Shown in pieces: positions 1-64,000 of a stretch of 64,000 nucleotides of DNA. The position numbers were made by a program, and so were the translations under genes. Numbering within the stretch: position 1 is the first letter of the stretch; each line of letters begins with the position of its first letter. Origin of the DNA: Desulfobacterales bacterium (GTDB lineage: Bacteria > Desulfobacterota > Desulfobacteria > Desulfobacterales > JAHDSC01); the NCBI GenBank assembly GCA_040769985.1, contig JAXGJZ010000010.1:6472-70471 (forward strand). The letters are read 5' to 3'. The notes under the pieces are model-generated. The model was not told where the DNA came from, ran no database searches, and was given only the letters and a program-made list of their open reading frames with translations.

Positions 1-1
1 C

Positions 2-85
2 ATCGTCCCGCCATTATGGATCGAAAAGCTGATTCAAGGCAAAGACAAGGAAACGGAGGTGTCCCCGCAGGAGGAAGCGACATGA
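2..85 (+). CDS. 3' end of an upstream gene (partial, hypothetical)
   Basis: Open frame IVPPLWIEKLIQGKDKETEVSPQEEAT* whose TGA overlaps the next ATG (ATGA at 82-85). Confidence 0.5.
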   Translation: MVPPLWIEKLIQGKDKETEVSPQEEAT

Positions 86-735
86 AAAAAAAATCAATTG
101 TCATGATTATTTTTTTAATCGGAGCCTTGCTTTCGGGCTGTTCGGACACCTACAGCCATTCACGGGGTGTTTATATGCTGCTGGATACTTCCGGTACATA
201 TAAAAGTGAATTGAATAAGGCGAATGCAATCATCAATTATCTTCTTGGCACGCTGCAAACCGGTGATTTTTTAGGAGTCGCCCGAATTGATACGGGAAGT
301 TTCAGCGAGCAGGATATTATTGCAAAAGCAAAGTTTGACAGGCGTCCATCGGTATCCAATACCCAGAAACGGATATTCCGTGAGAAAATGGATCAGTTCC
401 TCTCTTCCATAAAGAGCAGTCCATTTACCGATGTTAACGGTGGCATCTTGCAGGCGGTGGAATATTTGAACGAGATCAATCCCGCGGAAAAATACATTCT
501 GATTTTTTCTGATTTGAAGGAAGAACTGGTTAAAGGGTATGTCCGGGATTTTCCGATTCAAATGAACGGTCTGATCGTTGTTGCGCTGAACGTCACCAAA
601 CTGCAAAGTGACAATATCGATCCAAGAGAATATCTGGATCGTCTGGATTACTGGAAAAACCGGGTGGAACAGGGCGGTGGGAAATGGCAAGTCGTTAACG
701 ATCCTGAGCGGCTGGATGAGATCATGAAAGGATGA
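82..735 (+). CDS. VWA-domain lipoprotein
   Basis: AGGAGG RBS before ATG 82; signal peptide with lipobox LLSGC; MIDAS-like LLDTSGT, FTDV and FSDL motifs. Confidence 0.75.
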   Translation: MKKKSIVMIIFLIGALLSGCSDTYSHSRGVYMLLDTSGTYKSELNKANAIINYLLGTLQTGDFLGVARIDTGSFSEQDIIAKAKFDRRPSVSNTQKRIFREKMDQFLSSIKSSPFTDVNGGILQAVEYLNEINPAEKYILIFSDLKEELVKGYVRDFPIQMNGLIVVALNVTKLQSDNIDPREYLDRLDYWKNRVEQGGGKWQVVNDPERLDEIMKG

Positions 736-750
736 TGCCCCCGTAACGGA

Positions 751-2169
751 TCAGTGAATCGTCGCTTTTTGTTTCGCCCAGTCCTCGGTTTTATTGGATT
801 TTTCGAGTTTTTCAATGTTTAAAACCAGTACCCGGTAATATGTGCGGACGCGATCCACGTATTGAACCGCCTCGAGTCCCCGGGCATAACCGTTGGGAAC
901 GGTTTGGTAATACTTCTTTTTTTGCAGAAGAGGTAAGGTTGAGCGCACGGCGTACCACGCATCCGGATTTTTGTCGAGTCGAGCGGCAAGCGTTCTTGCA
1001 TCATCCAAGTGGCCCCATCCGATGTTGTAAGCCGCCAGTGCCATAAAGGTTCTGTCGGGTTCGGGGACCTTATTCCCGATTCTTCGATGCAGGCCGGCAA
1101 GATAGACGGCACCTGCATAGATCGACTCCTTTGGATTCAGCCGGTTTTCCACACCCAAATCACCGGCGGTCTCCATCGTAAGCATCATAAGGCCTCTAAC
1201 CCCCGTGAAGCTCTCGGCTTTCGGATTCCAGTGCGACTCCTGGTAGGCTTGAGCGGCAACCATCCGCCAATCCAATCCGTTGTTTTTTGCGGCCTCTTCA
1301 AAATATTTTTGATATGTCGGCAAACGATGCTGCATGCGCTGATGGTATTTTTTTAGATCCACATAATCAAAAGACTCAAGATGGCCGTAATAATGCTGAA
1401 TGAGCCCTTCCAGGAAAGTTTGGGTCGAGGGCATCTCGAACCACCTGCGGACGGCTGCCTGAAGGTGGCGAGTCTGAGGGAGCATGACCCAAGCCACGTT
1501 CTGGTCCTTTTGAACCGCAAAATGAATCAACAAATCCGGATAATGCCTTCGATTCATCGCGATAATATTGGAATCGGCGATCGTCAAGGGGATAATCCGT
1601 TGCCAGACCATTTCAAGGCATTCTTCGGCACTGTAATCGGAAAGTTTCATCCAGGACAGTTCCGGATATGCTTTTTTCAGATTTTTGAGGATTTCCTCCT
1701 GAAATGAACCGGAGGTAACCCAAAGGTTTCCGGTCATTAGATCCGAAACTGTCTTGGGACATGGACCTCCGCGGCGGCCTACCACCAGCTCATCGATTTT
1801 CAAATAGGTCGGGCCAAAGGCCAGTCGCCCTCTGAGGCGATCTTTTACGGGGAAGCTTGCGGCGATAAGGTCTGCCTTGCCGTTGCGCAACGCCGATATC
1901 ATCTCTTTTTCGTTTTCGAGGAGTACCAGCTTCAGTTTCACCCCCAGTTGCCCGGCAAAAGCCTCGGCCAATTGATATTCAAAACCCGTAGGTCCATGGG
2001 GCCCTTCGAAATAACAGGTCGCATTATTGCTGGTGATAACTTTCAGCTCACCCCTTGCGCGAATTGCTTCCAGGTCGTTTTTAATCAAAGGCTGATCACA
2101 ATTCAACCCAAGAAGGAATCCGATTCCCAGTAGAATCAGCCCCGGCAATTTGATCGCGCGACTTTTCAT
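751..2169 (-). CDS. mltF: Membrane-bound lytic murein transglycosylase F
   Basis: N-terminal periplasmic-binding domain (GFEYQLA) plus SLT domain: AYQESHWNPKA, GVRGLMML, ALAAYNIG, GYARG. Confidence 0.93.
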   Translation of the reverse strand: MKSRAIKLPGLILLGIGFLLGLNCDQPLIKNDLEAIRARGELKVITSNNATCYFEGPHGPTGFEYQLAEAFAGQLGVKLKLVLLENEKEMISALRNGKADLIAASFPVKDRLRGRLAFGPTYLKIDELVVGRRGGPCPKTVSDLMTGNLWVTSGSFQEEILKNLKKAYPELSWMKLSDYSAEECLEMVWQRIIPLTIADSNIIAMNRRHYPDLLIHFAVQKDQNVAWVMLPQTRHLQAAVRRWFEMPSTQTFLEGLIQHYYGHLESFDYVDLKKYHQRMQHRLPTYQKYFEEAAKNNGLDWRMVAAQAYQESHWNPKAESFTGVRGLMMLTMETAGDLGVENRLNPKESIYAGAVYLAGLHRRIGNKVPEPDRTFMALAAYNIGWGHLDDARTLAARLDKNPDAWYAVRSTLPLLQKKKYYQTVPNGYARGLEAVQYVDRVRTYYRVLVLNIEKLEKSNKTEDWAKQKATIH

Positions 2170-2544
2170 GGTTCAGCCGAAAAAAACGTTTGATAATGAA
2201 TCATTATGGCGAATTTTTGCTTAATTTCAATTCGTTGGATTGTTCCAACAGCTCCAATCTTTTGCGATATACCTATTTCAGGCCGGCTTTGCTTTTTGAA
2301 CCCGGCCTGCAGGCCGTTCGAGAATATAACGAACGTTTCATACCCCGGATTTCAACGGAACATCGATTTAACCGGCGTCGAATAAAACATTTGGTGGTAA
2401 AATGTTGTAACTGCCTTAAAGATTTATTTTTTTCTTAACCATCAATTTCAAAGTCGTGCGCGCCGCCATCAAACATCGAAGCTCCCGCGAACGTATTTTG
2501 TTTCCAAAAACTTTATTCGACGCACGCCATATAATGCTTCATCG

Positions 2545-3015
2545 TTAAAAAGGGGTGCGAAGGTTGAGAATATAATTTTCTAGATCATCGGGATGAACGT
2601 ATTCTTCGGATATCACCTTTCCCCGAACGGAAATGCCGGCCTGGTGTACCGTATCGGGATCTCCTGAAAGCAGCGGATGCCACCATGCCAGTTCTTTGCC
2701 CTCGGCCAAAAGCCTGTAAGCGCAGGTAACAGGCAGCCAGCGAAATCTTATGGCGGTTTCGGGTTTCAGAATCAGGCATTCCGTAACCAGGCGGGTTCGT
2801 TCCTTGTAGGATTTGCACCGGCATGTTTCATTGTTCAGAAGGTAGCATGCTACGCTGGTGTAATAGACTTTGCCGGTTTTTTTGTTTTCAAGTTTTTGCA
2901 AGCAGCATCGACCGCATCCATCGCACAGGGATTCCCATTCATCCACCGTCATTTCATGAAGTGCCTTGGTTTTCCAGAATGGCAACTCAGATTTCAACAT
3001 GATTTGAAATACCAC
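2545..3015 (-). CDS. ycgN: YcgN (UPF0260) cysteine-cluster protein
   Basis: FWKTK..EWESLCDGCGRCC, WLPVTCAYR, WWHPLLSGDPDTVH. Confidence 0.92.
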   Translation of the reverse strand: MVFQIMLKSELPFWKTKALHEMTVDEWESLCDGCGRCCLQKLENKKTGKVYYTSVACYLLNNETCRCKSYKERTRLVTECLILKPETAIRFRWLPVTCAYRLLAEGKELAWWHPLLSGDPDTVHQAGISVRGKVISEEYVHPDDLENYILNLRTPF

Positions 3016-3023
3016 TTTTCCGG

Positions 3024-3764
3024 TTAAAAAAGTTGAACGCCGATCATCTTGAGTTGCCTTGTTATCAGCTCTTTCCAGTTGCGATTGGATTTCGGATTGG
3101 CGGAGCTCGGATGAGCGATATATCCGATGACGACATCCAGACCGATCAATGATGACCGAGCCCGTTCTTCTGCAAAACGTCCGATTCCGATTACATAACG
3201 GGCGCTGAGATACCGGATGGTTCTGCGAAGTGCTCGATCACAGGCTAGAAGCAGGGGTTTTCGTTCGTCGACCTTGAGGTGATCCGGAGTCCGATTATGG
3301 CCGGTTTCTTCAATAAAAAGTAAGGGGCAGTAATTGGCGACAAAGAAGCGGGAAAAAAAACGTTGGGGCGTATCAAATGTTTCCCGGGCCCATCCCCATA
3401 ATCGTCTTCCGCTTACTTCGCTTCTTTTGCATAGAAAGCCTTGGACCGGTCGATTCGGATGCAGCCTGCCGGGGGGTTTTACCGATGCATCGATGCCCAG
3501 CCACTCCTTTACCGCTTTTACTTCCCCGAAAGGGATCCCGGTCTGCGTCATGCCCCAGGGCCCTGGGTTCATTCCGATAAGGACCACGGTTTTCGGTGGC
3601 TTAGCATAGCGGTCCAGATATTGGTTGTAGGGTTCCCGGGCGTATTCGAGAGGATTGTACACATGGGTAACCGGCGGACTGAAATGCAATGGTCGAAGAT
3701 CGTTCAGTAAATCATCGCTTATGGTATGGAGGGTTACAGCGGATTCGGAATCGTTTTCAGACAC
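3024..3764 (-). CDS. SMUG1-family uracil-DNA glycosylase
   Basis: VYNPLEYA, GMNPGPWGMTQTGIPFG, SEVSGRRLWG, NYCPL, HPSSANP. Confidence 0.92.
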   Translation of the reverse strand: MSENDSESAVTLHTISDDLLNDLRPLHFSPPVTHVYNPLEYAREPYNQYLDRYAKPPKTVVLIGMNPGPWGMTQTGIPFGEVKAVKEWLGIDASVKPPGRLHPNRPVQGFLCKRSEVSGRRLWGWARETFDTPQRFFSRFFVANYCPLLFIEETGHNRTPDHLKVDERKPLLLACDRALRRTIRYLSARYVIGIGRFAEERARSSLIGLDVVIGYIAHPSSANPKSNRNWKELITRQLKMIGVQLF

Positions 3765-3794
3765 TTCGGGGCACCTCGATCGGATTGAAAAAAA

Positions 3795-5147
3795 TTAAAA
3801 ATCGTATACCCCGGTATAATTCTCCGGCGTGATTCTCATCAGCTCTTTTTTTACCGCTTGCGAAACGTCCAGGGTCTCAATAAAGTCGGCAATAATCTTT
3901 CGGTCGATCATCGCATTCGTCCGGGTTAATCTTTTCAGCGCTTCATAGGGATCCGGATAATTTTCGCGACGCAGGATGGTTTGAATCGCTTCGGCAACCA
4001 CCGCCCAATTTGAATGCAAATCCGAACGGATTACTTCCGGATTCAGAATCAGTTTGTTCAACCCCTTTAACAATGATGTAAATGCAATGAGAGTATGTGC
4101 AAGGGGAACGCCGATGTTTCTTGTAACCGTGGAGTCCGTCAGGTCTCGTTGCAGTCTTGATATCGGCAGTTTTGCGGATAGATGTTCAAAGATTGCATTG
4201 GCAAGCCCAAGATTCCCTTCCGAATTTTCAAAATCGATCGGATTGATTTTATGGGGCATCGCCGATGAGCCGACTTCCTCCTTTTTGATTGTTTGTTTAA
4301 AATAATTCATCGATATATACGACCAGAGATCCCGGTTCAGATCGATAAGAATGGTGTTGATGCGTTTCATGTTATCAAAAAACGCCGCCAGATTATCATA
4401 GTGTTCAATCTGAGTGGTCACTCTCGACCGGCGGAGTCCTAACGTGTGATTGACGAAATTATTGCCGAAGGTAATCCAGTCGAGGTCCGGATAGGCAATA
4501 TGATGAGCATTGAAATTGCCGGTTGCCCCTCCGAATTTTGCGGAGAATGGGATGGTTTTCAGGAGTTCTTTCTGTTGCTTCAATCGATCCACAAAAACAT
4601 ATATTTCTTTGCCCAGGCTTGTCGGCGATGCCGGCTGACCGTGGGTGTGAGCAACCATCGGAACGTCTCGCCATTCGTTCGCTTTTTCTTTGAGCGCCTT
4701 TATCACGTCTTCAATAACGGGCTGCAGGGCATTCACCCAGGCGTCCTTCAATAAATAGGGGATGGCGGTATTGTTGACATCCTGAGAGGTTAAGCCGAAA
4801 TGGATAAACTCCTTGTAAGATGCCAATCCAAAGTCGTTAAATTTTTCCCTTAGAAAATATTCCACCGCTTTCACATCGTGATTGGTAGTTTTTTCGATGT
4901 CCTTGATCCTTCGGGCATCCTCCAAAGAAAAATTTTTATAACAGTTCCTCAACAATTCAAATCTGGATCGATCAAAATCCTTCAGAGGCGGTAGCAGCAA
5001 ATCGCACAGGGCGATAAAATATTCGACTTCGACCAGCAGACGATATCTTATCAACGCCCCTTCCGAAAAGTAATCCGCCAATTTGTCGGTTGATTTGCGG
5101 TAACGGCCATCAATCGGAGATATTGCGCTTAAGGTGGAGATTTCCAT
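3795..5147 (-). CDS. purB: Adenylosuccinate lyase
   Basis: SPIDGRY, TNHDVKAVEY, HFGLTSQD, GSSAMPHKINPIDFENSEGN signature. Confidence 0.97.
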   Translation of the reverse strand: MEISTLSAISPIDGRYRKSTDKLADYFSEGALIRYRLLVEVEYFIALCDLLLPPLKDFDRSRFELLRNCYKNFSLEDARRIKDIEKTTNHDVKAVEYFLREKFNDFGLASYKEFIHFGLTSQDVNNTAIPYLLKDAWVNALQPVIEDVIKALKEKANEWRDVPMVAHTHGQPASPTSLGKEIYVFVDRLKQQKELLKTIPFSAKFGGATGNFNAHHIAYPDLDWITFGNNFVNHTLGLRRSRVTTQIEHYDNLAAFFDNMKRINTILIDLNRDLWSYISMNYFKQTIKKEEVGSSAMPHKINPIDFENSEGNLGLANAIFEHLSAKLPISRLQRDLTDSTVTRNIGVPLAHTLIAFTSLLKGLNKLILNPEVIRSDLHSNWAVVAEAIQTILRRENYPDPYEALKRLTRTNAMIDRKIIADFIETLDVSQAVKKELMRITPENYTGVYDF

Positions 5148-5618
5148 ATGCCTGGTTTTCCCGGTTAACGTATAGATAATTCGTAATCACTGTTCCGTCG
5201 CCTTTTTTTCTTCTTCCATGACCAATAAGTATAAAAAAACGGAAATCGTGTCAACAGTTGATGAACTTCCCAAAAAACATCCCAAAAATTTCTTGACAGA
5301 TTGAAAAGATCCTCGCATATTTTACATGCATTTGTTTATTTCTTTTCCTGCGGATTAATAACGCATCTCGTTTAAATTTTTCCTTAATTTCATTTTTCCA
5401 TCCGAGCGATCCGGCACATTTCCGAGACTTTGATCGAAAAACATTCCTTGCTGCAAATAACCGCGGGATTTTCACTTTTCACCTTTCAATGGTTCTTCAA
5501 TCGAAGGCGGATCTTTTATTCCATCCGGGCGTGTGTGAGAAGTTACATGAAAATTTTGTAAAGAGGCGCTTGAGTTTGGATTTCAGACCATCCAAGCCGG
5601 AAAGAAAGGAGGCGGGGC

Positions 5619-7553
5619 ATGAACGATTTCGGTGGATTATTTCAACCCGTGAAAATCGGGTCCATGGAGGTAAAAAATCGCTTTGTCATGGCACCGATGG
5701 TGACCAATTATTGTGAAAGCGACGGAACCGTTACCGATCGATTGAAGGCTTATCATAAAGCCCGTGCCGAAGGCGGGGTCGGTTTAATCATTCTGGAGGC
5801 CACGTATGTTCATCCATGCGGAAAAGGATTTTCAAACCAGCTCGGTATTTACAGGGATGATTTGATTCCCGGATTAAAAAGCCTTGTCGATGAGTTGCAT
5901 CCATACGGCACCAAGATTGCCGTTCAGCTGTATCACAGCGGCCGACAAAGCTACACGACGGTTACCGGCACTCCCCTTATTGCGCCATCTCCTATCGCCT
6001 GTCCGGTTTGCCGGGAAATGCCGATGGAAATGACAAAAGATGATATCGGGAGGATGATCGAGGCATTCGGAGAGGGTGCTCGAAGGGCGAAAATCGCCGG
6101 TTTTGATGCCGTCGAAATACACGGTGCGCATGGTTACCTGGTCAACCAGTTCCTTTCCTCATACAGCAACAAAAGAGGGGACGAGTACGGAGGGTCGCTT
6201 GAGAACCGGGCCAGATTTCCCCTGCAGGTTCTGAAAAGGGTAAGAGATGAAGTGGGGCGGGATTTTCCGATTCTCTATCGTTTGAGTTCGGTTGAGTTTG
6301 TCCCCGGGGGGCTTACCATCGAAGATACCAAAGCGTTTGCCGCTATGCTAGTTGAAAACGGCATCGATGCCATTCATGTTTCCGGAGGGGTTTATCAATC
6401 GGCCGCGATGATCATACAGCCGGCGGCGGTCGCCCAGGGAATCTACGTCGAAAATGCCTCAGCAATCAAGGATGCGATTAAGGGCAAGGTTCCGGTTATT
6501 GCGGTGGGCCGAATCAAAGAACCGGCGATGGCGGAGGAAATCATAGCCGGCGGTAAAGCGGACATGATTGCAATGGGAAGGCCGTTTTTGGCCGACGAGA
6601 CGTTTGTTTCGAAACTGATGGCGGGAAAATCTCAAGAGATCAGAAAATGCATTGCCTGCAATCAAGGTTGTATTGATCGGCTTTTTATGGATCAGGACAT
6701 TACTTGTCTCTGCAATCCACTTGTTGGGAAAGAGTCGCAATATGATTTGGCGGAAAAGGCCGATAAGAAAAAGAAGGTCCTGATAATCGGAGGCGGCCCC
6801 GCCGGTTTGGAGTCCGGGAGGGTGGCCGCGCTGAGAGGGCACGAGGTCATTCTTTACGAGAAAAGTCTAAAACCGGGCGGCCTTTTGAATACCGTAATCC
6901 TAGTTCCGTACAAGGAAGAATTTAAAGATCTGGCGGATTTTTTTATTTCACAGGTTCAAAAACTGGGCATAAGCATTTATTTGGGCAGGGAAGTCGATGA
7001 AGCGATTATCGATGAGATCCAACCGGACGTAGTGATCCTAGCCACGGGTAGCCGGCCGGTTATCCCCGACATTCCCGGGATTGAAAGCAGCAACATTTTT
7101 ACCGCCGAAAAAATTCTCAACGGTTCTTCGTTTGGTCATAATGTTGCCGTAATCGGTGGAGGCGCAAGCGGATGCGGGGTAGCGGAGTTTATGTCCGACC
7201 GTGGATCAAAAGTGACTGTTTGTGAAATGATGGACGATGTCGCAACGGATATGGGGGTGTTGGACAAGGCATTGCTCATGGAAAGACTGAAAGAGAAGGG
7301 GGTCGAGATCCTGACGCAAACCCCCGTAAGAGAAATTCAAACCGATCGGTTGGTTGTTGATAAGAAGGGAAGGCATGAAGTTCTGGGAAATTTCGACACC
7401 TTTGTTCTCGCAGCCGGTTACGAGTCGGATAAACGCCTGGAGAAGTTGCTGGAAAACAAAAAAATTCCATTTTATAAAATCGGCGATTGTGCGGAGGTCA
7501 GGAAAATGATTGAAGCCATACATGAAGGATTCCTGTGTGCCTATGAGCTTTAG
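5619..7553 (+). CDS. NADH:flavin oxidoreductase (OYE / 2,4-dienoyl-CoA reductase / BaiCD-like) with 4Fe-4S and FAD domains
   Basis: NRFVMAPM, EIHGAHGYL, DEYGGSLENRARF, CIACNQGC, GGGPAG. Confidence 0.92.
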   Translation: MNDFGGLFQPVKIGSMEVKNRFVMAPMVTNYCESDGTVTDRLKAYHKARAEGGVGLIILEATYVHPCGKGFSNQLGIYRDDLIPGLKSLVDELHPYGTKIAVQLYHSGRQSYTTVTGTPLIAPSPIACPVCREMPMEMTKDDIGRMIEAFGEGARRAKIAGFDAVEIHGAHGYLVNQFLSSYSNKRGDEYGGSLENRARFPLQVLKRVRDEVGRDFPILYRLSSVEFVPGGLTIEDTKAFAAMLVENGIDAIHVSGGVYQSAAMIIQPAAVAQGIYVENASAIKDAIKGKVPVIAVGRIKEPAMAEEIIAGGKADMIAMGRPFLADETFVSKLMAGKSQEIRKCIACNQGCIDRLFMDQDITCLCNPLVGKESQYDLAEKADKKKKVLIIGGGPAGLESGRVAALRGHEVILYEKSLKPGGLLNTVILVPYKEEFKDLADFFISQVQKLGISIYLGREVDEAIIDEIQPDVVILATGSRPVIPDIPGIESSNIFTAEKILNGSSFGHNVAVIGGGASGCGVAEFMSDRGSKVTVCEMMDDVATDMGVLDKALLMERLKEKGVEILTQTPVREIQTDRLVVDKKGRHEVLGNFDTFVLAAGYESDKRLEKLLENKKIPFYKIGDCAEVRKMIEAIHEGFLCAYEL

Positions 7554-7783
7554 ATCCCTGACAAACGAAAAATCCCGCTGCGATTGAGCCGTGCTGTAAG
7601 GCTTGTGCATTCCGGATTCCGGTTCGGAAGAATCGAAAGCAGGGAGAACGGAGCCGGTGAGCGGACAGGAAAGACTCGCTGCTGCTTTCTTCGGAGGGAT
7701 GGAGCCATGCCTGAATACGGCGGGTTGGAAAGAGGGGAAAAGAGGATCGGATTCCTTATCGGAACGGTCGGTTGACCCATCCG

Positions 7784-8602
7784 CTAGAATTTTGATGATT
7801 TGAAAAACAGCTGTTTCAGGACGTTTTTAATTTTTTGAAGAAAGGAGGTTTTCACGCGGACCTTCAAGAACAGATCACCCGGTTCTCCACCGCCTTTGCC
7901 CTCATTTCCCATCTTTCGTAAGCGTATGATCCGGTCGGTTTTCATGCCGGGCGGAATTTTAACGAGTAATTCCTTGGATTTTTTTCGATGAAAGTACCGG
8001 ACTTTTCCCCCTGCTTCGGCCAGTCCGGGATCAATGGTAATAATGTCGTACCAGTCCGAGCCTTTTTCCGGCAATTCCACGCCCCATAACTTCTTCAGGC
8101 CGTACCTGAAAAATCGCCCCAGGCTTTCGCCCAATGCAAATCTGGGCGCAGATTGCCGATCTTTGCCCGGGGATTTAATAAACACAAATCCTTTCCCGAA
8201 AAATCCGGGACGGCCGAATTGGAAAGATTGATAGCCTGAACCGTAAAACTCCCGGAAGATATCATCGAAGCTTCTGAATCCGAATACTCTCCCCATTTCT
8301 TCGAAAATTTGGTTGATATCGGAGCCTCTGAAAATGTCCTGTTCGGAATAATTTTGTCTAAAACGGCTGTAGGCAAATGAGCCGTATTGTTGCTTCAGCG
8401 CGTCATAGTCTTTTCTTTTTGCGGGATTTGAAATGACGGCGTAGGCTTCGTTCAGTTCTTTCATTTTTTCCGCCGTCGCCGGGTTGTCCTTGTTTCGATC
8501 CGGATGATATTCGAAGGCCAATTTGCGGTAAGCGTCTTTGATTTGTTTTTGTCCGGCATTGCTCTCGACGCCTAAAATCCGGTAATAGTCTTTTTGCTCC
8601 AT
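7784..8602 (-). CDS. DnaJ-class co-chaperone (CbpA-like; J domain plus short C-terminal domain)
   Basis: [14 protein letters not shown] (HPD motif), G/F-rich region, GGEPGDLFL; ORF open to 8653. Confidence 0.88.
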
Positions 8603-8896
8603 GATAGATAAGCTTTCTTTTTCTCCTAAATTAATTTTTTGGGCTGACGACAATAATGATTGTTTCGATCAAAAGCGTCAAGGCTAAAGTGACGCTTCTG
8701 TTGCTACGTTCCCGCATTTCACATCCGATTGATCACCTTTGCACTTCAAGGATTACGGAAACTCTCCGACGCCTCCGATCAATTGTAGCATCCGGAGGCA
8801 AATCTCGGGGGATAGCATTCGCTGCTGCGGTTCAAAAAAAAGGGGGATTTTTACGGGAAACCGCTTGAAATCAATTTTTGGCGAAAAAGCATAACG

Positions 8897-8930
8897 AAAA
8901 AGGGCGAGACCGATCGGGTGCCGCCCTTAA
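8897..8930 (-). terminator. Probable intrinsic terminator of the DUF5320 genes
   Basis: AAGGGCG...CGCCCTT inverted repeat with an A-run (U-tract on minus strand). Confidence 0.45.
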
Positions 8931-8987
8931 TTTGTAAGAATTGTTTTTAAAAAATGAAAAGGTTCTACTATGCAGCATTCAGCAGGT

Positions 8988-9326
8988 TCACTTGCCCGTC
9001 TCCTGTTCCAGTTCTTCAATCCGCTTATTGATTGCATGCAGCGTTTCCTTGATATGGTCTGCCTCCACCCGGAGTCTTTCGATCTCATCTTTTGCGCTCA
9101 AGGGATATGCCTGGCCGTACCATCCGAATGCCGGTGGATACCATCCATAGCCTCTACCCCGGGCAAAACCGCAACTGAAACCGAAGCTCCGCCTCAAGCC
9201 TCTGCCATAACCGCCACCCCGTGCAAACGGAGTTCCGTATCCCCTGTAAGAAGGGTTGCAATACCCAAAACCACCGCCGGTCATGGGTCCTTCTCCGCGA
9301 GGGCCTGTTCCATCGAATCCTGGCAT
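8988..9326 (-). CDS. DUF5320 family protein
   Basis: MPGFDGTGPRGEGPMTGGGFGYC, G/R-rich middle, C-terminal coiled coil; GGAGG RBS. Confidence 0.85.
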   Translation of the reverse strand: MPGFDGTGPRGEGPMTGGGFGYCNPSYRGYGTPFARGGGYGRGLRRSFGFSCGFARGRGYGWYPPAFGWYGQAYPLSAKDEIERLRVEADHIKETLHAINKRIEELEQETGK

Positions 9327-9383
9327 AACAAAACACCTCCTTCTATATCGAAAATTTCAAGGTTTATCACCTTTAAAAGGTTA

Positions 9384-9617
9384 TTAACGTCCCCGGCCAC
9401 CTCCACCAGAACCTCGTCCTCGGCCGTCGCGTGGTCCTTTGCCACGTCCTCGACCGCCACCTCTGCCTAAGCCTCGACCTTGACCTATATCGTTGCCGGA
9501 ATCCTGTCCGGTTCCGTTCGGTGCGTCAGGGGTCCTGCCGGTTGGGCCGCAAGGTCCCATTCCTCTTCCCGTCCTTGAACCTTTTCCTTCCGGTCCGGTT
9601 CCATCTCTTCTTGGCAT
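9384..9617 (-). CDS. DUF5320-like Gly/Arg-rich protein
   Basis: MPRRDGTGPEGKGSRTGRGMGPC; GGAGGTG RBS. Confidence 0.75.
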   Translation of the reverse strand: MPRRDGTGPEGKGSRTGRGMGPCGPTGRTPDAPNGTGQDSGNDIGQGRGLGRGGGRGRGKGPRDGRGRGSGGGGRGR

Positions 9618-9721
9618 GTTGTTCACCTCCTTTATTTTTTCTCAATGATTATGTAAAACTTGATGGTTTTGTTAAAATTTCAATTTCCGCATCATGCGGT
9701 GCCCCTCGTTAACACAACCCT

Positions 9722-10045
9722 TTAAAAACCGCCTCTTCCGCGGCGATGCCCATGACGGCCTCGAAACGCATAAACCCCGCCGCCGATCCGCAAGGCTTTG
9801 CCCGTGACAACGGCATCGGCGATAATATGCCGCGCCTCGGACAGAATTCTGCCGTATGTCTGGCGGGAGACTTGCATCATTGTGGCGGCGGTTTCCTGAT
9901 CCAAGCCTTCAAAATCGCTCAACCGGATGGCTTCCATCCCTTCCATGGTGAGGAAAACTTCACCGGTAATCGGTATCCCCTGGGGTACGAATGCAACGAT
10001 CGGCGGATATCCGGCTATAAATCTTGGTTTCTTTGGCCTAGGCAT
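9722..10045 (-). CDS. DUF134 (UPF0251) HTH DNA-binding protein
   Basis: MPRPKKPR, EAIRLSDFEGLDQETAATMMQVSRQTYGRIL, GKALRIGGG. Confidence 0.9.
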   Translation of the reverse strand: MPRPKKPRFIAGYPPIVAFVPQGIPITGEVFLTMEGMEAIRLSDFEGLDQETAATMMQVSRQTYGRILSEARHIIADAVVTGKALRIGGGVYAFRGRHGHRRGRGGF

Positions 10046-10059
10046 CAGCGGCCCCTCCA

Positions 10060-10132
10060 ATTATGATCATTTGACCAAAATATAATGACCTATTGATAAA
10101 AAATCAAGCTATATTTAGAGCATATGACAATT
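10060..10132 (-). promoter_or_regulatory. Sigma70 promoter of the DUF134 operon flanked by two imperfect palindromes
   Basis: Minus strand TTGATT(10107-10102)-N17-TATATT(10084-10079); palindromes ATTATGATCATTTGACCAAAAT (10060-10081) and TTTAGAGCATATGACAATT (about 10114-10132). Confidence 0.55.
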
Positions 10133-10180
10133 ATTTTTGATTCGTGATGAAACCCAAATATTGATCGGAAAGCTCCGGAT

Positions 10181-10232
10181 AATGTATTTACATTAAATTT
10201 ACATTGACATTTACATTTAGCTTGAATAGAGT
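10181..10232 (+). promoter_or_regulatory. lexA sigma70 promoter with candidate LexA operator repeats
   Basis: TTGACA(10204-10209)-N17-TAGAGT; ATTTACATT at 10186, 10197 and 10209; palindrome AATGTA-TT-TACATT at 10181-10194. Confidence 0.65.
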
Positions 10233-10321
10233 GACAAAATGGAATCCGGCTCAACGGAAAAGCCGGTTCATTTCATGCCCTCACTGAGGCGAACAGGAAA
10301 CTTCAATTTAAGTCGGAGGCT

Positions 10322-10963
10322 TTGATGCGACTGGAACCAACCCTCAGGCAACAGCGATTTTTAGATTACCTGCGACAAGAGATCCTGCGTAATGGGAGAT
10401 CTCCCAGCCTGCGAAAGGCGGCGATGGATCTGGGCGTCAGTCATGCGGCGGTCGCCCAGGCACTGAAAGCGCTTGAAGAAAAAGGCCACATAAAACGCCA
10501 TGGTCGCTACAGCCGTCAGATCTATCTTCTGAACCGCGTTCGCGAAGCCTCTGCGTTGCAACGATGGCGTGAAATCCCGATTATCGGACAAGTCACAGCC
10601 GGTCTGCCTATGTACGCCCAGAATGAATGGGACGGGAGCATCGTTCTGGATGCCGCAATCTATCATGGCCAAAACCTTTTTGCACTGCGCATCAAAGGAG
10701 ATTCGATGGTGGACGCCGGTATCTTGAACGGCGATCTGGCGATTTGCGAACCACGCCAGTATGCCCAAAACGGTGAAATTGTAGTGACGCTTATCAGCAG
10801 CGAAGATGCCACGGTGAAGCGGTTTTTTTTACACAAGGACCATATCGAACTCCGCCCGGAGAATCCTCGGTACGATTCCATGCGTTACCGCTTCAGCGAG
10901 GTCCTGATCCAAGGTAAGGTCATCGGTATCCACCGCGGGCCGGAAATCATGGAGAAAATTTAA
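10322..10963 (+). CDS. lexA: LexA repressor
   Basis: N-terminal wHTH (SPSLR), Ala-Gly cleavage site VTAG, catalytic Ser GDSM and Lys TVKR. Confidence 0.93.
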   Translation: MMRLEPTLRQQRFLDYLRQEILRNGRSPSLRKAAMDLGVSHAAVAQALKALEEKGHIKRHGRYSRQIYLLNRVREASALQRWREIPIIGQVTAGLPMYAQNEWDGSIVLDAAIYHGQNLFALRIKGDSMVDAGILNGDLAICEPRQYAQNGEIVVTLISSEDATVKRFFLHKDHIELRPENPRYDSMRYRFSEVLIQGKVIGIHRGPEIMEKI

Positions 10964-11780
10964 TTGGTAACGGGAATACTCCACAATGCCTGTCGATTGA
11001 TGGTGGGTACCAGCGGCTATTCGTATATGGAGTGGGTCGACGGAGGGTTCTATCCGACGGATACGAAATCCGGACGGATGCTGTCGTTTTATGCCAAAAC
11101 CTTTTCCGTCACCGAACTGAACTACACCTGGTATCAGATTCCGAAGGACGGCTCCATCGAGCGGATGCGCCGGCAGGTGCGGGAAGAATTTTGTTTTACC
11201 GCTAAATTGATTCGCAGTCTTACCCATGAAGTGGATTCCGACCGGTGGCGCGAACAGACCGTTCAATATCGGAACTGCATTGCTCCTCTTATCCAGTCCG
11301 GGCAATTGGCGGCGATTTTGATACAGTTCCCCTCCGCCTTCGACCGTGTTACCCCAAACCGTTACGATCTGGCGACGCTTCTGGATGAATTCGAGGGATT
11401 GCCGGCAGCGGTGGAATTCCGAAATGCATCCTGGGTTTCAGACAAGGTGTTTGCCGAACTGGAACGACGCCGGGTGACGCTTGTTGGGGGGATGAGCCGG
11501 ATTTGCCGGGGCTATTCCCGTTACCGACCTCGATTTCTTCTATATTCGTTTTCACGGCCGAAACGCTCGGGGATGGCGTTCAGGCGGTATGCTGCACCAG
11601 TTTGACTATAACTATGCCGATGATGAGTTGCGCGAGTGGATGGAACAACGGATTGAAAAGATGGCACGAAAAGCGCGCGAAGGAATGATCTTTTTCAACA
11701 ACCACGTACGGGCCCAGGCACCTAAAAATGCCCTGCAGATGATTGATCGATTGATCGGGAGGGGATTGCTGGGAGGGTGA
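10964..11780 (+). pseudogene. DUF72 family protein, frameshifted (pseudogene or sequencing error)
   Basis: VGTSGYSY.EW, ELNYTWY, LIQFPSAF, VEFRNASW, FDYNY, IFFNNH spread over three frames; one shift lies in the G run near 11485. Confidence 0.8.
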
Positions 11781-11783
11781 GGC

Positions 11784-12545
11784 TTGGAGCGCTCGATTAT
11801 CCATTTAAACGTCGCCGATTTTGCGGTCGCGGTGGAACGGACGATGGACCGCCGGCTTAAAGAACGTCCGGTGATCATCGCGCCCGAGAGGGCAGGGCGG
11901 GCAGTCGTTTACGATATGAGGATGAAGCCTACCTGGCAGGAGTCCGTAAAGGCATGCCGTTACGGAGAGCCGCCGGTATGTGTCGAGATGCCGTCATTTT
12001 GTCGCTCCATCCCGACCGCTATGAACGGGTCATGCAGGCTCTGTTCAAACGGGCGTTGCCATATTCTCCGCTGGTTGAAATGGCTGATGGGGACGGGCAC
12101 CTGTTCGTGGATGCCACCGGCACCGGCCGCCTTTTCGGTCCTCCCATGGATGTGGCCCGACGTCTTTGCAGGAAAGTCAGAACGGATTTGGGACTTGACC
12201 CGATCTGGTCGGTCGCGCCGAACAAGCTTGTTGCAAAGATCGCCAGTCGTCTTGTGAAACCCGTTGGAGAATACATTGTTCCCGCGACGCTTGCGCGTCG
12301 CGGGAATGCGGCAAGGAACAAGCGGTCCTGGCTCCGTTGCCGATCCACCTGGTTCCCGGTATCGAATACGGGGATTTGATCCGGTTGCGGGAATTCAATT
12401 TCACCCGCGTATCCGATATCATCGGACTGAGCATGGAGCAGCTGGAGATGGCCTTTGGGACTCATGCCCGGTTTATCTATGAAGCGGTTCGCGGAATTGA
12501 CCCGTCACCTGTTCGACCGGCAGGACAAAATTCCCCCGTTGTAAC
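11784..12545 (+). pseudogene. Y-family polymerase homologue (ImuB/DinB-like), frameshifted and 3'-truncated
   Basis: IIHLNVADFAVAVE, RPVII, GVRKGMPL, APNKLVAKIASR, LPIHLVPGI, GIDPSPV across frames; little-finger domain missing. Confidence 0.8.
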
Positions 12546-12547
12546 TG

Positions 12548-12599
12548 CTTCTCCTTACAATTTTGCTCTTCGGTGTGTCCACTATTTTGAGAAACCCCA
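12548..12599 (-). mobile_element. Probable IS3-family terminal inverted repeat (solo end)
   Basis: Minus strand reads TGGGGTTTCTCAAAATAGTGGACAC..., the 5'-TG...GGACAC pattern of IS3 ends, followed by AAGGAG. Confidence 0.45.
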
Positions 12600-12792
12600 G
12601 ATCGCAACCGGCTGAAAGGTATCCTTGGCGATTGTATCAATGCCATTCTGAGTGCTGCCGGAATGAACTTCAGCAAGCTGCTGCGGCATGCAGCGGACTT
12701 TTTGCGCCAAATTTACTTCGGGCTTCTATTTTGCCAAAGAACAAATACCGTTGAGATCCTGCTCATACAATGACTTTTTCAGGATCGACTAG
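12600..12792 (+). mobile_element. IS5-family remnant (transposase C-terminus plus right end)
   Basis: Frame 12600-12773 reads DRNRLKGILGDCINAILSAAGMNFSKLLRHAADFL (IS5 DDE C-terminal motif), then CTTTTTCAGGATCGAC-TAG. Confidence 0.65.
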
Positions 12793-12939
12793 TGAACCGG
12801 GAATCAGCCAGGCGTGGCTGAGCCGGAAACCGGGGATTTCCCGGGCAAGACGCAGGTCTTTCAGTAAGCATAGAGCGCCGGATTGCAATGGAATATCATT
12901 ACGAGATTGGAAACTTATAATCCGACGTCCGTCCCGGAA

Positions 12940-13175
12940 CGCCATGAACTTCGCATCAGCCGGTGGCGTATCGGAATTGATCGTGGCTGTCGGGGCATTC
13001 TTCTGACTTTGTGTCATAAGCTATGTGTTTTTCATCTCGGGAGAACGCTTCGTCAAATTCATCGACGACAACGGCATCAAGGTCGTTACACGACTGATGG
13101 GCCTGATTCTCGCCGTAATCGGTGTGCAGATGCGCATTAACGGCGTCGGTGGTGCTGTCATCGAGTTTCAGAAGA
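12940..13175 (+). pseudogene. MarC-family membrane protein, C-terminal fragment
   Basis: AMNFASAGG...AFF*LCVISYVFFISGERFVKFI...VVTRLMGLILAVIGVQM; in-frame TGA at 13004, no 5' half. Confidence 0.7.
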
Positions 13176-13398
13176 TTGGCGTTGGGGGTTGGTTGAGGCG
13201 CGGGTCCCGGCGAATCGTATCTTGGATCGCAGCCGCACCTGAACTCAGGCGATCAATAAGAAAAAGGATGAGCCTTGCATCACTTATTAGAAGCGACAAA
13301 GAACCAACAGATAAAATCAGCAAAGCTTTTCCTCGTCCTGAATCGGAAAAGAACAAGCCATTACGGGTCGAACCGTACACAAAATGCTATAATTTAGT

Positions 13399-13414
13399 TG
13401 GCACAACATTTGCG
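13399..13414 (+). promoter_or_regulatory. Sigma54 (-24/-12) promoter
   Basis: TGGCAC-AACAT-TTGCG, exact GG-N10-GC spacing. Confidence 0.55.
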
Positions 13415-13430
13415 TATATTTTAGTACGAC

Positions 13431-14117
13431 TTAGAAACCCCCGCCCTGCGGGCGGGGTAATAGGGACCGGATAAGCCGGTCCCGGATGGGAATGGCCAAA
13501 AAGGCCGCTCACTGCTACCCTTGGCTTGAGTTGTTGCCGCAACATCAAGACATAAGGAGAAAGCAGTGAGCAGATTTCGCAAGTTATCACATTCGCTATG
13601 GCATTGTCAGTATCACATTGTATGGGTGCCCAAGTATCGGTTTCGAATATTGACCGGTCCCATAAAAGAAGCTGTGGAAGCCGGTATTCAGGCCATCTGT
13701 GGTTTTGCAGGCTGCGAAGTTGTGGAACTGAACGTGCAGCCGGATCATGTACATTTGGTTGCGATGATTCCACCGAAGGTATCGATTTCCGAATTGTTGG
13801 GACGGCTCAAGGGCCAGACATCGATGCGAATGTTTCATCAGTTTCGGCATTTGAAAAAGAAACCGTATTGGGGCAACCATTTTTGGGCCAAAGGCTACTG
13901 TGTAGACACCATTGGATTGGATGCGGACATGATACGCAAGTATGTCCGCTATCAGGAGAAAAAGGAACAGCAGTTGGAACAGCTTCAAATAGTTGAATAA
14001 CGAATCGAACCGCGGCACAACTTACACGGCCCGCCCCCTCTGGGGGCAGGGCCTTGTCCCCCCTATGGGGGGATTTTTCAAAGCCGCACCCTTAGGGTGA
14101 GGGTGCGGATTCTTTAC
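13431..14117 (+). mobile_element. IS200/IS605-family element (tnpA only)
   Basis: Left hairpin CCCCGCCC-TGC-GGGCGGGG (13439-13457); right hairpins at 14033-14047, 14057-14073 and 14084-14108 ending TTTAC. Confidence 0.85.
13566..14000 (+). CDS. tnpA: IS200/IS605 Y1 (HUH) transposase
   Basis: YHIVWVPKYR, HUH motif DHVHL, LKGQTS, FWAKGYCVDTIG, IRKYVRYQ. Confidence 0.95.
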   Translation: MSRFRKLSHSLWHCQYHIVWVPKYRFRILTGPIKEAVEAGIQAICGFAGCEVVELNVQPDHVHLVAMIPPKVSISELLGRLKGQTSMRMFHQFRHLKKKPYWGNHFWAKGYCVDTIGLDADMIRKYVRYQEKKEQQLEQLQIVE

Positions 14118-14619
14118 TTCTATTTAGAAAGGCTGAATAATGTCGAGAATGAAAACAAATCATGGGTTGCGGATCAAGCAACCGGATTGATCCGCCATAA
14201 TGAAGAGATTTTTATGACAGGATTGGAAATAATCAATAATGTAAAAAGCTTACGAAAACAATATATAAAAACAGGCGTTCTATATTGATGATAAACCAAG
14301 TAATATAAAAACAAAAAAATTGAATTCCAACTGAACGATTTTTGCCAAATTATTACAAGTTACTTACTGCTTCATAATATAAGCGGGATCAATGAACAAA
14401 AAGAAATAGAGATAAAGCAATCAGGAATCTACTTTTCAAGATACGGACTCCTTTTTTATTCAATGTAAACAATTTAATAAATGACAATTTTTTGCGGAAT
14501 TTTACAGAGTGGTTTGAAAGAAAAATCAAAAGTTGCAGGGTTGTTCATTCCCTGATTGAAAGCTATCGATAGCTTTTATCACGAAGAAACTTCCGAACGG
14601 GAAGTTAGGAGCTCTTAAT

Positions 14620-15135
14620 ATGTTTTCGCTTTATCGATACAAAAAAAATGGTCTGCCGTATGGTTTAATCAAGCTTCATGAGTTTCTCCTTGAAGATATC
14701 ATTTTGTATTTTGAAAAAGGTAAATTTATAAGGAAGAGGGCCAATGAAGCTCGTAAGGCAATCAAACAGGCACTCAAGTTCGCCAAGAAAAAGAATGTCT
14801 ACTCCAGCAAAAAAACTAATCGAGCCCTTGAACTTATGGAAGAATTGCTTGAGGAAGTAGACTACACTCATCAGGTGTTAAAAAAAACAGCAATTGAAAT
14901 GGAAAGTATGATCACCCAGATTAAAGAAGAAAGGGTTGCGCAAATTTCTTCGCTTATCAGCAAAGCACGTGAGCATTTCAGGGAAAACCAACTTGAAAAA
15001 GGAATGGGTTTTCTCAAGGAAGCGCAAAGTGAGTTGGAGAAAAAATATCTTTTGGAAACTCGAAAGAAGTTTCTCACTGGTATTGACAGTGAGATTAAGA
15101 GAATAAAGTATGAAATTGAGAAAAAACTAAAATAA
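14620..15135 (+). CDS. Hypothetical Lys/Glu-rich helical protein
   Basis: 171-aa ORF with AGGAG RBS in an AT-rich segment; no recognisable motif. Confidence 0.6.
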   Translation: MFSLYRYKKNGLPYGLIKLHEFLLEDIILYFEKGKFIRKRANEARKAIKQALKFAKKKNVYSSKKTNRALELMEELLEEVDYTHQVLKKTAIEMESMITQIKEERVAQISSLISKAREHFRENQLEKGMGFLKEAQSELEKKYLLETRKKFLTGIDSEIKRIKYEIEKKLK

Positions 15136-15554
15136 TGAAGCGCTCAACTTTTGAGTATGATAGAATTATTTGGTTCAAGCAACAGCAAAATCTCGCAGCT
15201 AATATTTTAAAGCATCTGAATGCGTTTCATTGCTTTAAACCTCTCCTGGCCGAGGGTCGAGCCTTTGTAACAATTTTACATAATGAAACATTTAAAAAAA
15301 CACACCGAAAAATGGCTTCAAAGGGCATTTGGGGAAGACCGTTATTATGCGACTGCTGTATCAAGTGCGCGGCCAAGTATCGGATTTCCTGATAAGCGAT
15401 TCGCCGGTTCCGTTTTTTACTTGAAGATTTCCATGGATAAGTTCATGAAACTCTTCTTGGTGAGGTAATTTGACCATCTTGATTCGTTCACAAAGAATCG
15501 TGTATGAAAAACGGAATCATACCAATCTTCTCTTTTTGAAAAGAGAGAATATTT

Positions 15555-15986
15555 ATGCCGAATCATTGGTTTGAATTTTTAAAAAAAGATTTTGTTCAGG
15601 GTTTTCCCGCCTTCTGCGGTTTTGAAGTCCTCCGCGCAGATTACTGCATATTTGAAACCTGCCTGAAGGTCCTTAATCAACACCGGCAGCAGGATGGGTT
15701 CGTCCATGCGGGAGTGATCGCAACAATGGCGGACCATACCTCCGGCTACGCATCTTTTACGACCGTATCGGAAAAATTCCGCATTCTGACGGTGGAATTT
15801 AAGATCAACTATTTCAAACCCGCTACCGGTCCCCTTATTATCTGCCGATCAAAAGTGATAAACAACGGCAAAAAAATAAAAGTCGCTGAATCGGAAGTTT
15901 TTTCCGTTTCCAATGGAATCGAAAAACTGGTCTCCAAAGGAATGTTCACCCAGATCGCCGTGGCATCGGAGGATATTGTTTTATAA
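15555..15986 (+). CDS. PaaI-family thioesterase (hotdog fold)
   Basis: QQDGFVHAGVIATMADH, LTVEFKINYFKPA. Confidence 0.9.
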   Translation: MPNHWFEFLKKDFVQGFPAFCGFEVLRADYCIFETCLKVLNQHRQQDGFVHAGVIATMADHTSGYASFTTVSEKFRILTVEFKINYFKPATGPLIICRSKVINNGKKIKVAESEVFSVSNGIEKLVSKGMFTQIAVASEDIVL

Positions 15987-16128
15987 TCATCCCGGGTTCG
16001 CGAAACCGATAGACTCCGGACGATTTTCGGACAATTTGCCGGTTCCGGCTTTTTGTTGAAAATCTCCATGAACTGGTTCATGAAATCTTCCCGGTAAGTC
16101 AATTCAACCGTTAAATTCACATACGGAA

Positions 16129-16872
16129 ATGAAGATAAAAGAAATACATTCCAAATCGATTCTTTCCCCATCAAAAGTCTATGACTATGTCATTAACCCG
16201 TATGTCGGATGTCAACATGGGTGCTCTTATTGTTATGCCAGATTTATGAAGCGATTTACCGGGCATAAAGAATCCTGGGGGCATTTTGTAGATGTAAAAA
16301 TCAATGCGCCCGATTTGTTGAGGAAAGAAATTCGGAAGAAAAAGAAGGGGACCGTATGGATCAGTGGAGTTTGTGACCCGTATCAGCCTTTGGAGGCGAA
16401 ATACAAACTCACCAGAGAATGCCTGGACATTCTCGCGCAGAACAGTTGGCCGGTGGTCATTCAGACACGATCCCCCCTGGTCCTTCGCGATATGGATATA
16501 TTCCGAAAATCAAAAAATATCGAAGTCGGCCTTTCAATCACCTCCTCGAACGACGAAATCAGAAAAGTGTTTGAACCCAATGCGCCGTCAATTATGGAAC
16601 GGCTGGAAACTGTTGAATCATTGCATCGAAACGGCATCCGGACTTACGCGATGATTGCACCGATCCTTCCCGAAGCCGAGAACCTGGTCGGAATACTGGC
16701 GGGAAAAGTCGACTACATCATTATCGACCGCATGAATTACCGCCATGCGGACAGGATCTACAAAAAACATGGGTGGAGCGAGAAGAATACCGACGATTAC
16801 TTCAACAGGGTCAAAAACACGATGCGAAATGATTGTATGAGATTGGGAATTGAATGCAGGTCGGCCTACTGA
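16129..16872 (+). CDS. Radical SAM protein, spore-photoproduct-lyase-like family
   Basis: INPYVGCQHGCSYCYA, DPYQPLE, TRSPLVLRD, FEPNAPS. Confidence 0.9.
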   Translation: MKIKEIHSKSILSPSKVYDYVINPYVGCQHGCSYCYARFMKRFTGHKESWGHFVDVKINAPDLLRKEIRKKKKGTVWISGVCDPYQPLEAKYKLTRECLDILAQNSWPVVIQTRSPLVLRDMDIFRKSKNIEVGLSITSSNDEIRKVFEPNAPSIMERLETVESLHRNGIRTYAMIAPILPEAENLVGILAGKVDYIIIDRMNYRHADRIYKKHGWSEKNTDDYFNRVKNTMRNDCMRLGIECRSAY

Positions 16873-17256
16873 TTCAACTCTGTGAATTAAGCTTCGGGCC
16901 TGGCAATCGGTTTGATATAGTAAAATTTTTTCTCAAGTTCCAATGGATCCGCATCGATACCTTTAATGGATGTATCAGGCAGGGAAGCCCGATGGCTTGA
17001 CCTTTTCAACGATATGGTTATTTCGCGGAGTGTTTTACTTGCTCCAATGTTCTTTTTTCAGGGCGAAAAAAATGATAGCGGCGCTGAAAAACGCTTTCTC
17101 CCAGGATATTGAAATCGAATCATCGAGGACTTGCCTATGCCCGTCTCTCTGGCCCCTTCGCGAGGGAGTGGCTTATTGAATCAGCTTTTACCTGCGAAAA
17201 AGTACTCTGTTTCGCCTCTGTATTTTAAATTTTGGTTCAGAAGGAGCGTCACCCAA

Positions 17257-18470
17257 TGGATGCTTATCATGTGATCTTTACCGGCCGCATTGCGGAAGGA
17301 ATCACGCAACAGCAGGTCGAGGAAAAGTTGCAGTTGCTGGGCTGCCCTGCCGACAGTATTCAAAGCTTTTTCCAGGGGAAAGCGCGGTTACTGAAAAAAA
17401 ACCTACCCCGAAACCGGGCCGAGCTCTTTGCGATGGCCTTCACTCAGGCCGGGGCGATATGCCGCGTACAGAAGTCCGACCAGGAATTCAAACATGCCGT
17501 GAACCCCGAAAATCCGGCATCCGGGGCAGACCCGTTCACGGTCGTATCCCCTGTGATCGGCCCTACACAACTCGCCTTGACTCCGATGCAAAGCCCATTT
17601 TTAACCGCGGCCGAAGGCGGCATCAACATCAATCGCAGGGACAGGACCTTTGTTTCTTTTGAGGATATCGCTCTGGTGGCGGCCGCGTATGATTCCGGCC
17701 GGGGAAAGCAGGTGCTTCGATTGCTGGTTTTCATACGGAAAGAGAAGCGACCGGTCATCGTGGACGTGGAAAAGATCGCCTTTTCCGGCTTCCCTGATGT
17801 GACGGGCAACAATCTGTTGTCATCCTTTCGGCGGTTTCTGACGTTTTTGTTGGAGAAAAATTCACGCATAATGATTGACGAAGAGACTCATGCATTTTTA
17901 AAAGGCAGTCGGCCCAGCGAAAAGGGCAAGGATATCGATGCGCTGGCTACGGCCCTGGCCGCCCTGGTTCCCGCGGAAGGCGGCGGCGGAAAAGCCGTTA
18001 AGCGGAAATCGCCTCCGGCGCCGGTTCGACCCACGGCTGAAACAGGCGGATCCTGTGATCCGGCACGAGGTGCCCTCGTTGAACCTGTCGGAAAATCGGC
18101 TGCTCAAATATCACCAATTGGACCTGTCGCGGATGAGCCGATATTGGATAAGGATAAAATCCGAAGGATGGCCATCATTTACTTCGTTCTGAGTCTGTTT
18201 TTTTGCCTGGGCCTGGTTTCATCTATTTCACAGATCGGAAAGGGAGGAGCTTCATCCCGCTCGAATTGGTCGCCATCGTTTTACCCACAAAACGCCGGTT
18301 CGTTTTTCAAAGAGTCGCCGGCGCTAAAAAAACAGCGTGAATCGCTGGAATACAACCGGAAAATGGCTAAAGTAACGAATGTCCTAAAAATCGTCGTATG
18401 CGTGGCGCTCGCATTTTTTTTCTTTCGGAAAGCAAAATGGAACTGGGAAACATACCGGAATCTGAATTGA
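17257..18470 (+). CDS. Hypothetical membrane protein
   Basis: AAGGAG RBS before ATG 17257; N-terminal YHVIFTG...AGAIC domain; two C-terminal hydrophobic helices. Confidence 0.7.
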
Positions 18471-18631
18471 AAACAGCTTTTCGGTCTCTTGATACCGATT
18501 GCTCTTTTGATTTACTCCCGACCTTTTGAGAAATGTTCCTGTAGAATCGTTGAACCTTTCGAAAAAGTATCGGGTTAAAATTTTTAATACCTGATTTGCG
18601 CGATTTGTGGCATAAAAAAAGACAACCGCTG

Positions 18632-18810
18632 AGCCAGACCTGGCTTGATCGAGATGCTGATCCGCACATCCGGTGCTTCATTTATTATTCCTCGGAAATG
18701 AGCGAAAAAAATGATTCATTAGAATCAGAATCCTCTTGCCGACCATATTCATGCACAATATAATGTAACAATCTGCGGTCTCTCTTGGTAATTCAAAATG
18801 AGCCGTCATT
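18632..18810 (+). repeat. Direct repeat, copy 1 (about 175 bp)
   Basis: GATGCTGATCCGCACATCCGG...TCAAAATGAGCCG nearly identical to 22094-22274. Confidence 0.9.
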
Positions 18811-18936
18811 TGCAGGTGCTTTCGTGACCGGGACGCCGGGCGTTCTTATTGAAAGCCCGGAGCTTACTGATTTTTAATCTCTCCACGCACATCAGAAGAC
18901 CCCCTGAAAAAAGGGAGGGTGAAATCAGATGCTTAG

Positions 18937-18991
18937 CAGGGTGTTGAAAAACTGCGCCTGAGGCCGCCATTCAGCGTTGCACGGCTCTCTC
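18937..18991 (-). mobile_element. MITE family A, one end only
   Basis: TTAG|CAGGGTGTTGAAAAACTGCGCCTGAGGCCGCCATTCAGCGTTGC is the reverse complement of the end of the 62567 element. Confidence 0.85.
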
Positions 18992-19306
18992 GCATATCTT
19001 TTCGAGTCTGACGAAAGAATTACGACCCCTATCCGATTCCATCGGTTTTTTGTGCGTTCTATCCCGTGCCAATGCATATTCAGGATGTTATGTATAAGTT
19101 TAGTTTTGTGCCACTTTTGACTTTTTTGAAAGCTTGTAGGAGTTATAAGGGCTCGGCAGATGAATACCAGGGAGATGGTGCCAAAAAGCGCCAAGACAAA
19201 TGGACGTGCAGTATTCCCGTTGGAAGCAGGTCACTTGATTGATATTGAGGATGGGAAGGCCCAATCGAAACCAATTGATAACATAGCAGGAAAGGAGGAG
19301 CGGATC

Positions 19307-19760
19307 ATGATAAAGAACACCAATTCCGAAAAACAGATGCCTGTTCTGACTTTTGAGTATCCCCTTAAGGTAAAGTTTATCTGCCTGACTTCAGACCTTT
19401 GTTTTCACTCGATGCTCTCGATGTCGGAAAACTGGCGAAAGGCAATCTGAATCGAGATCGGCTTTTGAGGGGCAGGTACGGCAAGGAACCGCTCTATGCG
19501 GTCGTCAAAGGCAAGGTGTTCTGAATGTTGAAGTAGATGGTTGTCAATGTTCTGAAGAGGGGTCTGAGGAGGTGAAGGCGATATTGGCTCACGTAGTCAA
19601 GAAGCTGGGATCCTTTGATGACTGGAAACCAGTGCCTGTAGAGGATTTTCTGGTTATGGCAAAAGATGGCAGTTATCCGCCAAGGGCAGGAACCGGCGCG
19701 GGATGTTTTTACATCTGCTTGTGGAAGTATTGTTTATTCTGCAAGGCGACAGCCCTTTGA
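19307..19760 (+). pseudogene. Degraded hypothetical gene
   Basis: AAGGAGGAG RBS and ATG; protein-like reading continues over frame changes to ...CFYICLWKYCLFCKATAL*. Confidence 0.35.
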
Positions 19761-20394
19761 ACCAGTTGGGACATGCTGGATCGAGAGGCGAAAGCCGGAT
19801 GTAATCATGGGCGTCTGATCCATAGGCCGAGGTGCGTCGCGCTGATAATGGGCATCTGCGGGCTGTTCACGGTCGAAGCAGATGCCCCTTGGTGCACCAG
19901 TTGCCGTTCGCTGTTGCAGTTGCTTGTAATAAACGAGGGCTGTTTTTCGAAGCCGCATCCACGAGGTCAGTTCTACGTCCTCGCACCCCATAAGGGCATT
20001 TTTAGAGCCATTTTTGCTCCGAGAAACCCTGGTTGCTCTCGGCAACGATCTGTATCTCGCTCATGTCATGATGTCCCGTCTCATACATTATGAGATATTT
20101 TTCGATGAGCGTTGTCCTGGTTACAAAAAAGGCCTTGGAGTATATTAGACACAGCAGCGGAACATTGCGATTTTGAAAGTTACCAGCAGTGCAATCCCAA
20201 GTCCAACCGATATGAACGATGCGTCGAAACGCCGCTTCAAGGAATTTGGAAATGGCCTGAATTTGTGCTTCTCCAAGGGATTTTGGCTTTTAGGTGATGG
20301 TTGTTTGCCGATCAATATCGCCGCAGGACTATCAGCATGGTACCTGCTTCCCTTTTAACGACTCCGCGAGGTCTCCGCAGAGAGCGGGCTCCGC

Positions 20395-21361
20395 CTAAGT
20401 CCAAATTGCGATCAACACAGCGGGACTCATGACCTCAAGTCGCCGCTTGCAAAAGTCGACATCAATGACGCCATCGGTATTATCGTAATTTATCGATAAA
20501 GCAACCTCAAATACAACCACCCGAATTTGGCGGAAGCAAAAACATATTATAACGGAGGTCGTAACCTCTGAAAACCTCCTTGAATTCAATGGCGCCCGGG
20601 TTTGCCCCATCCCGATGTATCGGATGAAAGGACCAAGCACCTGTTGAGACGATCGACTGGGATAGAGGTTGAGTAGGCGGCTGATTCCACCACTCTAAGA
20701 GATGTAAACGAGAAGAAATGGTCAAACGGCTCTTTCTTGTAAAAGGGTAAATTTCCTCCATTCGATCCTGCCATGCAAAATCCATTGAGGACAATATAGG
20801 CATCGACATTAACAACGGCGGTCCCTATCGCGGACTTTCCCATAGGAAATAGAAGCTCAACTCTTCGTTTCCTGATGACTTTGCTGAATGGAGCTTTGTA
20901 CGGCCCAGCTGTTCAGCAGTTCCACATGGGAGGAGTCGAAAAACAAATCACTTGCTGATGACTTTCGGCCAGATTAAAAAGGGTGTTTCCAGTAATACAT
21001 AGGATGGAGGAGAAGAGGCATGCAGAGAATCAATAGACTTGCGCCAACTCTGAACACCGTAACGGATGTTGTCCTTTACCGAAGAAGAATGCTTGATGGC
21101 GGCAGCCTTTTGCTCTTCAAAAAAATGCGATGTCTACTTGAATCTGTTGGTTAATCTTATCCGGACTACCGTCAATCTCAACGCCCAGCTTGCTCAAAGA
21201 TGATGCGAGAATCTTTCGATAGTGCGCCGATGAGACTTTATTTGCGTACGTTGGGCAAGGTCCGCTTGGGCTGAAGAGTCGCGAGGTGTGTCCTGGCGGC
21301 AGCCAAATCCCCTGGCAGCGGTTAAGGCAATTTTTATCTGAGATTCATTGATTTTTTGCAT
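20395..21361 (-). pseudogene. Degraded hypothetical gene (about 320 codons)
   Basis: AGGAGG RBS and ATG at 21361; segments YVLLETPFLIWP, ELSFYFLWES, AVVNVDAYIVLNGFC, VVFEVALSINYD in changing frames. Confidence 0.5.
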
Positions 21362-22093
21362 AGGGCCTCCTGTTACGATTCGTATGTTTTAAGAATGCCT
21401 CTTCTTCAAAGCACTCCCGATAATGAGGTCGGCGTGTAAAATTATTTGCCGGAGTAGATCGAGCACTTCCTTTTCTATTTTCAGGAAATATATGGGTATA
21501 TTGATCCAAAAAACCACGGATTGAAATACTCCAAATCCTGTATTTTACGTTCCAGAAACCGGTATTCGAATGAGACGGGAGACTTCAGACAACCCAGGAT
21601 CGGGACGCAACAAAGCCGTAATCGTGCGGATAAGTTGCGTTCTATCGAAGAAATGGGATCGTTGCTCTTTCGTTTATGTGGTTCGCTTTTCTGAACTCGT
21701 GAATCAAGCCGTTAAGGCTATTCTTGCAGAGGATGCCGAGGATATCGCAGCATTTGGAGAAAGGGCCGGTGAGCCGCTAATCAGTTTTCCGAGATGATCA
21801 AAGGGCTGAAAAAAGATGGCCGAATGTAAATCCTTTTCAATCGGTCTGGATAGAGATTAAAATATCCAAAAAACAATCTGAAAAATTCTTTCACGAGTTG
21901 AATAACTGCAGAAACGAGCCTCAGTCAAATGGGTGTGAAAATTCGCTGGTCTCGGCTTTGGTTGAAGCCTTTCATGAGCAGGTTCATGAAATTTTCCGGG
22001 CAAGGCGATTATAGTTTTGATTCTCTCACGGGGGTTGCTGACGCCGCCTACCAGTCCGCTATCTTCCGCACTTTTGCATAACACATCTGCAGA

Positions 22094-22274
22094 AGCCAAA
22101 TATTGGGCTTGATCGGGGATGCTGATCCGCACATCCGGTGCTTCATTTATTATTCCTCGGAAATGAGCGAAAAAAATGATTCGGTGAAATCAGAATCCTC
22201 TTGCCGACCATATTCATGCACAATATAATGTAACAATCTGCGATCTGTCTTGGCATTCAAAATGAGCCGCCATT
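22094..22274 (+). repeat. Direct repeat, copy 2
   Basis: Near-identical to 18632-18810 and fused directly to MITE-internal sequence. Confidence 0.9.
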
Positions 22275-22382
22275 CAGCGTTGCACGGCTCTCTCCAATGC
22301 TCACATATGCTTGAATATGCTGCGCTTGTCGCTTCGCCGCGTGCCTTGCCTGACGGCCTGATTCTTGTTTTTCAACACCCTG
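22266..22382 (-). mobile_element. MITE family A, remainder with the other terminal repeat
   Basis: GCCGCCATTCAGCGTTGC...GATTCTTGTTTTTCAACACCCTG|TTAG; reverse complement of the 50269/62567 element. Confidence 0.88.
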
Positions 22383-22547
22383 TTAGTGCTTCAGAAACAA
22401 CTTCCTATTCCTTTGCCGGTTCCGATCACCGGCCGATGCCGGAGAGCGACTGAAGCAATCCCCGCATAAGACCGCCGCAACCGGCGGATCATGAATTTGG
22501 AAGCGTATGCTCCCGGAACCGATGGCACAGCGGAGGTAAAACGACCA

Positions 22548-23033
22548 ATGAATTCTTACGAAACCTTGCCTGACCAATTAAGCACGTATGTAAATAAATG
22601 GAAGCCTAAAAAGGGCAGTCTGGTTATGATTTTGCACGCCGTGCAGGATTATTACGGTTTTGTACCCAAGGAAATATGCTTCGTCCTTGCAAAGGAGCTG
22701 AAGGTTCCTCTTGCGAGAATTTATGAGGTTTTGACTTTCTATCATTATTTTCGGCTGGAATTGCCCGCAAAATACCGGATTGCTGTTTGCATGGGTACGG
22801 CATGTTATTTAAAAGGCGCGCCTGATAACCTGGATGCGATTAAAGAAAATCTGAATATTCCCGAAGGCAGGGCAACCGAAGACGGACTGTTCACGCTGGA
22901 AATCGTAAGATGTTACGGTTGCTGCGGGCTCGCACCGGTTATGAGCATAAACGGGAAAATATATGGAAAACTTGATAAGAAAAAATCCCTCGGGATTTTA
23001 GACGAGTACCGGCAGAAGGAAACGGATTCGTAA
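22548..23033 (+). CDS. hydC: [FeFe]-hydrogenase gamma subunit (NuoE-like 2Fe-2S)
   Basis: GGAGG RBS; VLTFYHYF, VCMGTACYLKG, CYGCCGLAP. Confidence 0.9.
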   Translation: MNSYETLPDQLSTYVNKWKPKKGSLVMILHAVQDYYGFVPKEICFVLAKELKVPLARIYEVLTFYHYFRLELPAKYRIAVCMGTACYLKGAPDNLDAIKENLNIPEGRATEDGLFTLEIVRCYGCCGLAPVMSINGKIYGKLDKKKSLGILDEYRQKETDS

Positions 23034-23177
23034 TGGTAAAGTGAAGAGGGATACCGTGGAGCTTGCCGTATCCTCGGTCGTTTGCCTTTGAATACGACCG
23101 ATGCAATTCAGTTGATTGTTGTCCGTTGTCATTGGTCCGTTGCGACGCGGGAAACTCCAGTGGGAAAGGAAACCTTT

Positions 23178-24815
23178 ATGCCAAAGCTGACAAAAGAATT
23201 ACTGGATACCTATAAAACGCCTGCTTCTCCAGAAACCGGCTACATAAAAGTCGGGATGAATACATGCGGGATTTCAGCGGGTGCGCAAAAAATTTACGAC
23301 GCTTTCGTTCATAAGGTGAAGGAAAAAAATATCCCGATTGAAATAAAAAAATGCGGATGCCTGGGAATGTGTCATGCGGAACCGCTTATTGAAGTTAAAA
23401 TCGGGGGGAAACCGTCGGTTCTCTATGGCCGCCTCGACAGGGAAAAAGCCCTGTCTCTTCTTGAAAACAAAAGTTTGCCTGAGTTTTTAGTAGAGGAAAG
23501 CCCGGGGCAGAAAAAGATCGTTCTCAGAAACTGCGGGGTCATCGATCCCGAAAGAATTGAAGATTATTTAGAAAAGCAGGGGTATCAGGCGATAAAAAAA
23601 TCGATCTTTGAGTTAGGCCCGGAAAAAACCATCGAGGAAATTAAAAAGAGCGGACTGAGGGGACGGGGCGGAGCCGGTTTTCCAACGTGGCGGAAGTGGA
23701 AAAACACAAGAGAAAGCGAATCCTCGGATGATAATCATCATGGCAGGTTCATCATCTGCAATGGCGATGAAGGCGATCCCGGCGCTTATATGGATCGAAG
23801 CGTCCTTGAAGGCGATCCTCATTCCGTAATTGAAGGGATGATGATTGCCGGATACGCGATCGGCAGTTCAACCGGATATTTTTATATCCGCGCGGAGTAC
23901 CCCCTTGCGGTTGAAAGGATTCGCAAAGCGATCGCGCAGTGTTATCGATACGGGTTGCTGGGGAAAAATATTCTTCAATCCGATTTTAACTTTGATCTGG
24001 AAACGAGACTGGGGGCGGGAGCGTTTGTGTGCGGGGAAGAAACGGCGCTTATTGCTTCGATTGAAGGCAGAAGAGGTTATCCGAGACCGCGTCCGCCGTA
24101 TCCCTCGGTCAAGGGATTGTGGGGCAAACCCACCGCCATCAACAATGTTGAGACCCTTGCCAACGTTCCGTATATCATTTTAAACGGAGGCGAAAACTAT
24201 TCAAGGATCGGCACGGGTCAATCAAGAGGCACAAAGGTGTTTGCTTTAACCGGAAAAATTATGAATTCCGGGCTTGCCGAAGTTCCCATGGGAATGACGC
24301 TCAGGGAAATTATCTATAAGATCGGCGGCGGAATCGCGAACAATAAAGAATTCAAAGCGGTCCAGACCGGGGGCCCTTCCGGCGGCATTATTTCAAAGGA
24401 TTATCTCGACACTCCGATAAGCTATGAAAGCTTACAGGAATTAGGTTCCATCATGGGCTCGGGGGGGATGATCGTTATGGACGAGGATGACTGCGCGGTG
24501 GATGTCGCAAAGTTCTTTATGAAATTTTGTTTTGACGAGTCCTGCGGAAAATGCGCGCCTTGCCGGATCGGCACCGCTCAGGCCTTGAAAATCCTGGAAA
24601 AAATCACCAGCGGAATCGGTAGTCACGAAGACTTGGATAATTTGAAAAGGATTTGTCACGCAATGCAAAAAGCCTCTCTCTGCGGGCTGGGGCAAACCGC
24701 GCCGAATCCCTTGCTTTCCAGCCTGAGGTATTTCGAAGACGAATACCTGGAACATATCGAAGACAAAATATGCAGGGCGGGCAGATGCAGGGAATTGATG
24801 AAACGTCCGGAATAA
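23178..24815 (+). CDS. hydB: [FeFe]-hydrogenase beta subunit (NuoF-like FMN/NADH), lacking the C-terminal 2x[4Fe-4S] domain
   Basis: SGLRGRGGAGFPT, CNGDEGDPGAYMDR, GAGAFVCGEETAL, ESCGKCAPCRIG, SLCGLG; ends CRAGRCRELMKRPE. Confidence 0.92.
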   Translation: MPKLTKELLDTYKTPASPETGYIKVGMNTCGISAGAQKIYDAFVHKVKEKNIPIEIKKCGCLGMCHAEPLIEVKIGGKPSVLYGRLDREKALSLLENKSLPEFLVEESPGQKKIVLRNCGVIDPERIEDYLEKQGYQAIKKSIFELGPEKTIEEIKKSGLRGRGGAGFPTWRKWKNTRESESSDDNHHGRFIICNGDEGDPGAYMDRSVLEGDPHSVIEGMMIAGYAIGSSTGYFYIRAEYPLAVERIRKAIAQCYRYGLLGKNILQSDFNFDLETRLGAGAFVCGEETALIASIEGRRGYPRPRPPYPSVKGLWGKPTAINNVETLANVPYIILNGGENYSRIGTGQSRGTKVFALTGKIMNSGLAEVPMGMTLREIIYKIGGGIANNKEFKAVQTGGPSGGIISKDYLDTPISYESLQELGSIMGSGGMIVMDEDDCAVDVAKFFMKFCFDESCGKCAPCRIGTAQALKILEKITSGIGSHEDLDNLKRICHAMQKASLCGLGQTAPNPLLSSLRYFEDEYLEHIEDKICRAGRCRELMKRPE

Positions 24816-24847
24816 ACCGGCCCATTGCAACACAAGGAGCTATACCA

Positions 24848-26626
24848 ATGATTCATGCAAGAATAAACGGGATCCGTGTTGAAGTGGAAGAAGGAACAAC
24901 CGTTCTTGATGCGGCGAAAAAAGCAAATGTAAAAATTCCAACCTTATGCAAGCATCCGGATCTTCCTCCCACCGCCGCTTGCGGAATTTGTATGGTACAG
25001 CTGAAGGGAACCGACAAAATGATACGTTCCTGCTGCACCGAAATTACAGAAGGAATGGATATCATAACTCTTACCCCGGAAATTGTCGAAGTAAGAAAAA
25101 CGGTTCTGGAACTGATTCTGTCCAATCACCCCAATGCCTGCCTGACCTGCGCAAGAAACCAGAACTGCGAACTTCAGTCTCTTGCGGCCGAATTCGGAAT
25201 CAAGGAGGAATCGTTCGGGAAGATATTAAAAAATCTTGAAATCGATGATTCCATAAAAACAATTGTTTTGGAACCGCAAAAATGCATCAAATGCGGAAGA
25301 TGCATTCAGGCCTGTCAGGAAATGCAGAACGTATGGGCTTTATCTTTCGCGGGCAGGGGGCTGGATACCCGGATTGCGCCCGCAGCGGATTTTACACTCG
25401 TCGAATCTCCCTGCGTAAGCTGCGGTCAATGCGCGGCTTACTGCCCGGTCGGTGCGATTTATGTATATGATGACACCGCCAAAGTCTGGGGAGCGTTGAA
25501 TGATCCTTCCAAACACTGCGTTGTTCAAATCGCCCCGGCCGTGCGGGTGGCGATCGGCGAATCTTTCGGCATGGAAAGCGGTGAACTCAAGACCGGAAAA
25601 TTATATACCCTGTTACGAAGAATGGGCTTTCAAGCGGTTTTCGATACCAATTTCGGGGCGGATGTGACGATCGTTGAAGAGGCAACCGAGTTTGTTAAAC
25701 GATTGACAAAGGGGGGAGGGGTATTGCCCTTAATATCGAGCTGTTGTCCTGCATGGGTTGATTTTATGGAAAAATTCCATCCGGATATGATACCCAATTT
25801 TTCCACCTGCAAATCTCCTCATGAGATACTGGCGGCCCTTGCGAAAACATATTACGCCTTACAATTAAATATTCCTCCCTCAAGCATCTTTATGGTTTCG
25901 ATCATGCCCTGCATCGCAAAGAAATTTGAGATTCACAGGAGCCGGGAAATGTTTGTTTCGGGCTATCAGGATGTGAATGTGTCAATCACCACAAGGGAAC
26001 TGGTACGGATGATTAAACAAACGGGAATCGATTTTTCTTCGCTTCCCGACAGTGAACCGGACCATATGCTGGCAGATTACTCCGGCGGCGGAACCATATT
26101 CGGCGTTACCGGCGGTGTGATGGAAGCCGCGTTGAGGTCCATCAGTAGTTTTTTGACCGGAAAACCGCTTGGAAATATCGGATTGAATGATGTCCGGGGA
26201 TTAAAAGGAGTTAAAGAGGCCCGAATTAAAGTGGGTGATTACACCTTAAACGTTGCCGTAGCCCATGGCCTCGGTAATGTGGAATATGTAATCAATAAAA
26301 TAAGAAACGCAAGGGAGAAGGGGGAAGAACCCCCTTACCATTTCATTGAAGTCATGGCCTGCCCGGGCGGATGTATCGGCGGAGGGGGACAGCCGAGAAA
26401 CATTAATGATGAAGTCAGGCGGCTTCGAATAAACGGGCTTTATACGGATGACAGCCATTGTAAATACAGAGACTGCCATGACAACCCCCAGGTGAAACGA
26501 TTATACGCGGAATTTCTGGGTGAATATGGCAGTAAAAAAAGTTATGATATTCTGCATACTTATTACAGGCACAGAAAAGAGTATAAAAGCTACCGGGAAA
26601 CCGAATTTTTAGGCGAGAGCGAATGA
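24848..26626 (+). CDS. hydA: [FeFe]-hydrogenase catalytic subunit (group A, multimeric)
   Basis: AAGGAG RBS; 2Fe-2S, His-ligated HPNACLTC, two CxxCxxC; H-cluster motifs SSCCPAW, MPCIAKKFE, EVMACPGGCIGGGGQP. Confidence 0.95.
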   Translation: MIHARINGIRVEVEEGTTVLDAAKKANVKIPTLCKHPDLPPTAACGICMVQLKGTDKMIRSCCTEITEGMDIITLTPEIVEVRKTVLELILSNHPNACLTCARNQNCELQSLAAEFGIKEESFGKILKNLEIDDSIKTIVLEPQKCIKCGRCIQACQEMQNVWALSFAGRGLDTRIAPAADFTLVESPCVSCGQCAAYCPVGAIYVYDDTAKVWGALNDPSKHCVVQIAPAVRVAIGESFGMESGELKTGKLYTLLRRMGFQAVFDTNFGADVTIVEEATEFVKRLTKGGGVLPLISSCCPAWVDFMEKFHPDMIPNFSTCKSPHEILAALAKTYYALQLNIPPSSIFMVSIMPCIAKKFEIHRSREMFVSGYQDVNVSITTRELVRMIKQTGIDFSSLPDSEPDHMLADYSGGGTIFGVTGGVMEAALRSISSFLTGKPLGNIGLNDVRGLKGVKEARIKVGDYTLNVAVAHGLGNVEYVINKIRNAREKGEEPPYHFIEVMACPGGCIGGGGQPRNINDEVRRLRINGLYTDDSHCKYRDCHDNPQVKRLYAEFLGEYGSKKSYDILHTYYRHRKEYKSYRETEFLGESE

Positions 26627-26750
26627 AAAACGGGCCTTTTCCCGAAGGAACGTCACTTCCGATATTTCCCCGTCGTATTTCCTGCCATCAAAAGATTGCC
26701 AGTTTGAAAGGCGTTGCAAACTTTTCAACCCCCATCAAAGGAGGGGAAGG

Positions 26751-27260
26751 TCAAACTTTTAAATTGAAGAAAGCTCTGGCCGTCTGCTTACGGATAAAAC
26801 TTTCTCCGGGTCCGACAGGTAATGAGTCAAAGGTATGCTCATAAAGTCCCGATGAGCCGGAAAGGGGCATACCCTTCACGAGATCGGGAGCATTAAGAGC
26901 CGGTCTTAAGGCGATATGTCCGCCCGGTGAGTTTCCGCACACGACTACCGGTCCGAACTCCCGCTTGCGAATGAAAAATTCTACGAACAAACCCAGAGCC
27001 TCGATTTTTACCTCTCTTTTATGAGCTGTCCGAATGGGCAAATGCAAGGCCACGCAATGACAGGATTTTGCGATTAATGGCATTATGTTGTCCCAGTTGG
27101 ACAGTGCTCCAAAAAGACCGTGCAAAATAAAGAACAGTGGGTCCCTGGCCTCCCTGTTAAACAAAATCAAACCTGGGAATCTCTTTTGGCCCGAGCCAAT
27201 GAGGAACCGGACGATCTGTTTTTTTCCAGGACTGCAGAATCTGTTCAAATACGAAATCAC
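26751..27260 (-). pseudogene. Alpha/beta hydrolase fragment
   Basis: LHGLFGALSNW, GNSPGGH, SGSSGLYE; C-terminal half absent. Confidence 0.65.
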
Positions 27261-27847
27261 TCATTGCATTGATGCTGAATTATTTGATTTATCGCCGTTT
27301 ACCGGCTGTTCCATCGATGGAACCGCATGATTGGATTTATTGGTGCTTAATAATATTTTTCAAAATTCAGTTCAAGTCAATCAGCTTCTTTCCGTTTCAA
27401 ACGATCGCAACTTTCCTGCAAAGGCGGGAAGCCGGACAGCAAAATCAAATGTATAAACGGGAATTGTGTCTTATGAAAGAATAATACGACAGAAAATTCT
27501 GGAATTGAAGCTTTGCGCTTGACCGCAGCTTGTTTTTTGGAGAAGATTCACGAGCCATATTCACGCAAACGGGGGCATCGACGAAGTTCTTATGACGAGC
27601 CAGGAGCCTGAGAGGTTTTTAACAGCGCGAGGAGGGAAATTGCCGGGATGAATTTTCAGATGGCAAACGATTCAAACGAACGGGTACCGTTGTGACAAAA
27701 AACGAAAACCGCCTGCGGATATTGCGCTTCTGAATTTCCGTGATGACGGAATCCATGATCCGTGCCATGAATCCGCGAAAGAAGTCGGGGTAATGGACAT
27801 GCCCGGATTGAGGTGGCGAAAATGCGCTATCATGAAGGTGTTTTAAT

Positions 27848-29059
27848 ATGAAAAAGACGGAAAGCAATCAGAAAGCCGGGTTGTTGAAAGCTCAAATGGA
27901 TGCGGAACGAATCGAATGTCTGGAGACGGTTGCTGCGAAATTACGTGAACGGGTGAAAGAGCTTACCTGTCTTTATGGCATCTCGCAGGTGGTTTCGGAC
28001 CCGGATCGATCGTTTGAGCAGAAGCTTATGCAGGTTCTCATGCTGCTTCCCCCGGCCTGGCAATTCCCCGCAAGCACCTGCGCAAGGATTGTTATTGATG
28101 GAGATACTTTTCAAAGCCCCAATTTTCAGGAGGGAAAGCACAAACAGTATGCCGAAATATCCGCCATGGACAAAAACAGGGGAATGGTAGAAATTCACTC
28201 TGCGGAAGAGGGCTTTTCCTCCCAGAAAAATCCTTTTCTTGAAGAGGAACAGAGCCTGCTGAATAACATTGCAGGCCAGGTCGCATTGATGATCGAACGC
28301 AGGGAGAGTGAGGAGACAAAATCCGAACTTCAGGAACATCTTGTTCGAGCCGCTCGTCTGTCTGAAATCGGTCGGCTTGCCGCTGGAGTGGCGCATGAAC
28401 TCAATGAACCCCTGAATACGATTCTTGGATTTGCTCAATTGGTCCAGAAAACTCAGGGATTGCCGGATACGGCCAAAGAAGACTTGAAAAAAATTACGGA
28501 TGCATCTCTTCAAGCGCGTTCGATTATACGGGAACTTTTAATTTTCGCCCGCCAGTCTCCTCACTGCGTCACGGCGATAAACCTGAACCGGATCGTGGAA
28601 GACGAACTGGGGCTGCTGGAATCGATGGGCCTTAAGTCTGCCGTAGAGGTAAGGCGCATCCTCGATCCGAATGTTCCGGAGATTGTTGCAGACAAATCTC
28701 AGATCCTTCAGATTCTTTCCAATCTGGTGGTCAATGCTATCCAGGCCATGCCCGACGGCGGTATACTTACCATTCGGACGTCATTCGATTCGTCGGACGT
28801 CTCACTGGCGGTTGAGGATACGGGAATCGGTATGGACGAAGATGTGAAGGACAATCTATTCGTTCCATTTTATACCACGAAGGACGTGGACCAGGGAACC
28901 GGTTTGGGGCTTGCGGTGGTACATGGCATTGTAACATCACATGGCGGCAGGATTGCTGTTGAAAGTGAGTCGGGGCAAGGGTCTCGTTTTATCATAACCT
29001 TGCCGAGGAAACCGGGTACCATACGGGAGGCGAGCAAAGGAAATGACGGCACGGGATAA
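27848..29059 (+). CDS. NtrB-type sensor histidine kinase with N-terminal GAF-like domain
   Basis: AGVAHELNEPL (H box), NLVVNA, DTGIGM, PFYTTK, GTGLGL. Confidence 0.93.
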   Translation: MKKTESNQKAGLLKAQMDAERIECLETVAAKLRERVKELTCLYGISQVVSDPDRSFEQKLMQVLMLLPPAWQFPASTCARIVIDGDTFQSPNFQEGKHKQYAEISAMDKNRGMVEIHSAEEGFSSQKNPFLEEEQSLLNNIAGQVALMIERRESEETKSELQEHLVRAARLSEIGRLAAGVAHELNEPLNTILGFAQLVQKTQGLPDTAKEDLKKITDASLQARSIIRELLIFARQSPHCVTAINLNRIVEDELGLLESMGLKSAVEVRRILDPNVPEIVADKSQILQILSNLVVNAIQAMPDGGILTIRTSFDSSDVSLAVEDTGIGMDEDVKDNLFVPFYTTKDVDQGTGLGLAVVHGIVTSHGGRIAVESESGQGSRFIITLPRKPGTIREASKGNDGTG

Positions 29060-30398
29060 AAGCATACTAGTGGTGGATGATACGCAAACCGCTATTGAGG
29101 TGATTGAGAGAAATCTGATCTCGGTCGGGTATCGGGTCTACACGGCTACAAACGTGGCCGATGCTATTCATCTGCTCGAAAACGTTCCAATCGATATCGT
29201 AATTACCGACTATAAAATGCCGAAATTGAGCGGACTCGATCTGATACGCCATGTCCGGGAAAATTACTATGGTACCGAGGTGATCATGATCACCGGCTAT
29301 GCATCCGTAAAAGGCGCCGTGGAAGCAGTAAAAATGGGAGCAGAGGAATACCTTCCGAAACCTTTCACGGATGAGGAACTCTTTGCCGCCGTCGAACAGG
29401 CTCTGGCAAAACAGGAACTTCACAAGGCCGTGCTTGACGGAAAGCCTCATGTCAGCCCGAATTCTTATGGCATTCTTGGAAAATCAAAATCGATTCGAAG
29501 GGTTCTGAGAGACATCGAGAAAGCATCCGAATCGACCGCTACCGTTCTTGTTTTGGGGGAAAGCGGAACCGGCAAGGAACTGGTGGCGAGGGCGATCCAT
29601 TACAGCAGCGGTCAGGCCTCCGCACCTTTCGTTCCGGTAAACTGCGGGGCGATACCGGAGAGGTTACTGGAAAGCGAGCTGTTTGGGTATGTAAAAGGGG
29701 CTTTTACCGGCGCAAACGAGTCCCGTGCAGGTTTCTTCCAAACCGCTGACGGGGGCACGATCTTTTTGGACGAGATCAATGAAATGAACCCCGCCATGCA
29801 GGTTAAACTTCTACGGGTTCTCCAGGACAAGCAGGTATTCATGATCGGGGCCAGGAAAGCCCATAAGATCGACGTAAGGATCGTGGCTTCGAGCAACAAG
29901 GACCTGCGAAGCCTTGTGGAAAAGGGTGTATTCCGTGAAGATTTGTTTTTCCGGTTAAATGTTATAACGATTAAGGTTCCTCCTTTACGAGAGCGCAGGG
30001 AGGACATCGCCCTTTTGCTCTCTCATTTTGCCGCCAAATTCGCCGATGAGCTCGGAAAACCCGTTCTCGTTTTTTCCGACGAAACCTTACAGGTACTTAT
30101 GAATTATTCATGGCCTGGCAATATTCGGGAATTGGAGAACCTTGTTCAGCGGATGGTGATCATGTCGGAAAACCATGTAATCAAGGTTCCCGACTTGCCC
30201 GCGATCATGCGATTTTCGGCCGTATCCTCTTCCGCGCCCTTCCGGTCTCTGGTTGAAGAGGAATCCGCCTATATTCGCATGGTTCTTGCAAGTGTGGGAG
30301 GTAACAAATCCCTTGCCGCAAAAATACTTCGCATTGATCGGAAGACCTTAAGAGAAAAATTGAAAATCGATCGTAATTCTTCCGATCGAACCGCATAA
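29043..30398 (+). CDS. NtrC-type sigma54 response regulator
   Basis: REC domain; GESGTGKE, ESELFG, GAFTGA, FLDEI, WPGNIREL; C-terminal HTH. Confidence 0.95.
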   Translation: MTARDKSILVVDDTQTAIEVIERNLISVGYRVYTATNVADAIHLLENVPIDIVITDYKMPKLSGLDLIRHVRENYYGTEVIMITGYASVKGAVEAVKMGAEEYLPKPFTDEELFAAVEQALAKQELHKAVLDGKPHVSPNSYGILGKSKSIRRVLRDIEKASESTATVLVLGESGTGKELVARAIHYSSGQASAPFVPVNCGAIPERLLESELFGYVKGAFTGANESRAGFFQTADGGTIFLDEINEMNPAMQVKLLRVLQDKQVFMIGARKAHKIDVRIVASSNKDLRSLVEKGVFREDLFFRLNVITIKVPPLRERREDIALLLSHFAAKFADELGKPVLVFSDETLQVLMNYSWPGNIRELENLVQRMVIMSENHVIKVPDLPAIMRFSAVSSSAPFRSLVEEESAYIRMVLASVGGNKSLAAKILRIDRKTLREKLKIDRNSSDRTA

Positions 30399-30599
30399 AA
30401 ACTCTTCGGCCGGTGATGCAATTTTTCCCGACTGGTGAGATCCTCCCCACCGAATTATTTTCCTATATCCCTTCCGTTACAAATCGGATGCCCTCGGATT
30501 TCCATCGCGCAAAAATATTTTGCATAAATTACAATGTATTATAAAAAAAGTATCCCAATCGTTGGATCAACACCCTACCGGTATACTTCCATGATCCAA

Positions 30600-30615
30600 T
30601 GGCACATATCTTGCG
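30600..30615 (+). promoter_or_regulatory. Sigma54 promoter of the 30829-36336 operon
   Basis: TGGCAC-ATATC-TTGCG, consensus spacing, just downstream of an NtrC-type gene. Confidence 0.8.
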
Positions 30616-30828
30616 GAAAGAAATTTTCCAATTTCTGAAGGCTACCCCGTTGCTTACCTGAAGAAATGACCTTTCCGGTCTGATCGTTCGTTCTTAACCC
30701 CGAAGCGGGGAAGAGGGGTGTTATAGCCCTTGGAACTTGCCAATCGTTGATTTTTCCAAACGGCCGGCCGGAAAAATCTTCGTGGCTTTATTGTTTGCAA
30801 GGAGCCTTGCAAGATAAAAGGAGACGAT

Positions 30829-31128
30829 ATGACTCAAGATGCATCGAATAAAGGAATTTGTTCGAACTGTAATTTTGCTTCAACGTGCCGACATTCTTTG
30901 AGTGGTGTGCAGTTTTGTGAGGAATATGAAATCGCCGATTCAATAAAAAGATTCGAGGGAAGGCGACTCGACACAAATAAGGCGGGGTTGTTGAAAATAA
31001 ATCCGCAAACCACTGCAAGTCAATTTCCGGATTGTGTCATGGGGCTTTGCATCAACTGCCTCCACCGAGAGACTTGCGGGTTGCCCAGACCGGAATCCGG
31101 TGTCTGGCACTGCGAAGAGTACGAATGA
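30829..31128 (+). CDS. Small Cys-rich protein with an internal duplication
   Basis: AAGGAG RBS; GICSNCNFASTC..QFCEEYE and GLCINCLHRETC..WHCEEYE. Confidence 0.8.
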   Translation: MTQDASNKGICSNCNFASTCRHSLSGVQFCEEYEIADSIKRFEGRRLDTNKAGLLKINPQTTASQFPDCVMGLCINCLHRETCGLPRPESGVWHCEEYE

Positions 31129-31169
31129 TTGAAACCCATAATAATTGCCAACCCATATTCTGAGGAACG

Positions 31170-32063
31170 ATGGACATGAACTTTGAATGCATCGATACCA
31201 TTATTAAGAACCATCAGGGCGAACCGGGATCGATGATTTCGATTCTGGAAGATATTCAGGATCGTTATCATTATCTTCCCAAGGAGGCGCTGAGAATGGT
31301 TGCCCGAAAAACCGGGATCAGCCTGGTCGATATTTACGGGGTAGCCACATTTTACAAGGCCTTCAGTCTCCAGCCCAGGGGGAAACACCTGATATCCGTC
31401 TGCCTGGGAACGGCATGCCATGTGCGTTCCGCTCCCGCCATTGTCGAAGAATTTACCCGACAGTTGGGTATCGGCCCCGGGGAAACCACCGAGGACAAGG
31501 ATTTTACCCTTGAAACTGTGAACTGCCTGGGAGCATGCGCTCTGGGACCGATCGTGAAGGTCGATGGCTGCTACTTCTCCAATGTAAAACGATCGGACGT
31601 GTCAAGGATTATTCAAAAGGCAAAATCGGGAATTGAGAATGCTTCCATGGAATCGGATTCAAAAGATTTTCCCATCTCGGTCTGCTGCCCGCGTTGTGGT
31701 CATGATTTGATGGATGAAAAGCATCCGATCGAGGGTTATCCATCCATCTCTCTGGAAATCAGCTTTAATGGAACACGGGGATGGGGGAAATTTTCCGGCC
31801 TTTCCGGAAGTCATCTTGTGGAATTCGAACATCCTGCTTCTCCCGAAGTTCAGTTAAAATTTTACTGCCCGCACTGTCGTGCCGAGCTGATTGGAAATTC
31901 ATACTGCATGGATTGCGGTCAACCCATGGCCGCGCTGAAGATTCCAGGAGGCAGTGTTCTTCTTGTCTGTTCGCAATGGGGGTGCATGAATCGTTTCCTC
32001 TGTTTAAACGGGATGGATTCTTCCGTTGAAACCAATACGGAATCGCTATCTACAGGAAACTGA
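31170..32063 (+). CDS. NuoE/HydC-like 2Fe-2S subunit with C-terminal Cys-rich extension
   Basis: GVATFY, VCLGTACHV, NCLGACALGP; extension CPRCG, CPHC, CMDCG, CSQWGC. Confidence 0.88.
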   Translation: MDMNFECIDTIIKNHQGEPGSMISILEDIQDRYHYLPKEALRMVARKTGISLVDIYGVATFYKAFSLQPRGKHLISVCLGTACHVRSAPAIVEEFTRQLGIGPGETTEDKDFTLETVNCLGACALGPIVKVDGCYFSNVKRSDVSRIIQKAKSGIENASMESDSKDFPISVCCPRCGHDLMDEKHPIEGYPSISLEISFNGTRGWGKFSGLSGSHLVEFEHPASPEVQLKFYCPHCRAELIGNSYCMDCGQPMAALKIPGGSVLLVCSQWGCMNRFLCLNGMDSSVETNTESLSTGN

Positions 32064-32064
32064 T

Positions 32065-33912
32065 ATGGAACGACTGAGATCCAGTGAAGAATTCGAGACT
32101 TTACGGCAGCATCTTTTTTCTACGATCAGACCGGAAATTCCGATGGTTGTCATCCCTGCCGGCACCTGCGGCCAGGCGAGCGGTGCGGAGAAATTGATCC
32201 GTACCGCCCAGCGTGAAATTCTTGCAAAGAAATTACAGGAAAAGGTTTTTTTGAGAATTACAGGATGCCATGGTTTTTGTGAGATGGAACCTTCGGTGCT
32301 GATCGAACCGTACCGGACATTCTACCCCGAACTGGATGCCGACGGCATGCAACGAATCATCCATGCATTGGCGGATGGAAAAATGGTTGAAGATCTCCTT
32401 TATTTCGATCCATCCACCGGGGAAAAAATAGAAAAGCAGGACGACATTCCGTTTTTCCGCCATCAGTCCAGACTGCTTCTGGCAAAAAACGAGAAGGTCG
32501 ATCCACTCAATATCTATGACTACATAAAAAATGGCGGATATCTGGCCTTTTCCAATGTGTTGAAGAATATCCGTCCGGAAGCGGTAATCGATGAGGTTAA
32601 GAGATCCGGCCTTCGCGGCCGGGGCGGGGCTGGATTCCCCACCGGCATGAAATGGAAATTTCTGGCTGATGCCGAAAACAAGAATGGAAAATATATCGTG
32701 TGCAACGCCGATGAGGGGGATCCCGGCGCATATATGGACCGCAGTCTGCTGGAAGGAAATCCGCACAGTATCATCGAGGGGATGTTGATCGGTGCCTATG
32801 CCACGGGAACCGATTCAGGAGTAATTTATGTCCGCAGCGAATATCCTCTTGCCATCAAACACCTGACGGTTGCCCTGAAGCAGGCACGTCATACCGGATT
32901 GCTCGGTACCGATATTCTCGGAAGCGGTTTCGGTTTTGACATCTCCATCGTAAAGGGCGCCGGCGCTTTTGTCTGCGGGGAAGAAACGGCATTGATGCGC
33001 TCCATCGAAGGCAGGATGGGAGAACCTCGGCAGCGGCCTCCGTTTCCGGTCGAGAAGGGGATTTATGGAAAACCCACCCTGATCAACAATGTCGAAACCT
33101 GGGCCAACATACCGGTCATCATGACAAACGGTGCGGAAAAATATACTGGAACCGGGAGCATCAATTCCGGGACGAAGATTTTCAGCCTTGTGGGCAAGAT
33201 AAAAAATACCGGACTCGTCGAAGTGCCCATGGGCACTCCGATTCGTAAGGTTCTCTATGAAATCGGTGGAGGCCAGGCCGACAGCACGGGTATCAAGGCC
33301 GTTCAAACCGGCGGGCCGTCCGGAGGCTGCATTCCGTCCTCTCTCTTTGAGATGCCCATCAGTTATGAGAGTTTTGCGGAGGCCGGATCAATCATCGGCT
33401 CGGGCGGTATGATCGTGATGGATGAAAACACCTGTATGATTGATGTGGCCAAATATTTCATGAACTTTTTGAAAGACGAATCATGCGGCAAGTGTTTTAC
33501 CTGTCGTAAGGGCACTCAGAGAATGCATGAGTTGCTCGAAGATATCTCTTCCGGAAAGGGAACCATGGAGCACCTGAAACTGATGGAGGAACTGGCCATC
33601 GTCATGAAGGATACCGCGATGTGCGGCCTCGGTCAGACCGCACCGAACCCCGTTCTTTCCACGCTCAAATATTTCAAGGATGAATATATTGCACACATAG
33701 AAAACAAGCGGTGTCCCGCCGGCGTATGCAAGGCGCTGATCCGTTTTTCCATCAATGAAAACTGCACCGGGTGCGGCGCATGCGCAAGGATTTGTCCGGA
33801 AAACGTCATCATGGGTGAGAAAAAGGAGCGCCATGTGATCGATTCGGACCGATGCAGCCGGTGCGGTGCCTGCAGGAGCGTGTGTAAATTTGAAGCAATC
33901 GACGTCATCTGA
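32065..33912 (+). CDS. NuoF/HydB-like (BfuB-like) FMN/NADH subunit with C-terminal 2x[4Fe-4S]
   Basis: TGCHGFCEMEP, GRGGAGFPTG, NADEGDPGAYMDR, RPPFP, GGPSGG, ESCGKCFTC, CTGCGACARICP, CSRCGACRSVC. Confidence 0.93.
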   Translation: MERLRSSEEFETLRQHLFSTIRPEIPMVVIPAGTCGQASGAEKLIRTAQREILAKKLQEKVFLRITGCHGFCEMEPSVLIEPYRTFYPELDADGMQRIIHALADGKMVEDLLYFDPSTGEKIEKQDDIPFFRHQSRLLLAKNEKVDPLNIYDYIKNGGYLAFSNVLKNIRPEAVIDEVKRSGLRGRGGAGFPTGMKWKFLADAENKNGKYIVCNADEGDPGAYMDRSLLEGNPHSIIEGMLIGAYATGTDSGVIYVRSEYPLAIKHLTVALKQARHTGLLGTDILGSGFGFDISIVKGAGAFVCGEETALMRSIEGRMGEPRQRPPFPVEKGIYGKPTLINNVETWANIPVIMTNGAEKYTGTGSINSGTKIFSLVGKIKNTGLVEVPMGTPIRKVLYEIGGGQADSTGIKAVQTGGPSGGCIPSSLFEMPISYESFAEAGSIIGSGGMIVMDENTCMIDVAKYFMNFLKDESCGKCFTCRKGTQRMHELLEDISSGKGTMEHLKLMEELAIVMKDTAMCGLGQTAPNPVLSTLKYFKDEYIAHIENKRCPAGVCKALIRFSINENCTGCGACARICPENVIMGEKKERHVIDSDRCSRCGACRSVCKFEAIDVI

Positions 33913-34053
33913 TGTCGTTTTGTTAATGAAAGACGTCGAAGTGTGTTTTCGAATGAAAAATCAGGATGTTCCCTAAGATCGAGCAATCCGGAAGAATGAC
34001 CGAAAAATGGAGAAACGAGATTTCAACCAAGAAAGAGAATTTGAGGTAACCAC

Positions 34054-34728
34054 ATGATTACCCTTACGATTAACGGATTGAAGGTTCAGGTGGAGGAAGG
34101 AACGACCATCCTGGAAGCGGCGCGGTTTCTTGGATTTCCGATACCGACGCTTTGCCATCAAGAGGGGCTTTCCCCGTATGGCGCATGTCGGCTCTGTGTT
34201 GTGGAGATTGGTGAGGAACCGAAATCAAAACTGGTTTCTTCCTGCACCTATCCGGCAGAGGAAGGCCTCGTGGTCAGAACGGGATCCAAGAGGGTTGTAA
34301 ACGCCCGCAAGATGATCATCGAACTTCTTCTGGCATCCTGCCCCCAGTCAAAGACCATTCAGGATCTGGCATCGGCCTATGGCGTCCGCCGGCAGCGTTT
34401 CCGACAGGAGCATGAGGACTGCATACTCTGCGGACTGTGCGTGCGAATGTGTTCCGAGCAGATGATGGCGAAGGCCATCGGATTTCGCGGTCGGGGCAAA
34501 GAACGCAGTGTCGGCACTCCTTTTGATGTGCAGCCCGATGTGTGCAGGCTTTGCGGCGGTTGTATGTATATCTGCCCGGCCTGTTCGCTTCGGTGCACGT
34601 ATAACGAGCCGGACAAGGCAATCTGCAATGCCTGCGCCAACCTGAACCCACCATGCATTCAAAAAGAACGGTTTAACGACCTGATGTGCTATATGTCCCC
34701 ATGTGTCGCCTGTGAAATCGATCATTAA
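34054..34728 (+). CDS. NuoG/HydA N-terminal-like Fe-S subunit without a catalytic domain
   Basis: IPTLCH..GACRLCVV..SSCT (2Fe-2S), CILCGLCVRMC, CRLCGGCMYICP, extra Cys-rich tail. Confidence 0.88.
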   Translation: MITLTINGLKVQVEEGTTILEAARFLGFPIPTLCHQEGLSPYGACRLCVVEIGEEPKSKLVSSCTYPAEEGLVVRTGSKRVVNARKMIIELLLASCPQSKTIQDLASAYGVRRQRFRQEHEDCILCGLCVRMCSEQMMAKAIGFRGRGKERSVGTPFDVQPDVCRLCGGCMYICPACSLRCTYNEPDKAICNACANLNPPCIQKERFNDLMCYMSPCVACEIDH

Positions 34729-34752
34729 ATGCCATAAAGGAGTGAAGATAAT

Positions 34753-36336
34753 ATGATAGTTTCTACGATCAATGCATCAGCCGCAACGCTTACAAAAAAC
34801 AGAACGGAAGATTCGGTCGTGCCCACTTCGGGCATGTGTGCGACCTGTGTGGATGGTTGTATCGGGATGTGCGAAATCGGCAAGTCTGCATACAGAGGAC
34901 ACGAAGTTATCTATCCTCAACCATTCGGCGTGATCACTACTGCCGGTCAGAAACGATATCCCGTCGATTATTCACATTTTAACATCATGGGAAGCTGCAC
35001 GGGGGCTCACGGGATAGAGGCCGACAGCGACAAAGCAATATTTTCGAACGTGAGACTGGAAGTAACGATCGGAAAGGATAACGGCATTAAATTCCGGCGT
35101 CCGTGGATTATTCCCGGAATCGGCTCAACGGCCATTGCAAAAAACAACTGGGAGGGGCTCGCGATTGGTTCGGCACTGATGGGTACGGGGCTTACCATCG
35201 GAGAAAATGTCGTGGGCATGGATCCCGAGTCGGTAATAAAAAATGGACGGGTGGTGGATACGGCGGACCTCAAGAGAAGAGTAAAATTATACCGGGATTT
35301 TCAGCGGGACGGTTATGGTGCCATCATCGTGCAGGCCAACATCGAGGACGGCCGTCTCGGCGCGCAGGAGTATGCGATCGAAAAACTTGGCGTGGAATGT
35401 GTGGAAATCAAATGGGGTCAGGGAGCCAAGGACATCGGCGGAGAAGTCAAGATTCCGAATCTGAAAAGGGCCCAGATGCTTGCCACACGGGGATATATTG
35501 TTCTGCCGGATCCATTCGACGAAAACGTGATTAAATCTTTCGAACGCGGCGCTTTCAAGGAATTTGAACGTCATTCCCGCGTAGGCATGGTTTCGGAGGA
35601 ATCCTTTGCCCGAAGAATCGAGGAATTGCGGACCGCGGGAGCAAAGTATATATTTCTTAAAACCGGAGCTTACCGACCCGCCGATCTTGCGAGGGCTCTG
35701 TCTTTTGCTTCCAAATGTCGATTGGATTTGCTGACGGTCGACGGCGCGGGCGGGGGGACCGGAATGAGTCCGTGGAGAATGATGAATGAATGGGGGGTTC
35801 CACCGGTGGAGCTGCATTCTCTGCTCGTGCAATACGCCTCCCATCTAGTCGGAAAGGGCGAATACGTGCCGTCTCTGGCGCTGGCCGGAGGCTTTACTTT
35901 TGAAGACCAGATATTCAAGGGACTTGCAATGGGCGCTCCCTTCGTAAAGCTCATCGGCATGGCCCGGGGCCCCATTGCGGCTGCAATGGTTGGTAAGACG
36001 ATCGGTCGCACCATCGATGACAGGCAGGTTCCTGTCTATATCGAACGTTTCGGCAATTCAAAAGATGAAATTTTCGTGACCGCTTCATCCCTTCGAAAAG
36101 AGCTTGGAGATAAGCATTTTGAAAAACTTCCCACCGGCGCGTTAGGGCTCTATACATATTATGAGCGTCTCAGCCAGGGTCTGAGTCAGATTATGGCGGG
36201 AAGCAGAAAGTTTTCGATATCGCATATCAGCCGGAGCGACATTGCGTCTCTTACAAAAGAAGCGTCCCAGGTGAGCGGTATCCGCTATATCATGGATGTG
36301 GACAAAGAAGAGGCCCTGAATATCCTCGACAGCTGA
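34753..36336 (+). CDS. Stand-alone FMN-binding glutamate synthase family protein
   Basis: AAGGAG RBS; N-terminal CATCVDGCIGMC, EIKWGQGAKDIGGE, TVDGAGGGTG, LAGG, GMAR; no amidotransferase domain. Confidence 0.88.
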   Translation: MIVSTINASAATLTKNRTEDSVVPTSGMCATCVDGCIGMCEIGKSAYRGHEVIYPQPFGVITTAGQKRYPVDYSHFNIMGSCTGAHGIEADSDKAIFSNVRLEVTIGKDNGIKFRRPWIIPGIGSTAIAKNNWEGLAIGSALMGTGLTIGENVVGMDPESVIKNGRVVDTADLKRRVKLYRDFQRDGYGAIIVQANIEDGRLGAQEYAIEKLGVECVEIKWGQGAKDIGGEVKIPNLKRAQMLATRGYIVLPDPFDENVIKSFERGAFKEFERHSRVGMVSEESFARRIEELRTAGAKYIFLKTGAYRPADLARALSFASKCRLDLLTVDGAGGGTGMSPWRMMNEWGVPPVELHSLLVQYASHLVGKGEYVPSLALAGGFTFEDQIFKGLAMGAPFVKLIGMARGPIAAAMVGKTIGRTIDDRQVPVYIERFGNSKDEIFVTASSLRKELGDKHFEKLPTGALGLYTYYERLSQGLSQIMAGSRKFSISHISRSDIASLTKEASQVSGIRYIMDVDKEEALNILDS

Positions 36337-36623
36337 TGAAAAAAACGGATCTTCACCGGAGGAAGCCGCCAGTTTCATCTTTTTTTGAATCCCGCGGCTT
36401 CCGATCGGTTCGTGCGGGGTACGGGTTTGATTTTTTTGACATTTAATGGACACACAGTTTTAGAGGCTACATGGTCGGCGCGAAGAGAGTCGCTGCGAGG
36501 GTAGCCATTGGAATTGTGTTCGATATGAAGATTTATCCCCTCCTTGTGGCGTTGACTCCGTCTCCCCCCTTCAACCCTGACTGACTCCTGGCTTCTCACG
36601 GGTTTCCCAGAGTCCAACGAGTT

Positions 36624-37706
36624 TTATAGCAAGTATGCGGCTTCCAATGTTTCGCAGTTGCGGAAAATTTTATATCCCTTATCATTCAACGGGTAATCCC
36701 AGGATCCGCTCTGATGGACGATTTTTCCGCCAAACCCGGTCTTAAAACGGTAGAGTCCATAAAAGGGATCATCCGGATCTTTTTTCGGTGAAACCGCCCC
36801 CATATCATATCGCAGACACCCCTTGGCCTTTGCAAGCTGTATGGCCGTCCAATGGATTGCGTAAGGCGCCATAAAATTTCTTTTATCATTCGAAGATGCA
36901 CCGAACAGGTATGTTGCCGCCCGGCCGGAAATCACGATGATCGCTCCAGCGAGCAGGTCGTGATCGTGGCGGGCGAGAAGAAAAAGAATCTCGCAGGAAT
37001 CGGGATGCGAGGATAACGCATGGAACAGCGCGGAAAAGTGTCTGTACTCACAAAGAGGAAAGTGGTTACGTTCCGCTGTCTGCCGGTACAGTTCATAGAA
37101 GGCGGGAAGCAAATCTGGTGATGCATTGAACACATGGATATCTTTTCTAAGAGCCAGGCGGATATTATAGCGGGTTTTGGGTTTCATATTCGACATGATT
37201 TCTTCTTCGTTTCGATTCAGATCGAGGACGAATCTGTCGGCAAAGGTAAGATTGAACATGGCCTTTCTCAGGTTCCATGACTTCGTGCCGAAATTCATTC
37301 GTAACTCTTGCAGCCTCGGTTCCGGACATTCAAATGACTCGAACCGGGAGGAAGCCCCGGCCGTTTTAACCGAATAGGGTGATTCCCAGGGCAGATCATA
37401 ACGGATAAAGGCTGTTCCCGGATCCAAATGCCTGCTTATTGCCATGGAGAGAGCCTCCAGAAAAATGCCGTAATGATCCGGGTCCGGACAGAATTCCGGC
37501 CCCTGTGGAACATACGCCATGGAGATTCCGGGCAATGAGGTCTTTGCCAATACAAGGACGTCGCCGTGTGATCCTGAAAAAGTAAAATCAAAAGCCAGTG
37601 ACTTCCAGCCGAGGATTGATTTGACCGCACCCCAAAATGCGGTCTGAAAAATAATTTCCGTAGGAATAACCTTTTTGGCTTCCTTTTGTTTCAAATGTAT
37701 TTTCAT
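36624..37706 (-). CDS. FemAB/FemX-like aminoacyl-tRNA-dependent peptidyltransferase
   Basis: FQTAFWG, YVPQGP, MKPKTRYNIRLA, TYLFGASS, YDMG, GLYRFKTGFGG. Confidence 0.88.
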   Translation of the reverse strand: MKIHLKQKEAKKVIPTEIIFQTAFWGAVKSILGWKSLAFDFTFSGSHGDVLVLAKTSLPGISMAYVPQGPEFCPDPDHYGIFLEALSMAISRHLDPGTAFIRYDLPWESPYSVKTAGASSRFESFECPEPRLQELRMNFGTKSWNLRKAMFNLTFADRFVLDLNRNEEEIMSNMKPKTRYNIRLALRKDIHVFNASPDLLPAFYELYRQTAERNHFPLCEYRHFSALFHALSSHPDSCEILFLLARHDHDLLAGAIIVISGRAATYLFGASSNDKRNFMAPYAIHWTAIQLAKAKGCLRYDMGAVSPKKDPDDPFYGLYRFKTGFGGKIVHQSGSWDYPLNDKGYKIFRNCETLEAAYLL

Positions 37707-37783
37707 CGTTTTTATCCATGACTGAACGGTGAATTGCGTAAGGCGCGGGCCCGGGATTTTTTGAAACGATCAAGAACGGCGGT

Positions 37784-38218
37784 TTAAACTTCTAACCGGT
37801 TCGGAAGATTAACCTCTATATGGAGCCGATCCAATGTCTCTTCGAGAAAAGGAGGTTGCGGCGTCCTTTTCAGTTTTTCGACCACTTTTCGGATTTCTTT
37901 GTTTATTTCCCCGCAAAAAGAATTTCGAACGCTTTTCAGCAACTGAATCATTGCATTTCCGGCGAGAATCCTGACATCATAATAGATATTGTCATCCGCC
38001 AGTATAGAGAGAAGCTGATCAATCAGTTCGTTGGATGGTGCCTGAATCCGGCCGATCCGTTTGAGCACCTCTTCTCGAAGACGCCAGTGCCCCTTGTATC
38101 GCAGTATCCTGATTAAACCAGTCTGGCAGCTTGCCAATTGGTTGTTGTTTGCCAGTTCTTCAAGGAGATCCAGAACCTTTCCCCAATTGCTCAGGCTTCC
38201 AAAGGGGTCATGTTTCAT
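37784..38218 (-). CDS. Hypothetical HEAT-repeat-like protein
   Basis: GAGGAG RBS; WRLREEVL and YYDVRILAGNAM helical repeats. Confidence 0.7.
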   Translation of the reverse strand: MKHDPFGSLSNWGKVLDLLEELANNNQLASCQTGLIRILRYKGHWRLREEVLKRIGRIQAPSNELIDQLLSILADDNIYYDVRILAGNAMIQLLKSVRNSFCGEINKEIRKVVEKLKRTPQPPFLEETLDRLHIEVNLPNRLEV

Positions 38219-38298
38219 TGAATTACTCCTCTTATGCCCGGTCGTTTCCAAACCGGCTTAAATTTCGTAAAGCAGTATTGTCCGGATAGCCGGCGCTT

Positions 38299-38526
38299 TT
38301 AAAAATCAACATATTTTGAGTATTCCGCGTACTTGTCCATCTGCGTTTTTGTAAGATTGAAATCCAATCGCCGGTTTTTAGAATCAACGGCAACCTGAGG
38401 ACCGAACAGATGCCGATCCAAACGCTTGACCTTGCCTTCCGGTGTGATAAGCAGAAAATCGGCATCCTCGTTATCATCCAGAACGATAAAAAATTTGCCG
38501 GAAGCTTTGTTTTTGACCAGTTCCAT
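38299..38526 (-). CDS. Small hypothetical protein
   Basis: GAGGAG RBS; MELVKNKASGKFFIVLDD..LLITPEGKVK. Confidence 0.65.
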   Translation of the reverse strand: MELVKNKASGKFFIVLDDNEDADFLLITPEGKVKRLDRHLFGPQVAVDSKNRRLDFNLTKTQMDKYAEYSKYVDF

Positions 38527-38628
38527 GGAAAATGACTCCTCGAGCATATCATTCAGTCAATCCGTTCATAGAGATGGCAACCTTTGCATAACATCCCATT
38601 GGTCCGGTTTCTGATTCAGACTCAAATT

Positions 38629-38754
38629 CAGACGCTTCGCAAAAAGCTTCGATACCGGGTTGCGTTTCATCCCTCCTCCTTGCGGTACACATAATCTCTT
38701 GGATTCTCTCGGGTTCGCGCGCCTTGCTTCTGAAATGTTTTTTGAAGGCTTCTA
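38629..38754. repeat. Degenerate MITE-like element (family B)
   Basis: Imperfect terminal inverted repeats AGACGCTTCGCAAAAAG / TTTTTTGAAGGCTTCT around a GC-rich core in an intergenic region. Confidence 0.4.
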
Positions 38755-39076
38755 ATCATCGTTTTAGGACCGTTTCCTACGGTGTTACCTTTTTATGAAA
38801 TAAATACGTAATGGATTCCAGGAGTTAAAAATTGCGGCGATTCCTGGATTTGAACGAAACCGGATATTTTTTAAAGGTATCACCGGTCCTGAATGTGTTC
38901 ATTGTCAAGGAAATGAGCAAGAAAGATGCCATGATCCAAGGTCTAGCATAACGCATGGATATAATTAAGAAAATTGAATAATGAAGGAGCGCGTGAAAGA
39001 AGATGACGGGAATAAAACGCCCGTTCCGATCTTTGTAACCCATCTAATTCGCTGAATTAATGATTGTTTCTGGCGG

Positions 39077-39107
39077 GGCGATATCGCCCGTTGCGGGCGA
39101 TATCGTC
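39077..39107 (-). terminator. Strong hairpin right after the regulator stop
   Basis: GGCGATATCGCCCG-TTG-CGGGCGATATCGTC. Confidence 0.55.
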
Positions 39108-39109
39108 AC

Positions 39110-40882
39110 TCAAGCGATAGGCATTTTCCTGAAAAGTGCTCGTCGGGAGATGCCCAAAAGTTCCGCGGCACGGGTCCTGTTACCGCACGTCTGTCGAAGA
39201 GCTTTTGAGATAAGCGACTTTTCCAGATCTTGAACCGCATCGCGAAGATTGAATTGTGGTGCAATTGCGGATGCTCCGGATTGCGGATCGGGTGCTAAGA
39301 ATTCGAGATGGCCAAGGGTTACATATCGTTGCAAGACATTTCGCAACTCACGAACGTTGCCGGGCCAGTTGTACTCCATGAGAGAATCCATGATACGGCC
39401 GGGAAACCTGGATATTTCGGAAGGAATTTTCATTTTCCGTAAAAAATGTTCCACCAGCAGTGGGATGTCCTGCCTGCGATTGCGTAACGGCGGCAACTGT
39501 ATTTGTATTACCTGGATGCGGTAGAAAAAATCATTGCGCATTTGTCCGCTGTTGACTTTGTCGCTTAACGCAGTATTCGATGCCGATATAATGCGAAAAT
39601 CGGCTGAAGCGGTTTCCGTGTTTCCTATTGGGCGGTATCCCCCTCCTTCAATCGCCCTTAGCAGCTTGGTCTGCATATGAATGGTTAATTCGCTGACTTC
39701 ATCAAGAAACAAGGTCCCGCCATCGGCCATATCCAGATAACCTGGAGAATCGGCATGGGCACCGGAGAATGCTCCTTTACAATGGCCGAAAAATTCCCTT
39801 TCGAACAGGGTTTCCTGGATGGCGCCGCAATTCACCGCAACAAACCGTTTGTTTTTTCTGTCGCTATGGTCGTGTATCGCGTGAGCAACCAGTTCTTTGC
39901 CGGAACCGGATTCGCCGAAAATCGCAACATTTGCGTCTGTAGAAGCGGCCTTGAGAATCAGTTCATACACCTCCTGCATGGCCGGAGAGCGGCCGATAAT
40001 ATCTCCCAGGCGATATCGTTCTTTCAATGAAGATCGCAACACTCGGTTTTCGTTATTTAAAAGCTCCGTCATCCGTTGCGCGGCGATCTGTTGCTCCTTG
40101 ATTTCAGTTATGTCTTTGAATGTCGAAAGCAGGGCCGGTTGTCCCTTAAAAGTAATCGGACTGTGACAAACCTGAATCCAAAATGTCTTTTCCGATCGAT
40201 CGAGATAGTGAACTTCCTCAACTTTAGTCTCGATAATACCGTTCGTTATGGCCCCATAGAGTCGGACGATTTCATTCGCGTCACCATGAAGCGGATTGTG
40301 CACCAACTCATCGAGCATGGTTTCTGCCGAATCCACATGGAACATCTTGCAAAATGCCGGATTTACGTAACGGAAACGGTCATTTTGTACCAAAGCGACG
40401 CCTTCGGCAACCTGTTCGGTAAGCACCCGATAGCGTTCTTCACTTTCTTTGAGTGCTTCTTCCGACCGTTTTAGCCAAAGAACCTTGCTCAAACGTTCAC
40501 CGATGGCTCTCAACAAGCGGTTTTCCTCTTCTAAAAACGGGGTGCCATCCAGATCCGGAGGCGTTTGGATATAATAGACATCCACATCTCCGACATGTTT
40601 GCCGTTTAGAATGATTTTCGTATTCTGCCGCCAACGCGTTGCCATGAAATTCTTTGAAGTATATTCCCGACCATCCAGTGTGATCCTGGCGCAGGCATTT
40701 TCATGATATTGCCACGCGGTCGGAATCAGTTCAACGGCGCGGTTCATTATCCACGATAACGATACGTCCTGATTTTCAAAAAGATTGGAAATGCCATACA
40801 GGCAATTCAATTCCTTGATCCGTTCGGTAAGGGCGTTTGCCGTGGCGGGAGTCTGAAACGGCATGCGATAATCTTTATTCAT
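39110..40882 (-). CDS. One-component sigma54 activator (GAF-like, PAS, AAA+, HTH)
   Basis: ERIKELNCLYGIS, PAS, GESGSGKE, GAFSGA, FLDEV, WPGNVREL. Confidence 0.93.
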   Translation of the reverse strand: MNKDYRMPFQTPATANALTERIKELNCLYGISNLFENQDVSLSWIMNRAVELIPTAWQYHENACARITLDGREYTSKNFMATRWRQNTKIILNGKHVGDVDVYYIQTPPDLDGTPFLEEENRLLRAIGERLSKVLWLKRSEEALKESEERYRVLTEQVAEGVALVQNDRFRYVNPAFCKMFHVDSAETMLDELVHNPLHGDANEIVRLYGAITNGIIETKVEEVHYLDRSEKTFWIQVCHSPITFKGQPALLSTFKDITEIKEQQIAAQRMTELLNNENRVLRSSLKERYRLGDIIGRSPAMQEVYELILKAASTDANVAIFGESGSGKELVAHAIHDHSDRKNKRFVAVNCGAIQETLFEREFFGHCKGAFSGAHADSPGYLDMADGGTLFLDEVSELTIHMQTKLLRAIEGGGYRPIGNTETASADFRIISASNTALSDKVNSGQMRNDFFYRIQVIQIQLPPLRNRRQDIPLLVEHFLRKMKIPSEISRFPGRIMDSLMEYNWPGNVRELRNVLQRYVTLGHLEFLAPDPQSGASAIAPQFNLRDAVQDLEKSLISKALRQTCGNRTRAAELLGISRRALFRKMPIA

Positions 40883-41470
40883 GAATCTTTCCTTGCGATT
40901 CAGGCTTAAATTTGACGGATCGCCTCAATCGATTATCAAAAGTGTTTTTCGAGCAATTTTGCGGTTCAACCGATGCCTTTCGGGCATGGCCGGAGTTCAA
41001 CGGCTTTGCTGATTGAAGGAGTCATTGTTTTTAAAATCCATATTCAAACGGATCCTGTTCATGTGTTGGCGATGGTTCCTTCGAAACTCGATTGCGCCTC
41101 TTCGAAGGGTGGATTTGAAACCGCTTCAAGGGGTTGACACGCCATATCGTAATTGTGTCGATATCCAATTCGTGCAGGGCCAATGGGATTTCGGGAAATT
41201 AACGGCGATTATATCATAATGATGGGGCGAATGAAACGCCTCTGACGGCGGATTTTTCGGAATGATTTGCGAACCCCGGAGGAACGCGATGCCCCAAAAC
41301 CGGAGGCCCTTTTAAAGGAAGGGGGAAAGATCTTCCATGCGGCCAATGGCTGAAAATCAATTCGTTTGATAGAAATGGATCGTATCAAGGGTGATCAGCT
41401 TATACGCCGCGATATCCAAAGTGCATGGGACGATTCGTTTAAAGAATAAAGCCATACTATGAAGCCGTAT

Positions 41471-41486
41471 TGGTATGTTTATTGCA
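41471..41486 (+). promoter_or_regulatory. Sigma54 promoter
   Basis: TGGTAT-GTTTA-TTGCA, divergent from the activator at 39110-40882. Confidence 0.6.
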
Positions 41487-42005
41487 GAATCAATCTTTCG
41501 ATAATCGGACAAATCGGCCGTATAAGGTTCACAAGAATCTTTTTGCGGCCAATCGCCATGAAATTATATTTTAATGAAAGGGTTACATTAAAAAGGGGAG
41601 GATTTCGAAAATCGTCGGTTTTTTGACAAGCGCCACAGAAATATCGGCAAAACGGGAGACTTACGTTTTGATATCGTTCGAGGTAAAAGGGCCATCAATA
41701 TCCAAGGCTTCATTTTTCTGTTCACGGGAAAGCGTTATCAAATCATCCTTGAAAATACCTCGGTTGCATGATTCGAATTCGATTTATCCGAAGTCAGACA
41801 CCCCATCGCCGATCCGGAATCTCGCGGCAACGAGTGTTTTTAAATATTTTTTTTAAACCGGGGCTTCTGAAATCGGATGAGAATAGATATTCGTCTTGAC
41901 AAGGTGCTGGATGCCGGAGGCAGGTGTTAATCATCAGGTAGCGGGAGTCGTTGATTTTACAAACAGAAGGTAGATGGAAAATTTCCGAAAGGAACCGGAA
42001 AACGG

Positions 42006-43490
42006 ATGAATGATATTATTGATTTTTTGCCGGATGCAACCTTTGCGATCAATCGAAACGGCGAAGTCATCGCATGGAACCTGGCCATTGAAGAAATGAC
42101 GGGAATTGCAGCAAAACACATGCTTGGCAGAAAGAATTATGAATATTCTTTGCCGTTTTACGGGATTAGAAGGCCTTTGCTGATTGATCTGGTTTTCGAG
42201 TCGGATCAAGCCATAAAGAAGAAATATGCTTTTGTCCGGAAGGAAAATGATTACCTGATCGCGGAAACGAAAATTCAGACTCCGGAAGGAAGGACATTGT
42301 ATCTTTGGGGTAAAGCCGGACCCATATGGGACAAGAAGGGAAATGTCGTCGGTGCGATCGAGTCTATTCGGGACATTTCCGTTCGCAGACAGGCAGAGGA
42401 GAAGCTGCAAAAAAGTGAAAAAAGCTCTCGGGATCTATTGGAAAATTCTCCCGTCGGCATTTGCATTGTTCAAGAGGCCCGGGTGGTTTATATGAACTCG
42501 GAACAAAAAAGACTCCTTGGCGCCGTATCCGATTTCTTTCAATTTAAAGACCTGAATGTTGATCCGGCGGATTCCGAGAAATTCATCCAATTCTTCGATT
42601 CGGTACTTTCATATGATCTGCCTGCTTATGATACGCAAATCCGATTTTACCCTTTTCCAAAAGCAGAAGAACCGACTCGCTTCAAATGTGTGAACCTTCG
42701 GGCAAGCTTGATTGAATATCGAGAAAAAAAGGCCGTATTGATCAATATGATTGATGTTACCGAGACGAAGGATCTGGAAAAGGCCATACAATTGCGTGAA
42801 AAAATGGCATCACTCGGGCATGTTGCCGCGGGGCTGGCTCATGAAATAAGAAACCCTCTTTCCGGCATCAATCTCATATTGGATATCATAAGAGAGAATC
42901 TTGAAGCTTCCGAAAATGCCCAAGATAGCAAAGAACTTATCAATCAGGCGCAGGAAGCAGCCAACAAGATCGAATCCGTCATAAAAAGAATCCTGGATTT
43001 TTCCCGACCGTATGAGCCTCATTTAACTCTGGAGAATATCAATGTTCCGGTAAAAGAAGCAGTGAAACTGTCTCAGACCGTTTTGCGCAAATCCGGAATA
43101 AATATTCAAACCGATATGGATGAAAGAATTCCCAAATTATATATTGATGTACAACTAATGGAACAGGTCCTGTTAAACCTGATCAATAATGCCGCGGAAG
43201 CCATGAAAAATATTAAAGACCAAAAGATTGTAAGAATCTCTTCGGTCAGGGAACATGGTGATATACTTCTGAAAATTTCCGATTCGGGCATAGGGATCCC
43301 TGCTGAGATAAGAGGAAAGATTTTTGATCCTTTTTTTACTACGAAAAGCGATGGCTCCGGAATCGGGTTAAGCCTGTGCCAGAAAATCATCGACAACCAC
43401 GGGGGGATCATCAAAGTATCCCGATCCAAACTGGGCGGTGCTGAATTCAGAATAAAAATTCCGATAGAGAAAAGGAGATCTTGTAAATGA
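42006..43490 (+). CDS. PAS-PAS sensor histidine kinase
   Basis: AHEIRNPL, NLINNA, DSGIGI, PFFTTK, GSGIGL; true start may be ATG 41974 if one A is missing near 42000. Confidence 0.92.
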   Translation: MNDIIDFLPDATFAINRNGEVIAWNLAIEEMTGIAAKHMLGRKNYEYSLPFYGIRRPLLIDLVFESDQAIKKKYAFVRKENDYLIAETKIQTPEGRTLYLWGKAGPIWDKKGNVVGAIESIRDISVRRQAEEKLQKSEKSSRDLLENSPVGICIVQEARVVYMNSEQKRLLGAVSDFFQFKDLNVDPADSEKFIQFFDSVLSYDLPAYDTQIRFYPFPKAEEPTRFKCVNLRASLIEYREKKAVLINMIDVTETKDLEKAIQLREKMASLGHVAAGLAHEIRNPLSGINLILDIIRENLEASENAQDSKELINQAQEAANKIESVIKRILDFSRPYEPHLTLENINVPVKEAVKLSQTVLRKSGINIQTDMDERIPKLYIDVQLMEQVLLNLINNAAEAMKNIKDQKIVRISSVREHGDILLKISDSGIGIPAEIRGKIFDPFFTTKSDGSGIGLSLCQKIIDNHGGIIKVSRSKLGGAEFRIKIPIEKRRSCK

Positions 43491-44887
43491 TTCCATACAC
43501 CATATACCTTGTGGATGATGAAGCAAGTATACGGCAGGGAATCGCCTTAGGATTCAAGGACCTGTATCGGGTGGTGAGTTTTGGTTCAGCGGAAGATGCC
43601 ATTGGTGCCATAAGGAGTCAACGGCCGGATCTGGTTCTGCTGGATATCGGACTTCCCGGTATCAGCGGTATCGACGCTCTCCGAAAGATCAAAGGCTTTG
43701 AGCCGGATATGATCGTGATCATGATTACCGCTTATGAGGATATCCATACGGTGATCTCCGCGATGAAACTTGGAGCTTATGATTATGTAATAAAACCCAT
43801 TCACATGGATTCACTGAGAGTCTGCGTCCGGAATGCACTTGAAACGATCAAGCTGCGTAAGGAGATCCAGGCGCTTCAGGAAAACTATATTAGAGAAAAT
43901 CTTCCATGCTTCGTTGGGGAAAGTGATGCCATTCAGGATGTAATTCAGTTTGTGAACAAGGTGGCCAAAAGCCCGGATACGCCGATATTAATTTTGGGCG
44001 AGTCCGGGACGGGAAAAGAACTGATTGCGAGCGCGATTCATTATAAGAGTCCGAATTTCAAAGGGCCTTTTGTCACACTGAATTGTGCGGCACTTCCGGA
44101 GGAACTCATTGAAAGCGAGCTCTTCGGTTATGAAAAGGGGGCTTTCAGCGGAGCAAGCCCGACCGGTAAACGGGGTCTGATCGAAGAATCCTCGAATGGA
44201 ACGCTGTTTCTTGATGAGGTGGGAGATTTGGGTCTTGCGGCTCAGGCAAGGCTTCTCCGCTTTATTGAAAAAGGAGAATATTACAGAGTAGGGGGAACGA
44301 AAAAACTCCTGACTCGAACCCGCATTGTCTCCGCCACCAATAAGAACTTGGAAGATATGATTGAAAAAGGTTTTTTCAGGTTGGATCTTTATTATCGACT
44401 TGGAGTGATTAAAGTGGAGATTCCGTCTTTAAACGATCGCCGCGATGATATTATTCCAATTGCGAAATATTTTCTGATGGAATTCGGCAAAAAACAAGGC
44501 AAATCCTTCAACGGATTTTCCAGTCGCGTTCAAGAGTTTCTGATGAATCATCGATGGAAAGGAAACATCCGCGAATTAAGAAATTTAATTGAAAGGGCTG
44601 TTCTTGTCGGCGGCGGTCCGGATATAACCATGCAGGATCTTGGATTGGAAAAAACGAGCAAGGGGACGGATCGATTTTTTCCACGAACGAAAAATAGAGC
44701 CGGTTTTCCCTCTCTTTCGGAAAATGGCGTGGACCTCAGTGCCATGGAAGAACATTATATTACAGAAGCCTTGCAGAAAGCCGGAGGGAATGATGCAAAA
44801 GCAGCCAAATACCTTAATATGAGCTATTATTCGTTTCGATATCGAAGGAAGAAACTGAGCAACCTCCAAAGCCTTAAATCTTTTTGA
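43487..44887 (+). CDS. NtrC-type sigma54 response regulator
   Basis: LVDDE, LLDIGLP, GESGTGKE, GAFSGA, WKGNIREL; ATGA overlap with the kinase. Confidence 0.94.
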   Translation: MIPYTIYLVDDEASIRQGIALGFKDLYRVVSFGSAEDAIGAIRSQRPDLVLLDIGLPGISGIDALRKIKGFEPDMIVIMITAYEDIHTVISAMKLGAYDYVIKPIHMDSLRVCVRNALETIKLRKEIQALQENYIRENLPCFVGESDAIQDVIQFVNKVAKSPDTPILILGESGTGKELIASAIHYKSPNFKGPFVTLNCAALPEELIESELFGYEKGAFSGASPTGKRGLIEESSNGTLFLDEVGDLGLAAQARLLRFIEKGEYYRVGGTKKLLTRTRIVSATNKNLEDMIEKGFFRLDLYYRLGVIKVEIPSLNDRRDDIIPIAKYFLMEFGKKQGKSFNGFSSRVQEFLMNHRWKGNIRELRNLIERAVLVGGGPDITMQDLGLEKTSKGTDRFFPRTKNRAGFPSLSENGVDLSAMEEHYITEALQKAGGNDAKAAKYLNMSYYSFRYRRKKLSNLQSLKSF

Positions 44888-45095
44888 GATTTGCGTAAGC
44901 AAATTTCCTCATTGGATTATCTTTTCCTGCCCGGGTAAATTCATTCAAATTCGAGCGTGTCATCTGTTCGGTTGGCTATTTGGCCAGCTTTCATTTGGCG
45001 ATTCCGCCAAGCGGGGTGTTCCATCCGTTACTTCGACATAAAGGAAAACAATGTAACTCACTGAAATAACAATAATTAATGATCTTTCAGCTTTT

Positions 45096-45111
45096 TGGCA
45101 TCATTTTGGCA
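45096..45111 (+). promoter_or_regulatory. Sigma54 promoter
   Basis: TGGCAT-CATTT-TGGCA with GG-N10-GC spacing. Confidence 0.55.
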
Positions 45112-45122
45112 AGTAAAGGAGA

Positions 45123-45587
45123 TTGAAAAAATGCGCAGCATCGAGTTTGAACCTTAGCTTGGAAGCAGGCCGAATGATGGACGGAGAGAAACTCAGAACA
45201 ATGAATGTTCTTTTGATCGATGATGATGAGTCGATACGAATTGCCATGGAATATTATTTCAAAAAAAAGACGAGATCATTTTTTACCCTCGAAGATGCCG
45301 AAACCGCCCTGAGTCTGATCGAAAAAGAGGCTTTGGATATTATTATCTGTGATTACAAGCTTCCCGGAATGAATGGAATCGATTTTTTCAAAATGGTGGA
45401 TTCGGATGTTATCAAGATCCTGATCACCGCTTACGCGGGTCTTGAAGTGGCTTCCGAGGCAGGCAGGGTCGGAGTCCATGATTTTATTCAGAAACCGTTT
45501 ACAACCAAAGTGATTAAAGATTCTTTAGGCCGTTTGATCGAAGAACGTCGGCCGTTCCGAATTTCAGAAAACGGGAAGATAAAATAG
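45123..45587 (+). CDS. Single-domain response regulator
   Basis: LLIDDD, IICDYKLPGMNG, ITAY, KPF; start uncertain. Confidence 0.88.
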   Translation: MKKCAASSLNLSLEAGRMMDGEKLRTMNVLLIDDDESIRIAMEYYFKKKTRSFFTLEDAETALSLIEKEALDIIICDYKLPGMNGIDFFKMVDSDVIKILITAYAGLEVASEAGRVGVHDFIQKPFTTKVIKDSLGRLIEERRPFRISENGKIK

Positions 45588-45633
45588 AGATCGATAACCA
45601 AAAATGAGAGAAATTTGAATAGGAAGACAGACG

Positions 45634-46692
45634 ATGAACGTACAATGTCAAAACTGTTCCAAGATCTATCATATCCGGGATGAACAACTGCCGAAGGGGA
45701 AAAAAATATCGTTTCCGTGTCGGAATTGTAACGGGCAGATCATGCTTGATTTGCGCTCAAAAAAAAATCCGGATGACACGGCTCATGTCGCAAAACCCCT
45801 AATCAATGAGTCGCCGGAATTTTCAGTTTCAGAAGAGTCCGGCACAGAAAATTTCAAAGAAAAGGTATTGCGATCCGTGGGCGATTTGCCTCCCATGCCT
45901 GAAATTCTCATTAAAGCACAAAAGGTTATGTCCGATCCGAATTCATCTTTCCAGGAAATCGGAAGAATACTTGAAACGGACCAGGCGCTCGCCGGTCGAG
46001 TTCTTAAACTCGCCAACTCCGCTGCTTACGGACTGAGCGGCATGGTTTCTTCCATACAACACGCCGCGGTTGTCTTGGGACAAAAAACCCTCATCGAAAT
46101 TGTCACCGTGGTGGGTACTTCAAAATTTCTTGGAAAGCAATTGAATGGATACGGGCTCCAGCATGGTGATCTATGGAAGCATTCATTGACCGTCGCCTTT
46201 GGTTCGAGGATTATTGCCCGAAAGAAAAGCCCGAAATTGGAAAATGACGGATTTTCAGCGGGGTTGTTTCATGACGCGGGAAAAATTGTTCTTGACCCCT
46301 ATGTCCTTGAAAAGAAGAAAAGTTTTGAAGAATACCTGGCCGGCGGTCAAAAGACTTTCTCCGATGCTGAAAAAAAGATCCTTGGATTCGATCACTCGGA
46401 AATCGCCGCTGAATTATGCAAAATATGGAACATTCCCGATGTGCTGGCGGCTGCCATTCGATATCATCATCATCCATTCCAGGTACAAGATAATAAGCTG
46501 TCTTATATCCTCCATATGGCCGACTCCATTGCATTGAAGATCGGTATCGACACCGTTGCCGGTGATGTAAATTGTCAAGGTGACGAAAAGGTGATGGAAT
46601 TTCTTAATCTCAAGGAGGAAGATGTAAAAGGTATTATGGAGGAAGTTGTCGAATTGGTGAATAAAACGGTTGAAGAAATGAATAAGTCGTAA
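45634..46692 (+). CDS. Zinc-ribbon plus HDOD domain protein
   Basis: CQNC..CRNC; LPPMP, LKLANS, WKHS, HDAGK, GFDHSE, YHH. Confidence 0.9.
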   Translation: MNVQCQNCSKIYHIRDEQLPKGKKISFPCRNCNGQIMLDLRSKKNPDDTAHVAKPLINESPEFSVSEESGTENFKEKVLRSVGDLPPMPEILIKAQKVMSDPNSSFQEIGRILETDQALAGRVLKLANSAAYGLSGMVSSIQHAAVVLGQKTLIEIVTVVGTSKFLGKQLNGYGLQHGDLWKHSLTVAFGSRIIARKKSPKLENDGFSAGLFHDAGKIVLDPYVLEKKKSFEEYLAGGQKTFSDAEKKILGFDHSEIAAELCKIWNIPDVLAAAIRYHHHPFQVQDNKLSYILHMADSIALKIGIDTVAGDVNCQGDEKVMEFLNLKEEDVKGIMEEVVELVNKTVEEMNKS

Positions 46693-47011
46693 TCATTTTT
46701 TTGCGGTTTCAAACAAAAGCGAATCCAAAATGTATTCCTGAGGTTGAATGAGTTGCCTTGAACGTAAATCCGATCGAAGGTTTTGAAAGAATTCCCCGAT
46801 CCATCTCTCCAGACCCAAATCGGTGAAAGAAAAATGAAGAGCGTGTTTTTAAAAGAAAAGAAATATAATCGAAAAACCAGAGGTAAAAAGCATAACTCTT
46901 AAGGTAAGCCTTCGGTAAAGAACCGGAAAAAGAGTCGGAAAGAATTCGCGGGGCATGTTTTCCGTGGGCCGGTACTATTGTTTAATATTTATAAAGAGGA
47001 GATAAAAAAGA

Positions 47012-48956
47012 ATGAAGAAACGAACGCTTGGTTTTAAACTGATTGCCGGGGGGATATTGGTGGTATTGATTCCCCTGATCGTTGTGGGGCTGTTTTCGGT
47101 GTCGAAAGCGTCCAAGTCGCTGGAGGCTCTTTCCCGGGAGCAGGCCGGTCATGTTGCCGGGAATCTTTCGGACATGGTGCAGCTGGTGCTTGCCGAGGAG
47201 ATAAAGATTATTAAGGAGCTGGCCGTCGGCGATGAGACCGTTGCGGTTGCCTCGGAAGTCGCCCGGAGCGGATTCGGGATGCCGCCTCCGAAATCGACCG
47301 AATGAGCCGGGCTTTTTCAAAGGTCATGAGCCAGATCGGAAACGACTATGAGACCATATTTTTGAGCGACGCCGACCGGGACGATTGTCGCCGACGGCAC
47401 CGGTGGAAATTACAAGGGGATATCGGTAAGCGACCGGGATTATTTCAAGGCCGCCCGGGACGGAAAGGCCAATATCGGGACGCCGGCAGCCTCGAAATTG
47501 ACCGGCAATCCGATCGTCAATATCTGCGTTCCGGTCTACTCGGCAACCGGGAATTTGCCGGAGCGATTTCCGGCGCGCTGAAAACGGATTTTTCAGCGAC
47601 AAGATCACCTCCATCAAGATCGGACAGACCGGGTATGCGTTTATGGCCGACGGCAAGGGGATCATTATCGCCCATCCGGAGAAAAAGCATATTCTCAGCC
47701 TGGATTTGAAAACGCTCAACGGAATGGAATCGATCACGCAGAAGATGCTGTCCCGGCAAACCGGTGTCGAATCTTATGTTTTCCGGGGATCGAAAAGATC
47801 GCGGGGTTTGCTCCGGTCGATATCGCCGGATGGAGCATCGCCGTTACCCAGGACACGGCCGAGTTTTTAGGATCGGCCCATGCCATCCGGAACATCATCC
47901 TGATGGTGGGTTTTGTCTGTCTGGCGTTGACCGTAGTAGCGGTTTTCTTTTTGCCCGCGGAATCAGCGTTCCGGTGACCCGCGCGGTGGACATGCTCAAC
48001 GAGGCGTCCGACCAGGTTTCCTCGGCATCCAGCCAGGTTTCCTCCACCAGCCAGTCGCTGGCCGAAGGGGCTTCCGAGCAGGCGGCCTCGATCGAAGAGA
48101 CCTCATCGTCGCTGGAGGAGATGGCGGCGATGACCCGGCAGAACGCCGAACACGCCACGCAGGCGGACACGCTGATGAAGGAAGCCAACCGGGTCATTTC
48201 CCAATCCAACGAATCGATGGAGGAACTGACCGGGGCGATGGAAGATATTTCCAAGACCAGCGAAGAGACCCAGAAGATTATCCGGACCATCGACGAGATC
48301 GCGTTTCAGACCAACCTGCTGGCGCTGAACGCGGCCGTTGAGGCGGCCCGGGCGGGTGAAGCCGGAGCCGGGTTTGCGGTGGTGGCCGATGAGGTGAGAA
48401 ACCTGGCGATGCGCGCCGCCGATGCCGCCAAGAACACGACGGCCCTGATTGAGGGATCGGTGAAAAAGATCAAGGAGGGCTCCGAGCTGGTCGGCGTGAC
48501 CAACAAGGCGTTCGGGCAGGTGGCCGAGAGCGCGTTGAAGGTGGGTCAGCTGGTGGCCGAGATCAATGCCGCCTCCAATGAGCAGGCGCAGGGTGTGGAC
48601 CAGATCAACAAAGCGGTTGCGGAAATGGACAAGGTAACGCAGAGCAACGCATCGAACGCGGAGGAATCGGCTGCGGCCTCGGAGGAGATGAACGCGCAGG
48701 CCGAGCAGATGAAGGCGGTTGTCAGGGATCTGATTGCGGTGGTGGGAGGAAGCGGCAATGAGAACGGCAACGGATATAAGGCGCGTCGGTCGCGGGAGGG
48801 TGCCCAATCGCGGCGGCCAGGGCGATATCGAGTTTCAACCCGGCTTCCAAGGCCAAGAGAGCGCCGGTGCAGGGAGGCAAGAAGATGATCGCCCATGGGA
48901 CGGTCGTCAAGCCGGAGCAGGTTCTTCCCCTGGACGAGGAATTCAGCGATTTCTAA
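47012..48956 (+). pseudogene. Methyl-accepting chemotaxis protein (Cache sensor) with several frameshifts, likely sequencing errors
   Basis: TM1, Cache (SDRDYF, IIAHP), signalling domain [35 protein letters not shown]-terminus EQVLPLDEEFSDF* (CheR-tether-like pentapeptide). Confidence 0.85.
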
Positions 48957-49045
48957 GAAGACAGGGATAATCAGCCGGGCGCCCGGCGGATGGAGTTGGG
49001 AGGGCCGGGCCCGGAATCGGAATAGATGGGAAAGGAAGATGTATC

Positions 49046-49558
49046 ATGTCGGAATTAGAAAGCAAAATGGATCAGGCGATCAAAGCGATGGCGGAAAGGG
49101 AGGGCAAATATCTGACTTTCAGCCTTGCTGGGGAGGAGTACGGGATCGGTATCTTGAAGATCCGGGAGATCATCGGGATGATGCCGATCACATCGATACC
49201 TCAGACGCCCGGTTATGTGAAAGGTGTAATCAACCTGCGCGGCAAAGTGATACCGGTGATCGATCTTCGGCTGAAATTCGAGATGGATGCATGTGATTAT
49301 ACGGAAAGAACGTGCATCATCGTGGTTGAGGTGGAAGGGGTCGGCGGCCGGATACTGTTCGGGATCGTGGTGGATTCGGTATCGGAAGTATTAAACATCA
49401 AAGGAGACGATATCGAGAACACGCCGACCTTCGGAGTCAAGCTCAACAGCGATTACATCCTGGGCATGGCAAAGATGGAAGGGGGAGTCAAAATACTTCT
49501 GGACATCGGCCGGGTTTTGAGCGAACAGGAACTGGCACACCTCCAGGAAGCCGCGTGA
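49046..49558 (+). CDS. cheW: Chemotaxis coupling protein CheW
   Basis: KYLTFSL..EEYGI, VKGVINLRGKVIPVIDLR, GIVVDSVSEV. Confidence 0.95.
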   Translation: MSELESKMDQAIKAMAEREGKYLTFSLAGEEYGIGILKIREIIGMMPITSIPQTPGYVKGVINLRGKVIPVIDLRLKFEMDACDYTERTCIIVVEVEGVGGRILFGIVVDSVSEVLNIKGDDIENTPTFGVKLNSDYILGMAKMEGGVKILLDIGRVLSEQELAHLQEAA

Positions 49559-49584
49559 TGATCGTGAATCAATGAATAAAATTT

Positions 49585-49622
49585 CTCCGGCAATGCTTTT
49601 TTTAGGTTGCCGGAGTTTATTT
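49585..49622 (+). terminator. Intrinsic terminator after cheW
   Basis: CTCCGGCAA...TTGCCGGAG followed by TTTATTT. Confidence 0.6.
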
Positions 49623-49708
49623 GATAATCATGGAAAAAAAACGGTAAAAACGTCTTGGTTCGGATTTTATATGATTCACGGAATTTTTTGAAAATATGAG
49701 AATGATAA

Positions 49709-50221
49709 GTGGTCGATAAGTTCGAAAATCCTATTCAAGACAATTACTTTTTACGACCCGGTTATATATTTTTGTCCGAAAAACCTACAATTATATCAAC
49801 CGTGCTTGGTTCGAGTGTTTCAGTTTGCCTGTATGATAAAAAACGGATGGTGGCCGGGATGAATCATTTTCAACTTCCGTATATTCAAGAAAAACTTCAC
49901 GCAACGGCATGTTATGGAAATGTGGCCACATTCAATCTCGTCCACATGATGCTTCGCGATGGATCCAGGATCGAACACCTTGAAGCTCAGCTTCTGGGCG
50001 GAGCATTTCATCCCGATATTTTTCCCAAGGATATCGGACGGGATAATATCTTAACCGCAAAAAAGATTTTATTGAAAAAGCAGGTTCGGGTTGTATCGGA
50101 AGATGTGGGAGGCCGGATCGGAAGAAAGATCGTGTTTAACACGCATACAAACGAGATATCGGTGCTTAAAGTGCAAAACCTCCGAAAAAGTGATTGGTAC
50201 CCCTATGAATCCGACCGATAG
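49709..50221 (+). CDS. cheD: CheD homologue (Ser at the catalytic Cys position)
   Basis: FLRPG, STVLGSSVSVCLYD, GMNHF, YGN, IGRDN, EDVGGRIGRKI. Confidence 0.85.
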   Translation: MVDKFENPIQDNYFLRPGYIFLSEKPTIISTVLGSSVSVCLYDKKRMVAGMNHFQLPYIQEKLHATACYGNVATFNLVHMMLRDGSRIEHLEAQLLGGAFHPDIFPKDIGRDNILTAKKILLKKQVRVVSEDVGGRIGRKIVFNTHTNEISVLKVQNLRKSDWYPYESDR

Positions 50222-50268
50222 GATTTTTACCCCGGATGAAATGAGTTGCCTGATGTAAAGACATTTAA

Positions 50269-50404
50269 CAGGGTGTTGAAAAACAAGAATCAGGCCGTCA
50301 GGCAAGGCGCGCGGCGATACGACAAGCGCAGCATATCAAGCATATGTGAGCATTGACGAGCCACAACGCTGAATGGCGGCTCAGGCGCAGTTTTCAACAC
50401 CCTG
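50269..50404 (+). mobile_element. MITE family A, full copy
   Basis: TTAA|CAGGGTGTTGAAAA...TTTTCAACACCCTG|TTAA. Confidence 0.9.
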
Positions 50405-50544
50405 TTAAAGGAGACGGTCGAGTTGGATTGATACTGGATGTAGCGGGTCTGTTTGAGATTTCAATGAACGCGGTTTAGGCTCGGCGGTTTTGGGGGGATT
50501 TCGGGTGCGAGGGGCGAGAAGTTCGAGGCGAAGAATAAAGGTGG

Positions 50545-51026
50545 ATGCTTGTTAATTATCGCGGGTGTATCCGACATGAAGATAAGCAACGATCCGGAAG
50601 CGACGCTGGTGACCTATTCTCTGGGTTCGTGCATTGGGGTTGCGGTATACGATCCGGCAGCGAAGGTGGGGGGATACTTCACTACATGCTTCCGGATTCG
50701 GGACTGCATGAAGCGAAAGCCGGGCAGAATCCGTTCATGTTTGCCGATACGGGGATTCCGAGGCTGTTCAAGACCGCCTACCAGCTGGGAGCCAGGAAGC
50801 AGAGGATGCGGGTGGTGGTAGCCGGAGGTGCGCAGATTTTGGATCAGAAAGGTTTTTTAATATCGGCAAAAGAAATCATGTGGCCTTAAAGAAGATGTTC
50901 TGGAAGAACAACGTATTGACGGATTATGAAGATGTCGGAGGGATGGTGAACCGGACGGTGAAGCTGGAGATAAAGACGGGAGACATTTTCATCAAGGTAT
51001 CGGGCAGCGAGGAGAAGAAGATATGA
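50545..51026 (+). pseudogene. cheD: Second CheD, frameshifted (probably sequencing error)
   Basis: GVSDMKIS, YSLGSCIGVAVYD, LHYMLP, FADTGI, AGGAQ, EDVGG..RTV over three frames; ATGA overlap with the next gene. Confidence 0.8.
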
Positions 51027-51874
51027 TTTCTGTTCAGGGGTTAATAAAGGAGATCGACAATCTGAAACCGATTCCCCAGATCGCGAGCCGGGTGATGAAG
51101 ATGTCGGAAGACCCGGAGTGTTCCCTGCGCGATATTGCGGATGTAATTTTGCATGATCCGCTGATCACGGCGAATCTTCTGCGGATCTGCAATGCGGCGT
51201 ATTTTGGTTTACCCCGGCAGATCGATTCGGTACAGGATGCGATCACCCTGCTTGGATTGCAGAAGATCGTGGATCTGGTTTTGCTGAAATGTTGTACGCA
51301 AGCTCTTGGGAGGGAGCAGAGAGGCTACGGGCTTCATGAAGGCGAGCTGTGGCGGGCGGCGGTGGCCAGTGCGATCATAGCCCGGAAGCTGTCGGAGAAG
51401 GAGGGTAGCCAGAGCCGGCAGCTGATTTTTACGGCGGCGCTTTTGAAAGATATCGGCAAGGTCATTTTGGATCGGTTTGTGGCCGATTCATTCCGGCAGA
51501 TCGACGATTACATAAGGAATGAGGGTCTCAGTTTCAATGAAGCCGAGAAGAAGAGCATCGGGATCGATCATGCGGAACTGGGGGCATTGGTGGCCAAGAA
51601 GTGGAAGTTGAGTCCGAAGATGGTGTACATCATAAAGAATCACCACATGTCGGATGAATCGGCGAAGCAGGATTTTGAGACCTCGGTGGTATACCTGTCC
51701 GATACGCTTTGCATGATGATGGGGATCGGAGGCGGAGTGGACGGTCTGGCATACCGGTTTTATGATGATGTGCTGAAGCGTCTGAACATTACCGAAATCG
51801 ATTTTCAGGCGATCATGGCCGATTTTGGGGAAAACATGCAGAAACTGGACGAACTGCTGGAAGTGTGTGAATGA
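51023..51874 (+). CDS. HDOD domain protein
   Basis: LKPIP, DPLITANLLRICN, LLKDIGK, GIDHAELG, NHH. Confidence 0.9.
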   Translation: MISVQGLIKEIDNLKPIPQIASRVMKMSEDPECSLRDIADVILHDPLITANLLRICNAAYFGLPRQIDSVQDAITLLGLQKIVDLVLLKCCTQALGREQRGYGLHEGELWRAAVASAIIARKLSEKEGSQSRQLIFTAALLKDIGKVILDRFVADSFRQIDDYIRNEGLSFNEAEKKSIGIDHAELGALVAKKWKLSPKMVYIIKNHHMSDESAKQDFETSVVYLSDTLCMMMGIGGGVDGLAYRFYDDVLKRLNITEIDFQAIMADFGENMQKLDELLEVCE

Positions 51875-52039
51875 GAACCGCTATGACCTCCGCCGATCGA
51901 TCCTTCCGGTTCATTCCGTCCCCGGAGCCTCAAAAACGGTTAAAGTAGCGGTTTGAGATCGTAAAGCCGGGTTCATGATCGGTCCGGATTCCATTTTTTT
52001 AGGCTTTTTACAAAATTTCCTGTTCAACGTTATGAGCCT

Positions 52040-53515
52040 TCATCCGTTAGAATTTATTTTTATGGAATTGTTTTTTATTTTATAGGGAACCTCAATTACA
52101 ATTTTCGTGCCTTGTTCCGGAAAAGACTGAATATTGAAATCACCCCCAAGAAGGCTGACTCGTTCCTTCATACTGCGAAGCCCCATCCGTTTTTCATTTC
52201 TCGCTGAAGACATCCGGTGCGTCATATCGAAGCCTTTCCCGTCATCTTGAATCCGCAGGATAATATTCGGAAAAGCCGCTACCAGGCGGATGGTCACATG
52301 ACTGGCGTTTGCGTGCCTTTGAATGTTGTTCAGCGATTCTTGAACGATCCGATACAAGTTGATCGCCACATCAAAATCGAGTTTCGTGTCGTGGAGTCCG
52401 GCGGAAGAAAAATCGACCTTTATGCCGGTTTTTTTATAAAAATCTTCGCTATACTGAAAAAGCGCGCGGACCAGGCCCAGTTGATCCAGAATGGGAGGGA
52501 GTAAATCATAGGATAAATCCCGGACTCTCTGGATCGTTTCTTGAAGGATTCTGGAAAAGTTCAAGAATTTCTCCTTCATATCCGGCGGTAGTTTGTCCTG
52601 TTTATCGAAAAGCGTTTCGGATTGAATTTTCAAAGTGGAAAGATTTTGCGCCACCGTGTCGTGCAGGTGACAGGAGATACGCTGACGCTCGTTTTCCTGG
52701 GCTTTCAGGAGTCGTCGGGTGAGATTTTCAATTTGTTTTTCGGCGCGTTTTCTCTCGGTAATATCAGCCAGTATGGCTACGAACCGCATCTGGTCAATAG
52801 CGGTGGTGCGAAATTCGATCTCTTTGGATTCCCCGTCCTTGCAGACAATTTTAAAGACTCTGCTGATGCCTTTACCGTCCTCATCTTTTTTCCAAGTATC
52901 GATAACCTTGCGCCGGTATTCCGGGTCCGGGTACGCTTTTTTTAGCCAATCCTTCACGGTAGGCACATCTTCCAGCGAATAACCGGTGATGTTTGTGAAT
53001 TCGATGTTTAAATAGATATGGCGACCGTCTTTTTCGAATAAAGCGATCCCGTAAGGTGCCTTTCGAAAGGTGGAGAAGAAGGTTTCCCTCTCCTCATTCA
53101 GCGCTTCCTGAAGCCGGTGCCGTTCAATCGCATAACGGATGCAGCGTTCCAGCATGTGGGGTTTGATTTCGCTTTTATCCAGATAATCCGTCGCTCCGGC
53201 CTTCATTGCCTCAATATCGACTTTCCGGTCTCCTTGACCGGTCAGCATGATTATGGGGACTTTGCATCCCAGAGCCACTGCTTTGCGCAAAAGCTCCAAT
53301 CCGCTGGGTTCGCCCAGGCGGTAATCGACAAGGCAAACGTCGTGCCGGTTGGCGCGCATCGCCTCCAAACCCCTATCGTAACCGTCAACCCACTCAAGCT
53401 CGAAATCGAAATCATCAATTTCATAAAGCATATCGCGGGTCATCACATAGTCGTCCTCATCATCCTCAACGAGAAGTATTCTGAATTTATCGGAGCCCAC
53501 CTTAGTATCCAACAT
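52040..53515 (-). CDS. REC-PAS-HisKA_3 (NarX-type) histidine kinase
   Basis: LLVEDDEDD, LVDYRL; ERQRISCHLHD, YRIVQESLNNIQRHA, DDGKGF, GLRSMKER. Confidence 0.92.
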   Translation of the reverse strand: MLDTKVGSDKFRILLVEDDEDDYVMTRDMLYEIDDFDFELEWVDGYDRGLEAMRANRHDVCLVDYRLGEPSGLELLRKAVALGCKVPIIMLTGQGDRKVDIEAMKAGATDYLDKSEIKPHMLERCIRYAIERHRLQEALNEERETFFSTFRKAPYGIALFEKDGRHIYLNIEFTNITGYSLEDVPTVKDWLKKAYPDPEYRRKVIDTWKKDEDGKGISRVFKIVCKDGESKEIEFRTTAIDQMRFVAILADITERKRAEKQIENLTRRLLKAQENERQRISCHLHDTVAQNLSTLKIQSETLFDKQDKLPPDMKEKFLNFSRILQETIQRVRDLSYDLLPPILDQLGLVRALFQYSEDFYKKTGIKVDFSSAGLHDTKLDFDVAINLYRIVQESLNNIQRHANASHVTIRLVAAFPNIILRIQDDGKGFDMTHRMSSARNEKRMGLRSMKERVSLLGGDFNIQSFPEQGTKIVIEVPYKIKNNSIKINSNG

Positions 53516-53963
53516 GTTTGACCGGGAGTCTGACGATTTCGGACCAATATTTGACTACGGTTGTTATCGTGTCGGCCAAAGATTCAAACGTCAGCGGCTT
53601 GATTATAAATCCGCTTGCACCCAGATCATAGGCTTTATAAATGTCCTGGCCGGCTTGTGACGCGGTAAGCACGATAACCGGTATTCTTCGGAAATCCGGG
53701 TCGGCTTTAATTTCTTCCAGCGCTTCACGGCCGTCTTTTTTCGGCATATTGAGATTGAGCAGAATGAGGTCCGGATACCGTCGATGCTTCAGGGCCGAAT
53801 ATTTTCCGTTCCGGCGCAGATAATCCATCAGGTCCTCGCCATTTTCGACAAAATGGAGCAGGTTGCCCGGATGACCGGTTTCTAATGCCTCTTTCATCAA
53901 CATCCGGTCTTCCGGATCATCATCGGCATACAAAATTGTGAGCGGTTTTCCTTTTTGATTCAT
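53502..53963 (-). CDS. Rcp1-like single-domain response regulator (Asn at the phosphoacceptor position)
   Basis: YADDDPED, DLILLNLNMPKKDG, IPVIVLT, KP, YW. Confidence 0.88.
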   Translation of the reverse strand: MNQKGKPLTILYADDDPEDRMLMKEALETGHPGNLLHFVENGEDLMDYLRRNGKYSALKHRRYPDLILLNLNMPKKDGREALEEIKADPDFRRIPVIVLTASQAGQDIYKAYDLGASGFIIKPLTFESLADTITTVVKYWSEIVRLPVKHVGY

Positions 53964-55852
53964 TACCCGTTTCCTTCTTTGGGTTGTTTGGCGGGCAAAG
54001 TGACGGTGAACGTAGAACCTTGCCCGGGCGTGCTGTTTGCTGTTATCCGTCCGCCATGGCGCTCGACGATTTTTCGACAGACCGCAAGGCCGATGCCGGT
54101 TCCCTCGTAAATGCCGCGGCCGTGAAGACGCTGAAAAACCCCGAAGATTCGCTCCGCGTATTTTTCATCGAACCCGATGCCGTTGTCTTCGAACACGATT
54201 CGAAAAGCCTTGCCGCGTGATTCCCTGTTTTTATCTTTTAGAATTTGACTGCGGACTTTGACGATCGGAGGCACCCCCTCCCGATGAAACTTCAGCCCGT
54301 TGCCGATCAGGTTCTGAAACAATTGACCGATCTGGGTGGAATCGGCATCAATGGTCGGCAGATCATCCGCTTCCACGCGGCCCTTCGTCTGCTCGATGAG
54401 CAGTTCCAGGTTCAGCAGACTTTCCTTCACCACCTGCTTGAGATCGACCGGCGTAAAGGGCCGGGCCCGGGTGGTAACCCGGGAAAAGCTCAGCAGGTCG
54501 TTGATCAGAATCTGCATCCGTTTTGCCGCATTCTGCATCCGTTTTAAATAATCGCGTCCCTGGTCGTCGATGACCTCTCCGCACTTCGTGTTCAGGCGTT
54601 CGCCGAATGCCTGGATTTTTCGAAGCGGTTCCTGCAGATCGTGAGAAGCCACGTAGGCAAACTGTTCCAGCTCGGAGTTGGATCGCGCCAGTTCAAAGGT
54701 CTGCTGCGCGAGGGCCTCTTCGGCATGCTTGCGCTTCGTGATGTCGGTAATCACCGAAAAGCTGCCGGAAAAGTTGCCTTCCTCATCAAAAACCGTTCTG
54801 GGGGACATGATTGTGGTGACTTTTACGCCGTTTTTTCTCGTCCAGGTGATCTCGTACGGCTCATAGGATCCTTTTTCCCGTTTGGCCAATTGTTCTTCAA
54901 ATATGGACCGATTTTCATCGTCCAGAAACTCTTCCATGAAATGATTGATTAATTCTTCCTTCGAGCAGCCCCATATCCGGCAGAGGCTGTCATTAACAAA
55001 AGAGATGCGGCCGTTTTTATCCCTTACAATGAGGCCGTCGTTCATGGTGTCGACCAAGTTTCGATAGCGCTGCTCGCTTTTTCGGATCGCCTCTTCCGCC
55101 ATCCGGTGTTCCGTCATATCGCGGACCGATTCGATCGCACCGGCAATATTTCCATTGCTATCGTATATGGGACCGGCCTTGCCCCATAAATATAATATTT
55201 TGCCTTTCGGAGTCTGGATTCTTGTTTCCGCGATCAGGGAATCTTTTTCCTTACGGACGAAGGCATATTTCTGTTCCAATTCTTCATCCGGCTTGAAAAC
55301 CAGATCGATCACCAGGGGCCTTCTTTCGCCGTAAAACGGAAGCGCGTATTCGAAATTTCCTTTCCCGATAATATCCTGAGCGCTCACCCCGGTCATCTCT
55401 TCCATGGCCCGGTTCCAGGCAATTACCTTCCCCTCGAGGTCGATGGCGAAGGTGCTGTCCGGAAGAAAGTTAATAATCTCGGATAATCTTCTTTCCGACT
55501 CGATGAGTGCATCTTCCGCATGAATACGACCGGTGGTGCTCCGGATAAGCTTCGACACGGCAAAGAAACCGACAACCAGCGTCAGTGCGCTTTCATATAA
55601 CGCCTCCTGCCAGTTCATGGAAGTTTCCGGTGCTCCGAAAAGAAGGTGAGGAACATCCAGGAATTCATTCATCCATAATAGAATGCACAGCAGGATAAAC
55701 GCACCTGCTACCGGCATCCATATCCCGCTTCCCGGAACTGTTTCTTTAGCCGGATTGCGGTTCTTTCCCGATTTGTTTGATACAAAAATCCCCGGTTTCC
55801 CGTTTAAGGTCTCTCCGGGGATGTCGGCAGCTTTCATTTTTTGCTTGTTCAA
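53963..55852 (-). CDS. Membrane PAS-PAS histidine kinase (Cph1-type transmitter)
   Basis: Two TM helices, two PAS, LEQFAYVASHDLQEPLRKI, NLIGNGLKF, DNGIGF, GTGIGL. Confidence 0.92.
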   Translation of the reverse strand: MNKQKMKAADIPGETLNGKPGIFVSNKSGKNRNPAKETVPGSGIWMPVAGAFILLCILLWMNEFLDVPHLLFGAPETSMNWQEALYESALTLVVGFFAVSKLIRSTTGRIHAEDALIESERRLSEIINFLPDSTFAIDLEGKVIAWNRAMEEMTGVSAQDIIGKGNFEYALPFYGERRPLVIDLVFKPDEELEQKYAFVRKEKDSLIAETRIQTPKGKILYLWGKAGPIYDSNGNIAGAIESVRDMTEHRMAEEAIRKSEQRYRNLVDTMNDGLIVRDKNGRISFVNDSLCRIWGCSKEELINHFMEEFLDDENRSIFEEQLAKREKGSYEPYEITWTRKNGVKVTTIMSPRTVFDEEGNFSGSFSVITDITKRKHAEEALAQQTFELARSNSELEQFAYVASHDLQEPLRKIQAFGERLNTKCGEVIDDQGRDYLKRMQNAAKRMQILINDLLSFSRVTTRARPFTPVDLKQVVKESLLNLELLIEQTKGRVEADDLPTIDADSTQIGQLFQNLIGNGLKFHREGVPPIVKVRSQILKDKNRESRGKAFRIVFEDNGIGFDEKYAERIFGVFQRLHGRGIYEGTGIGLAVCRKIVERHGGRITANSTPGQGSTFTVTLPAKQPKEGNG

Positions 55853-56035
55853 AATTAATTATCTCCTGAAAAAGCAGGGCATCCGGAACGGATCCACCGC
55901 AGGTGTCTCAAAGCCATTAAATCGTTTGAACATATGATATCCATACAGAGAAAAGAGTTAAAAATCAATTTTTAAATGATTCCGGTTTCCCTTCATCCCA
56001 TGCGATGAAGGGATATCAACGGTTCGGACTTACCC

Positions 56036-56063
56036 TAAAGGACAACCGTTTTCCGGCCGATCA
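56036..56063 (+). promoter_or_regulatory. Possible sigma28 (FliA) promoter
   Basis: TAAA-N16-GCCGATCA upstream of the FlgM-like ORF. Confidence 0.4.
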
Positions 56064-56083
56064 AAAGATGAGAAAAATAATTA

Positions 56084-56365
56084 TTGAAAATTATCTATCG
56101 GCTCAAAACTCAGTATGTACCGGGGTTGATGATGCGGAAGCGGAAAAGGAAATTCGAGCGAAAGGCATTGGGGACCGGCCGTTGCGGAAAAATGCGGATA
56201 GCGAAAACGGCGATGAAATTTGCGCCTGAAATTCGACTGGAACGGGTGAAAGAAATCGAGCGGGCAATTTTGGAAAACAGATACAGAATTTTGCGGGAGG
56301 AAATCGCTGAAAAAATCATACGTGTTTTTCGGCGGTTGCCGGCAAAATCCATCCGAATCTTTTAA
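56084..56365 (+). CDS. FlgM-like anti-sigma28 protein (start uncertain)
   Basis: PEIRLERVKEIERAILENRYRI..EEIAEKII resembles the FlgM C-terminal motif. Confidence 0.5.
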   Translation: MKIIYRLKTQYVPGLMMRKRKRKFERKALGTGRCGKMRIAKTAMKFAPEIRLERVKEIERAILENRYRILREEIAEKIIRVFRRLPAKSIRIF

Positions 56366-56379
56366 GAAGGCGGGTTCAC

Positions 56380-56420
56380 AAAAGAAAAACCCCTGGGGCT
56401 GTTACACTCCCAAGGGTCTG
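56380..56420 (-). terminator. Intrinsic terminator after the RRM gene
   Basis: Minus strand ACCCTTGGGAG-TGTAACAG-CCCCAGGGGT then TTTTCTTTT. Confidence 0.65.
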
Positions 56421-56516
56421 TCAGAAAAAGAAAAACATACCGAGCATCCGTCCGAAGTACATGATATATATCGGCAGGGGCTCGGAGAAAACTAAAATGA
56501 TGCGGTTTGCATGACT

Positions 56517-56846
56517 TTATCTGTAACCGCCGCGGCCACCGCCGCCTCCGCCGTATCCGCCTTTACGGCCTCCGCCGTATCCGCTTTTACCGCCTCGGCC
56601 TTCGGTTCGAGGGCGCGCCTCATTCACGTTCAGGGTTCTTCCCTTTAAATCCTTGCCGTTCAAACCGTCGATTGCAGCCTGTCCCTCGGCTTTCGAAGGC
56701 ATTTCCACGAATCCGAATCCTTTTGATTGACCGCTGTATTTATCTGTTATAATGCTGACGGATTCGACCTGACCAAATTGTCCGAAAGTCTGCCGCAGGT
56801 CCTCTTCGGTGACTTCGTACGACAAGTTTCCCGCATAGATTTTCAT
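56517..56846 (-). CDS. RRM RNA-binding protein with Gly-rich tail
   Basis: AAGGAG RBS; IYAGNL (RNP2), KGFGFVEM (RNP1), VNEARPR. Confidence 0.95.
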   Translation of the reverse strand: MKIYAGNLSYEVTEEDLRQTFGQFGQVESVSIITDKYSGQSKGFGFVEMPSKAEGQAAIDGLNGKDLKGRTLNVNEARPRTEGRGGKSGYGGGRKGGYGGGGGGRGGYR

Positions 56847-56909
56847 TGAAATCTCCTTTCCTAAATAAATATAGAATTTCAACAGCCGGCATTCACATTC
56901 ACCCTAACG

Positions 56910-56958
56910 AAACAAAAGGGCACCCCCCTCGGAATTGGAAGGAATGCCCTTTTTGTTC
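56910..56958 (-). terminator. Terminator after the cold-shock gene
   Basis: AACAAAAGGGCA...TGCCCTTTTTGTT inverted repeat. Confidence 0.65.
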
Positions 56959-56970
56959 ATAATCAGATAC

Positions 56971-57171
56971 TTAGATTACAGTCACATTTACAGCAGCAGG
57001 GCCTTTTTGCCCCTGCTCAATGTCAAAGGAAACTCGATCGCCTTCGTTGAGGGATCTGAAACCGTCTGCTTTGATCGCTGAATGATGAACAAATACATCC
57101 GGTCCATCTTCCCGCTCAATAAACCCGAAACCTTTTTGGTCATTGAACCACTTCACCGTTCCATTGGTCAT
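56971..57171 (-). CDS. Cold-shock protein (CspA family)
   Basis: [31 protein letters not shown]. Confidence 0.97.
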
Positions 57172-57500
57172 GATAGCATTCTCCTTTCTTAGAAATTCTC
57201 AAGGTCGCAAACTGGAGGATGCTACTTTCACAAATGGATAGGTCCTTCAGAACGAAACCGTCCCGCCAATGATGGACAGGACTTTATTGATTAATCGGAC
57301 TATAGACCTTCTTTGGATTGATAGCAAGAGAATTATTGATTTTTTTCCAAAATTCTGGAAATGACGGATTTCATTCCCTATAAAAAATCCGGTTGTTGCA
57401 CCGAAACGTAATCCGGGTGATTCACAAAAGCAATAGAGAAGGTTGCCCCGAGATTGAGTAAAACGGCCGCTTATGGCGATATTTCGGATGAACCTCAACA

Positions 57501-57545
57501 GCGTGCGCTAATCCCGCAGCTTGCCTCGGGGTTAGCGAGCGAATC
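57501..57545. repeat. REP-like imperfect palindrome
   Basis: CGCTAATCCCGCAGC-TT-GCCTCGGGGTTAGCG hairpin. Confidence 0.45.
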
Positions 57546-58089
57546 AAAAATTAGATAAAAAATTCTTGCGGTGCGGACGATACACCCCGGCAATATATTC
57601 CGGTTCTGTAAAAAGACGGCGATCCCAGAATAAACGGGTCGGCGGTCGCTTGAAATAATTTTCTTCGAATGGGACGACGGCGGGAATGCGGTGGAAATCC
57701 TCGGTGTTTTCCGCTTCCATGATGTCGATGACATCGTCGACGGTAATAATTCCCAGCAGGCGGTTTTCCGCATCCACGACCGGCACCGCAAGAAAATCAT
57801 ATTTTGAAATGAGTGCGGAAACCCTTTCCACTTCCATATCGTAGTTCACCGAAATGACGTTGCGTTCCATAAGGAGAGTCTCGATGATTTTCACAGGGAT
57901 CGACTCCCGGGTCTCGATTGCCTCGGCAATGTAGGACGGATGCCGATTCCGCAACGCCTCCGGATCGATGCATGTATCGACCGGAAAAGAATCGGTATAA
58001 AGATATATGGGTTGAAGGATGGAGTCCATATCGGTGACTCCTTTCCATCTGGTTCCCATCACCCGAAGAACAAGAATCGAGGATCTCAC
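57544..58089 (-). pseudogene. MgtE magnesium transporter remnant
   Basis: HPSYIAEAIE joined to CBS KYDFLAVPVVD..LLGIITVDDVIDIMEAENTEDF; membrane domain absent. Confidence 0.75.
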
Positions 58090-58269
58090 CGATTCGTCAG
58101 AATGGATCGACGGGCGGAGCGAAGCGACTCCCGCTTTGTTTCCGGGCGGACAAGAAGCAAGAAGTTAAAATGATTTTACCGGAATTTCCGGATGGGTTGC
58201 AGGGACGACATGGTATTTTATCCATCCTTGTGGTATGAACAAATATTCTTTTTCCGTTTACTTCAATCA

Positions 58270-59160
58270 ATGGAAAGGCTGGTTTTCAGCCGAATGCGGA
58301 CTTTACAAATGTCGGATTCTCTTAAAAAAATAATTTGGAATCTATTTCTCCTTACCGGAGGTAGCGTGCTTTGCGCTCTTGCGGTCAACGGCATTCTTGT
58401 CCCTCATGAATTTATCAGCAGCGGCTTTACCGGATTGGCCATATTAATTTATTATTTATTTCCGGCACTCCCGGTCGGTCTTCTTTACCTGCTCCTCAAT
58501 ATTCCGCTTTTCATTCTCGGATGGATTTATGTCGGTCGCCGATTCTTTTTCTACAGCATCATCGGATTGTTCATTTATTCCATTTGCTTGATGGTGATCA
58601 AGACACCTGTCCCGGTTCAAGACCGATTACTCGGTGCGATGCTGGCAGGAATAATTTTCGGGGCGGGAACGGGAATCATCCTGAGATCGATCGGTTCTTC
58701 CGGAGGAACGGATATTCTTTCCATCGTATTACTGAAACGATTTTCCATCCGTTTGGGCAATACGGTGCTGGGGTTTAACTGCGTTCTCCTGCTGGGAGCG
58801 GCCTTTCTCTTTTCTCTGGAGGTGGCGCTTTACACGTTGATTTTCAGCTACGTCAATGCGCATATGATCAATCTTGTCGTCACGGGGCTGAGTCAGAGAA
58901 AAGCGGTTTTGATTATTTCTTCGCATTGGAAGGAAATTTGCGGAGAAATTCTGAAAGATATGAAAAGAGGCGTTACGGTAATCCGGGGAGAAGGAGGTTA
59001 TACCGGGGCGGAAGAGCGGATTTTATACACAATCACTACTTTCCGTGAACTGCCGAGGATCAAGGAACTGTTGAACCGTATTGACCCGGAGGCTTTTGTC
59101 GTTATCATGGATACACTGGAAGTAATCAACCAGCGCATCGGCAATCAGCCCCATTGGTAA
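58270..59160 (+). CDS. YitT-family membrane protein
   Basis: SSGFTGLA, LNIPLF, GSSGGTDI, RGVT..GEGGYTG, DPEAF; start could be 58192, 58270 or 58309. Confidence 0.92.
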   Translation: MERLVFSRMRTLQMSDSLKKIIWNLFLLTGGSVLCALAVNGILVPHEFISSGFTGLAILIYYLFPALPVGLLYLLLNIPLFILGWIYVGRRFFFYSIIGLFIYSICLMVIKTPVPVQDRLLGAMLAGIIFGAGTGIILRSIGSSGGTDILSIVLLKRFSIRLGNTVLGFNCVLLLGAAFLFSLEVALYTLIFSYVNAHMINLVVTGLSQRKAVLIISSHWKEICGEILKDMKRGVTVIRGEGGYTGAEERILYTITTFRELPRIKELLNRIDPEAFVVIMDTLEVINQRIGNQPHW

Positions 59161-59163
59161 TCC

Positions 59164-59178
59164 CTAACAGGGTGTTGA
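59164..59178 (+). repeat. Solo terminal-repeat remnant of MITE family A
   Basis: CTAA|CAGGGTGTTGA just after the yitT stop. Confidence 0.45.
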
Positions 59179-59209
59179 TTGCCCATTGCGATCATATGTT
59201 TGAGATGTA

Positions 59210-60118
59210 ATGAAGACCGTCTGTTTACGATCATCTCCGCCGAACGGTCGAATTTTACTTTCCGACGGTCGGCGACTTTCGTTTCAGGAATCGGGATCTG
59301 CCGACGGCCATCCGGTACTTTATTTCCATGGTTTTCCGGGTTCACGGCTGGAAGCGGGTTTTGCGGATCCGGCAGCCAAAAGACACAGCCTTAGAATTAT
59401 CGGCGTTGATCGTCCCGGTTTCGGATTATCTGATTTTCAACCCGGACGAAGACTGATCGACTGGCCGCACGATGTGACACAGCTGGCCGATGCGCTGAAT
59501 ATCAAGCGTTTTGCCGTTTTGGGAGTATCGGGGGGCGGACCGTATGCGGCGGTCTGTGCATTTAAAATTCCTTCCCGTCTGACGGTCGCGGGGATCGGGG
59601 GCGGATTGGGTCCGATCGATGTTCAAAAATCCATGGATCGAATGACGCCGGTCAATCGATTCGGCTTATATCTTTCTCAAAAGGCTCCCGGGCTGTTACG
59701 CGTGATTTTTCCGATGGTTGGGTTCGGCCTTCGCTGGTTCCCCGATCGAATTTTGGATTACATGGCGATCGGGGCCGGAAAACCCGATCGGATCGTGCTG
59801 ACGAATCCCCGGATCCGTCAGCTGATGTGTGATACGTTTCGAGAATCGGTTCGATCCGGGTATTCCGGTCCGGTGACGGATCTGATCATTTATGGACGCC
59901 CCTGGGGTTTCAGTCTCGAGGAAATCCCCATACCGGTTTATTTGTGGCACGGTGAGAGCGATCGGATTGTACCGGCGGGGATGGGACGCTATCTGGCAAG
60001 GTCGATACCCGAATGCCGTCCGACATTTTATGCGGGTGAAGGACATTTTTCTCTGGTTGCAAACCGGATGGAAGAAATTCTGGGCGTCATCGAGGGCTTG
60101 ATCCGTAATTCAGGGTAA
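59210..60118 (+). CDS. Alpha/beta fold hydrolase
   Basis: FHGFPGSR, DRPGFGLS, GVSGGGPYA, WHGESD, EGHFS. Confidence 0.92.
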   Translation: MKTVCLRSSPPNGRILLSDGRRLSFQESGSADGHPVLYFHGFPGSRLEAGFADPAAKRHSLRIIGVDRPGFGLSDFQPGRRLIDWPHDVTQLADALNIKRFAVLGVSGGGPYAAVCAFKIPSRLTVAGIGGGLGPIDVQKSMDRMTPVNRFGLYLSQKAPGLLRVIFPMVGFGLRWFPDRILDYMAIGAGKPDRIVLTNPRIRQLMCDTFRESVRSGYSGPVTDLIIYGRPWGFSLEEIPIPVYLWHGESDRIVPAGMGRYLARSIPECRPTFYAGEGHFSLVANRMEEILGVIEGLIRNSG

Positions 60119-60159
60119 AACCGATTCGCAGATCCGGCTTAATAAATAGGTAAATTCAA

Positions 60160-61551
60160 ATGACGGATCATTCCAGACAACTGGGAGAAGGGAGCATTCC
60201 CCGACTCTTGCTCAGATTTTCCATTCCGGCGATTGTCGGTATGGTGGCGCATTCCCTGTATAACGTGGTGGACCGGATTTTTGTCGGAAGGGCTGCCGGG
60301 GTGGAGGGAATTGCGGCCATCACCGTTTGTCTCCCGGCAATGCTGATTATCATGGGCTTCGTCATGCTGATCGGGCTGGGCGCCAATTCACTGGTTTCCA
60401 TTAAGCTGGGGGAAAGAAAAAAAGAAGACGCGGAAGTGGTTTTCGGCAATGCAATTGTGCTGCTGATTCTTGCGGCGCTTGTGCTTTCAATGGCAGGGCT
60501 GGCGTTTCTGGATCCCGTTCTGCGAATTTTTGGCTCCAGCGAGGCCATTTTGCCGCTTTCCCGTTCCTACTTGCGGATCGTTTTGATCGGAACGGTTTTT
60601 CAGTTTCTCGGTTTTGGAATGAATAACTTTATTCGGGGGGAAGGAAACCCCCGTATCGCCATGCTCACCATGCTCATCGGCGCGGCGCTCAATATCGTTT
60701 TGGATCCGATTCTCATTTTCGGTTTCGGTATGGGAGTGAAGGGGGCGGCGCTGGCTACCGTCATTTCCATGGCCATTTCGTCCGCATGGGTCGTTTCCTA
60801 TTTTTTAAGCGAAAAAAGCACTCTGAGGATCCGTTTTCAGAATTTTCGGGTTCGATGGGAGATTGTTCGTCCGATCATTTCAATCGGCTCTCCTCCTTTT
60901 GCGATGCATATCGCCGCCAGTGTTCTCAATTCGATATTGAACAATCAGCTCCTGGCCTATGGCGGCGAGTTGGCGATTTCCGTGATGGGGATTATTTTCA
61001 GCCTGGTGATGATTATTTTAATGCCGGTCTTCGGAATCAATCAGGGGGTTCAGCCGATTATCGGATATAATTATGGAGCCCGAAGGTTTGATCGCGTGAA
61101 AAAAGCACTCCTTCTGGCGATCGCGGCTGCAACCATGATCACGACAGTCGGCTTTGTCATAAGCCGTTTTTTTCCGGTTCCGCTCATTCGGCTTTTCAGC
61201 GAGAACGATCCCGCACTGGTTGAGCTGGGTGCCCATGCGATGGGTATTTTTTTGATGATGCTTCCGGTTGTCGGCTTTCAGATTGTGAGCGCAAACTACT
61301 TCCAGGCGGTCGGCAAACCAAAACAGGCTCTGTTTTTAAGCCTTAGCAGGCAGTTGATTCTGCTGATCCCCGCCATTGTCATCCTGCCGCGCTTTTTCGG
61401 GCTGGACGGTTTATGGTTTTCAGGCCCGGCATCGGATTTCGGATCTTCGGTACTATCCGGCATCTGGTTGTTTTTTGAGCTGCGAAATCTGGACCTGAAG
61501 CAGAGAGAAAGCGTAGCCTGCACCGCCGCTTCGGCACATTTCCCTTTATAA
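60160..61551 (+). CDS. MATE-family efflux transporter (MepA-like)
   Basis: LYNVVDRIFVG, NIVLDPILIF..GVKGAALAT, QPIIGYNYGA. Confidence 0.94.
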   Translation: MTDHSRQLGEGSIPRLLLRFSIPAIVGMVAHSLYNVVDRIFVGRAAGVEGIAAITVCLPAMLIIMGFVMLIGLGANSLVSIKLGERKKEDAEVVFGNAIVLLILAALVLSMAGLAFLDPVLRIFGSSEAILPLSRSYLRIVLIGTVFQFLGFGMNNFIRGEGNPRIAMLTMLIGAALNIVLDPILIFGFGMGVKGAALATVISMAISSAWVVSYFLSEKSTLRIRFQNFRVRWEIVRPIISIGSPPFAMHIAASVLNSILNNQLLAYGGELAISVMGIIFSLVMIILMPVFGINQGVQPIIGYNYGARRFDRVKKALLLAIAAATMITTVGFVISRFFPVPLIRLFSENDPALVELGAHAMGIFLMMLPVVGFQIVSANYFQAVGKPKQALFLSLSRQLILLIPAIVILPRFFGLDGLWFSGPASDFGSSVLSGIWLFFELRNLDLKQRESVACTAASAHFPL

Positions 61552-61705
61552 GCCCGGACAAGGCTTTTCCGGCATCCGCATCCAAAGGATCCTGAAAGGA
61601 TCGAAGGGGCTTATTGGTATCCCTTTAGTTGGGTCGCAGCATACGCCAAATTGAAGAATCCAGCGGTTTGCCGTGGGGAATGCGCTTGCGGTTGCGGTTC
61701 AAAAT

Positions 61706-62386
61706 TCAAGGTTTCACCCACCGACCGATCACAAAAGCTCCGGTACGCAGGCCTTTTTGTCGTCCTTCCGATTCAATCGCCATGGCCCGTTTCGGATCGT
61801 CATTTCTCTGAAAATGGATTGCGGTTTTTACAACTCCTTCTAAGGGAACGATATCGCTCAGTTCATCGGGAGATCGAAAGAAGGCTTCTCTGAATATCCG
61901 GCTTTGGCCCATTCCGGCTCTTTCCTTTCTTTGAACCGCCCAACTGCCGAGGCGGTTCAGGGTTGCAACCACCAGGCATCCGCCCGGTTTGGTCACTCGT
62001 AACAGCTCTTCGATCGCCCTGCCTGCATCCGTTATGAACTCGATGGCCGTGATGGAAACGGCCTTGTCAAAAACATCGTCTGCGAAAGGAAGGTTTGTGA
62101 TGTCTCCGATAACCGGGCGGAAAGGGTACATCTCGAACTTTCGCTTTGCCCTTTGCAGCATCGGGAGGGATATTTCCAGACCGACAACAGCCGCCTTTCG
62201 GGCAAGGATATCCAGGGTGAAAATACCCGTGCCGCAACCGGCATCCAGTATTCGATCCCCCGGCGCAGGTCTCAATAAATCCATGATCATGTTCGCTTCA
62301 TATGTCTTAACCAGTCGGCCGATCGGAGTTGTAAACCACTGATCGTACGTTTCCGGCAAGTCGTCAAAAAGATTTTTCCCGGTCAT
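61706..62386 (-). CDS. Class I SAM-dependent methyltransferase
   Basis: YDQWF, ILDAGCGTG, LPFADDVFD, RVTKPGG. Confidence 0.92.
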   Translation of the reverse strand: MTGKNLFDDLPETYDQWFTTPIGRLVKTYEANMIMDLLRPAPGDRILDAGCGTGIFTLDILARKAAVVGLEISLPMLQRAKRKFEMYPFRPVIGDITNLPFADDVFDKAVSITAIEFITDAGRAIEELLRVTKPGGCLVVATLNRLGSWAVQRKERAGMGQSRIFREAFFRSPDELSDIVPLEGVVKTAIHFQRNDDPKRAMAIESEGRQKGLRTGAFVIGRWVKP

Positions 62387-62566
62387 CGATTCATCCTTTG
62401 CCCGTGAATGGAACATCCACTCTTAAAAGTGAAAATAAATTTTACCGAACCGGAAAGTCGGCGAATTTTTTGAGCGCAAAATGCGTGAATTTTCCGCCCG
62501 ATCTTCGTTGAGAGACAATAGCGGATACGCCCTTTTTCAGAAATCCGTTGCCTGGAAAAACTCTGG

Positions 62567-62711
62567 CAGGGTGTTGAAAAACAAGAATCAGGCCGTCAGG
62601 CAAGGCGCGCGGCGATACGACAAGCGCAGCATATTCTCAAGCATATGTGAGCATTGGCGAGAGCCCCGCAACGCTGAATGGCGGCCTCAGGCGCAGTTTT
62701 TCAACACCCTG
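62567..62711 (+). mobile_element. MITE family A, full 145-bp copy
   Basis: 16-bp terminal inverted repeats CAGGGTGTTGAAAAAC / GTTTTTCAACACCCTG; flanks CTGG and TTAG. Confidence 0.9.
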
Positions 62712-64000
62712 TTAGGCTTTAAAGCGTGAATCGAGGATGAACACCTTCCCCCGATCCGTCTGGCTTCGGATGAGCCGGCCGATTCCCTGCTTCAACTTAA
62801 TGTCCTTTTCATATGAATACCGCCGCCAGTAGCGATCGGGGGACATCATCGCCTTTCTTGACATCTGGATCGGATCTTTCGGGGAAGGATAGGGGATTCT
62901 GGTAATGATCACCTGGGTTAATGTGTCGCCCCTGAAATCCACGCCGTACCAGAAAGTATCCACACCGAAAAGAACGCTTTCCTTAACGGTTCTGAACTCA
63001 TCACACAGATTGACGGTCGGGATTCCGGGCTGCTGGATCAGAAGCGGGTACGTGGCGTTGAGAATATCATCGGAAACCCTCTCCGCAACGTTCCTGAGAT
63101 CATCATAACTCGAAAACAAAACAAGGGTGCGACCTCTGTTCTTTTTAATCAGTTCGGGGATCTCCTTGGCAATCCGGTTTAACCAGGCCTTCTTGTTGTC
63201 ATATCTGCCGCTTACCGCATCTTCGGGAACAATGATTGTGACGGCGTCCGGTGAAAACGGCGAAGGAATGGACTTGAACTCGATTTTTTTTGAGAAAGAT
63301 TTCTCGCTGTCCGGAACCGAAAGCTGGTTTAATCCCACGATTTCCTGAAAGCAGTCGAAGCTGTTTTTGTGACAGAGCGTTGCCGCCGTGTAAATGACGC
63401 AGTCCTTGTCCTTATAAATATGTTTCCGTATAATTTCGTCCACTTCCACCGGTGCCGCGGTCAGGATAAAATGCTGTTTGGATGCCATGTAAAAGACCGC
63501 GCGATTGGATTGGCCGCTGCTTTCCTCAATGATTTTCAATGATTCGGAAAATTCGTTCAGCAGTCCGAGTTCCGCGCGCATCTTTCCCGCGGTCCGGGAG
63601 GTGATTTTGAGCGGCCTGCAGATGTCGTCTTCCAGTGTCGGCCGTAAGCAGTTGTCGATGCATCCGATTGCCTCCCGTATCTCCAGCAGGTGATGTTTCA
63701 GATCACCGTTCTTGAATTTGGGGTGATTCCAGGGGAGGAGGTTTCCTTCCATCCGTCTTAAACCCGGATTTATGAAAAAAAGGGCATCACGAAGTTCGGT
63801 GATGAATCGGCGCAAGGCTCCGCTTGCTTCCAGGCTTTTATGAAGATTTCGCTCCAAATCTGCGGCGGCTCGCCCGGCGATTTTCCTGACGGCGCTTTCC
63901 AGGTAGATGGCGGATCGGTCGATTTCCTTGGAATCCGCTTCGATTGTATACGCGTTTCTCGCCGCGTCTTCAAAATGGTTCCCTTCGTCTATAATGTAAT
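62712..64000 (-). CDS. DinG-family ATP-dependent helicase (partial; 5' end beyond the window)
   Basis: Frame open to the window end: IIDEGNHFE, TAATL, SPF, LVLFSSY, FWYGVDFRG, RIPY, QGIGRLIRSQTDRG, LDSR. Confidence 0.9.
   Translation of the reverse strand, partial: YIIDEGNHFEDAARNAYTIEADSKEIDRSAIYLESAVRKIAGRAAADLERNLHKSLEASGALRRFITELRDALFFINPGLRRMEGNLLPWNHPKFKNGDLKHHLLEIREAIGCIDNCLRPTLEDDICRPLKITSRTAGKMRAELGLLNEFSESLKIIEESSGQSNRAVFYMASKQHFILTAAPVEVDEIIRKHIYKDKDCVIYTAATLCHKNSFDCFQEIVGLNQLSVPDSEKSFSKKIEFKSIPSPFSPDAVTIIVPEDAVSGRYDNKKAWLNRIAKEIPELIKKNRGRTLVLFSSYDDLRNVAERVSDDILNATYPLLIQQPGIPTVNLCDEFRTVKESVLFGVDTFWYGVDFRGDTLTQVIITRIPYPSPKDPIQMSRKAMMSPDRYWRRYSYEKDIKLKQGIGRLIRSQTDRGKVFILDSRFKA

Follow-up and report, generated by a model that had tools for sequence, protein, structure and literature searches.

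A candidate HydABC-like (Bfu-type) enzyme with a glutamate-synthase-superfamily FMN protein as presumed catalytic subunit

Some bifurcating and confurcating enzymes, among them lactate dehydrogenase-EtfAB, handle redox couples that are more positive than NAD+/NADH. In the BfuABC (HydABC-type) family, the Type 2 members combine a short BfuA with extra catalytic subunits, as is the case for Wor-Bfu, Por-Bfu and Bam (Schut et al. 2022, PMC9304861). The same paper defines BfuB by four domain types, describes non-bifurcating homologues that lack the clusters B2-B5, and mentions that HydB-like proteins exist in non-bifurcating enzymes; its main text contains none of the terms "glutamate", "GltB" and "Glt". 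Ferredoxin reduction has been placed at the C-terminal domain of BfuB-type proteins (Xiao et al. 2025). The locus described here, from a Desulfobacterales bacterium, encodes a Bfu-type core next to an FMN TIM-barrel protein of the Glu_synthase superfamily, which is the presumed catalytic subunit for a third substrate.

Gene order, control and conservation of the cassette

The window, i.e. the whole stretch of 64,000 nucleotides that was analysed, carries on its forward strand the five co-oriented genes that an earlier note on this DNA had listed: a small Cys-repeat protein of 99 aa (30829..31128), the NuoE-like BfuC (31170..32063), the NuoF-like BfuB (ORF 32026..33912), a short, NuoG-N-like BfuA of 224 aa (34054..34728) and the FMN protein of 527 aa (34753..36336). 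The true start of BfuB is probably the ATG at 32065, and with this start the intergenic gaps are 41, about 1, 141 and 24 bp. The claimed consensus sigma-54 promoter downstream of its own kinase/NtrC pair is also in place: a cytoplasmic sensor histidine kinase (27848..29059, forward strand; HisKA and HATPase_c) and an NtrC-type sigma-54-dependent response regulator (29043..30398, forward strand; Response_reg, Sigma54_activat with E 4e-69, and HTH_8, with AtoC and NtrC NCBIfam matches under their cut-offs) are followed at 30600..30614 of the same strand by the -24/-12 element TGGCAC-N5-TTGC (TGGCACATATCTTGC), found by sequence reading and pattern scan. Across the whole window, this strict pattern has three matches, two of them on the forward strand and one on the reverse strand. 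Elements of this type are present in 26 of 41 related intergenic regions (16.9 kb), as compared with three matches in 64.6 kb of control coding sequence, and the kinase and regulator genes are kept in 37 of 53 and 40 of 54 testable related loci, respectively. The N-terminal sensor part of the kinase, about 170 aa with a faint GAF_3 match (E 0.085), is without a clear family and resembles the N-termini of PPDK_N proteins that adjoin related FMN genes.

The five genes form a conserved unit with two-component/sigma-54 control of its own, and we read the stretch from 30829 to 36336 as one sigma-54-dependent operon that is turned on by the adjacent two-component pair. In one study, four metatranscriptome runs gave contigs identical to the window, and each of the five genes is partly covered by them, with one contig spanning 30648-30899 and others bridging the NuoF-NuoG gap and the NuoG-FMN junction. 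Contigs from RNA libraries are no proof of a single transcript and may contain DNA. A weak terminator-like hairpin with a T-run lies 3' of the last gene (36407..36437, forward strand; consensus scan only), and terminator-like sites are not enriched over shuffled sequences (10 found versus 7.2 +/- 2.4).

The cassette recurs almost unchanged in anaerobes from many phyla. A synteny survey, as the earlier note had proposed, covered 80 related loci and found the NuoG-like gene before the FMN gene in all 75 testable loci, the NuoF-like gene in 61 of 61 and the NuoE-like gene in 58 of 58, and this arrangement is far beyond chance. Divergent sub-families, with FMN proteins of 55-68% identity, also adjoin NuoE/F/G-like genes. 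Orthologues are 77-88% identical across phyla for the FMN protein and 69-84% for BfuA, and with medians of 80% and 79% these are the two best-conserved proteins of the cassette. The cassette also shows wide horizontal spread.

Could the module and the FMN protein nevertheless be two separate enzymes that are merely encoded side by side, i.e. a BfuABC-like NADH:ferredoxin module that lacks a catalytic unit, next to an FMN enzyme that depends on ferredoxin and works independently? In 28 of 30 loci of FMN paralogues (1.5-kb flanks), there are no NuoEFG neighbours, so members of this family are apparently able to use a free electron carrier. Two enzymes are nonetheless very improbable in our view, as the genes have stayed adjacent, with short gaps, in all 75 testable loci in spite of the horizontal spread, as BfuA and the FMN protein are the best-conserved pair, and as BfuA itself lacks a catalytic domain.

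The Bfu core and its iron-sulfur subunits

By its Pfam and NCBIfam matches, BfuB is the NADH/FMN subunit, with the Pfam domains Complex1_51K, SLBB, NADH_4Fe-4S and two Fer4. Its layout consists of an N-terminal thioredoxin-like domain, the FMN site, SLBB, an N3-type [4Fe-4S] site, a B2-type string and a C-terminal, ferredoxin-like 2x[4Fe-4S] domain. The bifurcating-type features that had been read from the sequence were all recovered, namely DPGAYMDR, RPPFP, GGPSG, CPAGVC and the C-terminal 2x[4Fe-4S] domain. In an alignment of 63 related cassettes, the B2-type string H557-x5-C563-x4-C568 is invariant in every row, and so are C470 and the B1 cysteines. The spacing of the B2-type string is that of H525/C531/C536 in PMC9304861. 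As the window BfuB has all four defining domain types and BfuC has the NuoE-type domain, both belong, by sequence, to the Bfu family as defined by Schut et al. 2022.

The C-terminus of BfuB exists in two forms. Form A, to which the window belongs, is ferredoxin-like (19 rows), with the eight cysteines of its 2x[4Fe-4S] domain (B3/B4) invariant in 19 of 19 rows; in form B (44 rows, about two thirds of the related cassettes), a GltD-like domain fused to BfuB replaces the ferredoxin-type C-terminus. Both forms are interleaved inside one BfuB clade, where starred branches force at least four changes. The earlier statement that there is no GltD subunit therefore holds for the window genes and not for the system as a whole, since 44 of 63 cassettes have the fused domain. 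As a NuoF-GltD fusion in this genome also serves an [FeFe] hydrogenase, the GltD-like domain is no evidence for glutamate chemistry.

These features bear on the question of whether the enzyme couples two reactions energetically. It could be a non-bifurcating NADH-dependent reductase, in which NuoE/F/G-like subunits replace GltD as electron input to the GltS-like FMN subunit, and in which BfuB would have, in its ferredoxin-like or GltD-like C-terminus, a second input that is optional and brings no energetic coupling. With a third couple that is probably more positive than NAD+/NADH, thermodynamics does not require any coupling, and the repeated swaps indicate an exchangeable C-terminal domain. 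Moreover, in the N-terminal [2Fe-2S] domain of BfuB only C81 and C85 are fully invariant, with C48 present in 70% of rows, and HydB-like proteins of non-bifurcating enzymes are on record (PMC9304861). However, the non-bifurcating homologues described there lack B2-B5, while the B2 string and the B3/B4 cysteines are invariant here, which argues for selection on a low-potential branch, and we consider an uncoupled reductase rather unlikely.

The other subunits are rich in cysteines as well. BfuC matches PF01257 (E 1.6e-48, residues 8-151) as [2Fe-2S] subunit, and carries a 140-aa C-terminal extension that is absent from the earlier description, an 8-Cys double zinc-ribbon-like domain with weak double-zinc-ribbon matches at residues 228-260; C78, C83, C119, C123 and the eight C-terminal cysteines are invariant (56 rows). 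In BfuA, only Fer2_4 and a Fer4 dicluster were found, in agreement with the claim of a NuoG-N-like protein without H-cluster or molybdopterin domain; no other catalytic domain and no motif for a His-ligated cluster were detected, and matches to HoxU and to the N-terminus of FeFe_hydrog_A6 remain below cut-off. BfuA has one [2Fe-2S] site, two CxxCxxCxxxC motifs and eight further C-terminal cysteines, with all these cysteines invariant in 24 sequences. The small protein (GLCxxCx5C...CEE[YF], two sets of four cysteines) matches no Pfam or NCBIfam family, and its nearest Atlas clusters are unnamed hypothetical proteins. Its gene is present in 43 of 56 testable related loci, its eight cysteines are invariant across 15 orthologues, and it probably binds a metal or Fe-S cluster.

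The FMN protein and its possible substrate

The FMN protein matches a single family, PF01645 (61 bits, cut-off 20.4), with the best stretch confined to residues 279-400, and its N-terminal motif is C29-x2-C32-x3-C36-x3-C40. In hhalign, it aligns with the FMN domain of the canonical GltB of this genome with a probability of 96.9% and about 25% identity over 280 columns, such that GRxG, QGAK, R246 and DGxGGGTGxSP coincide and the aligned strings map to Q969, K972 and R992 of Fd-GltS. There is no Cys in the region of the GltS 3Fe-4S cysteines, and neither phmmer nor a family profile matched a GltS chain among the PDB sequences. The protein is thus, judged from sequence, only a remote relative of GltB: family and four-Cys motif of the earlier GltB-like assignment stand, and a close kinship does not. 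Likewise, its role as catalytic unit of the HydABC-like module agrees with its invariable position beside the module, and the kinship with GltB that came with this claim has to be read as remote. As QGAK, the Arg and GGTG partly serve FMN binding superfamily-wide, the aligned residues do not fix the substrate.

The AF2 model (pLDDT 83.7) is an FMN barrel by its fold matches. Foldseek placed GltS first (E 3e-10) with lactate oxidase close behind, and the best 50 rows of VIA-align contained type-2 IPP isomerase, flavocytochrome b2 and glycolate oxidase (Z 25.4-27.5), with GltS absent among the matches listed. By fold, other FMN barrels thus score at least as well as GltS.

The genomic context suggests a link of the cassette to glutamate, as glutamate dehydrogenase genes recur as neighbours. 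Of the 80 related loci, 7 have ELFV dehydrogenase genes beside the FMN gene (Pfam was used to check 4 of the 8 ORFs). In one divergent cluster, NuoEFG face an FMN gene, an ELFV gene, a GAF-kinase and NtrC. A 48%-identical FMN paralogue of this genome immediately precedes an NADP-specific GdhA gene (733 bits, cut-off 536) and has beside it a GAF-ANTAR regulator whose GAF domain matches those of NifA and PtsP; within 1.5-kb flanks, a GDH neighbour occurs in only one of 30 paralogue loci. In the window, tblastn with the genome's own GOGAT proteins found no GATase_2, GXGXG or true GltD gene, as the earlier note had stated, and gave as sole match a weak one to a pyridine-nucleotide-oxidoreductase (28%, 6714-7244). 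A complete split GOGAT lies next to GS on another contig, and nine of ten other cassette-bearing genomes have a canonical-type GltB FMN domain (PF01645 >=190 bits), so the cassette is not the cell's only glutamate synthase, and a second glutamate-forming enzyme is not obviously needed.

It is possible, if somewhat unlikely, that the same Bfu-type complex has a different substrate, such as a 2-hydroxy acid, a cyclic imine or some other 2-oxo or 2-imino acid, with the GDH neighbours reflecting only a shared pathway or regulon. The remote homology to GltS, a fold that resembles alpha-hydroxy-acid oxidising FMN enzymes and IDI-2 as much as GltS, the canonical GOGAT of most carriers and the low number of loci with adjacent GDH would all fit such a substrate. 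On the other hand, PF01645 is the sole family and the GltS-type QGAK and DGxGGGTGxSP are kept, the protein reads DGAGGG at what we take to be the position of the catalytic His of alpha-hydroxy-acid oxidases, and neighbours of the ELFV dehydrogenase, GAF-ANTAR and NtrC types turn up repeatedly, in three separate sub-families.

We propose, tentatively and with a confidence just short of even, a new Type 2 Bfu enzyme whose third couple reacts at the FMN subunit and is most likely 2-oxoglutarate + NH4+/glutamate. As the same cassette is found near-unchanged in many phyla, it probably encodes an undescribed redox enzyme tied to glutamate or nitrogen metabolism, and literature searches found no published description of such a complex. 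The cassette would encode one iron-sulfur flavoenzyme of several subunits that belongs to the Bfu (HydABC-like) family; that its proteins form one complex, that this complex bifurcates electrons, and which substrate and direction apply is what we infer. BfuB would bind NAD(H) at its FMN and form the bifurcating core together with BfuC, with the C-terminal 2x[4Fe-4S] domain of BfuB as ferredoxin site. The short, HoxU-like BfuA would be the Fe-S cluster wire to the FMN protein, where electrons may pass through the N-terminal four-Cys cluster to the FMN at which the third substrate reacts, most likely 2-oxoglutarate + NH4+/L-glutamate via 2-iminoglutarate, like at the synthase site of GltS. The 2-oxoglutarate + NH4+/glutamate couple is more positive than NAD+/NADH, and the likely reaction would therefore be 2 NADH + 2-oxoglutarate + NH4+ + oxidised ferredoxin -> 2 NAD+ + glutamate + reduced ferredoxin, or the same reaction run backwards. 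In form B, as the GltD-like FAD domain replaces the ferredoxin site, NAD(P)(H) would replace ferredoxin in the low-potential branch.

Comparison with known systems

With lactate dehydrogenase-EtfAB, the proposed enzyme would share, as a functional analogy, a couple at the level of a 2-oxo acid that is linked to NAD(H) and ferredoxin, whereas the proteins are unrelated and the flavin site is different (Etf FAD versus the Bfu FMN/Fe-S core). The HoxEFU diaphorase of bidirectional [NiFe] hydrogenases has the same NuoE/NuoF/short NuoG-like trio, and BfuA aligns with HoxU over residues 2-179 (E 6e-35) and BfuC with HoxE (E 1e-40), all scores being under the NCBIfam cut-offs, but no hydrogenase subunits follow the trio in the window, and BfuB has the extra B2 and C-terminal clusters.

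Glutamate synthases (GltBD, Fd-GltS, split archaeal-type GltS) share the PF01645 barrel with the aligned QGAK, conserved Arg and DGxGGGTGxSP, electrons reach the FMN through Fe-S clusters in both cases, and form B has a GltD-like partner. In contrast to them, the FMN protein of the window has no amidotransferase, central or GXGXG domain, has the N-terminal four-Cys motif instead of the 3Fe-4S motif, and is only about 25% identical to the FMN domain of the genome's own GOGAT (full cluster, another contig). In the NfnABC/Stn transhydrogenases of the Bfu family, a BfuBC core is combined with a GltD/NfnL-like FAD domain as in form B, and the site for ferredoxin is the Fd-like domain at the C-terminus of subunit B, which form A of the window also has (PMC12018979, PMC11829005, PMC10482914). 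In NfnABC, however, the NfnL-like domain resides inside subunit A and B retains its Fd-like domain, whereas in form B the GltD-like domain stands where B would have its Fd-like domain, and the cassette adds a further FMN subunit.

Much is shared with Type 2 BfuABC. The BfuB FMN, SLBB, NuoF-4Fe4S and C-terminal ferredoxin-type domains and the H-x5-C-x4-C B2 string, a NuoE-like BfuC with a [2Fe-2S] site, and a BfuA with [2Fe-2S] and two [4Fe-4S] and no His-ligated cluster are all shared, as is the placement of the catalytic unit on a separate subunit. The window differs by the extra 8-Cys zinc-ribbon-like domain of BfuC, the eight extra C-terminal cysteines of BfuA, a cassette that includes the small 2x4-Cys protein and a dedicated two-component/sigma-54 control, and by the catalytic subunit, an FMN barrel of the GltS superfamily that carries a four-Cys motif near its N-terminus. 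If the proposal is true, the cassette would encode a Type 2 member of the Bfu family whose catalytic subunit is of a new kind.

Operon layout, neighbourhood and spread of the cassette

The operon that had been described in the earlier note, i.e. a sigma-54 promoter with its own regulators and five co-oriented genes, was confirmed and could be extended. A histidine kinase gene (27848-29059, +; HisKA/HATPase_c) overlaps the gene of an NtrC-type activator (29043-30398, +) with receiver, sigma-54-interaction and Fis-type HTH domains, and the -24/-12 element TGGCACATATCTTGC (30600-30614, +) lies inside the 430-bp spacer that follows. Thereafter come the genes of a small Cys protein of 99 aa without family match (30829-31128, +), the NuoE-like BfuC (31170-32063, +; PF01257, E 1.6e-48), the NuoF-like BfuB (open reading frame from 32026, +), the short NuoG-N/HoxU-like BfuA of 224 aa with a Fer2_4 domain and a Fer4_7 dicluster (34054-34728, +), and the FMN protein of 527 aa (34753-36336, +; PF01645, Glu_synthase). 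The start of BfuB is likely the ATG at 32065, since the alignments of relatives begin at residue 10-14, and the operon ends at 36336, as the next gene downstream, of the FemAB family, is on the opposite strand. Elements of the sigma-54 type (9 or more of 10 positions matched, with GG and GC fixed) were detected in 26 of 41 intergenic regions (16.9 kb) of cassette loci, with 3 matches in 64.6 kb of coding sequence as control. Terminator-like and sigma-70-like sites in 30300-36800 showed no excess over the shuffle expectation.

RNA contigs identical to the window, obtained in a single study of anaerobic digesters (four metatranscriptome runs), touch parts of all five genes. One lies 3' of the promoter element (30648-30899), one bridges the 141-bp gap between the NuoF- and NuoG-like genes (33895-34117), and one bridges the junction to the FMN gene (34656-34898); the kinase/regulator part (28712-30535) is without RNA contig, a gap in cover that is not readable as silence. 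This evidence is supportive only, because such contigs give no starts, strands or single transcript, and because RNA libraries can hold DNA. A second sigma-54 activator gene, with PAS domains, is found a few kb 3' of the operon (39110-40882, -), and NtrC-type paralogues are numerous in this genome.

Just upstream of the kinase gene there is a genuine HydABC-type [FeFe] hydrogenase cluster (22491-26626, +), which consists of a NuoE-like gene (22491-23033, +), a NuoF-like gene for 577 aa (23082-24815, +) and the gene of a HydA with H-cluster domain (+; probable start near 24848, end at 26626). Its NuoF-like protein keeps the H-x5-C-x4-C string and has no C-terminal ferredoxin-like domain. The preceding region of about 4 kb (18470-22490) is without Rfam match and without open reading frames above 106 aa. 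At its borders lie the copies of a 145-nt direct repeat (18653-18797 and 22118-22262; 93% identity) and of an exact 29-nt repeat (18963-18991 and 22266-22294), and both second copies are located immediately 5' of the hydrogenase operon.

When one genome per species was scanned, relatives of the FMN protein were found to be encoded at 596 loci or more, and in the best 80, which were kept, this protein is 77-88% identical. The titles of these 80 loci name Planctomycetota, Thermodesulfobacteriota/"Deltaproteobacteria", Zixibacteria, Ignavibacteria, Bacteroidota, Chlorobiaceae, Acidobacteria, Fibrobacterota, the anammox Scalindua and others. The synteny survey suggested in the earlier note, which was carried out by tblastn with the window proteins, places the FMN gene beside the module in every locus with enough upstream sequence to be testable: upstream of it, the NuoG-like gene was found in 75 of 75, the NuoF-like gene in 61 of 61 and the NuoE-like gene in 58 of 58 such loci, followed in frequency by the genes of the small Cys protein (43/56), the NtrC-type regulator (40/54) and the kinase (37/53). 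The two loci without a NuoG match have less than 130 bp of upstream sequence. The five genes are a conserved unit and not neighbours by chance. Median identities are highest for the FMN protein (80%) and BfuA (79%), followed by BfuB (65%), BfuC (52%) and the Cys protein (34%). Cassette-type BfuA (at least 77% identity) occurs in 12 of 401 sampled genomes of the window's phylum and is absent from all 12 sampled genomes of the same order, and this patchy occurrence, together with some 80% identity across phyla, indicates horizontal spread. The high identity of the FMN protein speaks for strong constraint and frequent transfer, and for a function of weight in anoxic sediments and digesters. A divergent cassette in another genome (L124, contig C30 of G093, 5174-11886) carries an FMN-family gene on either side of its NuoE/F/G-like genes, all on one strand.

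The Bfu module and the two forms of BfuB

In Schut et al. 2022 (PMC9304861), Bfu enzymes are defined by a BfuB with NuoF-FMN, SLBB, NuoF-4Fe4S and ferredoxin-type 4Fe-4S domains and by a NuoE-type BfuC. The BfuB of the window matches Complex1_51K, SLBB (E 1e-5, slightly under the gathering score), NADH_4Fe-4S and two Fer4 domains, and the NuoF-like sequence strings quoted in the earlier note are all present. BfuC has the NuoE-type [2Fe-2S] domain with four invariant cysteines (56 rows), which is followed by an extension of 140 aa with eight invariant cysteines and weak double-zinc-ribbon matches. At the level of sequence, BfuB and BfuC therewith belong to the Bfu family. As ligands of the B2 cluster, the same paper names C438, C476 (Thr in most sequences), H525, C531 and C536, the His being absent from non-bifurcating homologues (Schut et al. 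2022, PMC9304861). Four of these five ligands have counterparts in the window BfuB, where C470, H557, C563 and C568 correspond to C438, H525, C531 and C536 at a constant offset of +32, and C470 as well as H557-x5-C563-x4-C568 are invariant in 63 cassette sequences.

For the B subunit, binding and reduction of ferredoxin at the C-terminal ferredoxin-like domain were shown by Xiao et al. 2025 (PMC12018979). In cassettes of the window type (form A), the two C-terminal CxxCxxCxxxC motifs of this domain are invariant in 19 of 19 rows. In 44 of the 63 related cassettes with nearly complete BfuB (form B), there is instead a GltD/NfnL-like domain of about 450 aa, with Fer4_20-type clusters and a GxGxxG FAD/NAD(P)H fold, and the H-x5-C-x4-C string is retained. 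A quick maximum-likelihood tree of BfuB cores unites all 63 in one clade with a support of 100, apart from the two other HydB-like proteins of the window's genome. Within this clade the two forms are interleaved, requiring 7 changes, of which the starred branches of this quick search force at least 4. Repeatedly, therefore, a pyridine-nucleotide/FAD module has taken the place of the ferredoxin-handling site. Such an exchange would amount to a swap of the low-potential partner, and nature thereby offers a ready-made experiment on the wiring of the low-potential branch of Bfu enzymes. The NuoF-GltD fusion itself is a general module and not specific to the cassette, since a HydB-GltD fusion of the window's genome adjoins a group-A6 [FeFe] hydrogenase. 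This second hydrogenase cluster of the genome (L092, contig C2, 3111-8563) comprises a NuoE-like gene, the gene of the 1040-aa fusion and that of the hydrogenase (900 bits). In a Pirellulales MAG (L006), the NuoF-GltD gene contains an in-frame TAG (4401-4403), which is an assembly error or marks a pseudogene.

BfuA contains a [2Fe-2S] site, two ferredoxin-type [4Fe-4S] sites and, in its C-terminal part, eight more invariant cysteines, and it has neither the His-ligated cluster motif nor a catalytic domain. Its Fer2_4 domain and Fer4_7 dicluster agree with what is required of a BfuA in the Bfu family, i.e. one or more ferredoxin-type domains each of the 2Fe-2S and the 4Fe-4S kind. The small Cys protein is composed of two GLCxxCx5C...CEE[YF] repeats, whose eight cysteines are invariant in 15 orthologues.

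The FMN protein and its possible link to glutamate

The sole family match of the FMN protein is PF01645 (61 bits, cut-off 20.4), with the best stretch confined to residues 279-400 (profile positions 185-303 of 369). Neither the protein nor its family profile retrieved a GltS chain from the PDB by sequence; the profile found only designed TIM barrels via one beta-alpha unit, which is uninformative. An hhalign comparison of the family alignment with the FMN domain of the canonical GltB of the same genome gave a probability of 96.9% (E 2e-10, 25% identity over 280 columns) and aligned the strings GR(L/F)G, VEIKxGQGAK and DGxGGGTGxSP as well as the conserved R246. Mapped through this canonical domain, Q223, K226 and R246, invariant in 24 orthologues, correspond to Q969, K972 and R992 of Fd-GltS, residues of the synthase site; in the literature, no paper was retrieved for the names of the active-site residues of GltS. 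The position of Fd-GltS Q978 is occupied by Glu. As the alignment is remote, this residue match carries moderate weight. The region aligned to the C..C..C....C stretch of the GltS 3Fe-4S cluster is free of cysteines; a different motif at the N-terminus (C29-x2-C32-x3-C36-x3-C40), conserved in most full-length family members including paralogues, presumably holds the entry cluster. The absence of a glutamine amidotransferase and of a GXGXG domain from the window, as reported in the earlier note, holds, and amidotransferase, central and GXGXG domains are neither found in the window nor recurrent in the flanks of the 80 loci. In profile alignment, the FMN protein appears as a distant member of the superfamily of GltS FMN domains. 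Its family is small and numbers 173 representatives at E <= 1e-30 (50% clustering). A search for fused or longer forms (924-2635 aa) found none at E <= 1e-20, which is weak evidence, and the long open frames in three high-GC genomes, from which paralogue fusions had been suspected, are explained by flanks with few stop codons, the genes themselves being no longer.

In the confident AlphaFold2 model (mean pLDDT 83.7, pTM 0.87), the predicted fold is an FMN barrel, and no finer assignment follows from it: Foldseek ranks Fd-GltS at the top (E 3e-10), closely followed by lactate and glycolate oxidases, and the top 50 rows of VIA-align contain type-2 IPP isomerase, flavocytochrome b2 and glycolate oxidase at Z 25.4-27.5. 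Enzymes of the alpha-hydroxy-acid oxidase/dehydrogenase family have a catalytic His/Arg pair after strand 6. The FMN protein has no match to Pfam FMN_dh at E <= 0.01, and its aligned string of the GltS type, DGAGGGTG, contains no His. Complex prediction of BfuA with the FMN protein scored zero in both runs, which is uninformative either way.

What could be the third substrate, i.e. the couple that is handled beside NAD(H) and ferredoxin? The genome of the window has a complete split GOGAT on contig C15 beside glutamine synthetase, with GATase_2, a Fer4 + Glu_synthase protein (434 bits) and a GXGXG + GltD-like protein, and a PF01645 match of the canonical type, with 190 bits or more, is present in 9 of 10 further genomes of the phylum that carry the cassette. 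The cassette is hence something other than the standard glutamate synthase of the cell. A link to glutamate is suggested by ELFV-family (glutamate-type) dehydrogenase genes, which are neighbours of the FMN gene in 7 of the 80 related loci from several phyla, in 5 of them directly after it on the same strand (4 of 8 such ORFs being Pfam-confirmed). The window's genome also encodes an FMN-protein paralogue apart from the cassette (48% identical; 9247-10827, -, in L090, contig C9, 5129-15504), and directly downstream, in an apparent operon, lies an NADP-specific gdhA (7799-9178, -; 733 bits, cut-off 536). Upstream there is the gene of a GAF-ANTAR regulator (11408-12145, -) with a GAF domain that matches its counterparts in NifA and PtsP. 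On either side of the pair a large PPDK_N-domain protein is encoded, and one of these two has a receiver domain. In a divergent cluster of another genome, the NuoE/F/G-like genes face those of an FMN homologue, an ELFV dehydrogenase, a GAF-kinase and an NtrC-type regulator. Among 30 paralogue loci with 1.5-kb flanks, that of the window's genome is the only one with a neighbouring glutamate dehydrogenase gene; the paralogue type is common, and FMN-family members at E <= 1e-30, cassette orthologues included, occur in 217 of 401 genomes of the phylum. The association with glutamate dehydrogenase is a recurrent minority pattern, far above chance at one or two such genes per genome.

Large PPDK_N-domain proteins recur 3' of the FMN gene (L028, L050, L060, L072, L079) and 5' of paralogues (L096-L116), and the one of L050 has a C-terminal nucleotidyltransferase domain. 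Neither their N-terminal domain nor the sensor domain of the cassette kinase gave a usable family match; the two resemble each other at 27-35% identity and may represent a shared ligand-sensing module.

N-methylglutamate synthase is a split, GltS-like MgsABC enzyme, and this identity was rejected for the cassette, as there are no GATase_2-like or GXGXG partners. Likewise rejected was a substrate cycle of glutamate dehydrogenase and the Bfu enzyme that would serve as transhydrogenase, the net reaction being uphill by our own thermodynamic reasoning.

Proposed mechanism and relation to known systems

It is quite probable that the products of the cassette form a single enzyme of the Bfu type, in which the FMN protein would be the catalytic subunit. 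Mechanistically, electrons of NADH would enter at the FMN of BfuB. One branch would lead through the N3-type cluster and the BfuA clusters to the N-terminal cluster of the FMN subunit, from there to its FMN and to the third substrate. The other would use BfuC and B2 to reach the C-terminal clusters of BfuB and ferredoxin, or, in form B, the GltD-like FAD and NAD(P)+. The 2-oxoglutarate + NH4+/glutamate couple, the most likely candidate for the third couple, is more positive than NAD+/NADH, and NADH would therefore be the mid-potential donor, with amination as exergonic and ferredoxin reduction as endergonic reaction. On paper, the reverse reaction would be equally allowed. Under ammonium limitation the couple becomes more negative, and one may speculate that low-potential electrons could then drive an ATP-independent assimilation, which would suit the NtrC-type/sigma-54 switch.

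Taken by itself, the assignment of the glutamate couple as third substrate is tentative, with a probability clearly below one half. The combined statement, a Bfu-type enzyme with catalytic FMN subunit for which the glutamate couple is the most likely substrate, falls just short of an even chance. The most far-reaching version appears rather unlikely to hold as a whole: a widespread, horizontally mobile and ATP-independent ammonium-glutamate route of anaerobes, in which a Bfu-type enzyme uses 2-oxoglutarate amination as exergonic branch of NADH bifurcation or, in reverse, assimilates ammonium with low-potential electrons, with a low-potential branch switched four or more times from ferredoxin (form A) to NAD(P)(H) (form B) or back, and with dedicated kinase/sigma-54 control. 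If the glutamate couple is the substrate, energy-limited anaerobes could gain reduced ferredoxin or save ATP during ammonium assimilation.

Full-text literature searches found no description of a GltB-like FMN subunit joined to a NuoEF/Bfu module, and passages of PMC6037941, PMC6338057 and PMC6349859 contain nothing relevant to such a complex. In Schut et al. 2022 (PMC9304861), the terms "glutamate", "GltB" and "Glt" are absent from the main text, and the supplementary tables may list the cluster; 18 of 57 Bfu clades are given there as uncharacterised. The cassette would add to the Bfu family a third-substrate module of a new protein family, one that is tied to central nitrogen and carbon metabolism and not to H2, formate or aldehydes.

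The earlier note had read the five genes as a bifurcating enzyme with a glutamate-synthase-like catalytic unit. This reading is partly supported: the Bfu features and the invariable adjacency of the module speak for its first half, and the second half is weakened by the remoteness of the relationship to GltS. In comparison with glutamate synthase, the FMN protein lacks two defining features, the 3Fe-4S motif and the accompanying domains, and the name "glutamate synthase" is therefore unsuitable for it. A BfuA without catalytic domain fits the "Type 2" enzymes described in PMC9304861, which carry the third-substrate site on extra subunits, and by sequence criteria the system belongs to the Bfu family and would work like Bfu enzymes.
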